Positions 1 through 64,000 of a stretch of 64,000 nt of DNA are shown here, piece after piece. This stretch comes from Trypanosoma brucei (lineage: Eukaryota). The stretch is from the NCBI GenBank assembly GCA_000002445.1, contig CM000208.1:928001-992000 (forward strand). The letters are read 5' to 3'. Below the pieces are notes generated by a model. The model ran no database searches and was not told the origin of the DNA. It saw nothing but the letters and a program-made list of their open reading frames with translations. The translations under genes and the position numbers were made by a program. How positions within the stretch are numbered: the stretch's first letter is position 1; every line of letters starts with the position of its first letter.

Positions 1-1680
1 ATGTTCCGCCGGACAAGTCGGTGCCTCGTTGAAGTGGGTGATACCTGTGTCCCCAACAACTTTGTGCACGCTACCGATCTGGCCTTCTATTTTTCCAGGT
101 TTCAACCCCGATCTCACCTCCATCCGCACGGTATCCCTGAACTTCGCGATGCAGTGGAGCTGCTCCAACCTCCCGAAGGGAAACCTTGTAGCAGATGGTC
201 GGCGCCTCGTTTGTTTTCCCCTGCTGCACTGGCAGCACCTGCTGCAGTGGCGGAGTGGAAAAAAAAACGTGAGAAGGCGATGATGTTATTGTCCCGTGGT
301 GAAGAGATCATGGAAAATGTAAGCGGTGTGAGGAGTGCCGCTGTGGCGGACGTTGTCCGGCCGCTGTACGCAACAAAATTTGAGCTCCTCAACGGTTTGG
401 AGCATCTACCGCGGTCGGAGTTCGCGACGCGGATTGATGTGCACCGATTTATTGTAAAGCATGCCGGACGACTTTTATACTTTAACGATAGTTGGGATAA
501 ATCAGATGTGAAGCATCTGGACACAACTTGTGTTATTCTAGCGCACTTTATTCGGTCTTTTTGCGCCCTTCACCAGCGACCATTTCACGTAAAGCAGGCA
601 AATGTTAGTGACTCCAAGGCAGATCGAAATCCCTCTTCCTGGACCATGGCGGTAGTTGGTGGAGAATCTGGTGACGCAATGATTAGCTTACAAACTGTGA
701 TGGATCGCTTGGACGAACTGCTGGCGCTGAGTGAGAAAATAACCGAGAGGCAAATGGGTGAGATGCCCGAGCTTCGCTGGAATAAACCAAAGTTGCTGTT
801 ACTGAAAGGGACCCTTACGATCCCCCTCACAGGTAATCTGACGCATGCTCAAGAACTCGTTAATCAAGCCGCTAAAACGGTGTATGAGTTTCACCAAAGG
901 AAGAAACCGATTGTAGACGGTCTTGTTGCTCGCAAACAGGAGCACGAGTTGGGTCTGTTCATGCTGGTTCAGGCTGAAATGGCGGCGCGAGTTTTTGATT
1001 GGACCATTAACACTGGGGAAGTAGATATGGAAGTCGTTGAGATGTTCGAAGCGGCGGCTAAGTTTTATTCCTTTCCATGCAATACACCGTTGGATGCCGA
1101 CGGCATCATGTCGGCGGAGTTGCTTGACGAACGGCGCTTTGAAGTGGATGCGTACACTTCGTGCATGCTGAGTTTTGGTAACTTCCTTCTTGGTGCGCCC
1201 AGACCCGCCGCTAAAACCCGTCGCGATGCACCGGTATTCCTTCCCAAGCAGCTATTTACTATTTCACCCATAACAACTGTGGCATCATCGTCCGATCTTA
1301 TTTACGCGGATGTGCAACGTCGTGCACCCATGACAGTGGAAGTCGCTCGTAAGCGCGCAGGCGAGGCGCTTGAACGGGGCTTAAAGTTGAATCGAGAGCT
1401 TTATCCTGACCAGAAGCAGAATCCCAAGGCTGGGTGGACGCTGTTAGCAATGGCATCGTTGTACGCAGATATGCGTGATTATTTATATGCTACTGGCCTC
1501 TTCGCCTCTGCAGAGAAGACCGTTATAGAAAATTACGGCGGTGTATCGTTGGAGCGACTTCTTGTTTCCAAATTGCGCTATGAATTTTTAGCGGGGGTTG
1601 GGTCTGAAGAGGAGGCGAAGGCATCAGCGCACGAAATCGTGCAACTCCTCAAACAAATGGACAACATGCCGCATGGATAG
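1..1680 (+). CDS. Conserved hypothetical protein, 559 aa from the first ATG. Position 1 is an ATG, so the N-terminus may or may not be complete. It is mostly helical and I recognise no domain.
   Basis: The ORF is uninterrupted and runs from position 1 to a TAG at 1678-1680. Its codon usage is GC3-rich like its neighbours. It lies on the same strand as the downstream genes. Confidence 0.55.
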   Translation: MFRRTSRCLVEVGDTCVPNNFVHATDLAFYFSRFQPRSHLHPHGIPELRDAVELLQPPEGKPCSRWSAPRLFSPAALAAPAAVAEWKKKREKAMMLLSRGEEIMENVSGVRSAAVADVVRPLYATKFELLNGLEHLPRSEFATRIDVHRFIVKHAGRLLYFNDSWDKSDVKHLDTTCVILAHFIRSFCALHQRPFHVKQANVSDSKADRNPSSWTMAVVGGESGDAMISLQTVMDRLDELLALSEKITERQMGEMPELRWNKPKLLLLKGTLTIPLTGNLTHAQELVNQAAKTVYEFHQRKKPIVDGLVARKQEHELGLFMLVQAEMAARVFDWTINTGEVDMEVVEMFEAAAKFYSFPCNTPLDADGIMSAELLDERRFEVDAYTSCMLSFGNFLLGAPRPAAKTRRDAPVFLPKQLFTISPITTVASSSDLIYADVQRRAPMTVEVARKRAGEALERGLKLNRELYPDQKQNPKAGWTLLAMASLYADMRDYLYATGLFASAEKTVIENYGGVSLERLLVSKLRYEFLAGVGSEEEAKASAHEIVQLLKQMDNMPHG

Positions 1681-2383
1681 GGCCCCTTACCTGTAATTTT
1701 GGATTATAATCTGTCGACTTAAGCGATTGTGCTTTGGAAGTGCGATAGTCGGTGGGGGGGGCAGGAGAGCAAAAGTAGCGGAGGAGGAAACTGGAAAATT
1801 CCAACTTTGACAGGTGTGGATGTTGGGGAAGTATTTGACGTGGAGCGAGAAAGGTTAGGGGGCTGTTGGACGGTTTAATTCGGCTAGTAACCTATTTTAT
1901 TGTTATTATTCGTGTAGCCAAACCTTGCTTTCGGCTGTGCAACCTTCCACATTCCCCTGAAGGGGTTGAGGTAGAATAAAGGAAGTATTGTTTCCGCGCA
2001 ATGCACTGCGCCGTCACGACTTGGCTTCAGGCGATCATTACAACTTACCGTTTCGCTTTTTTTTTTCTTCTCTGTTATCTCTTACCGCCATTATTTGAGA
2101 TGTGCCGATAGCGCTATTTATGCGTGAGAGTCGTGGGGCTGCAACGTTGCAATTTACCCTGACAAAAGGACATGCATGTGTAGAGGGAGTGGAGTTTCTA
2201 TCGTGTTTTAAAGGGGCTTGATGGAGAAACACTTAAATTTGCGGACGAATTGTGTGATCGCGAATTCTGTCACATCAGTTTCCGTCCTTCCCTCCCCCTT
2301 TTGTGCATGTTCTAGCGCTTTGCGGAACTTGTGACTTTCTGAATCAATGGGGCAACTTGTTGTGGGACCTTTCTCACCTCACC

Positions 2384-2440
2384 TCTTTTCTTTTTCTTTT
2401 CTTGTTTTTTTTCTTATTTCCCCCGCTTCTATCACGATAT
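2384..2440 (+). promoter_or_regulatory. Polypyrimidine tract with a downstream AG, the likely SL trans-splice acceptor region for the gene starting at 2546.
   Basis: A CT-rich run (ctcttttctttttcttttcttgttttttttcttatttcccccgcttct) lies about 110-160 nt upstream of the ATG at 2546. Confidence 0.5.
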
Positions 2441-2545
2441 GGATTTCCGTACCAATTTCGATTAGACAAGCGGATTCCCAGCAGGGTTGCATCGTGGGTT
2501 ACATAGCAAGGAAAGGGTTGCCTCAGAGGAACTGTTTATTCTTAC

Positions 2546-4174
2546 GTGAGGGAAATGAGCACCAACGGCGGCGTTGAATGTTCGAATGCCTACATTACAG
2601 AGGGCGTTAAGCTATCCCCAATTTCGTCGGAGAAAGCTGAGAACACTCAAAACAACGACGGTGTGACACTTCTGCAACCGTCGTGGTTCCCGAGAGAGGA
2701 GCTGAAGGAAGCAGTGAATGGAAGCACACAAGCCAATCCTTTGAAAGGACCTTCGCCGACCGACCAGCCGCCACCCCCGCAAGTTCTAAGTCCGGCGCAA
2801 CCACAGTCGAGAAATGCACCAGCGTCCCTGTCTGAGTCTGTCAGGAGGTTACATGAACGCTTTCGCAATACTTCATGGCTTGAAATGATATGCATCTTCG
2901 TTATTATTACTGTTGTTATAGTCGGGCACTTCATTGAAATTATTAGCATCAAATACTGGCATTCGAAATTTCCAAATGGTAAAACGCCGGGAACACTAGC
3001 AACGTTGGTACTTCCATCGATACTATTGGCTGCGTTCATGGTGACTGTAATGTTGCTCTTTATCTTTTTCACAACTCCGTCGCTTCGATTTGCGTTTTGC
3101 TGCCAGTCCCTCGTCATGCTCTTCCGCATTGGATGCATAGATGCGATACAGAGCGGAGTCGGTGTATACTCCGTTATTAAGACACCGAATGCGCTCGCCG
3201 CGCTGGTAAAACCCGCAGCCCCGTTATTCGCAACCCTCTTTACGAAGATGTTCCTTAAAGACAAAAGGTCATACGGTAGCCCATGGCTTCTCATTTCACT
3301 TGCGTTCGTTATCGCTGGAATCCTTGTGGCCTCAATTTTTGACCTGAAGCATGGATTCAACAAGATTGGAAAGAACTCTTGGTGGGCAAGCATCTACTTG
3401 GTTGCAGTAGCGTTGAGTTCGTTGGTGAACGCGATGCAGGCGGTTTATATGTTAAAATTTACATACGACCCAAAATTCGACGAATTGTACAAGATTCGCG
3501 CTCGAGGGGGAACTGCGGTACCTTCAATGGGCTCCCAATCTACCTTGTTGAGTGCCCAAAACGTGTTGGCCCTCGGGGTTGGTAACGGAAACCACCAACT
3601 TGCCGTCGAGATGGGCAATATTCCGGCGGCACAGGAACCTGAGGACGTCGCGCGTACTGCGCTTAAGCGTTTACGACAGGGAAGGGGAACAAGCGTGAAA
3701 ATTGTCATGCTAACCATAATGTTATTGTTCCGCTTTGCTGGAACTTTAGCATTTCTTCCACTCGATGGGGTAAAACCGTGGGGCGAGAGCAACAGCATTG
3801 GCGATGCTTGGAACAACCTCATTGCTGGTGGGAGGTGCGTCGCTACGTGTGATAACAATTTACCCCCATTTGTCATGTACACTTCAGGTGTTCTCCTCAG
3901 TTACGTTGGATCAGCATACCTCAATCAGTATAGTGTGACTATGTGTTCTATCATAAAGCAAATTGCATGGCCGTTAGCCGCCCTGATACTTGTTTTTGTC
4001 CCCAGGTGGAGTATCGATCCCGTGGTGACGCCTTGGTATTTCAGCCTCGTGTCTATTTTCATCCTTTTGTTGGCTGTCCTCTTGTATATGTTTTGGGAAT
4101 GCAGCACTGGTGATGAGAAAGATAAGAATGAACGCCAGTTGAAGGAACGAATGATGTATCACTTAGCGAAGTGA
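2546..4174 (+). CDS. Multi-pass membrane protein and putative transporter (drug/metabolite-transporter-like, CRT/NST-type topology), 542 aa.
   Basis: A hydrophilic, Pro-rich N-terminal segment of about 110 aa is followed by ~10 hydrophobic helices. A central hydrophilic loop at residues ~315-385 splits them into two halves (an internal-repeat-like layout). The family assignment is by topology only. Confidence 0.6.
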   Translation: MREMSTNGGVECSNAYITEGVKLSPISSEKAENTQNNDGVTLLQPSWFPREELKEAVNGSTQANPLKGPSPTDQPPPPQVLSPAQPQSRNAPASLSESVRRLHERFRNTSWLEMICIFVIITVVIVGHFIEIISIKYWHSKFPNGKTPGTLATLVLPSILLAAFMVTVMLLFIFFTTPSLRFAFCCQSLVMLFRIGCIDAIQSGVGVYSVIKTPNALAALVKPAAPLFATLFTKMFLKDKRSYGSPWLLISLAFVIAGILVASIFDLKHGFNKIGKNSWWASIYLVAVALSSLVNAMQAVYMLKFTYDPKFDELYKIRARGGTAVPSMGSQSTLLSAQNVLALGVGNGNHQLAVEMGNIPAAQEPEDVARTALKRLRQGRGTSVKIVMLTIMLLFRFAGTLAFLPLDGVKPWGESNSIGDAWNNLIAGGRCVATCDNNLPPFVMYTSGVLLSYVGSAYLNQYSVTMCSIIKQIAWPLAALILVFVPRWSIDPVVTPWYFSLVSIFILLLAVLLYMFWECSTGDEKDKNERQLKERMMYHLAK

Positions 4175-4492
4175 GCTCCTTTGGGTAGTCGTAGTGTTTT
4201 GGCTTCCATATTTCTTAATTTTTTCATTCCCACGACTGACCAGGTAGAAGAGAGCAGGTTGTGAAGCCTGTCTAAGTTCTATTATGAACAATTTAAGTAG
4301 CAGCTCGAGGGAATGAGGGAGGACGCGTTAAGTTTCATTGTGTGAATTGAAAAGGGCATATATTTATTTACTCAGGAACGCTGAGTTAATATACTGAGCC
4401 TTTTTCCGGAATCTCTTTTTTTTTTGTCTTTTCTTTTTTGTTTCCCATTACCTCTTTTATTGGGTATACTGTCCCTCACATAAATGTTTCCA

Positions 4493-4494
<2 letters not shown>

Positions 4495-4537
<43 letters not shown>
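4495..4537. repeat. (TA)n microsatellite of about 21 units in the intergenic/UTR region.
   Basis: Perfect TA dinucleotide run. Confidence 0.95.
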
Positions 4538-4541
<4 letters not shown>

Positions 4542-5875
4542 CATGTATTCAATAATAACATATCGCCTTTTCTGATTTCTTTTTTGTTGGTTTTTTTTAA
4601 ATACTGTGATCCTCCTTTCTTTTTTTTTTACATACTCTCTTTATTTTAGTCGTTTATCTTGCTTCTCTACCACCCCGCCACACCTCATTCCCCTCACCTT
4701 TTTTTTTCACTTTGCTATCATTGCAGTATTGGCATGATGGGAGAAGAAGCCGGAAATGGAAAAATATTTTATTGACAACATTTTTTCAGGAAAGAAAATA
4801 TATAAAAAAAATTTTTTTTTGAGGGAGGAAAGCGCGTTGCGTGAGTACGTGTGATGAAAGAGGGGAAATTGGTAATAATAACAACGCAAATAAAACACCC
4901 GCCGTGATGTGTGTGCATGTGTTTGCATGGAAAAGAGAGGAAAAAGGGAAGTCCGAGAAGGAAATTTAACAGAGGCAAAAATAAAGGGGAAGGAGAGATG
5001 GGTAAAAGGTATGTCGTGTATATTTCAACTGAATAGGATGAGATACTGCGCAGTAACCTTTTTCTTATTTTTTTTGTTTTTGTAAAACACAAATGCACAC
5101 ACACACGTGAATGAAACCAGGCGGCAGCTTGCATTTGTGACATGTAGAGTTTAAGAGGCAACGTAAGAAAAGACGGTGTAACAGGCGGAATCAGGAAAAA
5201 AAATCAAAAGAAATATCATAAATAAACAAAAATGAGATATAGTGGGAGAAGGTGTTTTGTTTCAATAATTTCCCCTCCCTTTCCTTTAAATCACCAAACT
5301 TTGACTTCTATTTCACTCCCCCCCCCATTTTTAATCATTTTGTCTTTGTTTTCTCACTTATTTTTGTCTTTTTATTTCGATTTTCATAACCTATTCTTTC
5401 CCCAATCCCTCACACACCACCACCACCACCACCTAATTACTAAATGTAAGAGGGCATAATAATAATAATAATAAGGAGGGAAGTGACGGAAGCTCTCAAA
5501 GAAAGAGGGGAAAAAAAGAAAAAAAAGGCAAAAACATACCGCTTTAGGATCCAACGCTTTCCTCCAAATAATCGTTCCTTTCTAATTTTAATTTCCTTGT
5601 TTCAAGCACCTCATGATTATATGTATGTATGTGCGAGAAACTGAAGATGATAACAAAGTTGTCATTTCTTCCATTCATACCTTAATAAAAATTAATTTAA
5701 CAATGCTAATATATTTTGAGGGCAAAACACAGGACAAAAAAACAATGCAGAAACGTTTAAAAGGGTGAGAAACGACTGTTTGTGTTTTCCCTTCTCCTTG
5801 TGGGGTGTTGAAGAAAAAAAAATGTTTCAAAGACTCCTTTCTCTTTTTTTTTAAACATATTCTTCGACCAATGGT

Positions 5876-5925
5876 CCATTTTTTTTCTTTTTCTTTTTTC
5901 CTCCCACTTCTTTGCGGTGTGGAGG
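5876..5925 (+). promoter_or_regulatory. Polypyrimidine tract, the probable trans-splicing signal for the gene at 6179.
   Basis: The sequence is ccattttttttctttttcttttttcctcccacttctttgcgg, with AG dinucleotides downstream. Confidence 0.4.
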
Positions 5926-6178
5926 TGTCTCCACATTCCCAAAAAAAAAAGTGAAGAATAGATCCTACTTGTATTTCTTCCAATTTTTCACCACGAATAT
6001 TCAGTTAACTTCGATTTCTCAAACACATGCGCAGCAATCACTACACACCTCTTAATTTGCGAACTCTCTGAGTCTTTTATTGACTAAAGAAGGAAAGAAA
6101 GGAAAAAAAAAGAAAAAAACAAAATAAAACAAAAGCGGAGAAAAACTTGGGGGACACCGCCACCCCTCCGAAATTTTC

Positions 6179-7675
6179 ATGGCGGTTGGTGCAGGCGTAC
6201 GGCAACGAGCCGCAGCTGCGGCTCGCCACTGGCGTCGTGTTTCAGTTAAAACGCTGCGGAGTCGACTCTCCACCCCGCACGTGTGTGACATAAAACTTCC
6301 GCTCATATCAAATGAGGCCCCAGTGGGTTCGGGACCGGCGCTGAACATTCGCCTGGGGACCAACAACGAAGAGATCATGCGATGGTGCCAACTCGAGTAC
6401 TTTGGTTTTTTAAAGCCTGCAGATGCCGCCACCGACTCGCATACGAGTAACACAAGTGATGTATGCATCCACTCCGGGCCTCCAGGGCAGTTGGGATACC
6501 CATACGCGCTGACAGCGGAAGTTGATAATTTCACTGATGCGGTGCGACGCGATGAGGAGTCCGCTGAGTGGCAAAATATTAGTGGAGCGGAAAGTGCGCA
6601 TCCTTCGCGGTGGTTGACTCAACTGCTTCTGGACGGTTTCATCTCCCGCCGCGTGGCTGCACACGTTGGTTTATCAGCTGACCATTTGATGGACACAGTG
6701 AGGATGGCACGGCAACTAAAGGTGCCACTCGCACCGAGTGAGGTGTCACCGCATTATTTTTCTAATGATCTCTTGTCAACTTGGGGGGTGTTTGGAGAAC
6801 TGAAATCGGGCGATACCGATTTTGTTGGTGACTACGTGCATCGGGTGCTGCAGTTGGCTCACGCCAGTTCTGTCATCTCTGCTTGTCACTCCGTTTGGTT
6901 GAAAGGTACGGCTATATGTAATGGTAATGGTGGCGCCGTAATCATTTTAGGCCCGAGAGCAAGTGGGAAAACAACACTTGCGCTTCATTGTTTGGCAACG
7001 TCAACACCCAAAATACGTCTCATAGGGTTGGAACATTTTCACATTGCGCCTGAAAGCGTCATTCAGGGAGCCTCCATTAGCAGTGGTGGTGCGCGCGCGC
7101 TTCTCATGTCCATTCCATCACCGGCTAGTGTCGGTATCGGCGCTCTTATTGGATCACTTAAACCGAACCCCAGCTTAGTTGAGGCCGCCCACACTTTCAC
7201 GTGTAGTGCTGCAACGATCAACAGTCTCATGCGTAACAGCGAGGAAACCATATGGTTTATGGGGCGACGGCATGTAGTAAATATAAACGAAGCATTTGGA
7301 CCACATCGTTGGTGCCCCACATGGTTTGGTACTGTAAAGGGAATTGTGCTGTTGAATTGGGATGTTCATGAGCTTTCACGTCCAACCTCATCGGCAGGCA
7401 CCCAAATCATCCATTGGACAGAGAAGGAAGACTGCTTCAAGGCACTGAACGCCTTCGCAACAAATGCAGGAGCCGCCCTGTTCAAGGGGCACTATCTTAT
7501 ACGCTCCATGTACAACGAGTTAAATGCACACAGACAATTGGAAGAAATGCTCTTTTCTGGTGGTGAAGTTGATGGAAAGGTGGGAGTCCCACCAATATTT
7601 GAGGTTCGAGGCGCAGTACACTTCGATGCCGTGGTTAAGTTGATATGCGATCGCCTCCTTAACGAAACGAACTAA
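6179..7675 (+). CDS. Hypothetical P-loop NTPase/kinase-like protein, 498 aa.
   Basis: There is a Walker A motif, AVIILGPRASGKTTLALHCL. The segment ...KIRLIGLEHFHIAPES that follows it resembles the HprK / PEPCK-like kinase P-loop region (GxxGxGKS/T ... RLVADD). The rest of the protein matches no family I recognise. Confidence 0.6.
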   Translation: MAVGAGVRQRAAAAARHWRRVSVKTLRSRLSTPHVCDIKLPLISNEAPVGSGPALNIRLGTNNEEIMRWCQLEYFGFLKPADAATDSHTSNTSDVCIHSGPPGQLGYPYALTAEVDNFTDAVRRDEESAEWQNISGAESAHPSRWLTQLLLDGFISRRVAAHVGLSADHLMDTVRMARQLKVPLAPSEVSPHYFSNDLLSTWGVFGELKSGDTDFVGDYVHRVLQLAHASSVISACHSVWLKGTAICNGNGGAVIILGPRASGKTTLALHCLATSTPKIRLIGLEHFHIAPESVIQGASISSGGARALLMSIPSPASVGIGALIGSLKPNPSLVEAAHTFTCSAATINSLMRNSEETIWFMGRRHVVNINEAFGPHRWCPTWFGTVKGIVLLNWDVHELSRPTSSAGTQIIHWTEKEDCFKALNAFATNAGAALFKGHYLIRSMYNELNAHRQLEEMLFSGGEVDGKVGVPPIFEVRGAVHFDAVVKLICDRLLNETN

Positions 7676-8094
7676 CGAGTATATTAATAAAAACTATTAT
7701 CGTACAATACCATAATGGAACTATGTCAAAACCTGAGTGATTGGTGGGCGAGAAACCTTTGAAACACAATGCAATGTGTATCCGTATCTATTCATGAGAG
7801 AACAATTGTTCATGCTCAACAGATTAGGTGAGAAAAGGTACGATAAACTTGGAGTGCGAGTCGCTGTGACGCCAAGCAATGCGTCATTGCGAATTGCTAC
7901 GCAACAAGCTGCAACGTTTTGCGCGCACGGAGCCATATGTTTCCCCGCTATTAATTACGTAGACGTTCCTTTTCGTGGTACTTTCGTTTGGTTGAACTAT
8001 CCTCGCACATGCTGATGATTTGTTGATATATTTATTTTTATACGTGTGCGAGTGCGTGTATGAGTGTCATTACTATACCACATGTGGATAGCTT

Positions 8095-8160
8095 CCTGTA
8101 TCTCTCTTTCATCTCCCACCTTTCCTTTTTTTCCTTATTCACCCTTTAAAAAAAAAAAAT
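8095..8160 (+). promoter_or_regulatory. Polypyrimidine tract upstream of the gene at 8295.
   Basis: The sequence tctctctttcatctcccacctttcctttttttccttattcaccctt is followed by an A-run and AG sites. Confidence 0.45.
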
Positions 8161-8294
8161 GGTTTCCTAAATACACACACACACACATATATATACATAC
8201 ATACCAAGCCCGAGGCAGATCCAATAGGATTTTGGGAACTTCTATTGGGCTTCACAAAGAAAAGTACATTGTCACACATACAAAACTGCGTTAA

Positions 8295-9221
8295 ATGATG
8301 TTTCACACATTCACTGCGCTGTTTATCACGGCGACATGTGTGTCGTGCTCAAGAGCTTCCGCTGCCGCAGCAGCCGTCACAGATGCAGAGCCTGCAGCTA
8401 CCAGCGGTTCCACATCCCGTTGTACGTTACTGCAACAACTACTAGGCGTAGGACGCAGCGTAAATTTTACGAAGAGATATGTAAAGGAGCTCGTGGATCA
8501 ATCGGTGCGGGCTGAACAGGAATGCACTTATTACCTCTGGACGGCGAGAGGTAACATCACATTTTCCTCCAAAGTGCTCTACGACGGTCGAAGAAGCCGC
8601 GGGAGTAGCAACGTATACGTTAAACTCGCAGAGAGAGCTTTTGAAGAAGCTAAGTTGGATCATGAAATTCTGAGAGAAACTGTGTATAGCGTGGAACGGA
8701 ATTTGTTGGTGATTAGGTCGCAAAGCGCCGAGATGAACCGCAACGGATATGAAGCCGTTAAGGAAAGCAAAAAAGCCGTAGCCAAATTGGTGCGCTCCGC
8801 GAATCGTTATATGGGGAGATATCATGGAGGCGATGACGACATTTCGGAGACATGTAAATTAGCCCCAGCATCTGGCGTCACATTCGCCTCGTTAGAGCAT
8901 GCCATGCGGAACATTACTGACGAAATGGTCGATTCAGATGCTCTGGAAGGGGCGAGAAAAGTGTTCCGCTCGCTCGTGGAAGTGGAAGAGGCTAGAAAGA
9001 AAGCAATGCGAGTGGCTCAAGAGATAAAAGAGGGAAAACAGTTGGCACAGGGAGCGGAGGCGAGAGTTGCGGGACATGCCAACGCTGTCTTTAGTGTGAT
9101 GCGCACCAGTAAACAGAGCATGACAATTAACCATTCCAGGGGCGGAACGAACGCATCTCAATTCCTTTGGAATTGGATTAAATTCCTTTTGTTGTCGCTG
9201 ATTAGTGCCGCGGCCCCATAA
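8295..9221 (+). CDS. Putative secreted or GPI-anchored, N-glycosylated helical surface protein, 308 aa.
   Basis: The N-terminus looks like a signal peptide (MMFHTFTALFITATCVSCSRASA). The C-terminus is a hydrophobic tail with no cytoplasmic extension (ASQFLWNWIKFLLLSLISAAAP), preceded by a small-residue candidate omega site, as GPI-anchor signals are. There are ≥5 NxS/T sequons. The middle is predicted helical or coiled-coil. Confidence 0.55.
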   Translation: MMFHTFTALFITATCVSCSRASAAAAAVTDAEPAATSGSTSRCTLLQQLLGVGRSVNFTKRYVKELVDQSVRAEQECTYYLWTARGNITFSSKVLYDGRRSRGSSNVYVKLAERAFEEAKLDHEILRETVYSVERNLLVIRSQSAEMNRNGYEAVKESKKAVAKLVRSANRYMGRYHGGDDDISETCKLAPASGVTFASLEHAMRNITDEMVDSDALEGARKVFRSLVEVEEARKKAMRVAQEIKEGKQLAQGAEARVAGHANAVFSVMRTSKQSMTINHSRGGTNASQFLWNWIKFLLLSLISAAAP

Positions 9222-11843
9222 GGTATTTTCCGTCGCAGCAGTGTATATAGTCCTTTGTTTTGATTATCGGACCTCACGTAGAGAAAAGTAATTTATTAGT
9301 TTCAAGTGTCTATAACTTAACTGTTATGTTTTACTTGTTTTTTCCCCCCCCTTCCCACCGAATGACGTCTTTTCATTTCCTTCTGTTTTTTTTAGTAAGA
9401 AAAACTTTTCTTTTGTTTTGCGGCTCTCAAAGAATATACCGTACAGGCTATAAAGTATCTCGTGCAGCTACCTTGTCAGTTGCAGAGCTTATATTCTGTT
9501 AATTCATCCTGATTCTACCTGAACTTCTAATGTTATAGTGTAATATATGTTATAGCAGCCGCACGTGCCGAAGAAAGTGGAAAGTACGTCCAACTGCGGT
9601 CATGTGCGGGAAGCGCCGTCTTTTCTTTCTTCATTTCCCTTTTGTTTCCTTTTTCAGAACATATTGGTACCGCAACATAGGTATTGTCCGATGCGTGAGT
9701 GGATACGCGGGGGTACGCGATTTGGTCGGAAAATATTTTTTTCCTGCGGCATCGTGTGCTTTTCGATAATTGAGCTAATATTTTGAGTCCCTACCTGTTA
9801 TCAAAATCTTTGTCTTTCCTCCATCTTGATTTTTACAAGGTTGGTTACAGCATTAATGGTTTTGTTTTGACACATTGCCTACGTTAAGGTTTAAGGAATT
9901 TGGACCGTTAGCGCCGTCAGGCTTTGCACACCCAAGCGCGTACACGCTCAACGCATTTTGATTCAGTCAAAGCGGGCTTCTGAGGCTTGTGGACTACCAA
10001 ACAACAACATTATTGATAATAATAATAATAATACAAAACAATGATAGCGATGGCGATGATAAAAGTGGCATTTCAGGTAGCAGCCACTTAACAACACACG
10101 TCGGAAGGCTCTGTCATTCGAAACGGTTGCGGGACTCTGAGATTTATTGACGAGATTTTCGGTTACGCACTATCCATGAGAAGCGGATGTTGTTTTGTTT
10201 CGTTTTGTTAAATTTCTTTTTTTTTTTTTTGCATCCCTCCTCGGGAAAGCGCGTGAGGAAACTTGTTGAAGGTGGTAAGTTTTTGGTGAAGGTCGGAGGC
10301 GCTGCGCCTCTTAAACGAGATTAGCTCCGTAAGTATTCGGAAGGCATTCGCGTCCCCAAACGCAACTGTGTTGAACTTTCAAATAACAAATTGAATTAGA
10401 GCGAGGAATGCTGCATATGCGGCACAGTGAGCGTAGCGTACCCGATCACAGTGCCGCAACCGCCAAATCTGTCTGGAAGGTTGCGCGTTGGTGCGCTGGA
10501 AAATCTTTTTTTTTTTAGCCGTGTTGTTCGTTTTAGGGAACTGTGCCAACAGCAGCAGCAAAGGGGGAAAAAAGGTTCATTATGTTTGCAGATCGATAAG
10601 TGCAGCGCCGCCGCGCTCATTGGCTAGAAAACTCCATTGTGCTAAACGAAATGGCTCACTCCGTATTTTTTCAATTAATCCACCATTCACTGTGAACTGA
10701 GTTCAGGTTTTTTGTTTTCCGTTAGCAAGGCCACTTCCACTTTGCTACTCATGTTTCTTCCGTCTCAGAAACAAAAAAAAGTATGCAGTAAGAAGAGGAA
10801 AAATCCATAAGGAAAAGAGGTCTTGTTTGTTTATTTGTTTTGGACGCATGCTTCGACATCATCACTTGAAAACCACCCGCAGTGGAGGTGTAAGATAAAT
10901 AAGACAGCAGATTACAACAAAAACTGCCCCAAACCTTCCCCATCCGTATTCGTTACGCTACCCGCATTATTATCGTTATTGCGGTGACTTTCTCATTTGA
11001 GCCACCGTGGGTGGCCTTCCCTCCTAAGATGCGGTACAGTTATGTGGCTTTGAGTGAAAAACTGCGAGTAGCGGCGCCACTGACATGCACACACACACAC
11101 ACACACACACGAGTCCCCACGCCAGTACGCGCGCGAATATGTTCATATTACCAAGTGCTCCCTGTGGTGGGCATCACCTCAGCGGTTTTATTTATTTATT
11201 TTTCTTTCAAAAAACAAAAAAAAACAAGAACAAAGGCAATGAGCCCCTGCTACACTTCTCATAGGTACTCATCAAACATAATCACGGAGTTCCTCGCACA
11301 TTCCGCCTGCCCGGCCGTCGGAGGTTCACTCACTCGACCTCAAGTCCAAACGCAACAGGACCAAACCGCAAGGGATTCTCCACTGAGCGGAAGACGTAAA
11401 TCCTCCTGCACGCCGCCAACGTAATTTTTCTTTTTTTTCCCCTCATTGAATTTTATAGCTTTCGCATTCACCCACCCCATGCCCGTTTAACATGCCATCC
11501 GGTTCATCCCTGTGCGGTTTCCATCATTGCCTTTGAAAATTAAATTCCCGCGGTCTCTTCCTTCCCCTTCTTGAAGTAAACGTGGGAAAGATCCACCAAC
11601 AAGTAAATCTCAGTGGGAGGAGACTATACAAAATCTCGCCTCTTCAGCATCCTTCTACGGAGGCGCCTGGTCGACGCTTAGTGGATTCATTTAATCCATG
11701 TGCATCAGACAAAAAACGAACGATTTGAGTTCCCTCGCTATTTTACCGGTTGCACATGCAAACGGTTCATACAAATCCGCACCACATCGACAATACCAAA
11801 TGTAATGAAGAGGTCTGAAACATCACACGCACCTCTCGCTCCC
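9222..11843. other. Convergent strand-switch region, the presumed RNA pol II termination zone between two polycistronic units.
   Basis: Every credible ORF to the left is on the + strand and every one to the right is on the - strand, so transcription converges here. The region holds only short, low-complexity ORFs and a (CA)n tract. Confidence 0.65.
11088..11110. repeat. (CA)n microsatellite.
   Basis: A cacacacacacacacacacacac run inside the strand-switch region. It accounts for the THTHTH stretch in a spurious ORF. Confidence 0.9.
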
Positions 11844-12824
11844 TCACACCGATGTGGAGAGTTCCAAATGTTTCACCCCGAGGGCGTGAATGTTGAATTC
11901 CCCACGATCGGAGAAGCGTCTTTGCACGCCCATGACACATGTGGAGTGAACCACAACCACGCAAAACATAGCCTCCACGCCACCCCCACAACTTTTAACC
12001 CTACCGGAAGGGATAACAACAAAACGGTTGGCGGGAAATGTAGTTTGCAATGCAGCCTGCAAGTAAGCCTTCTTGCTGTCTACATTTGTGTTGTTCTTCA
12101 CGCTAAACGAAAACCCAACTTTGTGGAGTTGCTGATCCGATGCCGAGGATGCGGGGAAATGTTCAATCCGAAGCTTCTCTAACCCGAGACGCATCTCGGG
12201 AAGGATGGGGCAGCATGTTAACTCGCAAGGTATCAGACGAAAACAGTGACGCAGCGCGGGGCGTTGGTTCTCCTCAACATCCTCAAAAATACGTTCAACA
12301 ACGGTACGTACCAGTGGGTTGTGCACAACTGAGTGCGCTACGAGGGCCTCAGCTCCAGAAGTAACATTGGGGCCGTCTTCGTTATGTGGCTCAATCACAA
12401 CCGGATTCGCCCTGCAATGATTATCACCGTTTCCCTCCGCCTCCGCACATGAAACAATCCCAGCCCGCTGTAGAGGAAAAGGTATGCTCACCATCAGGTG
12501 ACCTTTGCAGCACGTCTCGAGTGGGGCCAACCAGCGGCAATTTCTCTGCTCTGATTTGTTTCCTGTGAAACTTCCTGTTCGCGATCGTTTCCGAGGGGGC
12601 CGTTCCCCATCGTCGTCACTATTTCTCTCCTTATCTTCGATGGCGGGCCCTGGTATGTAAGCGGCGAGCTCCGCCGTGAGAAGACTCGAGGTGGAGGGGC
12701 TTGGTTTCTCCAAAACATTTGTTTCAGTTGTTGAACCCACTTGTTTTTTCTCACCGTTGCTACCATCATGTTCCCTTTCCAAATCCGCTATGAGTGGCTG
12801 CAAATAGAGCTGCAGTTCCCGCAA
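11844..12824 (-). CDS. Hypothetical protein, 326 aa, the terminal gene of the minus-strand transcription unit.
   Basis: A 981-nt ORF with an acidic/Ser-rich N-terminal half and no recognisable domain. A + strand ORF (11700-12182) overlaps it in antisense and is presumably spurious. Confidence 0.4.
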   Translation of the reverse strand: MRELQLYLQPLIADLEREHDGSNGEKKQVGSTTETNVLEKPSPSTSSLLTAELAAYIPGPAIEDKERNSDDDGERPPRKRSRTGSFTGNKSEQRNCRWLAPLETCCKGHLMVSIPFPLQRAGIVSCAEAEGNGDNHCRANPVVIEPHNEDGPNVTSGAEALVAHSVVHNPLVRTVVERIFEDVEENQRPALRHCFRLIPCELTCCPILPEMRLGLEKLRIEHFPASSASDQQLHKVGFSFSVKNNTNVDSKKAYLQAALQTTFPANRFVVIPSGRVKSCGGGVEAMFCVVVVHSTCVMGVQRRFSDRGEFNIHALGVKHLELSTSV

Positions 12825-13810
12825 CGCCTTCGACTCCTGCCGGGGGGTTCACAGTCCATAAAAGTCCTGAAATGCGACCGTGTGGTACCAGAATGCGGCC
12901 AAGACGGCCCTTGTGGTGACGTTGTTTCCCCGCGTCTTGCCGATACGTCCGCGGTGCCGGCATCTCACCTTATTTGACCAAGCGTTTGCTTTGGAATCAA
13001 AAAGAATTTTGAAAATTTTGTGAAATAGCCGCAAAAAAAAAAAATAAATAAATCATATTTACAGCGAAGAGGCGAAGCGGGTGATGAAGAGAGGAATTAC
13101 TAATACAAATGAGTGATAAGGCAAAAATATACGGGACACCGCCATTTTTGTTAGACACATTCGTGATCAACACTTCTAATTTGTGATTTTCAAGGACGGA
13201 CAATCCCCTGCCTATGCACACATATATCAGCACTTTCCCCCGCGCTACTTCATCCAATAGCGTGCCGTTCGTATACGCGCCACATATTCCTCACCTAATG
13301 TGTGGGTTCCCGTGCCAAAGCAAACACCACAACCTGCGCCTATCGTCATATTCTTCGTTATTTTCATATCGAGAACATAAACCCTAACCTCAAAAAAAAA
13401 AAATTTGCGTTACATATTGGATATTGGTTATCCTCACTTTCCCGCGAGATGCAAGCGGAATGCTACAACTTTAAGTGAATTTTGGCAGCAGGTTTTTGTG
13501 CCGAAAAGGAGAGCTTGTGGTACACACCCGCTGTTTAATATTTAACGAAACAATAACAGTAACAACTAAATGTCGACAACACCTTCAGAGCATGTGGCAG
13601 GAGGTTGATTGTTACTAAGGCGTGTTAACGGTTAACCGTTGTGGGTTTGCATACAATTATATGCCCATACGTCCTCACTTGATCCTATAGTGATGCTCAT
13701 GTAAAACTTCCTTCATGGTAGGATAAACTTTTAGATATGATGAAGATACGCAAACTACAGCCAGTAAATATATCAACTTGCCACCTCCGGAGGTGGTTGG
13801 TAATTTTCTT

Positions 13811-13878
13811 CCCCCCCCCCCCGCTAGCGCCATGAGGGAAGGTGTATTACCACATTTGCAAACACACACACACACACA
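13811..13878. repeat. A C12 homopolymer followed by an (AC)n microsatellite and an A-run.
   Basis: The run cccccccccccc lies at 13811-13822 and acacacacacacacaca at 13862-13878. Confidence 0.85.
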
Positions 13879-14390
13879 GAAAAAAAAAAAGACAACACCA
13901 AATAAATGCAATCCGTTACGGGTGAGTAAAGGTACATAAATATCCTTTTGGAAAGTGGTGGGCACAGGAAGCACCCATAATTTTCCTCACGGTCCGTACG
14001 GTAAGGCGACAAACAAACAGCTCACCGTAATCCAACAGAGTAAAAATACTTTTTTACAACATCACCCCAACATCCGGCACCACCACAAAAACACAAACGG
14101 CCGGAGCCCTTTTCACATCATGTACACACAAAGTCACCAAGGAACTACGGTACGAAACAAAGTGAAATGTGACGGAAGGAAATATGCTCAAAATATGTGA
14201 AAAGAACCAATGATGCGAAGTCACCACACCAACTCAACCACTAATATCATTTTTTCCTTCTCCATACACGCACCATTGAGTCCTTTTATTCACCTTTTTT
14301 TTCTATTTTTTCTTCCGGCCACTAAAACTCTAGCGTAACAGTCGGTTCCCTTCTCTATCTATTCAACGCCTCAGTCTCTCTTTAATACAA

Positions 14391-14428
14391 TATATATATA
14401 TATATATATATACCTATATATATATATA
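14391..14428. repeat. Interrupted (TA)n microsatellite.
   Basis: The sequence is tatatatatatatatatatatacctatatatatatata. Confidence 0.9.
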
Positions 14429-14828
14429 CCTCAACCGCAACACGTGCGCTTGGAGAGAGTCATAATCTCTTTCTTTTGTTCGTTCTCTTTACCATTTTTT
14501 GTCTTTGTTTTCTTTTGCTCCTTCCTTCTTCCATACTCCCCCCTTTTTTTTTCTCTCTATGAACTCGGTGGGCCTTCCTCCTCTTCCTCTTCCATTCATG
14601 TTGCTGTTTTTTTTTTTTTCGTTCCCATCTTTCTCTCTGTTTCATCACGGCGTTTTTCATCTAATTCACTTTGGTACGTGAACGTGGGCCTTTACATATA
14701 TGCGCGTGAGAAGTCAAGGGAGTTGAATGGGAACTGGAGGTTGCCACAGAAAGGATTATTTAAAAAGAAAAAAAAAGTAAATATAAGAATAAATACACGG
14801 GGGAAAAAAATAAACAAGTTGAAGATAA

Positions 14829-15692
14829 TCACACAAATACAGAGGCGATACGCCACGCCACTGGGGCAAAGAGAAGCACAAATCCCGCACCTACAGCCAT
14901 TTGTTCAACACGTGTGGCCTCTGCAACAAGAGCGAGAAAAGCAACAAGTGCTGCTGCTGCTGTTTGCTTCAAGCCAACAGGCATGAAAGATGTAGTGAAA
15001 AGCGCGAAGGCCGCTACTAGCACCACAACAGCGTGGCCCAAAGCAGTAAGTTGCGCAATAACTGAATACATGATTTCTTTCTTGTCCTTACCACTGGTGA
15101 ATATACTGACCTTGAAGGTAGGGACAGTAAGAAATGGCCGAAGAACGGCGTAAAGCGTCTTTTCCTCATTGGAGAAGCTAAAAAGCGGAAGAGCAAAGGC
15201 ACCAAACACTAAAACAGCAAGCGTGGCGATTGACGCCCACAACTGCTGTGAGCAGCGAATACGAACCTTTTCGAGTAGAGATTGGCGGTGTTGACCGTAC
15301 CAAACCTCGAAATCGGGTGAGCGGAATAAGTCATCAAGTGCCTTTGCTGTAATGGGTTTACCACCTGTGGCATAACGTTTAGCTGATCCTAATTCTGGAG
15401 TGTGTCCACTGGGCCTTTCCCGACCCCTGCTTGGTTTTGGTTCTGCTTGCGCCCGTAATTTTACTGAAGTGAGTATGGGGAACTGCATCACAACACCTCG
15501 CAGCAGTGCCCAAAGGAAGAGGTGAAGGGGTTCACTCTGCTGGTGGTATTTCTCCAAGAGCGGCTTAAGCAAAAACGCCCACAACGGTGCCACCACAAGT
15601 GCAATGATGAAAGCGTGTTTCATTGCCACGGGGTTCCATAAGGATTGCGGAACGCGCTGTGTAAAATATCGAAAGCCCTCCATTACTTCCAA
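14829..15692 (-). CDS. Hypothetical polytopic membrane protein, 287 aa with about 6 predicted transmembrane helices.
   Basis: Hydrophobic helices alternate with short loops. There is a basic, Pro/Ser-rich loop (PKPSRGRERPSGHTPELGSAKRYATGGKP). I see no family-specific motif. Confidence 0.5.
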   Translation of the reverse strand: MEVMEGFRYFTQRVPQSLWNPVAMKHAFIIALVVAPLWAFLLKPLLEKYHQQSEPLHLFLWALLRGVVMQFPILTSVKLRAQAEPKPSRGRERPSGHTPELGSAKRYATGGKPITAKALDDLFRSPDFEVWYGQHRQSLLEKVRIRCSQQLWASIATLAVLVFGAFALPLFSFSNEEKTLYAVLRPFLTVPTFKVSIFTSGKDKKEIMYSVIAQLTALGHAVVVLVAAFALFTTSFMPVGLKQTAAAALVAFLALVAEATRVEQMAVGAGFVLLFAPVAWRIASVFV

Positions 15693-17454
15693 CTTGGCTT
15701 ATTTCTCACCCCTTTCCGCTCTTTTCCCTATTTACTCAATGTGAACCTACAGGGTTTTCTCAGAAACGCCACTCCCTCTAAAATACCTTCCCGTTGCTTC
15801 GCTCTTTTTTCTTGCTGTGTATTCGTCTTTCCTAATACACTTTAAGTGGCTTTCGCGTGGTGTCTGCTACTGCTGAGGTTTAAAAAAAAAAAAGATGACA
15901 CAACTGCAGGACAGTAGGAATGTGTAAAACCAATTATTCGTATGAACAACAACAACAACAGCTGGATATGAGGGGGAATAGAAAAGTCAAAACCACAAGG
16001 GGAAATATGCACACACTTGCGGAGTCTTGCAACGCTGATAAAATTGTGTGCTAAAGCTTGATCAGAACATTCACAAGGTTTTTTTTTTCGATACGAAGGC
16101 ACGTGTCGATGTTTTTTTTCTTTTGGTGTTTCCCTTGTCAACAAAGGCGGCCACCGCTTCATGACTTTGCGCACACGATACCATCAGTGTTTTCGTACGA
16201 TCCACTTTATGCAATTGATTTAATGATTGTTTGCATTTCTCTTCAACATTCAGATAATTACACACATTTTACTCCTTTAAATCAATTTATGCCGCATACC
16301 GTGTGTGCATATTAGGGCAAAACAACCAACGGTGCTTGCGCCAGAAACCAATGGAAGATCACACAAAACTTTAATTGGAAAAAAAAAGTATATCCAAGCA
16401 TCAAACGAAGTTGGGCGGCGGCAGTGACAAAACAAACCCCCCCCCCCCAAAAAAAGGAAGCTGCTGCAGAAATTTTTTTCTTTTCTTCCCGCTTTGCTTC
16501 CCTCTACACAAACATGCTCATTTCCTTTACGTCACAGTCGCAAAAAAAAAAAAATAGACCTGTGCACGATGATATGTCCCACGCTTGACCACGGCACTGC
16601 CTTTTTAGCAGCACGAATAACAATAATAAGAAAAAAAAAGGAACAAAAAAAATTATTTAGTTAATTATTACGTAACATCCCTGTTCTTACAATAGTCGCT
16701 GCCTATTATCACCACCTCCCATTTCTAGTCCGGAGGTACTTCGAAATCCACAAGATATTTACAAGGAACTCACAATAAGTGTATCAATGTGCATGCGCGC
16801 ACGGTCCCGTCACCACATAGGTCTTTTTTGTCCTTCAATATTAAACGGGGACCCAAAACAGAGAGTGGGAAAAGCAACACCCCGCTTGTACACCCGGACA
16901 TGCGCGCGCACACGTGACTTCAGTGTGGTTGAATGGTGGTTTATTTTCGTTACGCTGTGTTTTTTTTATATATTTCTCTCCTTTCCCCTTTTCTAACTAA
17001 ATTGCAAAATACCACTGATTACATATGTATATATGTGTATGTGTGTGTGTGTGTGCGTCCACCAACTGCGAACATCTGCTGCCCACGCTCACACCACCTC
17101 CTCCACGGACTGTTCTCAAGAAGTGAAAATCCCGGCGAGCCGCCAGTGGTGAGGAGGAGAAGCAGAGAGGGAAGTGGACCAGTAGAAGTGTGGACAACTG
17201 GGCCGAACATAAACCACTTGCCTGTTTCAATGCCACTGTGCCATACCCATGGAAACTCAACACGGTTCGCGCTGTCCTCGTTCACCCTCGACACGTATGC
17301 ACCACTCATTTACAACGGAGCGGGAACACGTTACACTCCCCTTTCTTTTGTGATATCCCGTTGTTTTTGTAACGGCAGTGTAGCCTACGGGTTAATCAGC
17401 CGGATCGCACTCTCTAGCCCATTCTACGTTCACTGAACACATCGGAAGGCGCCA

Positions 17455-20400
17455 TCACAGCGTTCCCGACTCGCCGTCAACCGTATGAACGAGCTCTTTG
17501 TCATAACCCATGCTCAGTAACTCATTCTTCACGTCGCGCTGCATCACGGGCGGTCCACACACAACAATCAGCGGCTCACTCGATGGCGGTTGCAGCACCT
17601 TCTGCAGGGATTTCTTGTTGACAAACCCCACTCCACCTGTCCACCCTTCGGGTGGGTTGTTAAGAACGAAGTTGCAGACGAACTTGTCGGGGAACTCTTC
17701 CGCAAACCGCTGCAAAATTGAGCGATACGTCAATGTGTCGTACTCTTCTGCGGCGTATATAAGACGGATGCTTTCCAACGTGTCCACGTAAGGCTTCTTG
17801 AGTGCCGCACGAATAACCTGCAACATGGGCGCGACACCAGTCCCTGCCGCGACAAGAGCAAACCGCGTAATAGGCCGGTTACGAAACAGCAGACACTTCT
17901 TTACTGGGTCTTGATCAATACGAAGACCTCCACATGCTTTGATTTCGACGGAGTCGCCCGGTCGCAAGGCGCAGATCCATTCCTTCAATGTGCCCTTGTC
18001 GGCACGAACCAGAAGGGAGATAGTGCCAAGGTCCTCTGGTAGTGTAATTGGACTGAAGTAACCAACAAGTTGTTGGCCGTCCCACTCGCCACGGATGGCC
18101 ACAAATTCGCCCAGATTGAGACCTGTGCGCTGCAGCGCCCCAGGTAGGTTAAAACGAAGAACACGAGAGCCGGTCCCGAACTGTTCGCCGGAGCGGGACT
18201 CACGTACAACAACGGAAGTCCAACTCGTCTTGGAGAGGGCTATCTCACGTTTTTGAAGTATTGTTGCGGCACGGTCACCCGCAATTTTCCCGAATACCAC
18301 ACATTCCAAGAGCGAATTACCACCAAGGCGGTTACCACCGTGCACACCACCCGTCACTTCACCGGCACCAAACAAGCATCGAATCGGTCTATGGTTTTCC
18401 AGAATATTTAAACCTTTGTACTCCTGAAGAACTTCAGCAGCCGGTGAAATGAGGCAGCCACCCATTGTGTAATGAATGGAAGGCGTGACAAAAGCAACAT
18501 TGTACGGCCCCCTTGTACCCACCACACAAGGGAATACTACCTTCCCCGTCACAGGGCACGCAACTTTGGCCTTGCTGCAAGTTTCATACTTTTCAAGCGT
18601 ATCCCGTAATTCACCTTCGTCACAGCCAATCAGTTTGGCCAACTCTTCCACAGTCTCAGCACGCTGGAACAAACCAAGCTTCTTTCCGTAGAACCCCAGT
18701 GCACCGCCACCGAAGAGGTTTGTTGCATCTTCGTTGAGCACGCAGTACGCAAAGTAACATCCACCGGATCCAGGGTATTCATTACCCTGCGTATTAATTG
18801 CCTTGGATACAACAGAGCGGAGGTCAAGTTCATTCACGAAGCGCTTTCCTTGCTTGTTGAGTAATATCCCACCCGAACCTCGGAGTGCCTCCGGGCCGAG
18901 AATCTTCGTTGTGTTCGCGGGATCCTTTGGATCGATAAGCCCTGTGGGGTGTAGCTGAACCTTATCCATATCCACAAGCTTTGCACCAACCGATGTTGCG
19001 AGTTTAACCCCGTCACCGGTCGCCCAGGGGCCATTTGTCGTTGGAAAACTGGCCAGGTGAGGCGCATACTTGCAGAGCAGTGAATTTTCTTCACGGTCAT
19101 TGGAGAAACCACCAGTTGCAAGAACGACGGCATCCGCAAGCAATTTTGATGGCTGGCCATCCACATCGGAGAGGTCCCTGTATCTTACACCCGTAACACG
19201 CACTTCGGAGGCGCCATCAGGTGTTGTATCGGTTTCGTGCAATAACTCGGTCACGGACACATGTGTCATAATCGTTACTCGCTCAGAGAGGTTGTTACGG
19301 ATGTGATCCTCGAGGGTTCTCATGATCGTATGACCAATTGGTAGGGGTGTCCCGTCCGTTTTGTCCGGGGCACGGTGGGTTCGCTTGAAACTGTGGCCAC
19401 CAAGTTGCGAGAGGACACTGAGTGGCACACCAAGAGAAGTAAGCCAACCAATTGCGTCCCCACTCTTAACTGAGAGCACTTTGACGAGGGCAGGATCGGT
19501 AGTACCGCCAACGCCAGAGAGAAAAGTGTCACGCTCAAAATACTTTCCACCGTCGAGAATATCTGACTTTGCCTGCGTACGCGTCCCCCACCCATTAATA
19601 CCTGATGTAGCCTTTGCGCTGTTCCCCCCGATTCTTCCTTCCTTTTCCATGAGTATGACTTGTGCACCACAACTTGCGGCTTCGATGGCCGCTGAAAGGC
19701 CCGCTAGACCTCCACCCACAATAACAATTCTGGAGGGCAAACTCCCGGCAATCCGTATTTCACGTAGCTCCCGTGTTTCTTGCGCTATCTCGTGCATATG
19801 TGCTAACCGCTCGCCCTGACGGGTATAGGCGAAGTAATTCGTCACACGACTTCGAACGTAACGCCAGCCCTCTAATAAGTAGCGAATCCTCACAGCATCA
19901 CGCTTCACAAGGCACACTGTTGCCAGAGCATCAGCGTACATTGCGCTATAACATTTCACAGACACTTGAGCGAGTGCCCCTTCCTCAGGAGATAGTAGCC
20001 CCCTTCGCTGCCAGTCAAAAATGCTCCCCGCCACTCCATGCTTTGGATGATACAAAACGTTTTCGTAGTCACCACTGGTGCAAAGGGCTTCATCATCAAG
20101 CTCCACCACATGAAGCAGGGATGGAGAATCATCGTCCTTCTCTTCCTGCTCCTCCTCCCCCATTTTTAACATTTTCCCTTTGGCGCGCCGAATCACCTCC
20201 TCCACAGATGGCGGTCGTTTGATAGCAACTGCCCATAGGTTTCCTTTGATGTTCCTACCCGACGCTCGAATATCCCCGCCCCACTCAAAGAGCACGTTTG
20301 GCATACCGGCCGCACGAAGATGATCCACTACATAATCAACTGTGTAGCCTTTGTTCACACCACCAAGATCAAGCCTCGCTTCAGAGTGCTTGCGAGCTAT

Positions 20401-21171
20401 TGTTCCCTCCTCGAGGTCCACGTCAAAACTTTGCGCTAAGGAGAAGAGCTCTACCTCGGCTTCCGTTACGGAAATGTCGGACATGTCGTTGTGGTCCCTC
20501 ATTGCCCCCCGAAGTCGGCTGATAATTGGACCTGCCGCCGGGTCGAAGCCCATTCCGCTGGAGTGATGTACACTGATGGTGCACTCCATCACGTGCCGGA
20601 GATCCTCCGACATTTGATGCTTCTCACCCACCGGCAGAGAGTTGACACGCGACAACTCGCTTTCAGGATTGAAACAATTGAGGGAGTAGTCCACCATGTG
20701 AAATGCCTTTCGCAAAATCTCAGCTGCCTTTGCTTCGAATTCACCTGTAGAGCGCGAGTTACAAAGAACCACGGCGAGCCTGTACGGAATCGTGTGCTCC
20801 AACCCCTTTAAGTTAATGATAGTGGGTTCATCTTCTTGACAAAGACCACTATTACTTGAGAGCAACTCGCGCGCCATGCGGTCACGCTTCTTTGCTGCCG
20901 CCTCCGGGTCAGTGACAACAATCGAAGCCGAGGAAATACCATCGGCGCCATGGGACGTAAAACGCTTTTGACATGAAACAACCGAGGGAGCGGGTGGCGC
21001 TAGGGATTTGAAGAAGCGCCCCCATACGACCCGCATTGGTGAAACCGAGTCGCAAGGGTCGCCGACAAGCGAAGGGCTGTCTCGCGCAACTCCAGAGCTT
21101 CCCGCCACTAATGCAGATGTGGCTCGAAGGAGAAGTTGCTTCGTTGAGAGCATTATGTCGAAGAACTCCAC
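17455..21171 (-). CDS. FRD: NADH-dependent fumarate reductase of the trypanosomatid three-domain type (ApbE-like, flavocytochrome-c-type fumarate reductase flavoprotein, and cytochrome b5 reductase-like domains), 1238 aa.
   Basis: The central domain has the FAD-binding fingerprint IVIVGGGLAGLSAAIEAASCGAQVILMEKEGRIGGNSAKATSGING and the His/Arg active-site region of soluble fumarate reductases. The N-terminal ~450 aa is ApbE-like. The C-terminus is a ferredoxin-NADP-reductase-type module (RPITRFALVAAGTGVAPMLQ, GPPVM). The N-terminus looks like a mitochondrial presequence (MLSTKQLLLRATSALVAG...), so the second Met may be the true start. Adjacency to the aspartate aminotransferase suggests the T. 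brucei chromosome 10 paralogue FRDm2, inferred from remembered synteny. Confidence 0.93.
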   Translation of the reverse strand: MEFFDIMLSTKQLLLRATSALVAGSSGVARDSPSLVGDPCDSVSPMRVVWGRFFKSLAPPAPSVVSCQKRFTSHGADGISSASIVVTDPEAAAKKRDRMARELLSSNSGLCQEDEPTIINLKGLEHTIPYRLAVVLCNSRSTGEFEAKAAEILRKAFHMVDYSLNCFNPESELSRVNSLPVGEKHQMSEDLRHVMECTISVHHSSGMGFDPAAGPIISRLRGAMRDHNDMSDISVTEAEVELFSLAQSFDVDLEEGTIARKHSEARLDLGGVNKGYTVDYVVDHLRAAGMPNVLFEWGGDIRASGRNIKGNLWAVAIKRPPSVEEVIRRAKGKMLKMGEEEQEEKDDDSPSLLHVVELDDEALCTSGDYENVLYHPKHGVAGSIFDWQRRGLLSPEEGALAQVSVKCYSAMYADALATVCLVKRDAVRIRYLLEGWRYVRSRVTNYFAYTRQGERLAHMHEIAQETRELREIRIAGSLPSRIVIVGGGLAGLSAAIEAASCGAQVILMEKEGRIGGNSAKATSGINGWGTRTQAKSDILDGGKYFERDTFLSGVGGTTDPALVKVLSVKSGDAIGWLTSLGVPLSVLSQLGGHSFKRTHRAPDKTDGTPLPIGHTIMRTLEDHIRNNLSERVTIMTHVSVTELLHETDTTPDGASEVRVTGVRYRDLSDVDGQPSKLLADAVVLATGGFSNDREENSLLCKYAPHLASFPTTNGPWATGDGVKLATSVGAKLVDMDKVQLHPTGLIDPKDPANTTKILGPEALRGSGGILLNKQGKRFVNELDLRSVVSKAINTQGNEYPGSGGCYFAYCVLNEDATNLFGGGALGFYGKKLGLFQRAETVEELAKLIGCDEGELRDTLEKYETCSKAKVACPVTGKVVFPCVVGTRGPYNVAFVTPSIHYTMGGCLISPAAEVLQEYKGLNILENHRPIRCLFGAGEVTGGVHGGNRLGGNSLLECVVFGKIAGDRAATILQKREIALSKTSWTSVVVRESRSGEQFGTGSRVLRFNLPGALQRTGLNLGEFVAIRGEWDGQQLVGYFSPITLPEDLGTISLLVRADKGTLKEWICALRPGDSVEIKACGGLRIDQDPVKKCLLFRNRPITRFALVAAGTGVAPMLQVIRAALKKPYVDTLESIRLIYAAEEYDTLTYRSILQRFAEEFPDKFVCNFVLNNPPEGWTGGVGFVNKKSLQKVLQPPSSEPLIVVCGPPVMQRDVKNELLSMGYDKELVHTVDGESGTL

Positions 21172-21329
21172 TTTTTTCCCTTGAAATCGGATCTTTAGCC
21201 TTTCCCTTCCTTTAAAGTTTATTTTGACTCTTTCCTAGTTCCTTATGAAGCCCCTCGCTCAGCTGCTGGTTTGTAATGACACTTAATTTGATAATCCCCA
21301 CCGAATACTGGATTCTATCATGTTGAGTC

Positions 21330-21420
21330 AACAGAGAACGACAAAAAAAGAGGATGCATATCACTGGCTTACGCTGCCAACAACGTCCAAAGAAGGACGA
21401 CACAAAAAAAAAAAAATAAC
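21330..21420 (-). promoter_or_regulatory. T-rich polypyrimidine tract on the minus strand upstream of FRD, a likely trans-splice signal.
   Basis: The plus strand here is an A/purine run (acaaaaaaagagg...cacaaaaaaaaaaaaataacggataaaaatgcgcagaaaa), about 160-250 nt 5' of the FRD start on the minus strand. Confidence 0.4.
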
Positions 21421-23951
21421 GGATAAAAATGCGCAGAAAATTACAGTATGGAATCCACCAAATACAATATGAGGATCTTTATGTTATGAAGATCTCAGCG
21501 GAACGGGAAAAAATGGGACCACAATTGCGTGATTGAAATGATGCATAGTAGTCGAGAGGTTACTCGCTCCCCCCATCACACAGCATTAACAAAGTCTGTG
21601 GCTTAAAGTACCAGAGCAAAACGCCCACACAGCTCGTTCGTGTTGGAAGAGTAACCGTTACCCCCTTTGCTACACATTTCCCGGCTGTTTTTGCTATCTT
21701 TTCTCTGTTACAGTTTCCCACTCCGGCATTGCTTGCTATCACCAAATCGGTTTGATGAAAGGAGACAAATATGGCAAATCATCGCCAAATCCATCTTACC
21801 AATACGCACGCAGGGGGCTGTAGCTAAAGTACTTAACGCACTAAACCCTTTTTCATTCATCCAATGGTCGACACTCCAGATACAGATACACATGCACGCA
21901 CACATATATTTATATTTATTTATGTGTCTTAGCATGATAAGAATGATTAGGAAGGACCTACGGAAGTGGTGATGGCAGAAATCATGTTGCGTAGTGATGC
22001 ATTGGCTCAACCATGCTGGCAGCGGAAAGTGCCTTCGTGCTGGGTCCATCAGCACAAAAAATCACCGAATGACACGAAAAATACAGAACATGCTACGAGG
22101 TATATCCTACCCTCATATTTCCTACCTTTCCTCAGGCCTTCCTCATTTCGAATAGAATACATATGCGTATGTTTGAAATGAGAAGGAAAAGATTTTCATT
22201 CTGCTGATTTTTCATCTACTTCATTTACCTGATGCATTTCAATCTTGTCAGCTATTCAAAAATACCGTTTCCCTTTCAACCCCCTCCCGCCCCTTTACCC
22301 CAAAGTGCCAATCCGATTTTCCTTCAATAAAACTTCGTTTATTCAAAAAATGCCGTCTCCCCTCGCCCTGTTTTTAGTCCCCCTGCCCCCACCCCACCCC
22401 CATTCTTCCCAACCCATATAAAACACAACAGTTGTACATCCACGGGGTTCCACTGATACAACATGCAACTTTGTATACCTCCCTTTTGTTTCCACTGTGT
22501 ATCTGTTTCACCAGTTCGTCGACGACTTAACTGGTTGTTACAAAATAATTATGAAAAGGAAACGACAAAGACATACATCTTGTGGATCCCCTTTCTCCTT
22601 TTTTGATGTCATTCCCAGAATCCCTTCTCCCCCTTCCTCCTCTAGAAAAAAAAGGAAAACAAAGGTATACAAACAATAGAAGTAAATCGCTTCTTAGAAT
22701 CATCAACAATAGTGGTGGAGAAATACTCCTTTTTAATTCTATTTTTCAAAGTACCCTCCCCCATTCTCACCATTTATTGCTCTTCTCACTTTTGTATTAC
22801 TTCAAAAGAGTTCACATGGATCCCGAGATACATAAAGGCCGTGCAACTCGTTTTCAACGTGTTTGTTACTTTTTCTTTTATTGTTGTTATTGTCGTTGTT
22901 CTTTTTAGTGTTTTATCATTTATTCCCACTTTGCTACACCACATATCTTACAAAGTTTAACATTATTATTATTGTTATTATTATACTTTGATTTTGATTT
23001 TGATTTTTTACCCTCTTCATTACTTGTTTATTTTCTTTTTTCCTTTAGCTCGCGGGGTGTCTTTGACACGCCGCTGTTAGTGCTGCCCAGCAACCGAACC
23101 GACGAGAAGGGAGGTACCGTTACAAAACAAAACAAAACAACAATATTTTCATATATAAAAATTTGCGCATACGAAACAGAGGGAATATTCGCACAAAATA
23201 AAAAAATGCGATGTGAAGGTGCCTAATCATAACGAAAAGGAACTGCACACAAAAGGTGAAAGAAACAAGGGAATATATTATACATATTGTTATTTACTCC
23301 ACTGCTTTTGTTTGTCTTCTTTACCATCCTCACCGCCTGCCTTTGCCTTCGGCCGTCAATACACAAAAATACTGCAAGACATTAGCTGCATGCCGAAAAA
23401 AAAAAGATAAAAGATAAAATATAAAAAAATGAATAGGGAGTAATAAAAGCAAAAAAGGGAAGAGGAGAGGACAAGAGAGATCTGGTTTCTTCCTTACACC
23501 ACCTCCTCCCATATAACTAAGTAAGAAAGCAAAGGAAGGTTTAGCTTAAAGAAACCAAAACAGCGGCAACACCAGCAATGCCACAAAATAGAAAAGGTTT
23601 CCCCTTGGCCACCCCCTTTTTTTTTTTGAAGTTTACCCCCTTCCCACCCCGCTTTGTTTATTTCCCGTGAGTTTACGCATGCACCATATCTTCCATCAAC
23701 TGTTTAGCAGAACAGAAGGAACATGCGAATCAAAAAGGAAATGATAAACAACAACTACATACCTTGAATTGATTACAAACCCTAACCGTATATGATCCCC
23801 CCATGCCATACATTTTGCCATGGAGCGATGCTTACGCACTGAGGCACGGTCTATCTGATTACCCGGAAAAGGGCCGATGTACACAAACACAGTATAATAA
23901 AAACCACAGTAGTGGCATAACCCAATCACCCATCCGACTTGACACACCCCT

Positions 23952-25181
23952 CTACTTGTTACGCACGTGTCGGACAACATCGTCAATCGACTTGACCAGA
24001 AAATCCATTGTTGAGGGCGTTAACGCTGCGAGGTTGGCGCGGCCGACAGGCAGCACAAAAACGCGCTTCTCGCACAACCTTTCGCACTGAGGCCTTGAAA
24101 GTCCCATATAAGAGAACATACCCTTCTGGTTGATGATGTGCTCCCAAGTGCCGGGAGTACCGAGTTTCATCAGCCCTTCATAAACACCTTGACGCATGCT
24201 TCGGACGCGGTTCACCATCTCCTTGAGTTCCTGCTCCCATTCTGCGCGGAGTTCTTTGTCACTCATCACGAGGTGAGCGATGCGAGCGCCATGTACAGGT
24301 GGGGTTGAGTAATAGGAACGGGCGATCACCTCAAGGCGGCTCCGCACGGCCTCCTTCCTTGAAGCATCCGAAACGACAGCAGAAATCACACCAACACGTT
24401 CGGCATACAAACCCATGTTCTTGGAAAAGGACTGTGCAAGTAGCATTTCCATCCCTCTCTTTGCAAAGTGGCGGATGGCGTAGGCGTCCTCGTCGAGACT
24501 GCCGGATGCAAAACCCTGGTAGGCGGAGTCGAAGAAGGGAATCAATTTACGTTCAACAAATACATCGGCGATGGTTGCCCACTGATCTTTGCTTGGATCC
24601 ACACCAGTGGGGTTATGGGCACATGCGTGCAGCACAATAATACTCCCCTGAGGGGCCACGTTCAGATCTTCAATGAGGCCAACGAAGTCCAGCTCATGGG
24701 TGCTGGGACTGTAGTAACGGTATTCACGGATATTTTTGTGACCCACAATTCCGAATATTGATACGTGGTTTGACCATGTGGGATTTGAAACATACACGGG
24801 GGTATCTTCAGGTACCACCTGCCTGAGGAGCGTGGCTCCAAGGCTAAGCGAGCCGGTGCCGCTGAGACCCTGCGAGGCGGCGATACGCTCCAATGGCACC
24901 GTATTGCCGTAGGCGAGTTTTACAGCTTCTTCAACAAAGTTAAGAAGACCAGTCATGGGTGGGTACTCTTTATCAAGGCCCATGTCCACAATGCGCCGCT
25001 CAGCCTTCCGCACTACTTTTAATGGATACGGCAACCCGTTTTGGTCGCGGTAGGCACCAATAACGAGATCCGCCTTCGGTTCTGGGGCGGCCTTTGCAGC
25101 CCTCGCTAGACCAAAGACGGGGTCCAATGGAACGGGTGCTAAGTCCTTAAAGGGCCTGGACATTGCAGATTTCTTGAGCAC
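23952..25181 (-). CDS. ASAT: Aspartate aminotransferase (PLP-dependent class I aminotransferase), 409 aa from the first ATG.
   Basis: The PLP-binding lysine sits in the SFSKNMGLY motif. Other conserved regions include GAYRD...G.PY, NPTG and the aminotransferase class-I pyridoxal-phosphate signature. It aligns over its full length with cytosolic AspAT. The real start is probably the second Met (MSRPFKDL...). Confidence 0.93.
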   Translation of the reverse strand: MLKKSAMSRPFKDLAPVPLDPVFGLARAAKAAPEPKADLVIGAYRDQNGLPYPLKVVRKAERRIVDMGLDKEYPPMTGLLNFVEEAVKLAYGNTVPLERIAASQGLSGTGSLSLGATLLRQVVPEDTPVYVSNPTWSNHVSIFGIVGHKNIREYRYYSPSTHELDFVGLIEDLNVAPQGSIIVLHACAHNPTGVDPSKDQWATIADVFVERKLIPFFDSAYQGFASGSLDEDAYAIRHFAKRGMEMLLAQSFSKNMGLYAERVGVISAVVSDASRKEAVRSRLEVIARSYYSTPPVHGARIAHLVMSDKELRAEWEQELKEMVNRVRSMRQGVYEGLMKLGTPGTWEHIINQKGMFSYMGLSRPQCERLCEKRVFVLPVGRANLAALTPSTMDFLVKSIDDVVRHVRNK

Positions 25182-25922
25182 TGTTACTGTTACTTCCTTT
25201 TATTATAAGTTCTTTCTCCTTTACCGTATTTTGTTGAGTATAATCGGTTATATTTACGTTTGTATAAATCTTTAAAAACAAAATCACGGTTCTCGTTCAC
25301 TTCCTTCGTTGTTGTTGGCACTTCTTTAACAGCACCATTTAACAGATAAAAAAACGAACGTAAGAGGGGAGGAGAGAGACAGTTGCAGACCGTACCTGGT
25401 GACGCAAGTCAAAAAATTAAATAAACTCGCCAATGCCTTCCCGGTGCGTCTGCCATGTTTGAAGGCATTCGTAGAGTTCCCTTTGTTATTCTTCGGGACC
25501 TACACATCTCCCATCTCCTTCCCTTTTACACCCCTTCCACACCTTCACAACCTGACATAAACGCACCATTGGACGTAAATATAAACGCAAGTACCCACGC
25601 ATATCCATACAGTCATATATATATCTGTACGTATGCAAACCCATGATAATAACAATCGAACAGCAGCCACCGTTGAAGTAAGCGGATATATATTATATTT
25701 ATTTATAACTGGAACACCTTCAGCGACGAAATTACCGGGCTGAATGCCCCTAAATTCAACAGAACGAAGTGAACCAAACGCAAAAGTCATCCAACAAAAA
25801 AAGCGCAAAGCTCTCCCCCTCCACCAAAAACGGCTGCACTGGCAGTTAGGTACAAGCAATTTAGTAACAAATCATAAGGGTGAGTCTCTCGGAACAATGA
25901 AAACAAAAAAAAAGTGAGAAAA

Positions 25923-25924
<2 letters not shown>

Positions 25925-25954
<30 letters not shown>
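25925..25954. repeat. (GT)15 microsatellite.
   Basis: Perfect GT dinucleotide run. Confidence 0.95.
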
Positions 25955-25955
<1 letters not shown>

Positions 25956-26057
25956 TGTTTATCGGAGGGAAGCAAATATGTCACAAAGCAAATTGGAAAA
26001 ATACACGTGCAAACACATGCCCGCCTACCCAATATCCTGAAACGCCAAATAAACCTG

Positions 26058-27524
26058 TCAGAACGGAAGCTGCAAAGACGGTGCAGGTGAGACACTGCCA
26101 CCAATATGTGGCGTGGGTAAAAGCGGGTGCACAGTCCACAGGTCCGCTGTTACATCAGTCACAGACTGGTACTGCTGTTGCTTCTGTCGTTCGGCGTTTA
26201 GTGCCTTCACTTTCGCAATGACATCACAGATGGGTATCGGCCCTTTCGCCACCTGCCACGTTTGTGCTTCCATTGGCTGTAGCAGAAAGGAATCTGTGTT
26301 GCTAAAGAACCGAATGGTGTGAAGCTCAGCAATACGAACCGCAGTTACGGGGTCAACGTCCCCAATCACATCCCACCTTTCTTCCATTTTTCCTCCCATT
26401 GTGGCCCCAAGATTCATATTTTGGAGAGACTGTGTTGAGTTACGCAGTTTACGGGCTGCCATTTCACTGATGTGGGAAACGAACAACGTTCCCACACCCT
26501 GAAAGGTGCCTGCAACATTTTTGTCAATTTTTCGCCGCCTGAAGAAGAATGCTTCCATCATCGCTGTAACAATATCACCAGCTGAATAGCTTTCCCGCTG
26601 GTTACTTGTACCCTCTAGTGCCCATGTGTTCGTGTGGTAATCCATCTTCCTGTTTGCGCCTGCAGAAGTGTCCACCGTGCATCCCGTAAAGCTGAAAAGT
26701 TGTTTCGCTAACAACGCTGTATCAAAATCTTGCTCAAATTCAAAATTTCCTCCCCCACTAAGAAGAGAAAGTGATCCGGCCAACCCACAGTCCATTGGGA
26801 AAGAAGCACTAGTTGACGTAGCAGACAGTGGTTTACTAGGTTGCACGGTGGTAGGACCATTTTCTTGAAAATCCATCCACTCATCATCGTCAACGCCAGG
26901 ACTGTTGTTGTTGGCGCTCCCATAAGTGTTGTTGCTTGTAAAGGTTTGCGCACCGAAGGTATTACCACTTGACGTACCATTGAACGTGATTGAAAGGGGG
27001 TCTTTGTGCGATATACCTCCACTAGTGGTATCGCACCGTCCCCAAGCAACCGCCGAGCCCGTTATTCCAACATTCTTGGAAGTTGCTTCGTTTTTGGGTT
27101 CTTCTTTCTCAATACCTTGAACCGCCACATTCGACGCGGTTGCTGCCTCGACGGCTTCTCCCCATTCGTCCACCTTTTCACTATGGGCCCCAACCGCCGC
27201 TGATGGACGGGCGGAGGCCTCTGAAACGCAAGGTGCACTTTCCACAAAATCACCAAAATCATCACCATCATCCCAATCTCCATTTTCATTCTTACTTTGT
27301 TGAGTGTCACCCCACAGTTGCACTGGATCGGAAGTTTCCCCCTTAACGTCAGCGGCCTTACTTTCAGCAGAAACACTATCCAGTGGTGATCCTTGCCATT
27401 TGCTAGCCTCAGACTTCGATGGTTCTGAAGTTATTGCAGTGGTTGTCACATCCATTAAATATCCTTCACCACTCCGTGAGGACGATACCTGTGGTTGAGC
27501 AAAGAGAATATCATCTTCATTCAT
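26058..27524 (-). CDS. Hypothetical acidic, low-complexity protein, 488 aa, with clustered DxF/WxxF-type motifs near the N-terminus.
   Basis: The ORF is long and Ser/Thr/Asp-rich, with the motif block ENGDWDDGDDFGDFVES. The C-terminal ~200 aa is more ordered and of unknown fold. Confidence 0.55.
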   Translation of the reverse strand: MNEDDILFAQPQVSSSRSGEGYLMDVTTTAITSEPSKSEASKWQGSPLDSVSAESKAADVKGETSDPVQLWGDTQQSKNENGDWDDGDDFGDFVESAPCVSEASARPSAAVGAHSEKVDEWGEAVEAATASNVAVQGIEKEEPKNEATSKNVGITGSAVAWGRCDTTSGGISHKDPLSITFNGTSSGNTFGAQTFTSNNTYGSANNNSPGVDDDEWMDFQENGPTTVQPSKPLSATSTSASFPMDCGLAGSLSLLSGGGNFEFEQDFDTALLAKQLFSFTGCTVDTSAGANRKMDYHTNTWALEGTSNQRESYSAGDIVTAMMEAFFFRRRKIDKNVAGTFQGVGTLFVSHISEMAARKLRNSTQSLQNMNLGATMGGKMEERWDVIGDVDPVTAVRIAELHTIRFFSNTDSFLLQPMEAQTWQVAKGPIPICDVIAKVKALNAERQKQQQYQSVTDVTADLWTVHPLLPTPHIGGSVSPAPSLQLPF

Positions 27525-29603
27525 TTTTTTCTTATTATTATTATTTTTTTCTTAAAAAAAAACCCACACCTGCTCCAGCAAATGCTTGGATAGAAAATGG
27601 AGAAGGTAAAAGAAAACCAAGAAAAAAAAATAATAGTAAAATCGATGACGGCTTGTCCCTTCCGCTCGTGTTTTGCACGACCTTTTCCCTTTCTTCTTAC
27701 TTCCCTTCGCTTATCGCGCCTACAATTTCTTTTAATAAGAGAGCCTACACTTTCCCTTTCCGCTTTCGCTTCAAAGCACAGAAGATGCAAATGAGGAACA
27801 AGAAAGTTGAAGTGATGCAGAAATTTTGAATTTGTGCCTTAAAGAAGTGACACAAACAACATACATAAAGACAAAGTGAAATAGTAAACAACCCACCCAT
27901 ACAACCGACTCTACGGTAAACATGCAACAAAAAAAACAACTACAACAACAGCATCAAATAATCAAAATACCCTGAAGGTAAAGGAGCAGATGAGAAAAAA
28001 AACAATGTGGCATTGGAACAGATAGAGATAACAGTTAAATATTTTTATATATCACTCTTGCCGCACCATTTTGATATTTCTCTTTTCTCTTTTACTTCCA
28101 TCGGCACTTTCTTTTTTTTCCTCTGCTACTTTTCGTTTTCTTCATTCAAAAAAAAACACCCTTATCCATATATCTGTATATTTCTTTATATATTCGCAAC
28201 CAAATGAGTAAGTAAGTGGAGTAATGAACCAATAAATCAACTTGTTTCGTGTAACCATTTCTCTTCATTCCCGCAACGCATAAGTTTGAACTACAGGGGA
28301 GGGAAAAAGAAAATATGGATGAAGAGAAACGGCTACAAAAGAAAAATTTAAAGAAAAAAAGGACACAAAAGTGCTCAGAGAAGCGACAAGATCCAAAGAC
28401 GAAACAAGATGAACAGACTCAAAAAAAAAAAACGCAGTCAACAGAACAGCAGCCACACTTATATATGTCCCCTTCACTCATCATCTCGCCTCCCTACATT
28501 TCATTCGCTTTATCTTTCTTCTCCCTCATCGTCATCTCAGCGATTGCGCCACACGAGGTAACGCAGTAATAACAACATCAGCAATATCAGTAATATCATC
28601 AATAACAATAGTAATAATAGTAATAATGGTAATATCAATAATATTAATAATAATAATGTGTAGAGGAGCTACAAATCACTGGGACGCTGCCAGTGCAGAA
28701 TGAGAGGAGGAGAGCGGGCGCAAGACGCAAACATATATGAATAAATACACAGGTATATATATATATATGCACAAATACGTATAAGGTTATATTGATTGAG
28801 AAAAAAAACTGAAGGAAAACAACAGCGTGAGGGGCCAAAATTGGGCACATACAAGACGAGAAAAAAAAAATCCCCTTTTTGGATTCTTCAGAAAGTAAAA
28901 AGAAAAAAAAGCAAACGAACAGATTAGTCCTTTTCGCATTACTTTGACTCTCCCTTTCTCTCAGCACTCCGGGTGTGTTTCTTCGTTTTTGTTTTATATA
29001 TGGTTAGCTAAAGGGAGAGAAAAGGTTGTACAAAAAACAAAAGAGAGCAAACAACAAAAAAGAAACACATGAAGAATTCAAACTAATATGTGAATACAGA
29101 AAAAGAAAGAAGGGAGGTAATATAATTAAACAAAAAAACAAGACGGGGTAAATGGAAGCAAAAAAAAAAACACACACACACAAAACAGCAACAGCACTCG
29201 CGACAAAATGTGTTGTAAGTTCATATGGTGCCACAAAAGAGGCACACATGGGAAGGAAAAGGAAAATATGTGATAAGATGATTATGATAATTAAAAAAAG
29301 AGGGGATCAGAATTTAATAGGAAACAAAAGGGATGGAAGTAAAAATTCAGCTACATGATACGCGATTAATCCATTTTTCTAAGCGGCGCCGTATCGAACT
29401 GAGCGTTTCCGTTCCGATCCTTGTCATGTAGCTGTGGCGCACCTCGTAAGCAAGGAATATAAACAACGAACACGGCAGCAACGACGACGACAGCGACATA
29501 AACAATAATACAGCCACATAGGCATGAACACGTGAAAAAGAGTAGTAGCAAAAAAAAAAAAATGGAGCTGTAAATAGAAAACAAAGGCGTTTTAAATAGC
29601 GTT

Positions 29604-30470
29604 TTACATAAAAGAGGATTCGTCGTCGCTTACGCCGTACAGGCGGCGGAGCTCACGAATCACCTGCTCTGTTGTCATATGGTCCTCAAACCGTTGATCA
29701 ACATTCGGTGCGCATGAGCGGGACGTGGGCACAAACTTTGCTACCGCTACCGCAGCTTTTGTCGGGGTTGTCTTTTGTTCCCCAACTGCTTTTGTTTGCG
29801 GTTGAATGGCGGCATGGAAAGTGGGTGTTTTAAGAGTACGCCACTTTCGTTGCTGCTTCTCTACTAGTTCTGGTTGTGAATTATGTTTCTGTGGAAAATC
29901 CTCGTAGAGTCGCCGGATTTCCTCAGCGAGGTTCATTTTCATTGTTTCCACGTCAACAAAGCTTCCTCCCAATTGTGATGTTGTATTGACACAACTATAT
30001 ACCAACCTTGGTGGCACCCAGTTGCATCGACAACTGGTGGTTTCCACACCGGAAAGCCTCCGCTTACCACAACTGCGTAGTGAAGGCGATGTCAACGATG
30101 AAGACGAGGTGGTAACAGTGGTTCCCGTTGCAACGGTGGGGAAAGATGATCTCCGCCCACTTACAGCTTCGGCACCGTCGTCACCTGACGTAGGAGCATC
30201 GGAGCCACGTGGAAATTGCACATTACCGTGTAAATTTGAAGCAGGCTGGGGAGAATTCAGTTGAGACCCGGCTCTTGATGCCGCTGCCTGATAAGATTGT
30301 CGCCCCTGAGCAGCGTGTTCCGCGAGGTGAGCAACCGCATCCCTGAGGCGGCGCTTCCGTTCCTTCCACCAGGAGTCTAAAACCAGTTCACGGTCCGCCT
30401 TCACTTGTTTTTCCATCATCCGTAGCGCTTCCGAGACGCGTGGACCCACGGAGACTTTATTGCCTCCCAT
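29604..30470 (-). CDS. Hypothetical protein, 288 aa, basic and Ser/Thr-rich.
   Basis: An ORF in the direction of transcription with coding-like codon usage. I see no domain. Confidence 0.45.
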   Translation of the reverse strand: MGGNKVSVGPRVSEALRMMEKQVKADRELVLDSWWKERKRRLRDAVAHLAEHAAQGRQSYQAAASRAGSQLNSPQPASNLHGNVQFPRGSDAPTSGDDGAEAVSGRRSSFPTVATGTTVTTSSSSLTSPSLRSCGKRRLSGVETTSCRCNWVPPRLVYSCVNTTSQLGGSFVDVETMKMNLAEEIRRLYEDFPQKHNSQPELVEKQQRKWRTLKTPTFHAAIQPQTKAVGEQKTTPTKAAVAVAKFVPTSRSCAPNVDQRFEDHMTTEQVIRELRRLYGVSDDESSFM

Positions 30471-30730
30471 TGTGGTACCACCTTGGATCCAATAACTTTC
30501 GTCTCCGCAACTTTAAGGAAAGGCACGTGCTTTTGTCCGCTATTCCACCCAACTTGGCGCACCCAATGCCCGCTGTCTAAATGTAATGCGAGAAATAAAA
30601 ACAAGCAAGATAATACTTATGCACGTCCCCCTACTATATATGTAAATGCAAATGTATGTACCTTTTTTAGATGAGTCTCCTACGTTTATTCTCCTGTATT
30701 ATATATATAAATATATATTCTCCTATATTA

Positions 30731-30734
<4 letters not shown>

Positions 30735-30769
<35 letters not shown>
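30735..30769. repeat. (TA)n microsatellite, with a shorter TA-rich tract at 30697-30725.
   Basis: Perfect TA run. Confidence 0.95.
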
Positions 30770-31110
30770 CCCTTGTGGTTGATAGTTACCTCCCTGCGCC
30801 CCTACGTATGTTGCTTGAATTTCTTCGCTGCAGTAGAGGAACCGTACTGATCTTAGACGGTTACTTCGCGCGCTCGGCACCCGTTAACAGCACACGAGCG
30901 CACAAACACCTAATCAAATAAGGAAGGGGGAAATATTAAGGGAACCCAACCTTGCGCAGTAACAAACGAAACGGAGAAAATCGTTTACACAGAACAGCAA
31001 TGAGGCAAGTTTTTTTTAAAAAAACAAAGGGGATAATATTGTTTATTTAAGTTTAATATACAGAATGACACACTTACACGATATAGCCGATTCACCATAT
31101 GATTCAGCAT

Positions 31111-32514
31111 TTAGGTCCCTGAGCCATGCGCTTGTTGGGAGGACGCCTCAAGAAACCGATGCCATAAGGTTGCCAACTTACACACCTCCTCCGTAGTTAA
31201 ATCAAGCACAGTCAAGGCGCCATCTGTACGCAACTCCTGCAACATATACTGGGCAACTTCAGGAGGCACGTGTTGCTGCAATGCTTTATAAACTGTCATG
31301 CCTCGCTGCCCAGGGCGCATCAACAAGTCCGTGAAGTGTATGAGTGTTGCCGCATCGAGCCCCGGTAATAATGGCACAGCACGAGGTTGAAGGGTAATTA
31401 GTGCACCAAGAACCGCAGTTTTTGGATAATACGTCATTTCTCGAAATGTCCGCAGTAGTTGTGTGTGGAAAAAGCACTGACACAATACGGAGAGGCGAGA
31501 AAAGTGAATGGAACCCGCTGGGGCGATGATACACTCCGCAACCTCCTGCTGCGTGAAAACATGTAACGGAACGCGACCGAAAACAAAAAGGTTTTGTTTA
31601 CGCGAGCAGTCGACAGCATAACGCATCAGAAGTTCAGTTATGATGTTAAAAGGGAGATTTGCTATCACTTCAAGTTTTGCATCGCCGTCTGACCACCATC
31701 TGTCGGATACCTCAAATGCAACCGACTCAGAAGAGAATGCACAACCAGAAACATCTGAACTCGGCGCCGCAGAACCGCTGTTTTGTCCACTAGCCGTGTC
31801 GTGGTTAAAAGCTGCATATTTTCCGAATCGCTTTCGAAGAATCTTCTCCCGTTGTACGTTCCGCAGTGGAGCATCCTCGCAGTAAAAATCGCCCGTGCAG
31901 CAGCCACTGTCCTTAGTACCGCTACTGCATGCTTCCCCACCATCGCTTTTATTCCCGTCGCTACTCGCACGCTCACGTGCATCTGCCGCTGGCTTCCGAC
32001 GGTGCTGCTGCGCAAATCCTGCATAAAGCGATTCCACTATTTCCAATTCATTAATACGAAGCACATCACCATTCGTCCACTGGAACTTGCCATTTGTGTA
32101 TTGCCGTATCTGCTCGAGATGACCGTTAAATCGTTCATCTTGTTCAATACCCAACACACCAACACACGGCCGAGTTAACAGGCTACGAGTCAAAGCCCCT
32201 GCACCAGGGCCCAGTTCCAGCAACAACTTGTCCGGCGTGCGTAGCGTTGTGCGACTAAGCAGCGCTGCTACCTGGTGTGTAAGCTTCAGGTTCAAAATGA
32301 AGCGCTGGCCATACTTGGCAAGGTAACCGGCGTGCGGTACTTTGAAAAGTTGTTTAAGGCCCTCCGCCTTTACGCGTGGCCCTCCGGGGCAGCGCAGCGG
32401 CGGAAGAGGTGATGCTGCGGCATCCGTACTTGGTTTACTGACGCCTCTCCTGGAGTATAATAAAGCAGCAGACGCAGAAGTCACTTGCGACCGGTTGAGG
32501 AATCGACGGGACAT
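31111..32514 (-). CDS. rRNA adenine N6,N6-dimethyltransferase of the KsgA/Dim1/TFB1M family, 467 aa, with a predicted mitochondrial presequence and a large internal insertion.
   Basis: It carries the SAM-binding motif LLELGPGAGALT and a QRFILNL block that matches the KsgA QNFL motif. The catalytic NLPFNIITE corresponds to KsgA NLPYNIST. The FSRLSV block also matches KsgA. The N-terminus is MSRRFLNRSQVTSASAALLYSRRG. An insertion of about 130 aa rich in Cys/Ser/Gly lies between the Rossmann motif II region and the NLPFN motif. Confidence 0.85.
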   Translation of the reverse strand: MSRRFLNRSQVTSASAALLYSRRGVSKPSTDAAASPLPPLRCPGGPRVKAEGLKQLFKVPHAGYLAKYGQRFILNLKLTHQVAALLSRTTLRTPDKLLLELGPGAGALTRSLLTRPCVGVLGIEQDERFNGHLEQIRQYTNGKFQWTNGDVLRINELEIVESLYAGFAQQHRRKPAADARERASSDGNKSDGGEACSSGTKDSGCCTGDFYCEDAPLRNVQREKILRKRFGKYAAFNHDTASGQNSGSAAPSSDVSGCAFSSESVAFEVSDRWWSDGDAKLEVIANLPFNIITELLMRYAVDCSRKQNLFVFGRVPLHVFTQQEVAECIIAPAGSIHFSRLSVLCQCFFHTQLLRTFREMTYYPKTAVLGALITLQPRAVPLLPGLDAATLIHFTDLLMRPGQRGMTVYKALQQHVPPEVAQYMLQELRTDGALTVLDLTTEEVCKLATLWHRFLEASSQQAHGSGT

Positions 32515-34439
32515 AAGCGATAGAGTGAATGCAAAAAATAAAACCGATGAAAACTAACAAATTCCCTCGCCCACAGCACTATGGGAACAGGTGTGAAGAA
32601 CACAAGAGAGCACCGAAACAAGAAATGACAGAAGAAAATAAGGGAAATATATACGCCAAATGAGTTTTTTTTTAAAAAAGAAAACTGCCACCGATGTCGG
32701 GGCGCGACTCAAAGGAGGCGCAGTCATGCGCGCAAACATAAATACAAGGGAAGTACGAGCGGGTGGCAACCGAGCACAAACGTAATTAGGAAATGTCATG
32801 GTGCAAGTAGGCAGGACCCCCTAACCCACTGACACAACTTCCTGAAATTTTACCGCTTAAGCAGAAGAGCCCCCAGATTTCCCCCCTTTCTTATAACCCT
32901 TCAATATAACACACATACGCATATCTCGTTTCCCATGCTCTTACCAAACCACGACACCAAAACATCACAGAAAGCGGCAAATATTATTTTTATCGATATT
33001 ATATGATGCCGGTGGAAGGCACACTGTTGAAAAATCTCTACAGTTGCCATTATTCAAAGTTTGTCAGTCAATCTCAATAACAACAAAAGAAAAAGTTATG
33101 ACGCGTCTGAAGGCTAAACTGCAAGTTACTGCACCCGAAGCGACTTTACCGCACTCACATAAATGACGCATACACGGAGAAATATATGTTTATAAACATA
33201 CAACGACACCGTCAATATTGGCGACAACAACAACGACAAAAGAGAGATGGATGTGGAAAAATACAATGCTATTTTGCTAACTGAAGTTGTGTATATCAAA
33301 GCAACTGGCTCACTTCAAAACATTCATGATCACAAAAAGAGGAATAGACAAGGTGAAGATATGGAATAAAACGCAAAACAAACAACCGAAAAAAAAAAGA
33401 TAATTGCGCTACTGTAAACAACCAAATGAAAAATATAGAAAAAAAAAATGTGCGTATTCATAGTAAAAAGGAGAAAAAGGGAATGAAAAGAGAGCTACTC
33501 GCAAAAGTAAGGCGGAAAGAAAAAAAAAAGAGCCAGCTGTGATAAATGTTAAGTCACGCACAAACTGTAGTATGTCGCAGTGGTGTGCCTTCCATTCCTC
33601 GAATGTGCATGGACGGAGAGAACAACAAAAAGGTTTGAGAGCGTCAGTATTGACAAAAAAAGGAAAAAAAAGAAAAAATGATCAGTGGTAATGATACTAA
33701 TAATAAGAATAATGAAGAAGAGGAGTGGAGACAAACTCACTTTGATGTTGCCCCTGACGTCCGTGTCGAATTCTCCATCTTAACTTTCCCATTTATCAAA
33801 AATTATTATTAATGATAATAGAAAATGAATAAGTGAATGCACATTCACATTCACTCTATGCCCGATGCTCACAACACACGCCACAAACACTTTAAAAATG
33901 TGTATTTTTCTTCCTTCCGATGTCAACCATTCATCAGGGTCCCTTGAGGCGTCATCCCCTCAATGAAGAGAGCAAAAGTAACCCCCTCCCCCGCAAAAAA
34001 AAAAACGATAAAAAATATCAAAAGAAAAAAAAAGAGTAAATAGTCCCCGCGCACAACAAAAAGGAAGTAGGAAGACAACATGTTCGCTACTTCTTCTTTC
34101 CACTTTGTGTTTTGCTCTTCTGTCTTCACATCCACCGCCATCCTGACACCTCTCCTCCATCACACGAAAACAACCAAACGACAAAAAAAAACATCAGAAA
34201 AGCGAATCGCTGGCACTTGCCAAGTGGAACAAAAGTACAAATCCCGTTCTTTGGGGAGTAAATATTGGTTTCAGAAGAAGGAAAATAACAACCAAGACGA
34301 ACAAACAAATACGGAATTCATATGAACAAAGAAAGAAGAAAAGGAATGATAAATCAACAAACTTTAGATGTCGATGTTACGCTCCTCTATTTATCTATCG
34401 TATTTTCATATTCCTTTATCTTCATTATCATTTCGCACG

Positions 34440-35948
34440 TCAGGTACCACAGCCGCACTGACTCTTACTTGGGTTGTTGGTATTTGTTGTGCCGAACACT
34501 AAGAAAAAGACCACTTCCGATATGTTCAGCTGACCGCGCAATTTTTTAGTATTAGGATCAACAAGGAACAGCTCCCTCACCCGCTGACGTACAAAGAAAA
34601 TAAATATTTCACGCAGCGTGTCATTCTCATAGAATACCCTAATCTTCTTTGGCGGTCTATCGCCAAGCGCGCCTCGTACGGTGAGTTGTGTGTTGTAAAC
34701 CCCATTATCTTCAATCCGCACAATATCACTGCGGCCAATGGCATCAACGACAACATCATTTTCTGACACCACAGCGATACAATCAATATTGTGCAGCAAT
34801 AGCAGACGTAGGGCATCCAGAAATGGAGTCTCTAATGTTACGCTAATAGGTGTCTTACGATGCTGTCCAAGTTGAGGAACAAAACGAAATGGTACGTCAG
34901 TAATCGCCTTATACGGCCCTACGCTTGCGTAGCTGCCAAAGTCAACTGGATTCTCCCGCCCCTCATTTAGTACGAGGTCGTGTAAATTACGCACATGAAG
35001 AGGAAGTGTTACACCTCCCCTCGAAAACTCGGAGTTGCTGGCGACTACACTGTCAATGAAGGGACGGTATCCGGACACGGCTTCTAACGCACTCGGCCCC
35101 CCCGTACCTTCTGCGTAATCCGACGCCTCCCGACTCGTGATGGAGGAACTCATCGCCGTGTCTGCACTGACCCCGCGAGGGCCAGATCCCTGTGACTCCA
35201 CAGAAAGAAAAAGCGCCCCCAAGTATGATAGAATTTGCTGAAGGTCGAGTAACGCCTTTACGTTAAAGTCCTCACTTTCCTTTTCTACAAGAACGACAAT
35301 ACGTTTCGCTTTATTGTTCATTATCTGAGCCAAGCATTCACTCACTGATGTCTCTGATGTACATGTAATAAGTGGCGGAACAGGGGAAAGCGAACACAAC
35401 CTATCAAATGAGTTTGCCAGTGTTTCTGCCTCAGTTGCACCTGCGTTCACAGTGCCACTGGGTTTATAGTTTCTGACCTTTTCGCGCCAATACCGAATGG
35501 TGTACTGGGGAACTCGTTCCGCCTCATCGGGATGATCGCTACAGTACAGCAATATTTCAATATAATCTGTGGAGCTCAAGACCCCACAGACGGCGCATTC
35601 CTCCCTGTCCCACAAGACGCAAGCGGCGAGCCCTCTCTCCTGCGCGGCGATAAATGCAGTCGTTAGTTCAACATCCACATCAAGTAGCACAACTTGGGTG
35701 GATGTTCCGAGAACTTCGTAGCATCTGCAGCGGGAGAGTAACTCCCTTACAGGATTCGCCAGTTGTTTACACTCATCATCAGTAGGGAAATACCCCACTT
35801 GTTGACTGGTCCTGTGACCATGCGATTCCGGTCCAAAGTTATTACTGGTGATACTGGAGGCAGCGACGGCGACACTGTTGCGGCGAGACTCAGAACTTGC
35901 AGCTATGTACGCTGCGGGGGTATCAAATAAATGGTCATACTGAGACAT
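34440..35948 (-). CDS. AMPKG: AMP-activated protein kinase gamma (SNF4-like) regulatory subunit with four CBS domains, 502 aa.
   Basis: The first CBS domain (CYEVLGTSTQVVLLDVDVELTTAFIAAQERGLAACVLWDREECAVCGVLSSTDYIEILLY) aligns closely with CBS1 of human PRKAG1. Three further CBS-like repeats follow. The position relative to FRD and ASAT fits the T. brucei AMPK gamma locus. Confidence 0.85.
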   Translation of the reverse strand: MSQYDHLFDTPAAYIAASSESRRNSVAVAASSITSNNFGPESHGHRTSQQVGYFPTDDECKQLANPVRELLSRCRCYEVLGTSTQVVLLDVDVELTTAFIAAQERGLAACVLWDREECAVCGVLSSTDYIEILLYCSDHPDEAERVPQYTIRYWREKVRNYKPSGTVNAGATEAETLANSFDRLCSLSPVPPLITCTSETSVSECLAQIMNNKAKRIVVLVEKESEDFNVKALLDLQQILSYLGALFLSVESQGSGPRGVSADTAMSSSITSREASDYAEGTGGPSALEAVSGYRPFIDSVVASNSEFSRGGVTLPLHVRNLHDLVLNEGRENPVDFGSYASVGPYKAITDVPFRFVPQLGQHRKTPISVTLETPFLDALRLLLLHNIDCIAVVSENDVVVDAIGRSDIVRIEDNGVYNTQLTVRGALGDRPPKKIRVFYENDTLREIFIFFVRQRVRELFLVDPNTKKLRGQLNISEVVFFLVFGTTNTNNPSKSQCGCGT

Positions 35949-37184
35949 AGCTTCTTCCCCTCCGCACTGTATCCTTCTCTTTGTTTTCTCTGTATCGTTT
36001 TATTTTGTAATGTACTTTTTTTTTTATTTCTTACTTTTAATGCTTCCCTCAAAGTGAATCCTTACCTTATTCGCCTTTTCCCCCTTTGTTACTTTACAAG
36101 CTCTTACTCACCCCCAACGTGGCCAATGTTCTACACTTGTTTATCTCCGCTACTCTTATTTTCACTTATTTCCCTTTCAAAGTACTAAGGAATGTATATA
36201 GACCCTACCGTTCCTTTGTTCAAAACAGGTGAAGAACGTTTTTGCTTTTAATCCCGTTTTTCTCCTCAGCTAAACTACACAGGAAAATACGCGGAAAAGG
36301 AAATAGGAGAAGAAAACATGAAATGAAATGGAATGAACAAATGAATCCATAGTAAACCAGTTAAAATTAACAACAGTAGCAACACTTTTTTTTTCTATTA
36401 TAATTGTCCCTTGCAGGTTGATCCCTTCACTTCTCACCCCGTCATCAAATTCAGCCCCTTTTGGAGTTGCTGAAGCGCGAGGGAAATAAATACGTGGAAT
36501 CACACTGAAGTGGTTATCAATATTACGGCAGTAACATTGATGCCACCGACGATGAGTGTTGGTCGACGGGAAGACGCTTCGTTCCCCTCTCCCCCCCTAT
36601 ACTCACATATATTAACATCTTCCCCTCTTTTGCACGTGTGGGTGCTGTTTATTTTTTTTATTTTCGTGTCGACCTGATTTCAAAGGATTGGTTCATTTTA
36701 ATATGATAGTCTCACTAAGTCGGAAAGTAATACATACATAGCTTGCTATAAATATATGTTCCTGTCCCATACACTTTCCTCTTACTTCCTTCAATATACC
36801 TTTAACAACAACTCTCACTGCTTCCGGTACTTGAATACAAATGCGTAAGTCCTTCCTTTGTGAGAAAAGGTAGTGAGCCAAAAAAAAAAAAAACAAAACA
36901 GCAACACTAAGTTTTACAAAAGCGTTTGTGCAACGGACAAGGACACATAACGAAAGCGAGCGCACAACATACATGTGAAGAAGGGAAAGCAAAGTGAAAA
37001 GATGAAACTACTAGTGTTAGAGGGTAGACGAAGGTGACCCAATAGTCATATATGTGTGAACGCATATATGACTGCAAGAATTCGCATCATACCCTTGACA
37101 AAGAGAAAATCGAATAAACGCCAGCCACTGCTCAAAACAGCGAATGCACTGCTGCAGCACATAGTTTCAATTTCCAGCATCACG

Positions 37185-37880
37185 TCAACTCACCATATGA
37201 TCGCTTCCCGTACGAGGCTGAATGAGCTTCTTCCAGTTCAGCAAGTAGGCGTTGATAACCGCCCGCACCATTGTGGAAAGGTGAGTGGTGGCCAACTCGA
37301 CCTTCAGCATGAAATCCGCGTCAATTTGGCGAAGTTCCAACAGAAGAGAAGGAGATTGGCTTCCTCCCTTTGTCTTGCCGCTCTCCGCATCAACGCTTCC
37401 AAGCAACTTATCCTCCACTGTTGATCGCGCGCTCAAGTACTCCCGAAGGGCATACATTCCAATAGGTGTCGGTGCGCCGCCGCTGCCACTCTTTTCACCA
37501 CTTCCGAGCGTCTTAATCTCAAGTTCGTCAATGACTTTCAACACAGCGTGCTGCACAGCCACACCAAGGTTATCTTCTTCCTTATGCTCGGGGATGCGAA
37601 TTGCGATGACGGTCCGGATGGTTTCTGCCTGGCAATAAACGTTGTGGCAAAGATCTTGGTATCGCTGCAGCACTCCCAAAAGTTGTTCTGGCGACTTTTC
37701 AGCCTGGGCACGGCCGTACGTGCTGTTACGAATGGTGGCATGAGCCTCGACTGCCGCCTTCGCGATTCCTTCAATCTCCTGAAGTGTACCGGCGGCCCAT
37801 TCCTCGATGACAGCAAAGCTGCTTGTTTCCGTGTAACTATCACGAAGATTCTGAATGAGTGCGGCGCGTTTCGGTGGCAT
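37185..37880 (-). CDS. PA26: Proteasome activator PA26 (11S/PA28-like regulator), 231 aa from the second in-frame Met.
   Basis: From MPPKRAALIQNLRDSY... to the C-terminal ...GSDHMVS, the translation matches the T. brucei PA26 sequence and its length of 231 aa as I remember them. The six extra codons upstream (MCRWNL) are probably 5'UTR. Confidence 0.88.
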   Translation of the reverse strand: MPPKRAALIQNLRDSYTETSSFAVIEEWAAGTLQEIEGIAKAAVEAHATIRNSTYGRAQAEKSPEQLLGVLQRYQDLCHNVYCQAETIRTVIAIRIPEHKEEDNLGVAVQHAVLKVIDELEIKTLGSGEKSGSGGAPTPIGMYALREYLSARSTVEDKLLGSVDAESGKTKGGSQSPSLLLELRQIDADFMLKVELATTHLSTMVRAVINAYLLNWKKLIQPRTGSDHMVS

Positions 37881-38361
37881 TAGATTCCAACGACACACAG
37901 CACACGACCCTGGGGAAATGTATAGTTAGTTCGGTTATCCTTCCCTTCCAGGAGTTACAAGATTTGATCACTCTTGTATCTTGGATATTTGCTTGGTTTG
38001 GTCTTAACTGTCGCGTTTTCCTGGTGTTAAGCAGAGAAAATAAAAAAAGGATATAATACAAAGTCGCTTAATGGTGTGACTGCGCTAAGAAAAACACGTG
38101 GAATCAGTCGTACGCCATTGAGTGTCCCCCACTTTTCTCGTCTACCGTTACTTCCCGAACGACCGTAATCACGTCTCCATGCAGATTCAATCGTGGAAAC
38201 TGGTAACACTGCGAAACGTAAGTAAAAAATGACTTTATTACGGGAGACAGTGTATCATATTGTCTGCACTATCCGGAAATACCAGCGCAACAGGCATACG
38301 TGTGTGCAACCTGTCCACTGCAACTGAGACAGCGAGAAAACCAACAATATATAAATAAACG

Positions 38362-38362
<1 letters not shown>

Positions 38363-38391
<29 letters not shown>
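38363..38391. repeat. (TA)n microsatellite.
   Basis: Perfect TA run of about 14 units. Confidence 0.95.
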
Positions 38392-38392
<1 letters not shown>

Positions 38393-38488
38393 CACGTTTA
38401 TTTAAGCATCACAAAGAAAATGAAAAACACGAGTAGCCACAACAGTGCATTGAATTATTGTATTGTAGGCGTCATCTGCATCAGGTGC

Positions 38489-40255
38489 TCACCATCTATT
38501 CCGCTTACGGGGTCGGGGGACCGTCAGTGACGATTTTCCACTAATAGCTTTCCCCTTCTTGGCACCAGCGTCCAGTTTTACAGACGACTGCACCGACCTC
38601 CTCCCTTCGCGCTGCAGCCCGTTTGATACCTTTATGGGTTCAACAAACTGCGTCCGACAAGTAAGCCCCACAGGGCTTGGACTACGCCTGGAAAAGACAT
38701 AAACGGGAAGTTGTGGGGGAAGCACAACGCATGGCTCTTCAACTTCCGTGGGGATGTTATCATTTCTATTTCCCCTCGTAATTACACGTGGTCGCACAGG
38801 TGAAATGGTATCGTCAACAATAGCGGATGCACTGTGACCAGTCATCTCGTATGGAAAGCGGCCGTCACAGTTGAACACCTTGGGTGGTGTGATGTCTTCA
38901 TCGTAGTCATGGCATACAACTACGGGAGTTTCGCGAACGTCGATACCTTTCGTGGGAGTTTTAGTATACACCTCACTGAGGTACTTCGGTTCGTCCTGCT
39001 CCAGTTTACAATCCTTCCCTTCCTCTAGCGAACTAAGTGCATTATTCGTTTTGGGTGGGGATAAACCTGATAACCCTCCATCAACGTTCTGACAAACTCC
39101 TGCCGACACCGAGTCAAGGGGTTGCGGGAGGCGACGTGGAGCAACCGACTCCCGATAGCGTGCTATTCGCTTGCCACCGACCTCAACAAATGAGGGAATA
39201 GTAGTTCCACATTCCGGAAACGAGGCTGTAGAGCAACCAGGTGAACCATTAGATCGTTGGGGAGCGGTGTGATTATAAGACAAATATTTACTTTCATCCC
39301 CGTTAGCAACATGCACACCGTAGGTCAAACCACTTTGTCCCGTAGCTCCCGAGTTCACGTTATCCTCTGGTCGAAGCGGCTGCAGTATACCACCTTCTTC
39401 ATCAAACGGGTTCTCCAGAAACGAAATGATGTCATTCTCACAGAGACAATGGCTGCGTCCTTGTGGAAGCTGTCTATCATTCACATATAGTGGGTTAGAA
39501 CCGCTGTTAAGCAAGCAGAAGTAGGGCCCCTCGAACTTCGTTGTCCCATTATCGCCGCACTTATATCCTGTTGTACTGCGACCACTGTTTGTTCCTGAGG
39601 GAACGCCCCACGTCATGGGTGGAAACTTGGAAAGCACTTTCCTGTGGAACACAGTATTTTCGACATGAACAACACGGCATTGAAGCCGACTGATGGACCC
39701 GTGTTTTAGTCGGTAGTCAGATGGCAAGAGCGTATGACGACCCAATACCACATGCGGTATTGTTTTCATCCATTCGTCCGTCTGAACACCAGCTAGTCCA
39801 CTACTCGCCTTGGTGTTGCATACACTTCCCCTCCCAACACGCCGCGGAATGCGATTTTTCTTTACTCTGGCAGAACCGCTATCTTCACTCCAGCTGTTGT
39901 AGAAATGCTCCAGCAGCAGTGGCTGTGGGGATGTGGGAAGAATGAGATCATTGTTACAGATGCACCCGTTGATAACTTTTAGTTGCCATACCGGCAATGG
40001 CACATCCCCTCGCATCAGTCCGTAGTAGGTTGCGTTGACCAACAGCAGCAACGGATGTATATGTCCTTTTATCTCCAGTTCGTGCGTTCCTCCTCTTCCT
40101 CTTTGCCGGTCCAACCCTGCGGAAGATAGACCTAACAAACACACCGCAGGGAAGAGAGACAATATGGGGTTAAAAAGTACAGTTAATTTCTTCAAAATAA
40201 CGAATATCAGTGAACACGGGTGCGTGAGACAAGAAAAGGAAATACAATAACGCAC
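38489..40255 (-). CDS. Hypothetical protein with an FHA-like domain (588 aa ORF; the real start is probably an internal Met near 40015, giving about 509 aa).
   Basis: The candidate FHA segment is VVLGRHTLLPSDYRLKHGSISRLQCRVVH...NPLYVNDRQLPQGRSHCLCENDIISF, which has GR...S..H and N..Y/NG..L-like spacing. The first 80 residues are a hydrophobic, Leu-rich stretch with no upstream polypyrimidine tract. A minus-strand polyY tract at about 40110-40140 precedes the Met of MRGDVPLPV. Confidence 0.55.
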   Translation of the reverse strand: MRYCISFSCLTHPCSLIFVILKKLTVLFNPILSLFPAVCLLGLSSAGLDRQRGRGGTHELEIKGHIHPLLLLVNATYYGLMRGDVPLPVWQLKVINGCICNNDLILPTSPQPLLLEHFYNSWSEDSGSARVKKNRIPRRVGRGSVCNTKASSGLAGVQTDEWMKTIPHVVLGRHTLLPSDYRLKHGSISRLQCRVVHVENTVFHRKVLSKFPPMTWGVPSGTNSGRSTTGYKCGDNGTTKFEGPYFCLLNSGSNPLYVNDRQLPQGRSHCLCENDIISFLENPFDEEGGILQPLRPEDNVNSGATGQSGLTYGVHVANGDESKYLSYNHTAPQRSNGSPGCSTASFPECGTTIPSFVEVGGKRIARYRESVAPRRLPQPLDSVSAGVCQNVDGGLSGLSPPKTNNALSSLEEGKDCKLEQDEPKYLSEVYTKTPTKGIDVRETPVVVCHDYDEDITPPKVFNCDGRFPYEMTGHSASAIVDDTISPVRPRVITRGNRNDNIPTEVEEPCVVLPPQLPVYVFSRRSPSPVGLTCRTQFVEPIKVSNGLQREGRRSVQSSVKLDAGAKKGKAISGKSSLTVPRPRKRNRW

Positions 40256-40517
40256 ATGTCCATATTAAATTCACCTCTGTCCATACGTAAAGTGTGAACA
40301 CGTGAGCCCTATTCACTCCCCTGCTTCACGGCCACTCTGCCAGCAACACCAACACACAACCCCCCCCCACACACCCCACAGGGTAATGGGAGCAAGAAAA
40401 CAAATATTTTGAAGCTCCCCTCCCTCCATCCATCCATACGAGCGAGCAAACTAACATTAAAAAAAACACTCACCTCTCTTCAAAACAACTACTGCCTGGC
40501 GTATTTAACCGTCCTCG

Positions 40518-42545
40518 TCACCGTGCTGGTCGCGCCCACGGGTCCTGGGCTACTCGTTCCGGTATGGGCCCCCTATCCGGCGTGTACATTTCCTCCTGTC
40601 GACTCTCCTCCAGAAGCTCAAAAAGCCCACGAGCCCTCCTCTTCAGTTTCTCTCTCCCCGACTCCCCGTGCCGCATTTCTTCTTCCTCACCCGTTTCCCG
40701 CTCCCGCATTGTTGCGTGCTCCATATCTCTCTGGCGCATCACAAGGAGTTGTAGGAAAATGCTGAAAATCAGCATAGCAACGAGCAACCTGGGCGTGCGC
40801 GCGTACTTGGAGTCCAATGTGGGAGCGCATTTTGGGCACTTGCACCAAAAGCGGTACCGGTCATGAAGCACATACTGACGGTTGTCAAACGACCACTCAG
40901 GTGGTACATAGCTAATGAGGATTTCGGAGCCCGCAGGAATGTCAGCGGTAGCACGACAGCAGAACAGATATTCCACAGTCCCACTAGGAATTATTTGGTT
41001 ACCATCAGCATTGTGCACATCCTCCATGCACTCATCCTCACTAGCATCCCTATCGCTTTTCGTGTCACTCGTGGTGTTACGCCCACTCGTGGCATCAACT
41101 ATGTCATTGTTGCTGCTTTTCGTGTACTCACCGTAGTTGGTAGCACAGAACGCGGCATTGGCCGAGTCCCCCAACTCGTCAACGTAGTAATCTGTCTCAC
41201 AGAAAGTGTGCGCCGGAATTACATCGTACGTTGCATTAGGAGAACAACTGTGGTTAAAAAAACCTGCTTCTGGAAAGTATGCCATACCCTTACGCACGGC
41301 GTACGAAGACTCCACGAGAAAGCTGTTCATATCCATAATGGCTGCTAATCGCGCAATGTGGATCTCGTGCAACTCAAGAGCACGCAACACCTCCGCGCCG
41401 CCAATACACTCCAAAACCTGTTTGGTTGCGCTGCGCGGCCAATGCAACAACAAGGATGATGGCTGACCTGTTAAAACCCAGTCGTGTAGGAAGTCCAACT
41501 TTTGCGGGTTTCCATTGCAGAAGTTATTGTACGTGTCCGACAAAACGTCCGTGCACATCTCCACTAGACGCTCGATCTCACTTTTCACGCCAAGATTCCT
41601 CGCAGTGTTGCGGACGATCATAATGGTTTCACCAGCCGACACATCCCGAGTTGTAAAAACACCACGACCTGTCAGTGCAAAGCTATTCTTGATGACTGTC
41701 TCCTGTAGCACCTTGCCATTGCAAGACGGTAGACTTTGGTGCAACGTAGAGCGATGCTGAAGGCCGCGAAAATCACGAGGGAGAGGTAACATTACCTCCC
41801 CCATCGTTGCTGCAGCCACCTCCGTGGTATTATCAGAAGTAAACGCGTCCTCAAAGCCCACCTCACCCGTTCCCACCACTCCCAGCTGACCATCTCCATG
41901 TACAATAAACGGACCAGTCGGTGTCTTCTTTACCCAGGGGTGCGATTGTGCAGGTGGGAGCTCCGGGACGTTGTCACGCCGGTCGTATACCGGGTAATCT
42001 GGGTCAAGTGCTACCACAAGCATTTGTTGATGTCGCTTAATCCGACGGAACTGAGGAACAACGTCATCTGGATGGGGAGGGTACGGAATGGTGGAGTTGC
42101 GTTGTTGGTGGTGGTGCGCGATTTCACGCTCCTTTCTAAACAAAAATGCACGCACCTCATTTTCCGAGAGGTCCCCCACCCGATTTCCGCCAAAGACAGT
42201 TTCTGCTTTATCATTGATACCGTTGACGCCTTCTCCGCCTCCACACCGGCTTAGTTCATCTGCTTCCTCCGATTTAGACTTCTGCGGGTCGTGCAGAGTT
42301 ACGTGCACACGCGGGTACGCAGCAGATGTTTGCATCATCCGCGCATTCACTGCCTCAGTGCGGGGGACAGATGCGGAGCCGCAATAGTTCTCACCGGTAT
42401 GGCAATAAGGCGGTGTTTGCTTTCCTTCATCGGCACTTGTCCCATTCTTCTTGGCACTCTGCTGGCGACGGGAAACGAAGCAGCTGATGCAGTGCGACCT
42501 CAAGACGCCATTGGCACCTGGGAAATACGGACGCATCAAAAGCAC
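40518..42545 (-). CDS. SET-domain protein, a putative protein-lysine methyltransferase, 675 aa.
   Basis: The SET-N region reads GRGVFTTRDVSAGETIMI. The core signature is GFFNHSCSPNATYD. An acidic insertion of about 90 aa follows, then ELISYVPPEW and a post-SET Cys cluster (CKCPKC). The C-terminus is a coiled-coil/EE-rich tail. Confidence 0.8.
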   Translation of the reverse strand: MLLMRPYFPGANGVLRSHCISCFVSRRQQSAKKNGTSADEGKQTPPYCHTGENYCGSASVPRTEAVNARMMQTSAAYPRVHVTLHDPQKSKSEEADELSRCGGGEGVNGINDKAETVFGGNRVGDLSENEVRAFLFRKEREIAHHHQQRNSTIPYPPHPDDVVPQFRRIKRHQQMLVVALDPDYPVYDRRDNVPELPPAQSHPWVKKTPTGPFIVHGDGQLGVVGTGEVGFEDAFTSDNTTEVAAATMGEVMLPLPRDFRGLQHRSTLHQSLPSCNGKVLQETVIKNSFALTGRGVFTTRDVSAGETIMIVRNTARNLGVKSEIERLVEMCTDVLSDTYNNFCNGNPQKLDFLHDWVLTGQPSSLLLHWPRSATKQVLECIGGAEVLRALELHEIHIARLAAIMDMNSFLVESSYAVRKGMAYFPEAGFFNHSCSPNATYDVIPAHTFCETDYYVDELGDSANAAFCATNYGEYTKSSNNDIVDATSGRNTTSDTKSDRDASEDECMEDVHNADGNQIIPSGTVEYLFCCRATADIPAGSEILISYVPPEWSFDNRQYVLHDRYRFWCKCPKCAPTLDSKYARTPRLLVAMLIFSIFLQLLVMRQRDMEHATMRERETGEEEEMRHGESGREKLKRRARGLFELLEESRQEEMYTPDRGPIPERVAQDPWARPAR

Positions 42546-42564
42546 AACAAGAGCCGCCTAACGT

Positions 42565-42591
42565 ATAATATATATATATATATATATATAT
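42565..42591. repeat. (TA)n microsatellite.
   Basis: Perfect TA run. Confidence 0.9.
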
Positions 42592-42823
42592 CAAACACGC
42601 ATTTAAATTCAAAAGAAAATTAAACAAATGAAACTATGTGAATGTAAAGCACGAAAAAGCGTAGCAAACTCCGCTAAATGGAGCTATCAACTTTTCGAAA
42701 CAACATATTTATGTGCGTGCACGCATATCTCTCCCGGAGATATTCAAACGAACACCACCTGCAACGGCAACCAAGAACCAACACGACATCTCTCCCCCCT
42801 CACAACTGATGCCCCATTTTTCA

Positions 42824-44269
42824 TCACAACACGTTTGTAGGGGTATGAAGACACAAACACAAACCCATCTGCTCCTTGAGAAGCTGGTCAGCGCTACACG
42901 GTCGGCCTAAACGAAATGACAGACCCCTCCAGTCACAATTACCTCGACGCCCAACACCTCCGTAGGCCGCACCCCACGTAGCACGATGCCACCACGGAAT
43001 TCCTCCGCAAGAGTACCAACTGCGCAGTTGTAGCAGAAGTTCCCCTTCCTTCTCCGCTTTGAGATTGCAATCCTTGGCATTGCCCCCGGATGCATTGATC
43101 TTCCGGACCCCTGAGCTGCACCCCAAACTCTCCGGATACTGTAAATGTTGAAGCTGCGTGTATATCTCCTTTTGAGTTGGGCGTGGCCGCACGTCGGGGC
43201 GCGCCACCGCTTCGTTAATGTACAATAATCGGGGAAGACCACACGAAGCAACCGGCACAAAACGGGGCCCTGCCGCAGAGGCTGCTGAAGAAGGATGGAC
43301 ACCTGTCAAGTTTTTCATTTCAGGGTCCAATACCGGAGATCCTTCATATCCCCGCCGCAATGCGCGAGGATAACCATAGGTCGAGGTAACAGGAGAGTCA
43401 CTTCCCTTCACGGTGTTGATGCTATCAGTGGGTTGCAGTATCCGCCCCCCTGAATATTCTACAACAGGGTCGCTTACAACTGCAGCGTCAACTAGCTCCC
43501 TTTGCATACGGCACCACTGCTCATGCCAATACTCACTAAACGGCACCGCCTCCCGAAGTGATAATTGCCACAGCTGCAGGTGCGTGCTCAAAAGCAGCGG
43601 ATTAAGTGGGCACGCCCAAAAACCTACTACCTCCACCCAGTGCTGAGGACTAAATACCAGGCAACACAGCTTTCCCTCCTTTTCATCGTTAATATATTCA
43701 GCCTGTGGTTCAAAAGCCATAGTAACGGGAATTCGGAGGCAATGTAAGATCATTTTCGAAGTTCTGTGAAGAAACTGGCGCCGAACCCTCTCTGCGGCAA
43801 CGCGGCGCAGCAGTGGATCGATAACACAAAAGCACAACATATAAAATCCATAACAAAATTGGCACATTACGATCTCCGATATCGTGAGCGCTTCATCGCG
43901 GAAATTTAACGGGGTGCACTGTGCCGCCTCAAGCCCATCTAACTGAAGCAGCATTGCCTTCCTGTCCACAGCGGACATGGATTTGAGTGGTAAGTTGTGT
44001 ATCACTTCCCTAAGTTGTTGAATTTTACAGTAGACAGAAAGTCGCTCGCGGTTCGTCGTACACAATGACCCTGGAAGATCCTGAATACTACGATTGAGAA
44101 GAGCATACTGCTGCATTAATTGTAACAAGTACGATTTCTCCGCTTGTATAGACGATTCCATTTCTTCCCGTTCAGTGTATCGATCACCATAAAAATGTTT
44201 GCAAAAGACATACTGCCCGCATCCCGCAAGTGTGGCCCCTAACATCCAAATATGTAACCGCGGCATCAC
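42824..44269 (-). CDS. Hypothetical protein, 481 aa, with a Cys/Trp-rich middle region and a hydrophobic N-terminus.
   Basis: A long ORF in the direction of transcription. The N-terminus (MMPRLHIWMLGATLAGCGQYVFC) is signal-peptide-like. I recognise no domain. Confidence 0.45.
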   Translation of the reverse strand: MMPRLHIWMLGATLAGCGQYVFCKHFYGDRYTEREEMESSIQAEKSYLLQLMQQYALLNRSIQDLPGSLCTTNRERLSVYCKIQQLREVIHNLPLKSMSAVDRKAMLLQLDGLEAAQCTPLNFRDEALTISEIVMCQFCYGFYMLCFCVIDPLLRRVAAERVRRQFLHRTSKMILHCLRIPVTMAFEPQAEYINDEKEGKLCCLVFSPQHWVEVVGFWACPLNPLLLSTHLQLWQLSLREAVPFSEYWHEQWCRMQRELVDAAVVSDPVVEYSGGRILQPTDSINTVKGSDSPVTSTYGYPRALRRGYEGSPVLDPEMKNLTGVHPSSAASAAGPRFVPVASCGLPRLLYINEAVARPDVRPRPTQKEIYTQLQHLQYPESLGCSSGVRKINASGGNAKDCNLKAEKEGELLLQLRSWYSCGGIPWWHRATWGAAYGGVGRRGNCDWRGLSFRLGRPCSADQLLKEQMGLCLCLHTPTNVL

Positions 44270-44485
44270 CGCAACGAGGCTAATTCAGATCTTTGTACCG
44301 TCGGGTTACACCTTTCCACCTCCTGCTCACTTAAAGAAAGGGAGAGAGGTTAAGGTTGCTACAACCCTGAACTCAGCTTCGATTTTGTGTTTATAAGTTG
44401 CCTTTGGACAAAATGGTGATGAAACCACAAAAGAAAGAAATCTGTAATCAAATACATGCATACATACGCACACACGCTCATAAGA

Positions 44486-44509
44486 ATATATATATATATA
44501 TATATATAT
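44486..44509. repeat. (TA)n microsatellite.
   Basis: Perfect run. Confidence 0.9.
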
Positions 44510-45992
44510 TCACGTACTGCATTTTATCAATACAGTTGGTGTTATATTATCATGCAGGTTTCCTATCAAGTAGATGGGTGGCGAGAAGCTAGTAAAGAGT
44601 GTACGTTCTCAACCGGTCAGTTTGTGAAATTTATTTCGCAAACAATAAGCCAAATACGGCTTGCAAACAAAAAAGGAAAAACGAGGGGCAAAGCCAAGAA
44701 CATGTTAACAAAAGAAATACTAAAGGTAACCCCCTACGGTACATCGGAACATATTCACAACAATAAATATTAGCAATGCCTCGCTTACATACGCAACGGT
44801 TGCCCCATGATTTCATATTCCTTACATGGTCCACACGATGGGGGTTAGACAATAAAATCAAGAAAGATGTCGCGACAAGCAAGTTGTATAAGTAGATACA
44901 TGCATATACATGTATATTTAAATATTAATTATGCCTAGGTATGTTGGTAAGGTGCTGGCAGTTTCCAACCATCCCATACCCCCCCCCTACTTTACGAAAA
45001 AAAAAAAGAGAATATCAAAAACAACCAAACCAAGCACAATACACAATTTCATCACGGCATACTACGAGCAGTTGCAATAGCAAAGAAACCAGTAAAAGAC
45101 GATGGCACTACAACATCAATGACAGTCATTACAAGTTTACTGGCGTAGCTCGGCACAGCGCACTTGGTGTCATTTATAAGGAAAAACAACCCACAAGTAG
45201 CAAAAGAGGAACAAACAAAAGGTGTGAATAAAACACCACCGTCATCAAACAAAGCAAATACTTTACAGCTCCGGTGTCACCCGACACACAAAGCCAAAGT
45301 AGATCGTAGTGCCCCACATCAACACCAACAGTGGAAAGGATGCAAACCATCAACAACAACAACAAAACAGCGAACAAAGATGTTGAAACTCGAATTTTTT
45401 TTTTCGCCAAACCGGTTACTTCCTCACGAAACGTATCAAAACGAGTGCGCTAACCCCGTGACTTACCACTGACTAATATATATACATGGGTATATATAAG
45501 TGCACATAAAACCACATATGCACATCTTCGTTTATATAAAGATATATGTACATAGAATAAGTGAGCACCCTCATTTTTTTTTTGCTCATCTGCATAAATG
45601 TAAACGCACAGAGGGGAAAGTTCACAAGTACGGTTATGCCAAATAAACCAGTTGGGTTCGCGGGTACGCAGGGGGGAGGGGGGCGCGGAAAAAGGGAAAG
45701 ATTGTGGTACAATTCCATATGCCCCCCCCCCCAAAAAAAAGAAACAAGAGACTACCTCCCTTTATACACGGAGGAACTTTTCCCGACTCGACAATGCTTC
45801 CCGACATTACAAAAACCAACACAAACACACCAACATATTTATGTGTGCGCACGCACAGAGGTGCAGTCACAATTATATAAAAGTTTCTTCGTTTTCCTTT
45901 TTGCTTCGTTTCTCCTCATCCTCTAATCTTTTGAATACGGCGCATTTCCGGACCTCCCACACATGCATCCACATTCTCTCCTTTCACTACTG

Positions 45993-47642
45993 TTAAAGAT
46001 TTCTGTTGATGATGGACCGCGCAAATACTGCAACAACCAGCCACAAAGTGATCCACAAGAATGAGAGAAACATCACATTAGAAACTGGCGTTATACGAAA
46101 GGTAGTGTCTCCAGGATACGTTTCGGTTGATTTTCCAGGATTTTGCATCAAATGTATCAATAGGCCCTTATGATCTGAAGCACTGAAGTCCTCATTAAAC
46201 AGAACATATCCATCGGGTACGGGTTGCCCGCTTCGAAGAGATTCCGCGGATGACGAGGTGATACTTCCACTTTCCTGAAGACGGTGAACAATATCTTCTG
46301 GGAGCTCCGGCGGCAGCACCCGAACATTGCTGAGCAATGTCCAGTCTAATTTCCCTTTCACGAAACCGTAAAAATCAGGGTTATCCAAGGTGACGGAGCG
46401 CACCTTATCACTTGGATCGTAGAAGCAGAGGCTCTTATTGTCCATCGCCTCCAGTTCCTCGGGGGAAAAACCATACAGAAGTCGGTACATGGTATCGCTG
46501 TTAATGACACGATTATATAACCTCCGTAAGGTAGAAACAATATTGGATAGCTGTGAAGCGGGTTCGGCGCTATCAACCCACTGCATACCCCGCGAAAGTA
46601 TTTTCCGCTGCAACCAACATGATTCCTTCTCGCCGATGCTGAGAAACCGCATTCGATCGTTCGCAACAGTTTTAGACAACCGCACAACGCCGTAAACGAC
46701 AGTGTTGAGATCGCCACCAAGAACGAACGCGGGTTGTTGATCCATTCCTTCGCTCTCCTTTAGCAAAGCGTTAGCATCACGCAACACGTCCACTAACTGC
46801 CGCGCTCGCCCAAGCACCCCACAAAAAATTTCAAAATGGCAGGAGTACAAGTATAAGTCTGGCATAGAGACGTTCTCGCGCTCACAACTTTTGATACAGC
46901 ACCGCATAAAATAACGAAATCCGCAGCGTGGCTCCCGCAACTTAACACCATGCTTCTCCCAGTCCAGCCCAACATAATGCGGAATAGCGGTAACATTACT
47001 TAGAGTGGCGACAGAGGAAAGTATAGCATTCCCATGAAAATGGCGTTGACCCCTTCGCTGCCCCGAAATCCCACCGGCACCAGAATTCCCGCTTCTGCTA
47101 TCCAAATGCAATGTCGGTTGGGAAAGCGGTCCAACAGCGTTTTTCGGGGAGCGAAGTGTCGAGTCCAACTCCTCAAACTCGCAGAGAAAATAAACCTCCA
47201 TTTCTAGGGCCTTTGCCAGTTCTTTGGCCACATTGCGATAACCGGACCGTCGGCAGTTGATATCCAGTTCCTGCAGGATAAGTATATCTGCTTTCAGGGC
47301 ACGGAATGTGTCCTTAACACGATCCCATTGAATGCCTCGCTCGATATTCCACTGGACAACGTGAAACTGATCGGGAAGACGTTTTTCCTTCGCCATCGGC
47401 GTCCTGTAGTCGTAGTGCAGAAATCCTCCTGGAGTCAGTTTTTCCAACTGTTCCTCGGCGCTTTCGTTAAATGTAGCATCGTGCAGACATTCCCTATCGA
47501 TGCGCATCGACGCATGGTTGGCATCCACAAACTTACCGGTACTGGACATGATGCTTATGGGGGTTTCCAAGGATGCAGGAGCAAAAGGAGAGAAGTGACC
47601 ATGTTTTACATAGGGGAAAATACAACACAGAAAGTACAACAA
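45993..47642 (-). CDS. Endonuclease/exonuclease/phosphatase (EEP) fold protein with a C-terminal transmembrane anchor, 549 aa.
   Basis: EEP motifs are present: FHVVQWNIERG (the N-terminal Asn/Glu metal site), ILILQELD, a late GGDLNTV and a terminal SDH. The C-terminus is a hydrophobic helix (VMFLSFLWITLWLVVAVFA). Sphingomyelinase-like and inositol- or nucleic-acid-phosphatase-like activities cannot be told apart by eye. Confidence 0.7.
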   Translation of the reverse strand: MLYFLCCIFPYVKHGHFSPFAPASLETPISIMSSTGKFVDANHASMRIDRECLHDATFNESAEEQLEKLTPGGFLHYDYRTPMAKEKRLPDQFHVVQWNIERGIQWDRVKDTFRALKADILILQELDINCRRSGYRNVAKELAKALEMEVYFLCEFEELDSTLRSPKNAVGPLSQPTLHLDSRSGNSGAGGISGQRRGQRHFHGNAILSSVATLSNVTAIPHYVGLDWEKHGVKLREPRCGFRYFMRCCIKSCERENVSMPDLYLYSCHFEIFCGVLGRARQLVDVLRDANALLKESEGMDQQPAFVLGGDLNTVVYGVVRLSKTVANDRMRFLSIGEKESCWLQRKILSRGMQWVDSAEPASQLSNIVSTLRRLYNRVINSDTMYRLLYGFSPEELEAMDNKSLCFYDPSDKVRSVTLDNPDFYGFVKGKLDWTLLSNVRVLPPELPEDIVHRLQESGSITSSSAESLRSGQPVPDGYVLFNEDFSASDHKGLLIHLMQNPGKSTETYPGDTTFRITPVSNVMFLSFLWITLWLVVAVFARSIINRNL

Positions 47643-48036
47643 CTCTCATCTAACCTTCCTCTACCACATGCGCAGGCCAACCGTTAGTAGCACATAAAGA
47701 ATAACAACAACAACAAAAGACGTGGGAACAGCTGATTTTTAAAACATGTTACCCAAACAAGCATACGGAGCAAGGGTAGGGAGTTTTGGAGGGGGAAAAA
47801 CAGAGGGAAAACGTAATACCAATCAAATGCCCATCACGCTATCGGTTGCCAGTTACACATTCGAATCACGTTTCGCTACCGCTAAAATATAGTTTCCACC
47901 TTCCCCCCCCCATTGTTTTAAATACCAACTCCCCTCCCAGTTTCCCCCGCTGCTCACCATTCATAACAATAGCAATAATGAACTTAACTACCCTCTGGTG
48001 CAGGAGGTAAGTGAGGCGCACCAAACAATCTTCCTT

Positions 48037-48888
48037 CTACACAACAAGATCCGCCTCGGTCACATCATTATCATCTTTACCAGGACTCATGGACAGAAGG
48101 TTCGAAGCTGCAGCAGCGGCATTATCAGCAGCTTCTTTGCGGTCTTTGTTCTGCTGTAAAATTTTCTTCTTCTTCTGAATCATCTTCAAACGGAAGAACT
48201 CCTCACGTTCCTGCTCATCAAGCTCAGAGGAGATGTAATTCAACGTGTTTTCCATTCGTGGGATAACGACCTTCTCTAGTGCATTTACACGTCGACTTGT
48301 TACTTTCTGAGCGACGTCGAGTGTCATCCAACTTACTTGAAGAGAGGCAATTTTCACGAAAAGTTTGAGTGTTTCGCGGAAGGCATCTCGGGCTTCTCGA
48401 AGTTGCTCGCCACCACGACCGATACCGGCGGCGCTTGTTGCTTGTTGTTTGCTAGGGCCGCCTCCACTCCCGTAGTTTCCGTAACTGTTAACTCCACTCC
48501 TGGATTTATTGTTCTGTTGATTACCACCGGCAGCTGTGGACTCATCACGGCTATTACGTTCCGTAAAAGCGGGTACACGAACACCAGCCACGTTATCTAC
48601 GCGTAATGTCAAAGTGTATGTGGGAAGTTTCAACGACTCCTGTACAGCAAGACTAATGTCGCCCGCAATGAATTGTGCCTGTGTGATGGTAAAATAGGAA
48701 CCCTTTATTTGGTCCGCCACCTCCAGCTTTGCACGCCGCAATTCGTCCATAACAGTGCGGTAGCGGAAAGCGAGTGCATCCGCTTTCTTCTTTAGGAGCG
48801 AGTGTCCCTTTTGAGCTCCCTTTAGGCGGGTTTTGAAAGCAATCAGCGACATGCGACTGGGAAGAGCAGTGTACCGGTTCGATGACAT
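48037..48888 (-). CDS. VATD: V-type H+-ATPase subunit D, 283 aa.
   Basis: It aligns end to end with yeast Vma8 and human ATP6V1D (PSRMSLIAFKTRLKGAQKGHSLLKKKADAL...; ...LASLQVSWMTLDVAQKVTSRRVNALEKVVIPRMENTLNYISSELDEQEREEFFRLKMIQ). It carries a lineage-specific Gly/Ser/Asn-rich insertion. Confidence 0.92.
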   Translation of the reverse strand: MSSNRYTALPSRMSLIAFKTRLKGAQKGHSLLKKKADALAFRYRTVMDELRRAKLEVADQIKGSYFTITQAQFIAGDISLAVQESLKLPTYTLTLRVDNVAGVRVPAFTERNSRDESTAAGGNQQNNKSRSGVNSYGNYGSGGGPSKQQATSAAGIGRGGEQLREARDAFRETLKLFVKIASLQVSWMTLDVAQKVTSRRVNALEKVVIPRMENTLNYISSELDEQEREEFFRLKMIQKKKKILQQNKDRKEAADNAAAAASNLLSMSPGKDDNDVTEADLVV

Positions 48889-49526
48889 GATTCAGTGAGT
48901 AATACCAGTTTTTTTGTTGGGAAATTAATAATGTGTGTCTTCGTGTTTTCGGTGGGAAACTTAATGCTACTTAATTTTCGTGGTAAATTTATGTCAAAGA
49001 ATGTATTCTGCCTTAGTGACTCAAAGCGGGTTCAGCGTTTCTTTCTTTTTGTTTGAAGAAATTTTAAAAAACGAGGAAGTAAAAAATTATAATAAAGGAA
49101 AGAGTCAAAGAAGAGGTAAATTAGAAAAAATGGTATTTTATAACGGCCACCTAAGAGGCTTTAGACGATGAATGAAGCCACAAACTTTTAAAAGAAATAA
49201 CATTTGTGATCACAAACACCAACAGTTGTGATAGCGATAACTAATACCTTTAAACGCGAACCTACCAATCTTCACTTTTTCGCCTCATACCAAGTGAGAC
49301 ACCCAAATCCCTTTTGACAAGCCATTCCCAGTGCCTCATCTCCGTTGGTGCTCCGCATGTTGCTCCCTCCTGCCCTCGTTAAACGCATCCACACACATTC
49401 GAACAAGAGCCTGTGGCAAAGAAAAAAAAAAAAGAGCAAACTGCCATCGGAACATGTCACCAGGAAACATAAACGGGGGTAATAAGTTTGCACCTTTGCG
49501 TCATGTTGTCGGTAAAAGGTGGTTTC

Positions 49527-51686
49527 TCACCTTCCATCGCCTTTATTATCACCAACCTCTATCACCAGGCCAGAGGTGCTAATAGCCTCAGTGTTTGAAA
49601 ATGTGCCTTCTTCTGCGTTCCAACTTTCCATCGGCGGTATCTGCTGCTCCGTCTTGGCAACCTCTTGGCGGAGATACTGCGTTAAATCTGCATCGTATTT
49701 GAAGGCGATTTTCTTTGCCTCGGCAACGTGCCGTGTTGCTGCCGCGTACTTTTTCAAGGAGACGTACACTCGAGCTATGTGGTTGAGAGATTCAGCTGTC
49801 GCCATCTCACTACTTTCCCCTCGTGTACGCCGCACGTTCAATGCTTTTTCATGCCAAGTTAGCGCATCTGCATATCGCTTCTGTAGGTGGCAGCAATGGC
49901 CATACGTCGTATACACATCCGCTTGGGCAAGCACGTTAGATCTAGCGGTTTTGGCGTACATGTCGAGTGCACACTTGCACATCTTCTCACAATTCTCCGT
50001 GTCCTCGCGGTGTAGGTAGAGAAGTGCAAAATTACTGTAAGAATACGCGACGGTTGCATGAGTTTCACCGAGCATTTCAATACGGATATCAAGGGCCTCC
50101 TTTAGGCACGCCTCAGCCTTCTCGTAATGATGAAAATCAAGGTAGAGGAGCCCAAGATCATCCAGCACGTCAGTTAAAAAGGTCCGCTGCAGCGGCTCCA
50201 CCTTCGCATTTTCACGAAACTGCTCAATGGAAAGAAGGAAGTACGCCTCGGCATGCGACTCCCGCCGCATGGCGTACACATCACCAATTTTCTGGTATAA
50301 ATACGCTAACTGCGGATCTTTGCCGTTGCTGCTAAGACCACTAGGACTTTTGTTAGCTTTGCGCAACTCCACTGCATTCCGGAAGAGGTCAATAGCACGG
50401 TCCAAATCGCGTCGCTTTACAAGAAGTGAACCAAGGAATGTATACGCTTCCGCCAGCTGCAAGGCACTTGGTCCCAGGGCCTTTTTAATTATGTCAATGC
50501 CTTTTTCGTATGCTTTCTGAGAAGTAGAGTAATCATCGCACAGCTCTTCAATGCGACCAAGTTTCACGAGCTCCTGCCCGTACAGAGCAGAGTCTTCTCC
50601 CAGTGATGCGGCATACGCTCGGCAACTTTCCTCGTAAAATCTCTTCGCTTCACGGAACTGCCGGCGCGCGGCCAGCAGTGATGCTTTACTGCTAGTGGCT
50701 TGAGCCGTTGCGGGTGAGTCACGGCCCAATGAAGCGATACAGATGTCAAGGCACTCCGTGATGCACATTTCTGCCCCGGTAGAATCGTTAATAGTTTTTT
50801 TGAGTTCACACAACTTATTCAACGTTTGTGCGATGATTGGCCTAAACTTGTTGTGGCGCGTGTAAAGGAAGCGACGAATCTCGAGCGCTTCTTCAAGAAA
50901 TACGATAGCGCGATGTTCCTGATTTTGTAGAAGAAACAGCTGTGCACAGTCTGCTAATGCGTGTGCTGCAGAGGCTAGCGGGTGGTTCTGTGGTTCTGTC
51001 AATGCAGCGGCTTCAGCTTCAGCATTATCAGGTAGCCATGAACCCGCCGCGTGGTTGTAACAAACGTCACGAAAGATTTTTATACTCTCGCGAAAGGCCT
51101 TTTCCGCCTCAGGAATGAAATTTAGATGCGTGTATGCCAGCGCAAGAAGAGAAAGACTTTCTGCGTATTTGAGCGACTTGGCTCCTTCAACTTCCTCATA
51201 GATGGCTGCCGCTTCTGTGAGCGCATTTTCCGCCGCGGCCGGCTCGCGCATATCCAGGAAGACGCGACCAATGTTATGTAACGTGGCCGCGCATTTGCTG
51301 TGAATGGGTCCGTACTTCTCTCGTCGCATCGTGAGCGCGCGATCGTAAAGGGAAATCGCATCGCCATAGTTTTTTGTCTGGTGTGCGACTTTAGCAAGGC
51401 CGTTACACTCCTCCCCAAATTCAAATGTCATAGGAGCTCGTCCTGCTGCCTCACGGAAGCCTTTTGGCGCGTACTGCCGGGGCCCAATGAAGCGCTGCTG
51501 AAAGAAAAGTGCGTTCAAACGAATATTGGTAGGCAGCGGAGTGCGACTCCTCAAAAGAAAAATGCCACTGTTTCTTGCTACAGCTGAGTGCTGGCTTCCA
51601 AAGCGAGAAAAAGTGGCGGTGTTCATCATTTTGGCAAACGTTTTGATCACCTTGCGTCCTCCTTTCCCCTCTTGTGTTAGTGTCAA
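49527..51686 (-). CDS. Tetratricopeptide-repeat (TPR) protein, kinesin-light-chain-like, 719 aa.
   Basis: There are about 12 consecutive 34-residue TPR units of the W-LG-Y-A-F-A-P type (for example AHQTKNYGDAISLYDRALTMRREKYGPIHSKCAATLHNIGRVF). The N-terminus has a mitochondrial-presequence-like segment. Confidence 0.75.
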   Translation of the reverse strand: MTLTQEGKGGRKVIKTFAKMMNTATFSRFGSQHSAVARNSGIFLLRSRTPLPTNIRLNALFFQQRFIGPRQYAPKGFREAAGRAPMTFEFGEECNGLAKVAHQTKNYGDAISLYDRALTMRREKYGPIHSKCAATLHNIGRVFLDMREPAAAENALTEAAAIYEEVEGAKSLKYAESLSLLALAYTHLNFIPEAEKAFRESIKIFRDVCYNHAAGSWLPDNAEAEAAALTEPQNHPLASAAHALADCAQLFLLQNQEHRAIVFLEEALEIRRFLYTRHNKFRPIIAQTLNKLCELKKTINDSTGAEMCITECLDICIASLGRDSPATAQATSSKASLLAARRQFREAKRFYEESCRAYAASLGEDSALYGQELVKLGRIEELCDDYSTSQKAYEKGIDIIKKALGPSALQLAEAYTFLGSLLVKRRDLDRAIDLFRNAVELRKANKSPSGLSSNGKDPQLAYLYQKIGDVYAMRRESHAEAYFLLSIEQFRENAKVEPLQRTFLTDVLDDLGLLYLDFHHYEKAEACLKEALDIRIEMLGETHATVAYSYSNFALLYLHREDTENCEKMCKCALDMYAKTARSNVLAQADVYTTYGHCCHLQKRYADALTWHEKALNVRRTRGESSEMATAESLNHIARVYVSLKKYAAATRHVAEAKKIAFKYDADLTQYLRQEVAKTEQQIPPMESWNAEEGTFSNTEAISTSGLVIEVGDNKGDGR

Positions 51687-53132
51687 AACTGCCCCCCTAC
51701 CACTCTTGCCACTTGAAAGTTACGACGGTAATGGAAACAAAAAAGGAGAAAAAATTATAGAAAAATAGTAACGGGAAGAAGGCATTTGTGGCATCCCCTG
51801 TATTGAAGCGTCCGTTGCTTTTTAAAAAAAAAAAATCAATAGGTGTTGTATGTGACGGAGCCTCCTTTTTTCTCTCTTTCTTAATAGCAATATTTTTTTT
51901 AAAAAAATATACACTACAAATTTCTCCGCCTTAATGCACTTAAACAGGAACCGCTGCCCCCTCCCCCCTCGCTTTTTGTCATTTTGCTTTTTTTTTTGAC
52001 TTCGGTTTTTTTAAAAAAAAAACATAAATTATTTTTATCCCACAAGAAAGTGAGAAGGTAAAGACAATCAAAGGTGAATCATTTCCTCTCTTCTTCAACG
52101 TTAACAAAAAGAGAAAAGTTCGAGGGAACAGCGAAACCTAACGACACCACCCGCTTGAACTTACAAAAGTCAGCAGACCGATGTTAAGGGAGTATCCAGA
52201 AAAGGGAGAAAAAATCCGAGAGTAGAAGGGTGCGCGTGAAACGGAAGAAACAAAACATAAAAATGGTCAATGCAAAGAGAAATGCGCAAAAACAAAAACA
52301 AAAAAGATCTGACGGAATGGGTGGAGAAACATCCAGGTTGTTACGGAGGGATAATAGTGAGCAAATATAATGTCATAAATAAATAAAAGATCAGAGGCGA
52401 CGAGGGGTTTAAAAAAAAAAACGCAAATGAAATATGATCATTGCTTCGCTTCTATCTCCCTGCCACAACCCCACCGCACCGTTGGTCCCCTCTGCTTTCC
52501 ACACAAAATAAAGCAGCGGTTGCTTCTCTATACTTCACATCAAGTATTCCCCCTTTTCTTACACACTTGCAACCACGTACTTCCATCAACTTGCCGCAAC
52601 TGGACGCTGAGAAATGTACTTTATTTTGCTTCCGCATCGTTTCCGCTCTCTTGCTCACCTTTCAAAGCAAGGGTATATTCTCCGGAACATGCTTGTTCTG
52701 CGTTGACCAATAAGCAAAAAGTTTCATTCAAATGCATAGTACAAAAACAAGCAAACAAACATAAAGAATGTGGAAAAGTATAATATAACAAGTTCTTTAA
52801 AGGGGGAAAAAAGAGACAAATACAGATGCCTACATCACCTTCTCAGGTACGGACCACAAATCACAGAAATTACTTGTCCCTTCTCATTCATAAATTAACC
52901 AGTTACACGAATGGGCACAGCTACCCATATCAATATATATATATATACGTGAACGTGTAGGCGCACGTCCCCAACAACAGAAATGCTTCCCATTTTTTTC
53001 TGTCTCCGTTAGAGCTTGACGAAGGCACATCAGTGAAACAACATCCCATTTCTCGTGAGGGCATTGCTTGGGCTACACGTAAGCATATTTTAACTTTTGC
53101 TTCGTCCCACGTGCACTTACAGCGCCAGATCG

Positions 53133-56100
53133 CTAACTAGCCACAACATCAAAAAGCAACAACTGCGCCCGAACATGTAGTGGCAGCTTCCGGTGCTCGC
53201 GCACGTCATGAAACGACGTATTCCACATTTGACCAAAAGAGGAAAGGACGCTCACTACACTCTGCGCATAGTGCGCCTCCTCTTCCATGGGAGAATTGTC
53301 ATCGGCTTCAACCTGCTCTTCCCCTACTTCAGAAGAATCACTGCGGGGGAGCGGCAACTTTCCCTTCCCATTGCTACCGTTCCTTTTAGCATCACTTTGA
53401 CGAGTACCCACAACGCTATTTATCGCTTTCAAAGGACTCCGCTTACCATTCGCACTGCGAGTCTCCTTCTGGCGCTTTTTTTCTTGCTCTTGACGATGCA
53501 CAAAATGAAGAAATTCCTCAATTTCGTTGTTTAGGTATACGCTACCATTTTTGATTTCCGTATCTGAAAGATTCAACGACTCTCTCAATGGTTCGCCTGC
53601 CACTTGCGGAGGCGATGTGGACGAGGCCCTACTCAGCGCCATTGCGTGTTGCGATGACAAGGGAACTGACTGTATTTTAGTGAAATCCGATTTACTATGC
53701 CCCTTAGCCGGAGGAGGTGGACGTTTCTCCCGACGCTGTGGTGCCGCATAGACGTTCGTTTCCGGTGCTTGCGAGGGTGATCTTCGACAGCTGTCATGCA
53801 AGACAGAAAAATCCAGTGGTGTAACTAAGTTGGTTTGCTCTTCCCTCTTCTTACCCTCCCGCCCTGAATCCGACTTCTGCCTTACAACTAATCGTGTCTT
53901 TTCCGCAAAACAAGCCGCATCATCCGCGTTATTATTCAGACGCCTTGCTAGTGCCGAGGTCAGATGCACGGACTTCTCGCTTCCCCTCGCACGATCGGCT
54001 GTTCCGGTGCTCCTTATGGTACTGCCCTTCACCTGCAGTTTCTCTGACGTTCTTTCATCTACATTTCCTGTACTGATACTAACCGATCTTGGGCTCAGGT
54101 TGCCTTGTTTCTTTTCGTCCTCGTCATCACCTATGAGCCAGGACTGCGTCAAAGATCCAGAGGATGCATTTGACAGACTGCTTACTCCGTTTTGGTTTCC
54201 AACCGCAGCTACTGCACCCTCTGCACGTATCTCGTTTTCTGTAGCGGATCTGGAACCCATATCCAACTGCTTCGGGAAAAGTCCTACGAAAGTACTTTCC
54301 TTCCTTGGCGAGGATTGAAATGCAGAGCCCTCAATCCCTTTTTCTCCAGTAGAGCTACTGGAAGATGAACATCCGGGTGGTTTACTGCATCTGCGTTTAA
54401 GTGATACCCTTGCCTCATGTTCTTCCTGCATCAAAAGTAGTCGTTCATGGTTCTCGTCGCCGCAAAATAAAAAGAACGGGTCACCAACGAGGTTATCTAA
54501 ATTTTGTGTCACGGCATCGTCCAGAAGCTGTGCTATGGAGTGAGTCGAAGTAGTTCCTTGACATTTCGCTTTCGACAAATTCTGTGCATTCGGTTGGCTA
54601 GCACAAGAGCCTGAAAAAATGATTTTTTCTTTGCCTGGGCTCCCGGCTCCTGACGACGCCGAAGGCATGTTGCAATCTTTGTTTTTATCATTGCTGCTGG
54701 CCGCGATATCCGTTACAACAGTGGACGACGTAGACCCAAAAGGGCGACTCACATTACTGAAGTTGAGGTTGTAAATTGACGACACCATGATACTCGTGTC
54801 TGACCGACCATGTCCCTTAGGTATGTCTGAGCCAATACCCAAACTCGGCGCACTGGATGAATTGGCTGGAATACAAATATCGGATCGCTTGCTAACCTTC
54901 TCGTCATCACTAAAAAGCCGCCGGTACGGTCGTCTGAAGAGAAGTGGAGTGCCGCGTTCGATTATTCGTCGCTCGTTCATTTGCACTATGCGCGAAGATG
55001 CGGTATCATCCCTGTCACCTACATCGAGCGTTGAGCAATCGGACGGCACGGCGTTCGTGCTTTCGCATGAGTGCCGCTGTGTGCGCACATCAGCCAACTT
55101 TTCTCGAGAGAGCTGGTTCCTGTGTGCGCTACAGCAGTTAGGCCATCCACATCGAATGCGTTCCCGCAACAAAATAACTTGTCCCCGACGAACCAAATCC
55201 TCCTGCTTAATAGCTCCAGGGGTACGACGATCGTACAGCAAGTACTCGTCTTGTGGTTGTATAATGCTACGGGCCCATTTTTCTGTTACAACAGGACCGG
55301 ATGCAGACCGCTGGACACTGGATGAAAAACTGTTCATCGCGCACCCTTCATCATTAAAGTTGCTATTGCGAGCACTACCGTTGCTTATGCTTGGTGTACA
55401 AGCGCACATACTGTTTTTAAACAGACTAGCCTGACTGCCTTCTAATACCGTCACATAACTCCTGTCAGTGGCGAGGGGTTCGCTGTCAGATTTTCGTTTC
55501 CTTCCACATTTAACTTTTTTGCGTTTGCGTTTCTCCGAAGTTGTTGACTGCTGCACGACACCGTCAACACCAACTGCGCCGTCGCCCACCAATTTCTGGG
55601 GCTGCCGCTCTTCCCCTGAACGAGGATTCTGTTCCCGTAGTGGTAATTGTGCGATGATGCTGCAAGTGGACCCCGCTGGCATCTTTTCCCTCGTTTCCGC
55701 ATGTCGCTGCCGCACCAGTCTCGCAGATGGTGGGCAAACATCTCCATCTGTACAGGTTCCGCTCCCACCTTCCTTCAACAGTTGTCCCTGAGGATCGAGT
55801 GAAACTGTTCTCTCCACATTCTTGTTTCGCGCTGTTCTTTGAGAAGGGATAGAATGGGTTGCAATTGACCAATCAGGCTGGAGCGGCGGCCACCCAGAAG
55901 GGGGCTCACCAGATGCCACCTTCCAATTGCCGTTGGACAGAGATACGGCGCTGAGTTCGTGGGCGCTGTACAACGTTTTTACACGCCCGCTGTTGTCGCC
56001 GGCCGCATAGGAAGGAGAATTATACATCACTCTGCGTCTGGTAGCGATCGTCTTGATGGAAGTCGGGCCGACGGTGGAGGTATGCCCATTACCGTCGAGT

Positions 56101-56201
56101 AGTGGTGCTGGTGTCGCCGGAAGAGACATTACCGCGCTGCGTATGATAGTCCGGCCGCTGCGTGGACAATTACTATTCCCGGTGTCCTTTCGAGATATCA
56201 T
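53133..56201 (-). CDS. Large Ser-rich, low-complexity (probably disordered) hypothetical protein, 1022 aa.
   Basis: An uninterrupted 3.07 kb ORF in the direction of transcription. It is Ser/Arg/Lys-rich with basic KRKRKK/RKRK clusters that look like nuclear localisation signals. I see no globular domain. Confidence 0.5.
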   Translation of the reverse strand: MISRKDTGNSNCPRSGRTIIRSAVMSLPATPAPLLDGNGHTSTVGPTSIKTIATRRRVMYNSPSYAAGDNSGRVKTLYSAHELSAVSLSNGNWKVASGEPPSGWPPLQPDWSIATHSIPSQRTARNKNVERTVSLDPQGQLLKEGGSGTCTDGDVCPPSARLVRQRHAETREKMPAGSTCSIIAQLPLREQNPRSGEERQPQKLVGDGAVGVDGVVQQSTTSEKRKRKKVKCGRKRKSDSEPLATDRSYVTVLEGSQASLFKNSMCACTPSISNGSARNSNFNDEGCAMNSFSSSVQRSASGPVVTEKWARSIIQPQDEYLLYDRRTPGAIKQEDLVRRGQVILLRERIRCGWPNCCSAHRNQLSREKLADVRTQRHSCESTNAVPSDCSTLDVGDRDDTASSRIVQMNERRIIERGTPLLFRRPYRRLFSDDEKVSKRSDICIPANSSSAPSLGIGSDIPKGHGRSDTSIMVSSIYNLNFSNVSRPFGSTSSTVVTDIAASSNDKNKDCNMPSASSGAGSPGKEKIIFSGSCASQPNAQNLSKAKCQGTTSTHSIAQLLDDAVTQNLDNLVGDPFFLFCGDENHERLLLMQEEHEARVSLKRRCSKPPGCSSSSSSTGEKGIEGSAFQSSPRKESTFVGLFPKQLDMGSRSATENEIRAEGAVAAVGNQNGVSSLSNASSGSLTQSWLIGDDEDEKKQGNLSPRSVSISTGNVDERTSEKLQVKGSTIRSTGTADRARGSEKSVHLTSALARRLNNNADDAACFAEKTRLVVRQKSDSGREGKKREEQTNLVTPLDFSVLHDSCRRSPSQAPETNVYAAPQRREKRPPPPAKGHSKSDFTKIQSVPLSSQHAMALSRASSTSPPQVAGEPLRESLNLSDTEIKNGSVYLNNEIEEFLHFVHRQEQEKKRQKETRSANGKRSPLKAINSVVGTRQSDAKRNGSNGKGKLPLPRSDSSEVGEEQVEADDNSPMEEEAHYAQSVVSVLSSFGQMWNTSFHDVREHRKLPLHVRAQLLLFDVVAS

Positions 56202-57224
56202 CGTTAGTTTCAGTTGAACACGAGTAAATAAACAATATAGATATGTTTATTTATGTACTGCTGTGGCGATCACCAACTTCGTAATCCACCTGGCAGCCCT
56301 ATTATGCGAATTTTCTCACACGCGACCCTCTTAGCTTACCCTGCCGTTTACCCTTTCTCCAGTTGTGCGCAGTACACGAGACACACAGAGTATAAGTGCC
56401 ACCAGGCGGGTTCAAAGTTTACGAGGTTCCTCTAATTATACACGAGCAAAGAGAGAGACAGTTACGCTTCCAGCCTTACCTTCGTTTACTTACTCAGAGA
56501 AGTGCCGTACGAGGCTCAATTGAGAGGGAAGGTGGGGTAGCGAAGGAGTGCACATATTCACGCGTGTAAGCACAAACAGCGGCAACAAAGCGGAATGGAC
56601 AAAAAAAAAACAACATCAGGTTGGAACACACAGTAAATTCATAAGCGAGGCGACGGTATTGCGTGGTCCTGATCACACTCTCCACGCAAATGACCTACTC
56701 GCATCCTCACCAATCTGTCTGCGTGACCGCCGATGCGCATCTCAAATGACATTCACGTTTAGAAGAAGAGAAACATCGTTACCTTCTGTTTCCTAAAACA
56801 CAGCGGGGGAACAAAATGCTTAAATTTTTACTCGATTAATTTATTATTTACACTACACGTTACGCACCCTCCTTTCTCGCACTCTTGTTACCATTCCTAT
56901 CACCCTCGCACACGTCCCTGTCGCATATGCTATGGCCCGAAGCACTCGCAGAACATTCCGTCAGCTACCGTCGACGAACAAAAAAAAAGCATGTACATCT
57001 TCTCTAACTCATCCCACCGCCTCACTCATTCGAGGCGCAATAGTTTCGTGATCGATTGCAGAATGTCACTGAACGCATGATATGTACACAAGCGCGCCGC
57101 TTGTAGAAACCAAAACACGAAAAGCAAGAACGAACAAAAGAACAGTGTGTGGCAGAGGGTTCTCTAGGGACCACGGGGCTTATCACCAGTAACCGTCGTG
57201 GTGTTTTAAACACAACTCCTCTTT

Positions 57225-60200
57225 TTACCTCCGCGAGGTCCTTGCTCTTTTATTCCCCTTAGGGTAACTTTCATCCGCACTGCGGGCCCTCTTTCGGAGA
57301 GTGTTCGTTGTATCACGACGCGCCAACTCATCCTTTCTGGCATTTTTTATCTCCTCTGCCACTGTGGTCAGGGCGAAAAGAGCATCATCAACAGTAACAA
57401 AACTCCCAGTACACCTGTCACAGTTGCCGTTATTGCTCTTGTCCCTGCTAATCTTTCTTAGCTTCTTCCTTCCCTCTAATGGCGATACATTCACCGCTGC
57501 GTTTTCATCGTCGGCGTGTGCGCGGGCGGTGTCGTAGTCGTGTCGACGTGCTTCCAATTGCTCACGGAGAACGTAGGCAACCTGCGTTGCCAGTGTACTG
57601 AGCTTTTCCGACCGTCTGCCGCATCGCATGGCAACCGCCACGGTCGGTGCCACAGTCTGTTGTATGAATTCCAGGTTGATTGCATTGCACAAGAGCCAAC
57701 GAGCGACACTTCCGACGTCAACTCGTTCCCCTTCGTTAACATCACCGAGTGTTTCAGATGCGCTCTTGTTATCACCCCGGGACGTTTTTCGACCGTTGCC
57801 GTTAACACAGGGCATTGCAGCAACCAAACCACCGAAGCATTGCACAAGCGAAGCTGTACGCACCATCACATTTGTAACACTCCCATTTGATATTGCTGGT
57901 GCAGCGATTGAGTTAAACTGACGGCGCAGTGCCACGAAGTGTCTGGTAACAACCTCACGAACGTGAAGTAACCCCTCCTCACTCTCATTTGCAGTGGCGT
58001 TAACTAGGAGGGCCATACTAACTGCTGCCAGGGAACGTATCAAATACAGCGCAAGACGCACCGCATCGGTTCGCGATGAGCGAGCAATCGCTCGGTGTGC
58101 GGCGTACTTTTCGTTAGAGACATCCGACTGCGCAAAGTTAAGCAAGAGAAGTCGTAGTGAGGCAGATATCTCATTAAGCACTTCCTCCGCGCGATCTGTA
58201 TTGTCTATGGGGCCAGTCCCTCGGAATACCACCATGTACGGAAGAGTGTCCCCAGATGCAGTTGACGACGGTTGGATGGCCACCGCCGAGTTTCTGCTTC
58301 TTCTGGTCGGCTTTTGACTTGTGTCTTTTTCACTCCTTCTCCTTTTGCTCCCCAACACTTCCACTGCGCTAGTGACAAGATGTGCACCAACCCATCCATC
58401 ATCAACCAAATACGAGCACCGTGTTTCCACACCATTCGTACAGTACATACCCAGTAGCCTCAACGCCACCCCTCGCACCCAGGGATGCGTGTGCAGAATA
58501 AGACGGCCAGAAAGATACAGCACAAGGGGTTTGGCAAAGGTTACATCGTGCCACACAAGCGAGGGAGCAGCGCTAGCTATTGCTTCCACGCACCGCAAAC
58601 CAAAGAAAACGTACATCCAACCCTTCATTTCGATCTTTCGTCGCAAAGTTCCTGAAAGCTCCTCGGAACGTCGCCTGATGCGCGACGCACTAATTTGATC
58701 ATATGTTGCTGCGTCCATAATGGATGGTAGTGACCAGGTATAGTAAGTAGCGAACTCCTCCGCCTCTGCGGTGATACCCTTTGTATTATCCGAGCTTGAA
58801 TCATTGTCTTTCCCACTAAGTCCGAGAGCAGATGCAATGGCAGAAAGCATCAACGCCCAAGTTTGTAGAGCTATTGTTTTCCGTTTACGGGTTTGATCTT
58901 TTTCAAGCCATTTTGATAGTGTAGGCACAACAGTGTCAACACCGGCATTCCGCACCAAATCTTGAAGTGCCGTGCCCGCCTTTCTCCTCGCCTCAAGAAA
59001 CTCTGAGCCCGACAGAGTAACTGCGAGTGGGAGTAGCAGCAATGGAGCCTCCTGCCTCAGAACTACAGTGGGTAGTCGATTTATAAGGGCGATGAAGAGC
59101 TCCAATAAAGCGATACGACCGGTTACCTCTGGGTAATCCATGTTTCGGTATAATAAATCCATGTGCGACCGGAATTTTTCCGGTGTCATCCGATACTCTG
59201 TTAGGAAACGAGTGATAACGGAAATACATCGTTGGCGCATAAGCCGCTTAGCACTGACATGCAATAGTAACTCGGTCACTACACCCATCAATTCGTACAC
59301 CTCAACCACGTGCACGTGCCTACCGAGTACAGCGTAAAAAAGGGTTAGTGCCATAGGAGCAAACCGATTACGCTCAACCAGCTCTGCATGGCAAAGGCCT
59401 GTGATTTGTGACGCTTGTGCCTCCGTTAGCGTAAAACGCTGGTGGGATATTACCGACGCTGCCACTCGCATTGCCCGCTGCTTGACAGAACCACCTCGCT
59501 CAAAAAAGGCGGTAACGGTATCGTAAAGATTTGTATGATACATTCCCACGATCTTCAAAGGTGGACGCAACGAGAGAAGGGCCAGCATACAGTCAAGTGC
59601 GTACCCGATAACCGCGTCACTCCCCTCACCATGGAGTGTCGACAAAACAACAGGCACCAACTCTTCCAATAGTTGTTGGTAGTGTCGAGTGAATGATGCC
59701 GTCAAATCGGCTGAGCCACGTCGTTTCCTCTTTTCCGTCCGAACACATAATTTTTTAGACGGCTCCCCGGTTTCCTTTTGCCTCTGTTCGTCATCCCTCT
59801 CCTCGGCTTCAGCAGCAAATCGATCCAGTGCATCACCCTCTCTGTCATCCAAGTTCTCCGGATCGAGTAGCACGTCAGCCGAAGATACGCTGGAAGCATC
59901 TTGTTCTCCCTCTTCGTCCGATGCGTTGGTGTGAGTGATGTAGTTATCTCCATCGGTTTGTTCCTCCTTTTGTTTGTTTTTTGAGCGCAGGAGATCAAGA
60001 CGTACAGCAATCTTGGATGACTTACGCTCTTTTCCCATGCCGAGAACTTGTTTGAGCACACTCAGAAGGTATTTAAGAAGAAATTCATCCAAAGTGTCGA
60101 GAACCACTGCGGCTGTTGGGTCCTCACGATAAAAGTGCTTTGCTGCCTGTTTCACGTCTTTGCCGTATCGACCACGATACGTTCGGAGTTTCTGCTTCTG

Positions 60201-63200
60201 TTGAGTGGCTAGTACAGTATGAGCACTAAAGTCGACGTCCACTCGCTCCGGTCGTGGTGCGACAAGAAAATTAGCATCCAGTTGCTCACGACGCGTGGTT
60301 GCAATCACGGACGGGCGCTGTGCTATGAGCTGTGCGCTTCCTCGGATACGGCGGGTCCCTTCTTTTGCTTCGAACTTTTTAATCTTCTCTTCTCTCGTTT
60401 CGTTGTGGCGGTGAAGCAAGTCCCGCACCACACGAAATGAGCTTTCCACCTCCATGGTTGCGTTCTTGAGGAGGGCTCGGGCCACACGGACAGCCAGCAA
60501 ACGCACCTTCTGCACGAAAGCAAAGTCAGCCGCAGCGCTTTTGCCGATGGTGCTATACTTTGTCTTGAGTTCTTGAAGCAGCAGCAATGCGCCAGCACGC
60601 GCGCCACCGCCCCGGGTGTTAGTCTCCACGTTAGCTGCTTCGCTAGGAGGTGTGAGCAACCATGTTATTTTCTGCAGAAAAACTTCAATCACGCGGGTCG
60701 CCTGACAGTGTGATGCGATAAGTGTAAAACCATGCAGTGCCCGACTGCTCTTCACCTCAAGCATTGTGCTCATCAGTTCCACCTGCCGTTTCTGCTCACT
60801 CACCTCGCCAAGGTAGTCATCAAGGAGTATTGTCATGATATCGTCAAGACAGGCGGTTAAACACGAGACACCGTATTCGTAATCAAATTGAACAGCAGCA
60901 GGTATAATCATGCGTAGTAGCTCTTCTTCCTCGTCATCTTCGTGGTTGCCCGTTGTAACATCATCACCGCTCTTTTCCTTACTGTTACTCGTTTGACCAA
61001 GTGCGCCTCCTCCCTGCTTGTCGTGTTGTTGACTACCATTTGGTCTGATTGCTTCGCCACCTCCCACTACAGAATGCCGCGCCTTCGCCCCGGCTTCTTT
61101 GTGAAGTTTTTTTCCTGGTGTTTTTTTCCTCCCGTATGAAAGGGAGTGGCGCGGTTCGTAGAGGTTGTAAAGAAGTGTCACAACTGTGTAACCTAGAACG
61201 TGCAACTGGTAGCCATGCACTAAGTGATCCCGAAGCTTTGTAATAATGAAACCCAGTTTCCCCGGCCCAACCTCGCACATCATTGCACTGAGGACACGGC
61301 GCGCCCGCTCGCGATGTTTATCATTCTTCGTTCGGAGTTTCAGAACCACTTCATCGAGCAATTGCTCTGCATGCGAAGAGAACCTGTCAAGCGGAAAGCG
61401 CTTCACAATCTTCGTAATGGCGATTGCAACTGGTAACTGAAGGATAGTCGTGTTTTGTTGTGCCCCATCAGTCTTCCGCATTTCATCTCTAACACTTGTG
61501 GCAGTGTGAGCGCTTACAAGAACCTCAGACCCACTCGCATGAATACCACTTCTACGGGTGCCACTCGATAAAAAACCGTACAACTGCGGTAAGATGTCAT
61601 CCTCCATCACATGCATTATCCGTGCATTGCGATATTTAATGCGCTTAGCACGAAGTGTCACTTCCAAAGCTGCAGCCACTGCATCATCGTCATTTTCTCC
61701 ATCCTCATCCTCATCATAATCATCCCCCTGCGCTGTCTGAGGACTCTCCTCGGCGCCCTTTCTTTGCCGTCCATCTTCAGGAATATCATTATTATTATTA
61801 CTGCAGGTACCAATTTTATCATCGACACCTTCCTCCAAAAAATGGAAATGGTCGAGTACCAACACAACCCCCTGAAGCATCGGAAGCCGCAAGGAAGCGT
61901 TTTCCTGTGCATTAATAAGAAGCAGGCTTAGTAAACGGTAGTAACCCTCCCACGGCAACATACCTGCAACAGTTGCCACGGTGTTCAACAGCGCATCACA
62001 GTATCCCTTCGCACGTCCCTCCGTGAGGTTTTGTAGATCCCTTTTACCCTGCGCGAAGTCCTTCACGGTGGCCAAAAGAAACGGAACGAAAACACGGAGA
62101 GCGTCACGTGGATGCAACTGGTCCACCTTCTTCCGCAGAAGTGCAAGCGCATTTAGGCGACATCGGTGCTGTAAATGACCTATATTAACGAAGAAATTGA
62201 GCTCCACATTGCGGTCGTAAAGCGCAGCAAATGACCGGAATGAGTCTTTGTAGTGCTGCGCAAGGGCACCAAACACCTGCATGTGTGAGTTTCGAATATG
62301 AACGTCACGTGCCACAACACCCCGGCGTAGCGAGGGCAAGATGATCCGCCTAATGACTTGGTTGAGAATGAGTGTATCGTATTCAGCTACCCTCGTATTT
62401 TGACGTGATGCATATCGGATCATCGCTTCAACAACTTGAACAGCAAGAGCCGAGATGGTTCCCTCAGGATCGCGAAGGAAAAATACAGCATTCGAAGCCA
62501 AAACAAGGAAACCCTCCACGCAGAGCACCGGGGCCTCGAGGTCATCAAGTGGTATGGTGGAGTCAAAATCACCGCTATAATCACGCTCTTCCCTTACTTG
62601 GCTTTGTTGAGCACGCTTCCGTTTCCCAATGCTAACCGGCGCAGATTCACCACCATTATGAAAGAATTGCTGTAGCGTCCGCAGCGTATGGAAACGGAGA
62701 TCAAAGTCATAGCGATCTAGCGAGCTATTGTTATCATCAAAACTGTTCAGGCAAGAAACTGCCCGACCCACCGCGGCCAATTGTGCGGCGTAGCCCCTGG
62801 AGCCACGTTGCACACCGTCAAGGAGAAAATCGGTGTTTTCTTCGTTGCAGAAGCAACTAACAGGATCGGAAGAAGATGAAACCGCACCCATTTGTGTAAG
62901 CATAACGTTCAGCGTCCGGCAAAGTAGCAGCCGTGCCTCTGGGTTTGTCACTGCATTGAAAAGGTGCACGAGGGGTTCGTAGTGGAGCAGCACGTTAATA
63001 CGATGAACGTGTGGTAAAAGATATTCCAAAACCCCAACTGCTGCCACGCAAGTTTCCCGGTCCTTCATACAAGCTGGATGGGCGACAAAGGCAATACACA
63101 TCTCTAGAAGACGGGACAACATTGTATTTGTATCTTCCGAATTAGCGTGCTTCCCCCCAGCAGACTCCTTCTCCTCGGCATTTTGCTTTTCGATTACTAC

Positions 63201-64000
63201 AACATATTCAGTGAGCATGGAAACGGTCGCAATCAGCTCCTTCCACATAGAAACACTAAAAGACATAACGGTTGTGGCGGGTCGGCCCCCCTTATCCCTC
63301 GACGCGGGGAAACGAGTGTTCTTTTCCCTGACACCACATGAAGCACCTCTCCTGATGAGTGTGTACAAAGATGTGAAAATTTCAGAAACATGAGGTTCGA
63401 CAAACATGACACGTAAAGTCGATTGCTCAGTCGCTCCAAAAACATTAATCTGCTCATCACTAGCATTTAGAAGTTCAGCGACACAGCGCAATCCTTCGTG
63501 CAAGGCCAGTACTGCAGTTTGTTGTTGATTATTTCTCGATAAGACCGATAGTCCCGAACCACTGGTATTGGTGGTTCCGGTAACCGTCGAATTTGCAGCA
63601 AATAACTGTTTAATCATCTCCGTAACAGCACCTGCGAATGTGCCAACGAGCGGCAGCGTATGCGGTGAAGCTATCCAAGCGCGTACCAGACGCATAAACG
63701 GAGTCGCAGCTGCTCGTTGGCTGTCGCCAATCAACTCGGCCACAGCACCTCCACCGTTCATATGCAGGGCAGCGACATAACGGGAAATAAGACTGTGCTC
63801 AACTGAAGCAGCACCAGTATCGCCGCTCCCTACACCGAGGTCAGCACGAAGGGTTTCCATAACCTCAGCGGGAAACTGCTCAAATAAAGATGCTACCATC
63901 GTCGCTGCTCCACGGCGCATCCGAGACATGAGTGACTTCAGTGCTGAAGAGCTTAGTGCACTTTTCACGCGCCACCCAATCTCTTCTTGGGTCGCTCCGT
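57225..64000 (-). CDS. Very large alpha-helical (HEAT/ARM-like) repeat protein, ≥2,258 aa, 5'-truncated by the window edge.
   Basis: The reading frame stays open from the stop at 57225 through the right-hand edge of the window. The track's Met at 63968 may be internal. Leu/Ala-rich helical repeats run throughout. Internal acidic stretches (DDYDEDEDGENDDD, EEEDD) occur, and the C-terminal tail is basic and NLS-like (KGNKRARTSRR). Confidence 0.7.
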   Translation of the reverse strand, partial: GATQEEIGWRVKSALSSSALKSLMSRMRRGAATMVASLFEQFPAEVMETLRADLGVGSGDTGAASVEHSLISRYVAALHMNGGGAVAELIGDSQRAAATPFMRLVRAWIASPHTLPLVGTFAGAVTEMIKQLFAANSTVTGTTNTSGSGLSVLSRNNQQQTAVLALHEGLRCVAELLNASDEQINVFGATEQSTLRVMFVEPHVSEIFTSLYTLIRRGASCGVREKNTRFPASRDKGGRPATTVMSFSVSMWKELIATVSMLTEYVVVIEKQNAEEKESAGGKHANSEDTNTMLSRLLEMCIAFVAHPACMKDRETCVAAVGVLEYLLPHVHRINVLLHYEPLVHLFNAVTNPEARLLLCRTLNVMLTQMGAVSSSSDPVSCFCNEENTDFLLDGVQRGSRGYAAQLAAVGRAVSCLNSFDDNNSSLDRYDFDLRFHTLRTLQQFFHNGGESAPVSIGKRKRAQQSQVREERDYSGDFDSTIPLDDLEAPVLCVEGFLVLASNAVFFLRDPEGTISALAVQVVEAMIRYASRQNTRVAEYDTLILNQVIRRIILPSLRRGVVARDVHIRNSHMQVFGALAQHYKDSFRSFAALYDRNVELNFFVNIGHLQHRCRLNALALLRKKVDQLHPRDALRVFVPFLLATVKDFAQGKRDLQNLTEGRAKGYCDALLNTVATVAGMLPWEGYYRLLSLLLINAQENASLRLPMLQGVVLVLDHFHFLEEGVDDKIGTCSNNNNDIPEDGRQRKGAEESPQTAQGDDYDEDEDGENDDDAVAAALEVTLRAKRIKYRNARIMHVMEDDILPQLYGFLSSGTRRSGIHASGSEVLVSAHTATSVRDEMRKTDGAQQNTTILQLPVAIAITKIVKRFPLDRFSSHAEQLLDEVVLKLRTKNDKHRERARRVLSAMMCEVGPGKLGFIITKLRDHLVHGYQLHVLGYTVVTLLYNLYEPRHSLSYGRKKTPGKKLHKEAGAKARHSVVGGGEAIRPNGSQQHDKQGGGALGQTSNSKEKSGDDVTTGNHEDDEEEELLRMIIPAAVQFDYEYGVSCLTACLDDIMTILLDDYLGEVSEQKRQVELMSTMLEVKSSRALHGFTLIASHCQATRVIEVFLQKITWLLTPPSEAANVETNTRGGGARAGALLLLQELKTKYSTIGKSAAADFAFVQKVRLLAVRVARALLKNATMEVESSFRVVRDLLHRHNETREEKIKKFEAKEGTRRIRGSAQLIAQRPSVIATTRREQLDANFLVAPRPERVDVDFSAHTVLATQQKQKLRTYRGRYGKDVKQAAKHFYREDPTAAVVLDTLDEFLLKYLLSVLKQVLGMGKERKSSKIAVRLDLLRSKNKQKEEQTDGDNYITHTNASDEEGEQDASSVSSADVLLDPENLDDREGDALDRFAAEAEERDDEQRQKETGEPSKKLCVRTEKRKRRGSADLTASFTRHYQQLLEELVPVVLSTLHGEGSDAVIGYALDCMLALLSLRPPLKIVGMYHTNLYDTVTAFFERGGSVKQRAMRVAASVISHQRFTLTEAQASQITGLCHAELVERNRFAPMALTLFYAVLGRHVHVVEVYELMGVVTELLLHVSAKRLMRQRCISVITRFLTEYRMTPEKFRSHMDLLYRNMDYPEVTGRIALLELFIALINRLPTVVLRQEAPLLLLPLAVTLSGSEFLEARRKAGTALQDLVRNAGVDTVVPTLSKWLEKDQTRKRKTIALQTWALMLSAIASALGLSGKDNDSSSDNTKGITAEAEEFATYYTWSLPSIMDAATYDQISASRIRRRSEELSGTLRRKIEMKGWMYVFFGLRCVEAIASAAPSLVWHDVTFAKPLVLYLSGRLILHTHPWVRGVALRLLGMYCTNGVETRCSYLVDDGWVGAHLVTSAVEVLGSKRRRSEKDTSQKPTRRSRNSAVAIQPSSTASGDTLPYMVVFRGTGPIDNTDRAEEVLNEISASLRLLLLNFAQSDVSNEKYAAHRAIARSSRTDAVRLALYLIRSLAAVSMALLVNATANESEEGLLHVREVVTRHFVALRRQFNSIAAPAISNGSVTNVMVRTASLVQCFGGLVAAMPCVNGNGRKTSRGDNKSASETLGDVNEGERVDVGSVARWLLCNAINLEFIQQTVAPTVAVAMRCGRRSEKLSTLATQVAYVLREQLEARRHDYDTARAHADDENAAVNVSPLEGRKKLRKISRDKSNNGNCDRCTGSFVTVDDALFALTTVAEEIKNARKDELARRDTTNTLRKRARSADESYPKGNKRARTSRR

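What the first reader, a model, noticed from the sequence alone, without database searches (positions are those of the whole stretch)
9222..11843. Convergent strand-switch region where two polycistronic units terminate
Coding polarity flips here. The four genes at 1-9221 are on the + strand, and ≥17 genes from 11844 to the end are on the - strand. Both units therefore transcribe into this 2.6 kb gene-free gap. In T. brucei, convergent strand-switch regions are pol II termination sites marked by base J, H3.V and H4.V. They often carry pol III genes or generate siRNA-like small RNAs. I found no tRNA A/B boxes here, so this one would be a 'bare' termination site. Its (CA)n tract and C/T-rich blocks may be the relevant chromatin signals.
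Basis: partly seen in the sequence, partly recalled or inferred. Interest (0 to 1): 0.55.

Follow-up and report, generated by a model that had tools for sequence, protein, structure and literature searches.

The report
Known trypanosome convergent transcription termination zone
This 2.6 kb gene-free gap is where two head-on gene arrays of Trypanosoma brucei chromosome 10 end; published experiments already show that transcription stops here in a base-J-dependent way and that the zone yields small interfering RNAs, so it is real but ordinary.

Summary
There are four + strand genes up to 9221, then a 2,622-nt gap, then 17 − strand genes from 11844. The gap has no tRNA, no Rfam family and no conserved ORF.

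The window is T. brucei TREU927 chromosome 10, and the gap lies between Tb927.10.3620 and Tb927.10.3630. Schulz et al. 2016 define exactly this interval as a convergent strand-switch region. They list antisense RNA over 3610, 3620, 3630 and 3640 as more than 4-fold up without base J and H3.V. Antisense over 3630 rises about 35-fold in the J-null alone. Tschudi et al. 2012 report DCL2-dependent small RNAs from both strands of the matching unit, CTU37.

One sub-claim is not supported. The (CA)n tract varies in copy number between strains. The C/T blocks are ordinary polypyrimidine processing signals, no denser than in same-strand intergenic regions.

New details:
- The junction is a synteny breakpoint. 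The left array ends here in other trypanosomes too, but the right array ancestrally continued past the THUMP-like gene.
- The 'T. brucei-specific' gene 3620 has a T. congolense orthologue.
- Tb927.10.3630 carries a reference-only 1-nt frameshift.

The parts
8295..9221 (+). Tb927.10.3620, the last gene of the + strand polycistron. It encodes a 308-aa putative surface protein with signal-like N-terminal and hydrophobic C-terminal segments.
   Evidence: ORF. Annotated 'T. brucei spp.-specific protein'. Used in a recombinant surface-protein panel. The S6 distance of 928 to the cSSR edge equals its length. A syntenic 309-aa orthologue exists in T. congolense, E=8e-29.
9222..11843 (.). Convergent strand-switch region (cSSR), the Pol II termination zone. 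It holds the 3' UTRs of 3620 and 3630 and the zone where the two transcription directions meet.
   Evidence: for layout and absence of RNA genes. The boundaries are identical to those used by Schulz et al.. Read-through occurs in J/H3.V mutants. siRNAs come from CTU37.
9338..10516 (+). Run of + strand polypyrimidine tracts (9338-9356, 9368-9393, 9619-9655, 10213-10242, 10504-10516). They are candidate polyadenylation/trans-splicing signals for RNA made from the + strand array.
   Evidence: Their function is inferred from the general trypanosome mRNA-processing mechanism and was not tested.
10560..11236 (-). Run of − strand polypyrimidine tracts (purine tracts on the + strand at 10560-10575, 10790-10803, 10809-10820, 11209-11236). 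They are candidate processing signals for the − strand array. The strand of the tracts switches near 10516-10560.
   Evidence: Inferred, not tested.
11088..11110 (.). (CA)11.5 microsatellite.
   Evidence: It is two units longer in L011 and four units longer in L012, and falls in an assembly N-gap in L001.
11844..12963 (-). Tb927.10.3630, the last gene of the − strand polycistron. It is a conserved THUMP-domain-like protein. The reference annotates it as the 216-aa ORF 11844-12494 because an extra base at 12842-12847 breaks the frame.
   Evidence: The S6 distance of 652 equals the 651-nt truncated ORF.

Best explanation
The gap is the convergent strand-switch region between Tb927.10.3620 and Tb927.10.3630 on T. 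brucei chromosome 10. It is a chromatin-defined RNA polymerase II termination zone with no pol III gene.

Shown (published data):
- Without base J, + strand transcription runs on across the gap into 3630.
- Without J and H3.V, antisense RNA appears over two genes on each side.
- In wild-type procyclic cells the zone yields DCL2-dependent small RNAs from both strands in equal amounts.

Inferred:
- The terminal mRNAs are cut and polyadenylated at polypyrimidine-guided sites. These lie on the + strand in the left half of the gap and on the − strand in the middle and right.
- Polymerases that continue are stopped by J/H3.V/H4.V chromatin through the JBP3-PNUTS-Wdr82-PP1 complex.
- The residual overlap of the two transcripts forms dsRNA, which DCL2 dices.
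- No specific DNA motif is needed.

Evolution: the junction joins an old polycistron end on the left to a polycistron that was truncated after the THUMP-like gene, at least in the T. brucei lineage.
For: Layout and absence of RNA genes.

Identity of the locus.

Read-through: Schulz S6 Table and S2 Data, with the paper's cSSR definition.

siRNAs: Tschudi Additional file 3, CTU37. Reynolds S2 Table gives chr10 937,355-943,346 at 6.3 RPM in WT and 13.3 in the H3.V KO. Positional assignment rests on L011, which places 3620 at 937,890-938,816, and on S6 distances that place the gap at about 933-946 kb.

Mechanism of the class: PJW/PP1 complex and H4.V as a major termination mark.

Synteny.
Against: - No ChIP or J-IP track could be read for this locus, so occupancy by J, H3.V and H4.V is inferred from the genetic dependence and from class-level knowledge.
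- The mutant data are from bloodstream-form cells and polyA+ RNA, not nascent RNA.
- In Reynolds et al. 2016, small-RNA levels here in bloodstream forms are low and do not change significantly in the H3.V KO. Neither flank gene appears in their mRNA tables.
- The S6 'mutant value' column repeats the same numbers for J-null and double-mutant rows. Only S2 Data gives genotype-specific values, and only for 3630.
- The CTU37 assignment is by coordinates, not by gene name.
Confidence: 0.9

Rival explanations
1. The gap is not bare. It hides an unannotated gene, such as a trans-spliced long non-coding RNA, a small ORF or a divergent pol III/snoRNA gene, and that gene is the real feature.
For: Several + strand polypyrimidine tracts followed by AG (for example 9619-9657) could support processing of downstream RNA. 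PolyA+ reads are reported inside cSSRs in general.
Against: There is no tRNA and no Rfam family even at E up to 10 beyond noise. No gap ORF has Pfam or cross-species support. The gap has no similarity to orthologous regions of other species or to the rest of the window. No pol III gene is found in the equivalent regions of other species.
Confidence: 0.1
2. Termination is encoded in the sequence. The (CA)n tract and C/T-rich blocks act as the signals that recruit the chromatin marks.
For: The elements exist. No other evidence was found.
Against: (CA)n copy number differs between strains. Polypyrimidine tract content in the gap (164 + 70 nt in 2,622) is within the range of same-strand intergenic regions, for example 249 + 251 in 2,004 and 211 + 186 in 2,798. 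There is no sequence conservation with T. congolense beyond the coding sequence or with any other species.
Confidence: 0.05
3. Besides termination, the region serves as an ORC-bound site or replication origin, as some polycistron boundaries in T. brucei do. This would be an additional role, not an exclusive one.
For: Only class-level knowledge that ORC1/CDC6 sites cluster at polycistron boundaries (my own knowledge, not retrieved here). Kim 2021 links termination-site marks to replication.
Against: No locus-specific data were found. There is no composition anomaly: GC is 0.43-0.49. No repeats were found.
Confidence: 0.12
4. The strand switch is an assembly misjoin or a centromere-type domain.
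For: None.
Against: The same junction is present in four assemblies at 97-99% identity: TREU927 (the window), T. equiperdum OVI L001, GCA_003543875.1 L011 and T. b. gambiense DAL972 L012. No tandem or AT-rich repeat arrays and no retroelement relics were detected.
Confidence: 0.01

Closest known systems
T. brucei convergent strand-switch regions / Pol II transcription termination sites marked by base J, H3.V and H4.V (Siegel 2009 class; Schulz 2016 PMC4721952; Reynolds 2016 PMC4721609; Kim 2021 PMC8551723)
   Same: Convergent polycistrons in a kinetoplastid. The interval is the very one used in Schulz et al.'s cSSR set. Antisense read-through appears when J, or J plus H3.V, is removed. No sequence motif is involved.
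   Different: Nothing essential. At this site, read-through into 3630 depends on J alone and H3.V loss alone has no effect. Reynolds et al. emphasise H3.V effects on siRNAs at other cSSRs, and this one does not change significantly.
siRNA-producing convergent transcription units (Tschudi et al. 2012, PMC3447711), specifically CTU37
   Same: Both strands give about equal small-RNA counts. The counts are independent of DCL1 (166% of WT) and dependent on DCL2 (0.96% of WT).
   Different: Its output is above the middle of the range: 681 normalised reads, against 4 to 4,888 across all CTUs. In bloodstream forms the level is low.
Synteny breakpoints at strand-switch regions carrying lineage-restricted genes (TriTryp comparative genomics; example in PMC1805754)
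   Same: The flanking gene orthologues are not neighbours in T. vivax, T. theileri, T. cruzi or Leishmania. A lineage-restricted gene (3620) sits at the boundary. T. vivax has retroelement-like ORFs at its equivalent break.
   Different: No retroelement, RNA gene or gene-family expansion is detectable in the T. brucei gap itself.
cSSRs that contain tRNA, snRNA or other pol III genes
   Same: Convergent termination context.
   Different: This one has none, so it belongs to the 'bare' subset.

Membership tests
T. brucei convergent strand-switch region / Pol II termination site | Two polycistrons of opposite polarity converge, with no gene of the 'wrong' strand on either side | tested here: met
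   Off-strand ORFs are antisense shadows or unconserved.
T. brucei convergent strand-switch region / Pol II termination site | The sequence is from a kinetoplastid with polycistronic Pol II transcription | tested here: met
   100% protein identity to TREU927. About 99% DNA identity to T. equiperdum OVI.
T. brucei convergent strand-switch region / Pol II termination site | Read-through or antisense RNA into the opposing polycistron rises when termination marks are removed | tested here: met
   Published data retrieved here. S6 Table lists antisense of 3610, 3620, 3630 and 3640. S2 Data gives 3630 antisense of -3.78 in WT and +1.37 in the J-null.
T. brucei convergent strand-switch region / Pol II termination site | Physical enrichment of base J, H3.V and H4.V over the region | not testable with these tools
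   No ChIP-seq or J-IP-seq tracks are available. Occupancy is inferred from the genetic dependence on J.
siRNA-producing convergent transcription unit | Small RNAs from both strands that depend on DCL2 | tested here: met
   CTU37 gives 2,457 and 2,195 reads, with dcl2-/- at 0.96% of WT. CTU37 is assigned to this locus by coordinates.
'Bare' cSSR (no pol III gene) | Absence of tRNA, snRNA, 5S or other structured RNA genes | tested here: met
   ARAGORN, Rfam at gathering threshold and Rfam at E up to 10.
Synteny breakpoint at a strand-switch region | Orthologues of the two flanking genes are not adjacent in outgroup species | tested here: met
   In T. vivax they lie about 245 kb apart on one contig in the same orientation. 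They are on different contigs in T. theileri. Downstream of THUMP there are Tel2-like and about 590-aa genes in T. theileri, T. cruzi and Leishmania.
Synteny breakpoint at a strand-switch region | Association with retroelements, RNA genes or lineage-specific genes | tested here: inconclusive
   T. vivax has endonuclease/RT-like and RNase H-like ORFs after THUMP, both below Pfam cut-offs. 3620 is lineage-restricted. No retroelement relic was detected in the T. brucei gap, but no ingi/RIME/DIRE reference sequence was available for a direct search.
Centromeric strand-switch domain | Long AT-rich or tandem repeat arrays, or degenerate retroelements | tested here: not met
   Only short microsatellites are present. 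GC is 0.43-0.49. No dispersed repeats were found.

The most novel reading that the evidence does not exclude
The right-hand half of this termination zone is evolutionarily young. In Leishmania, T. cruzi and T. theileri the polycistron continues past the THUMP-like gene into Tel2-like and further genes. In T. brucei it was cut there and fused head-on to an old polycistron end. If so, J-dependent termination and siRNA production were installed de novo on non-conserved sequence. That would make this locus a natural experiment showing that termination marks follow convergent transcription itself rather than any DNA motif.
Probability: 0.35. Interest if true: 0.4.

Novelty: already known. Interest (0 to 1): 0.15.

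Why it matters
The finding correctly recognises a standard element of trypanosome genome organisation from raw sequence. The locus is already part of published genome-wide datasets, so it opens no new question. Its modest value has two parts.

First, it is a clean, pol III-free convergent site where termination depends strongly on base J alone. That makes it a convenient model locus.

Second, it sits at a rearrangement junction. This could help test whether termination chromatin is specified by sequence or by transcription geometry.

The side observations (an orthologue of a supposedly species-specific surface protein, and a reference frameshift in a conserved gene) are small annotation corrections.

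Tried and rejected
- Hidden RNA genes: ARAGORN and Rfam (gathering and permissive modes) on the gap and on orthologous loci found nothing in the gap.
- Hidden protein genes: all ORFs of at least 40 aa in the gap, and the free-standing off-strand ORFs elsewhere, have no Pfam hit and no cross-species conservation.
- Relics of ancestral neighbours in the gap (Tel2-like, DUF2838, GARP, helicases, retroelement ORFs): tblastn found none.
- Dispersed or inverted repeats: only low-complexity matches.
- Conservation of the gap outside the T. brucei group: none. Similarity to T. congolense stops at the THUMP stop codon.
- Reynolds 2016 and Kim 2021 supplements were searched for the gene IDs in Tb927 style, and Reynolds also in Tb427 style, with no entries.
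- TREU927 contig look-up by exact protein failed, so the chromosomal position was derived indirectly.
- Homology between 3620 and the T. vivax GARP array: only a 19-residue match, rejected as evidence.
- AlphaFold model of 3620 without an alignment: mean pLDDT 45.8, too poor for a fold search, so none was run.
- Dating the junction with T. congolense: the two short contigs do not overlap, so this is undetermined.

Full report
**1. Observation**

The ORF map shows four + strand genes: 1-1680, 2555-4174, 6179-7675 and 8295-9221. After them, seventeen ORFs of at least 150 aa all lie on the − strand, from 11844 to 63968. The interval 9222-11843 is 2,622 nt.

The interval contains no tRNA (ARAGORN). 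It has no Rfam family at gathering threshold, and only chance-level matches (E>1) in permissive mode. Its longest ORF (10984/11029-11424) runs through the CA repeat, has no Pfam hit and is not conserved.

Off-strand ORFs elsewhere in the window fall into two groups. Some are antisense shadows of conserved genes. The others are unconserved and have no Pfam hit. The finding's own refutation criterion, a wrong-strand gene on either side, is therefore not met.

A (CA)11.5 tract lies at 11088-11110, and C/T-rich blocks are present.

The gap is not exceptional in size. It is the second longest of 20 intergenic intervals, and 21154-23951 is longer.

**2. Identity of the locus**

The 308-aa protein at 8295-9221 occurs exactly in T. 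equiperdum OVI (GCA_001457755.2), and that contig is about 99% identical to the window. The 498-aa protein at 6179-7675 is 100% identical to a T. brucei brucei TREU927 protein on a 4,054,025-bp contig. The window is therefore TREU927 chromosome 10.

Gene identifiers follow from several anchors:
- The ORF at 17455-21153 is a fumarate reductase (ApbE + FAD_binding_2 + NAD_binding_1), and 23952-25163 is a class I/II aminotransferase.
- Tb927.10.3640 is described as a 31-kDa protein with six transmembrane domains (PMC4263762). This fits the 284-aa ORF at 14829-15683.
- Tb927.10.3620 is treated as a putative surface protein in a 2026 preprint. Its mRNA is CSD1-bound and regulated during RBP6-driven development (PMC10270622).

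The decisive check comes from Schulz et al. 2016 S6 Table. It gives the distance from each gene start to the 'cSSR edge' as 3044 (3610), 928 (3620), 652 (3630) and 3841 (3640). These equal the distances from window positions 6179, 8295, 12494 and 15683 to 9222 and 11843. That paper defines a cSSR as running from 1 bp past the last + strand coding region to 1 bp before the first − strand gene.

**3. What the region does: published, locus-specific evidence**

*Termination.* S6 Table lists antisense transcripts of Tb927.10.3610, 3620, 3630 and 3640 as significantly more than 4-fold increased in the J-null/H3.V-null double mutant. Antisense of 3610 is also listed in the J-null alone.

S2 Data gives genotype-specific values for 3630:

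| Genotype | Antisense log2 RPKM |
|---|---|
| Wild type | -3.78 |
| J-null | +1.37 |
| H3.V-null | -3.43 |
| Double mutant | +1.19 |

Sense RNA stays at about 5.0 in all four genotypes. Transcription from the + strand array thus normally stops inside the gap. It runs on about 35-fold more into the opposing array when base J is missing. H3.V alone is dispensable at this site.

One caution applies. The 'mutant value' column of S6 repeats identical numbers for the J-null and double-mutant rows. I use S6 only for the fact of listing.

*Small RNAs.* Tschudi et al. 2012 Additional file 3 lists Tb927_10_v5_CTU37 at 933,900-947,100. It has 2,457 top-strand and 2,195 bottom-strand small RNAs in wild type, 166% of wild type in dcl1-/- and 0.96% in dcl2-/-.

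Reynolds et al. 2016 S2 Table lists chr10 937,355-943,346 at 6.3 RPM (WT) and 13.3 RPM (H3.V KO). The change is not significant.

I assign these entries to this locus by position:
- In another T. brucei-group chromosome 10 assembly, 3620 lies at 937,890-938,816 (L011).
- Combining the S6 distances for Tb927.10.1020 and 3610 with the CTU35 coordinates puts the gap at about 933-946 kb, with a central estimate of 937.9-940.6 kb.

The flank genes are absent from the Reynolds mRNA tables and from the Kim 2021 supplements.

**4. Mechanism**

The genetic dependence on J and the DCL2-dependent, two-strand small RNAs are shown. The remaining steps are inferred:

- The mRNAs of 3620 and 3630 end at polypyrimidine-guided polyadenylation sites. 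Tracts on the + strand cluster at 9338-10516. Tracts on the − strand cluster at 10560-11236. The switch falls near 10516-10560.
- Polymerases that continue are halted by J/H3.V/H4.V chromatin. For the class, this acts through the JBP3-PNUTS-Wdr82-PP1 complex (PMC7055916), with H4.V as a major mark (PMC8551723).
- Residual overlap of the two transcripts gives dsRNA, which DCL2 dices.

**5. The proposed sequence signals**

The (CA)n tract differs in length between strains. It is two units longer in L011 and four units longer in L012, and it falls in an N-gap in the T. equiperdum assembly.

Polypyrimidine tract content in the gap is 164 + 70 nt in 2,622 nt. This is within the range seen in same-strand intergenic regions.

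The gap is about 98% identical within the T. brucei group, like its flanks. It has no detectable similarity to T. congolense or to more distant species. Nothing singles these elements out as chromatin signals.

**6. Evolutionary context (new here, but of a known kind)**

*Left array.* The order Exo_endo_phos, ~316, ~550, ~524, ~495 aa is conserved. What follows the 3610 orthologue differs by species:
- T. vivax has a convergent switch onto a 175-aa ORF and a GARP array.
- T. cruzi has one further + gene and then convergent helicase genes.
- T. theileri has no further + gene within 10 kb.
- T. congolense has a 309-aa orthologue of 3620 and then at least 1.9 kb without a gene.

This end of the left array is therefore old.

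*Right array.* The order is aminotransferase, fumarate reductase, ~305 aa, [DUF2838], THUMP-like. Past the THUMP-like gene it continues on the same strand into a Tel2-like ~950-aa gene and a ~590-aa gene in T. theileri, T. cruzi and Leishmania enriettii. In T. vivax it continues into ORFs with weak endonuclease/reverse-transcriptase and RNase H matches, which are retroelement-like.

In T. vivax the two flanks lie about 245 kb apart in the same orientation.

The T. brucei junction is therefore a synteny breakpoint. Breakpoints at strand-switch regions that carry lineage-restricted genes are a known pattern (PMC1805754). No relic of the ancestral neighbours remains in the gap. Whether T. congolense shares the junction could not be decided, because the two contigs do not overlap.

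**7. Verdict**

The feature is an already characterised member of a well-known class, and this very locus appears in published datasets. Interest is low.

The most novel reading still open is that the right half of the terminator is evolutionarily young and was installed on non-conserved sequence. That would argue that termination chromatin is specified by transcription geometry rather than by sequence.

Noticed in passing
window 8295-9221 (+); L013 1710-2639 (+): Tb927.10.3620 is annotated 'T. brucei spp.-specific protein', but it has a syntenic 309-aa orthologue in T. congolense IL3000, directly after the 3610 orthologue. Identity is 30% over 244 aa (pairwise BLASTP E=8e-29), with matching signal-like N-terminal and hydrophobic C-terminal segments. 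The indexed protein search missed it.
   Followed up: partly
window 12842-12847 (GGGGGG on +, C-run on −), within gene 11844-12963 (−): Tb927.10.3630 (THUMP-domain-like, conserved from Leishmania to T. brucei) carries one extra base in this run. The extra base is found only in the window; T. equiperdum, GCA_003543875.1 and T. b. gambiense all have five. The frameshift cuts off the conserved N-terminal 40 residues and explains the truncated 216-aa reference annotation. It is either a reference sequencing error or a strain-specific frameshift.
   Followed up: yes
L003 11766-16055 (+) (T. vivax contig SOPI01000535.1): Immediately downstream of the T. vivax THUMP orthologue lie two ORFs. One has a weak Exo_endo_phos_2 match (endonuclease-reverse transcriptase, E=4e-5). 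The other has a weak RNase H match (E=2e-4). Both are below Pfam cut-offs. Together they look like a non-LTR retroelement at the point where synteny with T. theileri, T. cruzi and Leishmania ends.
   Followed up: partly
window 12964-14828; L006 7730-9448, L008 7702-9363, L009 7622-9418: A DUF2838 gene of about 550-600 aa sits between the ~305-aa gene and the THUMP gene in T. theileri, T. cruzi and Leishmania. It is absent from this position in T. brucei and T. vivax, with no tblastn trace. Whether it moved elsewhere in the genome or was lost was not checked.
   Followed up: partly
L008 12285-15476 (−), snoRNA at 13846-13917 (−) (T. cruzi contig JABDHM010000049.1): In T. cruzi, an opposite-strand segment is inserted between the THUMP gene and the Tel2-like gene. 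It carries an aminotransferase fragment, an H/ACA snoRNA (Rfam TB10Cs1H1, 86 bits) and a GAPDH gene.
   Followed up: no
L002 13068-20433 (−) (T. vivax): The convergent partner of the left array in T. vivax is a tandem array of at least four identical-length 197-aa GARP-family genes (PF16731, 40 bits) plus a 175-aa ORF. This is a different surface-protein family at the position where T. brucei and T. congolense have 3620 on the other strand.
   Followed up: partly
window 4175-6178: This same-strand intergenic region is unusually AT-rich (GC 0.35) and about 2 kb long. It has equal amounts of polypyrimidine tracts on both strands (249 and 251 nt), unlike most other intergenic regions in the window.
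   Followed up: no

What the first reader, a model, noticed from the sequence alone, without database searches (positions are those of the whole stretch)
31111..32514. Mitochondrial KsgA/TFB1M-type rRNA dimethyltransferase with a ~130-aa Cys/Ser-rich insertion
All the core KsgA motifs are present (QRFIL, LELGPGAGALT, NLPFNIITE, FSRLSV), so the enzyme is probably active. It also carries a mitochondrial presequence, and a long insertion (approximately ...ESLYAGFAQQHRRKPAADARERASSDGNKSDGGEACSSGTKDSGCCTGDFYCEDAPLRN...) sits between the SAM-binding half and the catalytic loop. Kinetoplastid mitoribosomes have extremely reduced 9S/12S rRNAs. Whether the helix-45 substrate adenines of this methyltransferase exist there is an open and interesting question. 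The insertion could adapt the enzyme to a protein-rich small subunit or to a transcription-factor-B-like role.
Basis: partly seen in the sequence, partly recalled or inferred. Interest (0 to 1): 0.55.

Follow-up and report, generated by a model that had tools for sequence, protein, structure and literature searches.

The report
Trypanosome mitochondrial TFB1M rRNA methyltransferase gene
This is the already annotated Trypanosoma brucei gene Tb927.10.3690, the mitochondrial TFB1M/KsgA-type rRNA dimethyltransferase that helps build the small mitoribosomal subunit; its only unusual feature is a mostly disordered loop of about 106 residues that contains one conserved arginine-rich helix.

Summary
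The ORF at 31111..32514 (-) is real. It is identical to T. brucei TREU927 XP_822618.1/Q38BN0, which is Tb927.10.3690, 'rRNA dimethyltransferase, putative'. Sequence and predicted fold both place it closest to mammalian TFB1M, ahead of KsgA, TFB2M and Dim1. The SAM-binding and catalytic motifs are conserved across about 45 kinetoplastid orthologues. Three changes affect the target-adenine and RNA-contact residues: QNF became QRF, the RRK patch is reduced to one Arg, and the human R183 equivalent is Cys in the T. brucei group only.

The insertion lies between motif III and motif IV, at the known mtTFB 'insert 1' site. It is about 106 aa longer than in human TFB1M, not about 130. It is predicted disordered and varies in length between species. 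The Cys-richness is confined to T. brucei. Its one conserved element is an Arg-rich helix, APLRxxxRExxLRxR, with net charge about +6.

Published data already place the protein in mitochondria. An August 2026 preprint names it the T. brucei TFB1M homologue and shows that it co-purifies with small-subunit precursors. A 2023 paper reports that helix 45 is preserved in the 9S rRNA. Methylation of 9S and the role of the insertion remain untested. The gene is already known, and interest is low to moderate.

The parts
31111..32514 (-). Complete CDS (467 aa plus TAA stop) of Tb927.10.3690, the T. brucei TFB1M/KsgA-type rRNA adenine dimethyltransferase
   Evidence: ORF. Exact identity to XP_822618.1/Q38BN0. 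Pfam RrnaAD E=6.8e-25. The gene ID follows from the product name, the chromosome-10-sized contig and gene-order counting.
32407..32514 (-). N-terminal presequence (about residues 1-36). The first 30 residues carry 6 K+R and no D/E and are rich in S/T/A/L. This region is not conserved in sequence between species.
   Evidence: Composition. The N-termini diverge in the alignment. TargetP and MitoFates are positive for Tb927.10.3690 in Peikert 2017 Suppl. Data 2a.
32326..32406 (-). N-terminal element conserved in kinetoplastids, LPPLRCPGGPRVKAEGLKQLFKVPHAG (residues 37-63). It partly aligns with human TFB1M RLPPLPTIREIIKLL.
   Evidence: Alignment.
32299..32307 (-). Motif X, Q70-R71-F72. Human TFB1M has Q35-N36-F37. 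The Asn is replaced by Arg in all 22 kinetoplastid orthologues aligned for the residue map.
   Evidence: Residue map. Human DIMT1 has GQHIL at this position, so the Asn is not required for activity in this family.
32188..32217 (-). Motif I, the SAM-binding loop ELGPGAGALT (residues 100-109). E100, G102, G104 and G106 are invariant.
32137..32145 (-). Motif II, E124-Q-D126. E124 corresponds to human E85, which binds the SAM ribose hydroxyls.
   Evidence: Role of the residue from Liu et al. 2019.
32059..32067 (-). Motif III, D150-V151-L152. D150 corresponds to human D111, which binds N6 of the SAM adenine.
31711..32001 (-). Lineage-specific insertion (residues 172-268, 97 aa) at the mtTFB 'insert 1' site between motif III and motif IV. 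It is predicted disordered apart from one helix, and its length varies between orthologues.
   Evidence: Split TFB1M matches. Alignment. Motif III to IV distances. AF2 pLDDT below 50 for 192-218 and 234-262. Insert 1 is defined in Park et al. 2008.
31816..31872 (-). Conserved arginine-rich helix inside the insertion, APLRNVQREKILRKRFGKY (residues 215-233, net charge +6). Consensus APLRSxQRExxLRxR.
   Evidence: Per-position conservation of 70-90%. AF2 predicts a helix at 220-233 with pLDDT about 71. Median net charge is +6 over 44 orthologues.
31648..31701 (-). RWWSDG element (human RPWEDD), strand beta4 and motif IV N286-L287-P288-F289, the catalytic target-adenine loop. NLPF is invariant.
31567..31605 (-). 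mtTFB 'insert 2' (residues 304-316, SRKQNLFVFGRVP; human CRDGPFVYGRTQ). It is shared with TFB1M and absent from bacterial KsgA.
   Evidence: Alignment. The distance from motif IV to the QxE motif is 36 aa in TFB1M-type proteins and 28 in KsgA-type proteins.
31531..31533 (-). Codon TGT for C328. The position corresponds to human R183, which contacts the h45 backbone. It is Arg in 21 of the 22 kinetoplastid orthologues aligned for the residue map and Cys only in the T. brucei group.
   Evidence: P0001 (T. equiperdum) also has Cys. Role of R183.
31114..31362 (-). C-terminal helical domain (about residues 385-467). Only R404 (human R256) of the RRK RNA-binding patch is kept; human R257 and K258 correspond to G405 and M406.

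Best explanation
The gene encodes the single mitochondrial TFB1M orthologue of T. brucei (Tb927.10.3690).

Shown here or in print:
- The protein has an N-terminal presequence and is found in mitochondria.
- It has the two-domain KsgA/TFB1M fold.
- It associates physically with precursors of the small mitoribosomal subunit.

Inferred:
- As in human mitochondria and bacteria, it binds the 3' minor domain of the 9S rRNA early in assembly.
- It holds helix 45 away from helix 44.
- It uses SAM to dimethylate the two adjacent loop adenines of h45, then leaves so that the decoding centre can close.

The extra 106 residues or so expand the mtTFB 'insert 1' loop. In docked and solved KsgA/TFB1M-subunit complexes this loop lies on the face away from the rRNA. 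Most of the expansion is a disordered, fast-evolving, low-complexity linker. Its conserved core is a short arginine-rich helix. I infer that this helix is a docking element for a kinetoplastid-specific partner on the very protein-rich pre-subunit. The partner would be either an acidic assembly factor, such as the p32-like protein that co-purifies with TFB1M, or a stretch of 9S rRNA. Such a contact could also compensate for the weakened RRK/R183 RNA-binding patch.
For: Identity: an exact match to XP_822618.1/Q38BN0 on a 4.05-Mb contig. The product name and gene ID come from Peikert 2017. Gene-order counting supports the ID: a TPR protein lies 8 genes away, as expected for Tb927.10.3770.

Family:
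- Pfam RrnaAD gives E=6.8e-25.
- PDB sequence matches rank TFB1M (5.6e-24) above Rickettsia KsgA (3.2e-14), TFB2M (3.2e-7) and DIMT1 (0.0035).
- The AF2 model has pLDDT 82 with the core above 90. Its best Foldseek hits are TFB1M chains 4gc5, 8csp_5, 7pnt_c and 6aax, with target-normalised TM-score 0.84-0.88.
- TFB1M-type insert 2 is present.

Active site: E124, D150, V151, N286-L-P-F289, Q322 and E324 match the human SAM-pocket and adenine-pocket residues. They are invariant or nearly invariant in kinetoplastids. Short-loop Euglenozoa-like relatives show decay at these positions, for example SSLPF, NVPF and NISF. Published diplonemid homologues also lack most catalytic residues.

Location and partners: the protein is marked as detected in the mitochondrial proteome and is positive in TargetP and MitoFates. 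An mt-SAF16 pull-down recovered Tb927.10.3690. A TFB1M:V5 pull-down recovered a large subset of assemblosome components plus the p32-like protein Tb927.7.3470.

Substrate: h45 is reported to be well preserved in the Trypanosoma 9S rRNA.

Insertion:
- It is present in all kinetoplastid orthologues, with motif III to IV distances of 67-169 aa against 21-39 in bacteria and 30 in human.
- It is predicted disordered apart from helix 220-233.
- The helix is 70-90% conserved and has a median net charge of +6.
- Insert 1 faces away from the 30S subunit in the docking model of Park 2008.
Against: - No experiment shows m6,2A in 9S rRNA or methyltransferase activity of this protein.
- I could not obtain the 9S sequence, so I did not confirm the two loop adenines myself.
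- Motif X carries Arg instead of the Asn that contacts the target adenine in human TFB1M.
- Of the three Arg residues whose joint mutation abolishes h45 binding in human TFB1M, T. brucei keeps only one.
- The protein is absent from the solved assemblosome structures and from the 2008 mitoribosome purification list. Its exact binding site is therefore unknown.
- The docking role of the Arg-rich helix rests on conservation and charge alone. The tools gave no model coordinates or complex prediction.
Confidence: 0.7

Rival explanations
1. Assembly factor only. The protein still binds and remodels h45 and h44 during small-subunit assembly but no longer methylates. This is what has been proposed for diplonemid TFB1M and shown for catalytically dead human MRM2.
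For: N36 is replaced by R71 in motif X. The R257/K258 equivalents are lost. R183 is replaced by C328 in T. brucei. Precedents in the sister group and in humans are described in Valach 2023. The NCBIfam ksgA equivalog score of 100.8 is below its cut-off of 171.
Against: All SAM-contacting residues and the NLPF loop are invariant or nearly so across orthologues from trypanosomatids to the most divergent kinetoplastid-like sequences. Relatives thought to be inactive have lost them. An active family member, human DIMT1, has His at the N36 position, so Asn is not obligatory.
Confidence: 0.2
2. Transcription-factor-B-like role. The enlarged insert 1 turns the protein into a partner of the kinetoplast mitochondrial RNA polymerase, as TFB2M and yeast Mtf1 are for their polymerases.
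For: Insert 1 is longer in TFB2M and fungal mtTFB than in TFB1M, and it was proposed to form part of a transcription-related surface. To my knowledge no initiation factor is known for the trypanosome mitochondrial polymerase.
Against: The protein matches TFB1M much better than TFB2M in sequence (5.6e-24 against 3.2e-7) and in fold (target-normalised TM-score 0.84-0.88 against 0.62-0.73). It has no counterpart of insert 3, which binds the polymerase in yeast. Its methyltransferase residues are intact, unlike those of Mtf1. The text I read on the TFB1M:V5 pull-down reports pre-subunit components and contains no occurrence of 'RNA polymerase'.
Confidence: 0.05
3. The insertion has no function. 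It is a neutral low-complexity expansion in a tolerant surface loop, of the kind common in trypanosomatid proteins.
For: Its length ranges from about 40 to about 140 extra residues, and the flanks are not conserved. The Cys content is restricted to one lineage. AF2 predicts disorder. Unrelated TFB1M-like proteins elsewhere have independently expanded the same loop to 61-85 aa without a shared motif.
Against: The APLRxxxRExxLRxR core is 70-90% conserved and keeps a net charge of about +6 across the orthologues. The orthologues with the shortest insertions, such as P0034, keep little besides this core.
Confidence: 0.25

Closest known systems
Mammalian TFB1M (mitochondrial dimethyladenosine transferase 1; PDB 4GC5, 6AAX, 8CSP, 7PNT)
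   Same: It is the best match in sequence and in fold. The two proteins share the two-domain architecture, the SAM pocket (E85/D111/N141 in human against E124/D150/N286 here), the NLPF loop, mtTFB insert 2 and the PW-type element before beta4. Both are mitochondrial and both associate with small-subunit precursors alongside NOA1, METTL17 and RBFA homologues.
   Different: Insert 1 is about 106 residues longer and carries an Arg-rich helix. Motif X is QRF instead of QNF. The RRK patch is reduced to one Arg, and R183 is Cys in T. brucei. There is an added RCPGGPR element near the N-terminus. Methylation has not been demonstrated.
Bacterial KsgA/RsmA (E. coli 1QYR, 7O5H)
   Same: Same fold and catalytic motifs. 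The presumed substrate is the same: the tandem adenines of the h45 loop.
   Different: KsgA lacks mtTFB inserts 1 and 2. The score against the NCBIfam ksgA equivalog model is below its cut-off (100.8 against 171). Motif III to IV spans 22 aa in KsgA and 136 aa here.
TFB2M / yeast Mtf1 (mitochondrial transcription initiation factors)
   Same: Same superfamily. They also have a lengthened insert 1.
   Different: The match is much weaker. There is no insert 3. The catalytic residues are retained here but degraded in Mtf1. There is no evidence for contact with an RNA polymerase.
Diplonemid TFB1M homologues (Valach et al. 2023)
   Same: They come from the sister lineage and also co-purify with early small-subunit precursors. 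The Arg in motif X is shared by the euglenozoan-like relatives found here.
   Different: The diplonemid proteins are reported to have lost most catalytic residues, and their h45 is vestigial. The short-loop relatives found here lack the large insertion.
Cytosolic Dim1/DIMT1
   Same: Same enzyme family and same chemistry, acting on 18S rRNA.
   Different: The sequence match is only marginal (E=0.0035 to 0.29). This protein lacks the Dim1 C-terminal insert and has a mitochondrial presequence.

Membership tests
KsgA/Dim1/TFB rRNA adenine dimethylase superfamily (Pfam PF00398) | Profile match above the curated threshold | tested here: met
   88.1 bits against a cut-off of 24, E=6.8e-25.
KsgA/Dim1/TFB rRNA adenine dimethylase superfamily (Pfam PF00398) | Rossmann-type N-terminal domain plus helical C-terminal domain | tested here: met
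   The AF2 core has pLDDT above 90. Foldseek target-normalised TM-score is 0.84-0.88 to TFB1M and 0.79-0.87 to KsgA chains.
KsgA/Dim1/TFB rRNA adenine dimethylase superfamily (Pfam PF00398) | SAM-binding motifs I (GxGxG), II (acidic) and III (Asp), and motif IV N-L-P-Y/F | tested here: met
   E100/G102/G104/G106, E124, D150 and N286-L-P-F289 are invariant or nearly invariant.
KsgA/Dim1/TFB rRNA adenine dimethylase superfamily (Pfam PF00398) | Motif X Q-N-F and the basic RRK patch of the C-terminal domain | tested here: not met
   The protein has QRF and R-G-M. In T. brucei the R183 equivalent is Cys. DIMT1 has QHI at motif X, so the Asn is not universal in the family.
Bacterial RsmA/KsgA equivalog (NCBIfam TIGR00755) | Score above the equivalog cut-off | tested here: not met
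   100.8 bits against a cut-off of 171. This is expected for a divergent eukaryotic homologue.
TFB1M-type mitochondrial dimethylase | mtTFB inserts 1 and 2 present, and insert 3 absent | tested here: met
   Insert 2 aligns with human CRDGPFVYGRTQ. The distance from motif IV to QxE is 36 aa, as in TFB1M. Insert 1 is present and enlarged. There is no extra segment at the insert 3 position (definitions).
TFB1M-type mitochondrial dimethylase | Mitochondrial localisation | tested here: met
   From the literature, not my own experiment. The protein is marked as detected in the mitochondrial proteome and as positive in TargetP and MitoFates. It was pulled down from mitochondrial lysate. The N-terminal composition fits a presequence.
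TFB1M-type mitochondrial dimethylase | Association with small mitoribosomal subunit precursors | tested here: met
   From the literature only: reciprocal IP-MS in bioRxiv 10.64898/2026.08.02.742330.
TFB1M-type mitochondrial dimethylase | N6,N6-dimethylation of the two adjacent adenines in the h45 loop of the mitochondrial SSU rRNA | not testable with these tools
   I found no report of m6,2A in 9S rRNA. h45 is said to be preserved in Trypanosoma. I could not retrieve the 9S sequence.
TFB2M/Mtf1 transcription initiation factors | Insert 3 and binding to the mitochondrial RNA polymerase | tested here: not met
   No insert 3 appears in the alignment. The TFB2M sequence match is weak (E=3.2e-7, N-terminal stretch only). 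Polymerase binding was not testable here.
Cytosolic Dim1/DIMT1 | Close sequence match to Dim1 and the Dim1 C-terminal insert | tested here: not met
   E=0.0035 to human DIMT1 and 0.29 to yeast Dim1.

The most novel reading that the evidence does not exclude
The conserved arginine-rich helix in the enlarged insert 1 is a kinetoplastid-specific docking module. It would tether TFB1M to an acidic p32-family trimer (Tb927.7.3470, which co-purifies with TFB1M) or to a 9S rRNA segment. Methylation of h45 would thereby be coupled to a lineage-specific checkpoint of small-subunit assembly. This contact would also compensate for the eroded RRK/R183 RNA-binding patch.
Probability: 0.2. Interest if true: 0.45.

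Novelty: already known. Interest (0 to 1): 0.25.

Why it matters
The trypanosome mitoribosome is the extreme case of a protein-rich ribosome with minimal rRNA, and it is essential in the parasite. A conserved h45 dimethylase would show that this ancient assembly checkpoint has survived there. That would help order the earliest steps of small-subunit assembly, which are still not seen in structures. The gene's identity and its link to assembly are already published. What this analysis adds is modest:
- a residue-level map suggesting that catalysis is retained while the canonical RNA-binding patch is weakened;
- the identification of one conserved Arg-rich helix as the only constrained part of the insertion, which gives a precise target for mutagenesis.

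Tried and rejected
- 9S rRNA sequence. I wanted to check the h45 loop adenines directly, but no tool route reached a maxicircle. The DNA collections are phage, plasmid, E. coli, prokaryotic or metagenomic. The window holds no match to any Rfam family at gathering score. The 1985 rRNA papers are not held.
- Valach 2023 supplement. The TFB1M alignment figure is not held as text.
- Text searches. Searches for 'rRNA dimethyltransferase' with T. brucei or Tb927.10 found nothing. The gene ID came from a supplementary table instead.
- Metal binding. A conserved metal-binding or redox role for the cysteines in the insertion is rejected. There are 5 Cys in T. brucei and 0-2 in the other orthologues, with no conserved positions.
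- Dim1. A cytosolic Dim1 identity is rejected on E-values, on the mtTFB inserts and on localisation.
- TFB2M-like role. This is considered unlikely.
- Position of the helix. I could not test where the insertion helix sits relative to the core, because model coordinates are not exposed.
- T. brucei Dim1 paralogue. I ran no further search on it. Its existence would not bear on a mitochondrial role.
- No tRNA genes were found in the window.
Full report
**Observation.** The window carries an ATG-initiated ORF of 467 codons at 31111..32514 on the minus strand. It lies in a long run of minus-strand ORFs. Upstream there is a polypyrimidine tract followed by an AG at 32579-32580, as expected for a trypanosome polycistronic unit. 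The family assignment is not a chance match. Pfam RrnaAD gives E=6.8e-25. Mouse and human TFB1M chains are the best solved relatives at E=5.6e-24 and 2.6e-22. Each TFB1M match is split in two, query 48/55-154 and 262/272-381, around a block that has no counterpart.

**Identity.** The protein is identical over its full length to T. brucei brucei TREU927 XP_822618.1 / UniProt Q38BN0, 'rRNA dimethyltransferase, putative'. That record sits on a 4.05-Mb contig, the size of chromosome 10. The same product name belongs to Tb927.10.3690 (old name Tb10.70.3680) in Peikert et al. 2017. Gene order agrees: a 719-aa TPR protein lies eight ORFs further along the strand, where Tb927.10.3770, 'predicted TPR repeat protein', is expected.

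**Which branch of the family.** Sequence matches rank as follows:
- TFB1M, E about 1e-24
- Rickettsia KsgA, 3e-14
- TFB2M, 3e-7, N-terminal stretch only
- human DIMT1, 0.0035
- yeast Dim1, 0.29

An AlphaFold2 model built on 53 sequences has mean pLDDT 82, with the core above 90. Its top Foldseek hits in the PDB are TFB1M chains, with target-normalised TM-score 0.84-0.88 and rmsd 2.3-2.5 A for the complexed forms. KsgA and Dim1 chains follow, and all listed TFB2M chains score lower on target-normalised TM-score. The protein shares the TFB1M-type 'insert 2' (SRKQNLFVFGRVP against human CRDGPFVYGRTQ) and the PW-type element before beta4. It shows no extra segment where TFB2M and Mtf1 carry the polymerase-binding insert 3.

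I also searched 1.84 billion representative proteins. 21 have E<=1e-30 and, as far as inspected, carry the x-R-F form of motif X; they are presumably euglenozoan orthologues (the library gives no taxonomy). After a sharp drop in score, the next proteins carry QNF, mostly RRK-type basic patches, and the TFB1M spacing of 36 aa between motif IV and QxE. The protein is therefore the TFB1M-type mitochondrial dimethylase, not Dim1, a bacterial-type KsgA or a TFB2M.

**Active site.** I mapped the residues that Liu et al. 2019 define in human TFB1M onto the alignment.
- The SAM pocket is intact: E85 matches E124, D111 matches D150, V112 matches V151, N141/L142 match N286/L287, and V146 matches I291.
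- Most of the target-adenine pocket is intact: Q35 matches Q70 and F144 matches F289. Q177 and E179 match Q322 and E324.
- These positions are invariant or nearly so in the kinetoplastid orthologues.
- Three things differ. N36 is Arg (R71) in every kinetoplastid, although human DIMT1 has His there, so Asn is not obligatory. The RRK patch keeps only R404. R183 is Cys in the T. brucei group only, through a TGT codon at 31531-31533.

In human TFB1M the triple mutant R183E/R256E/R257E abolishes h45 binding. The canonical RNA-contact patch is therefore weakened here, while the catalytic pocket looks functional.

**The insertion.** Motif III to motif IV spans 136 aa here. It spans 30 aa in human TFB1M, 22 in E. 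coli KsgA, 21-39 in the bacterial hits and 67-169 in the kinetoplastid orthologues. The extra material is therefore about 106 aa, not about 130.

It sits at the site that Shutt & Gray and Park et al. call mtTFB insert 1. In their docking model this site lies on the face away from the small subunit, and it is longer in TFB2M and Mtf1 than in TFB1M.

AlphaFold predicts disorder, with pLDDT below 50 for 192-218 and 234-262. The exception is a helix at 220-233 with pLDDT about 71. The flanks are low-complexity and not conserved. The five cysteines are peculiar to T. brucei, against 0-2 elsewhere.

The helix corresponds to the only conserved element, APLRSxQRExxLRxR, which shows 70-90% identity at its key positions. 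Its median net charge is +6 over 44 orthologues, and it is only weakly amphipathic. Orthologues with the shortest insertions keep little else.

Short-loop relatives in the same high-scoring group lack the insertion and show decay of catalytic motifs. This fits the published description of diplonemid TFB1M. Unrelated TFB1M-like proteins have independently expanded the same loop to 61-85 aa without a shared motif, so the loop tolerates insertions.

**What is already known.**
- T. brucei and L. major mtTFB sequences were included in the 2008 family alignment, which followed Shutt & Gray 2006.
- Tb927.10.3690 is in the mitochondrial reference set of Peikert 2017. It is marked for the mitochondrial proteome (Panigrahi 2009 / Mach 2013), TargetP and MitoFates, but not for the 2008 mitoribosome purification.
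- Valach et al. 2023 state that h18, h44 and h45 are the well-preserved helices of the Trypanosoma 9S rRNA. They also note that TFB1M had not been analysed in kinetoplastids, and that diplonemid TFB1M has lost its catalytic residues.
- The solved assemblosome contains Mettl17 (mt-SAF1), Mettl15 (mt-SAF14) and RbfA (mt-SAF18) but no TFB1M.
- A preprint of August 2026 (doi 10.64898/2026.08.02.742330) reports that mt-SAF16 pull-downs contain 'previously unidentified homologs' of NOA1 (Tb927.6.2290) and TFB1M (Tb927.10.3690). It also reports that TFB1M:V5 pulls down a large subset of assemblosome components plus the p32-like protein Tb927.7.3470.
- I found no report of m6,2A in 9S rRNA and no knock-down of this gene.

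**Mechanism.** By homology with human and bacterial systems, the most likely course is as follows. The imported protein binds the 3' minor domain of nascent 9S rRNA next to NOA1 and Mettl17. It sequesters h45 and dimethylates the two loop adenines with SAM. It then leaves before or around the assemblosome stage, which already holds RbfA.
- Shown: fold, motifs, localisation and association with the pre-subunit.
- Inferred: catalysis, timing and the role of the insertion.

For the insertion I favour a disordered tether that carries an Arg-rich docking helix. The partner could be an acidic factor. p32-family trimers have strongly negative surfaces, and one of them co-purifies with TFB1M. From my own knowledge, p32 proteins bind basic peptides. 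Alternatively the partner could be a stretch of rRNA, which would compensate for the weakened RRK/R183 patch. This part is a hypothesis with no structural test behind it.

**Rivals.** An assembly-only pseudoenzyme is possible, but the strict conservation of the SAM pocket argues against it. A transcription-factor role lacks any supporting feature. A purely neutral insertion fits the flanks but not the conserved helix.

**Verdict.** However, the gene is annotated, has been recognised in the literature as the trypanosome mtTFB/TFB1M homologue, and was recently tied experimentally to small-subunit biogenesis. The remaining open points are whether 9S is actually dimethylated and what the Arg-rich helix binds. 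These are worthwhile but incremental.

Noticed in passing
window 31531..31533 (-): In the T. brucei group (T. b. brucei and T. equiperdum, whose sequences I read; T. b. gambiense is in the same 90% cluster), Cys replaces an otherwise near-universal Arg. The position corresponds to human TFB1M R183 and E. coli KsgA R147, which contact the h45 backbone. T. congolense, T. vivax, T. cruzi and Leishmania keep Arg. One short-loop relative (P0068) also has Cys.
   Followed up: partly
window about 9221..11844: ORFs of at least 200 aa are on the + strand up to about 9.2 kb and almost all on the - strand from about 11.8 kb to the end. The sign of the GC skew changes at about 10 kb. The two blocks point towards each other, so this looks like a convergent strand-switch region between polycistronic units. 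No tRNA gene and no Rfam family match was found in the whole window.
   Followed up: partly
window 30700..30767: A (TA)n microsatellite of about 34 copies lies in the intergenic region about 350 bp downstream of the TFB1M stop codon. A/T-rich AAT-type repeats lie at 28564..28657.
   Followed up: no
window 49527..51686 (-), 45993..47642 (-), 40518..42545 (-), 38489..40255 (-), 34440..35948 (-), 23952..25181 (-): Neighbouring ORFs carry these Pfam domains, in the order listed: TPR repeats (fits Tb927.10.3770), a weak endonuclease/exonuclease/phosphatase domain, SET, a weak FHA domain, CBS, and class I/II aminotransferase. Nothing suggests a functional link to the methyltransferase, as expected for trypanosome polycistrons.
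   Followed up: partly
proteins P0068, P0070, P0072, P0074 (from the representative search): These relatives share the Arg in motif X but have a short motif III-IV loop (34-37 aa). P0068, P0070 and P0072 have degraded catalytic motifs (SSLPF, NVPF, NISF); P0074 keeps NLPF. They may be the diplonemid-type inactive TFB1M. If so, the N-to-R change would predate the large insertion. Their taxonomy is unknown.
   Followed up: partly
window 32326..32406 (-): A conserved kinetoplastid N-terminal element, LPPLRCPGGPRVKAEGLKQLFKVPHAG, lies just after the variable presequence. The RCPGGPR part has no counterpart in human TFB1M. N-terminal regions are reported to be functionally important in this enzyme family (title of PMC11789486, seen).
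   Followed up: no
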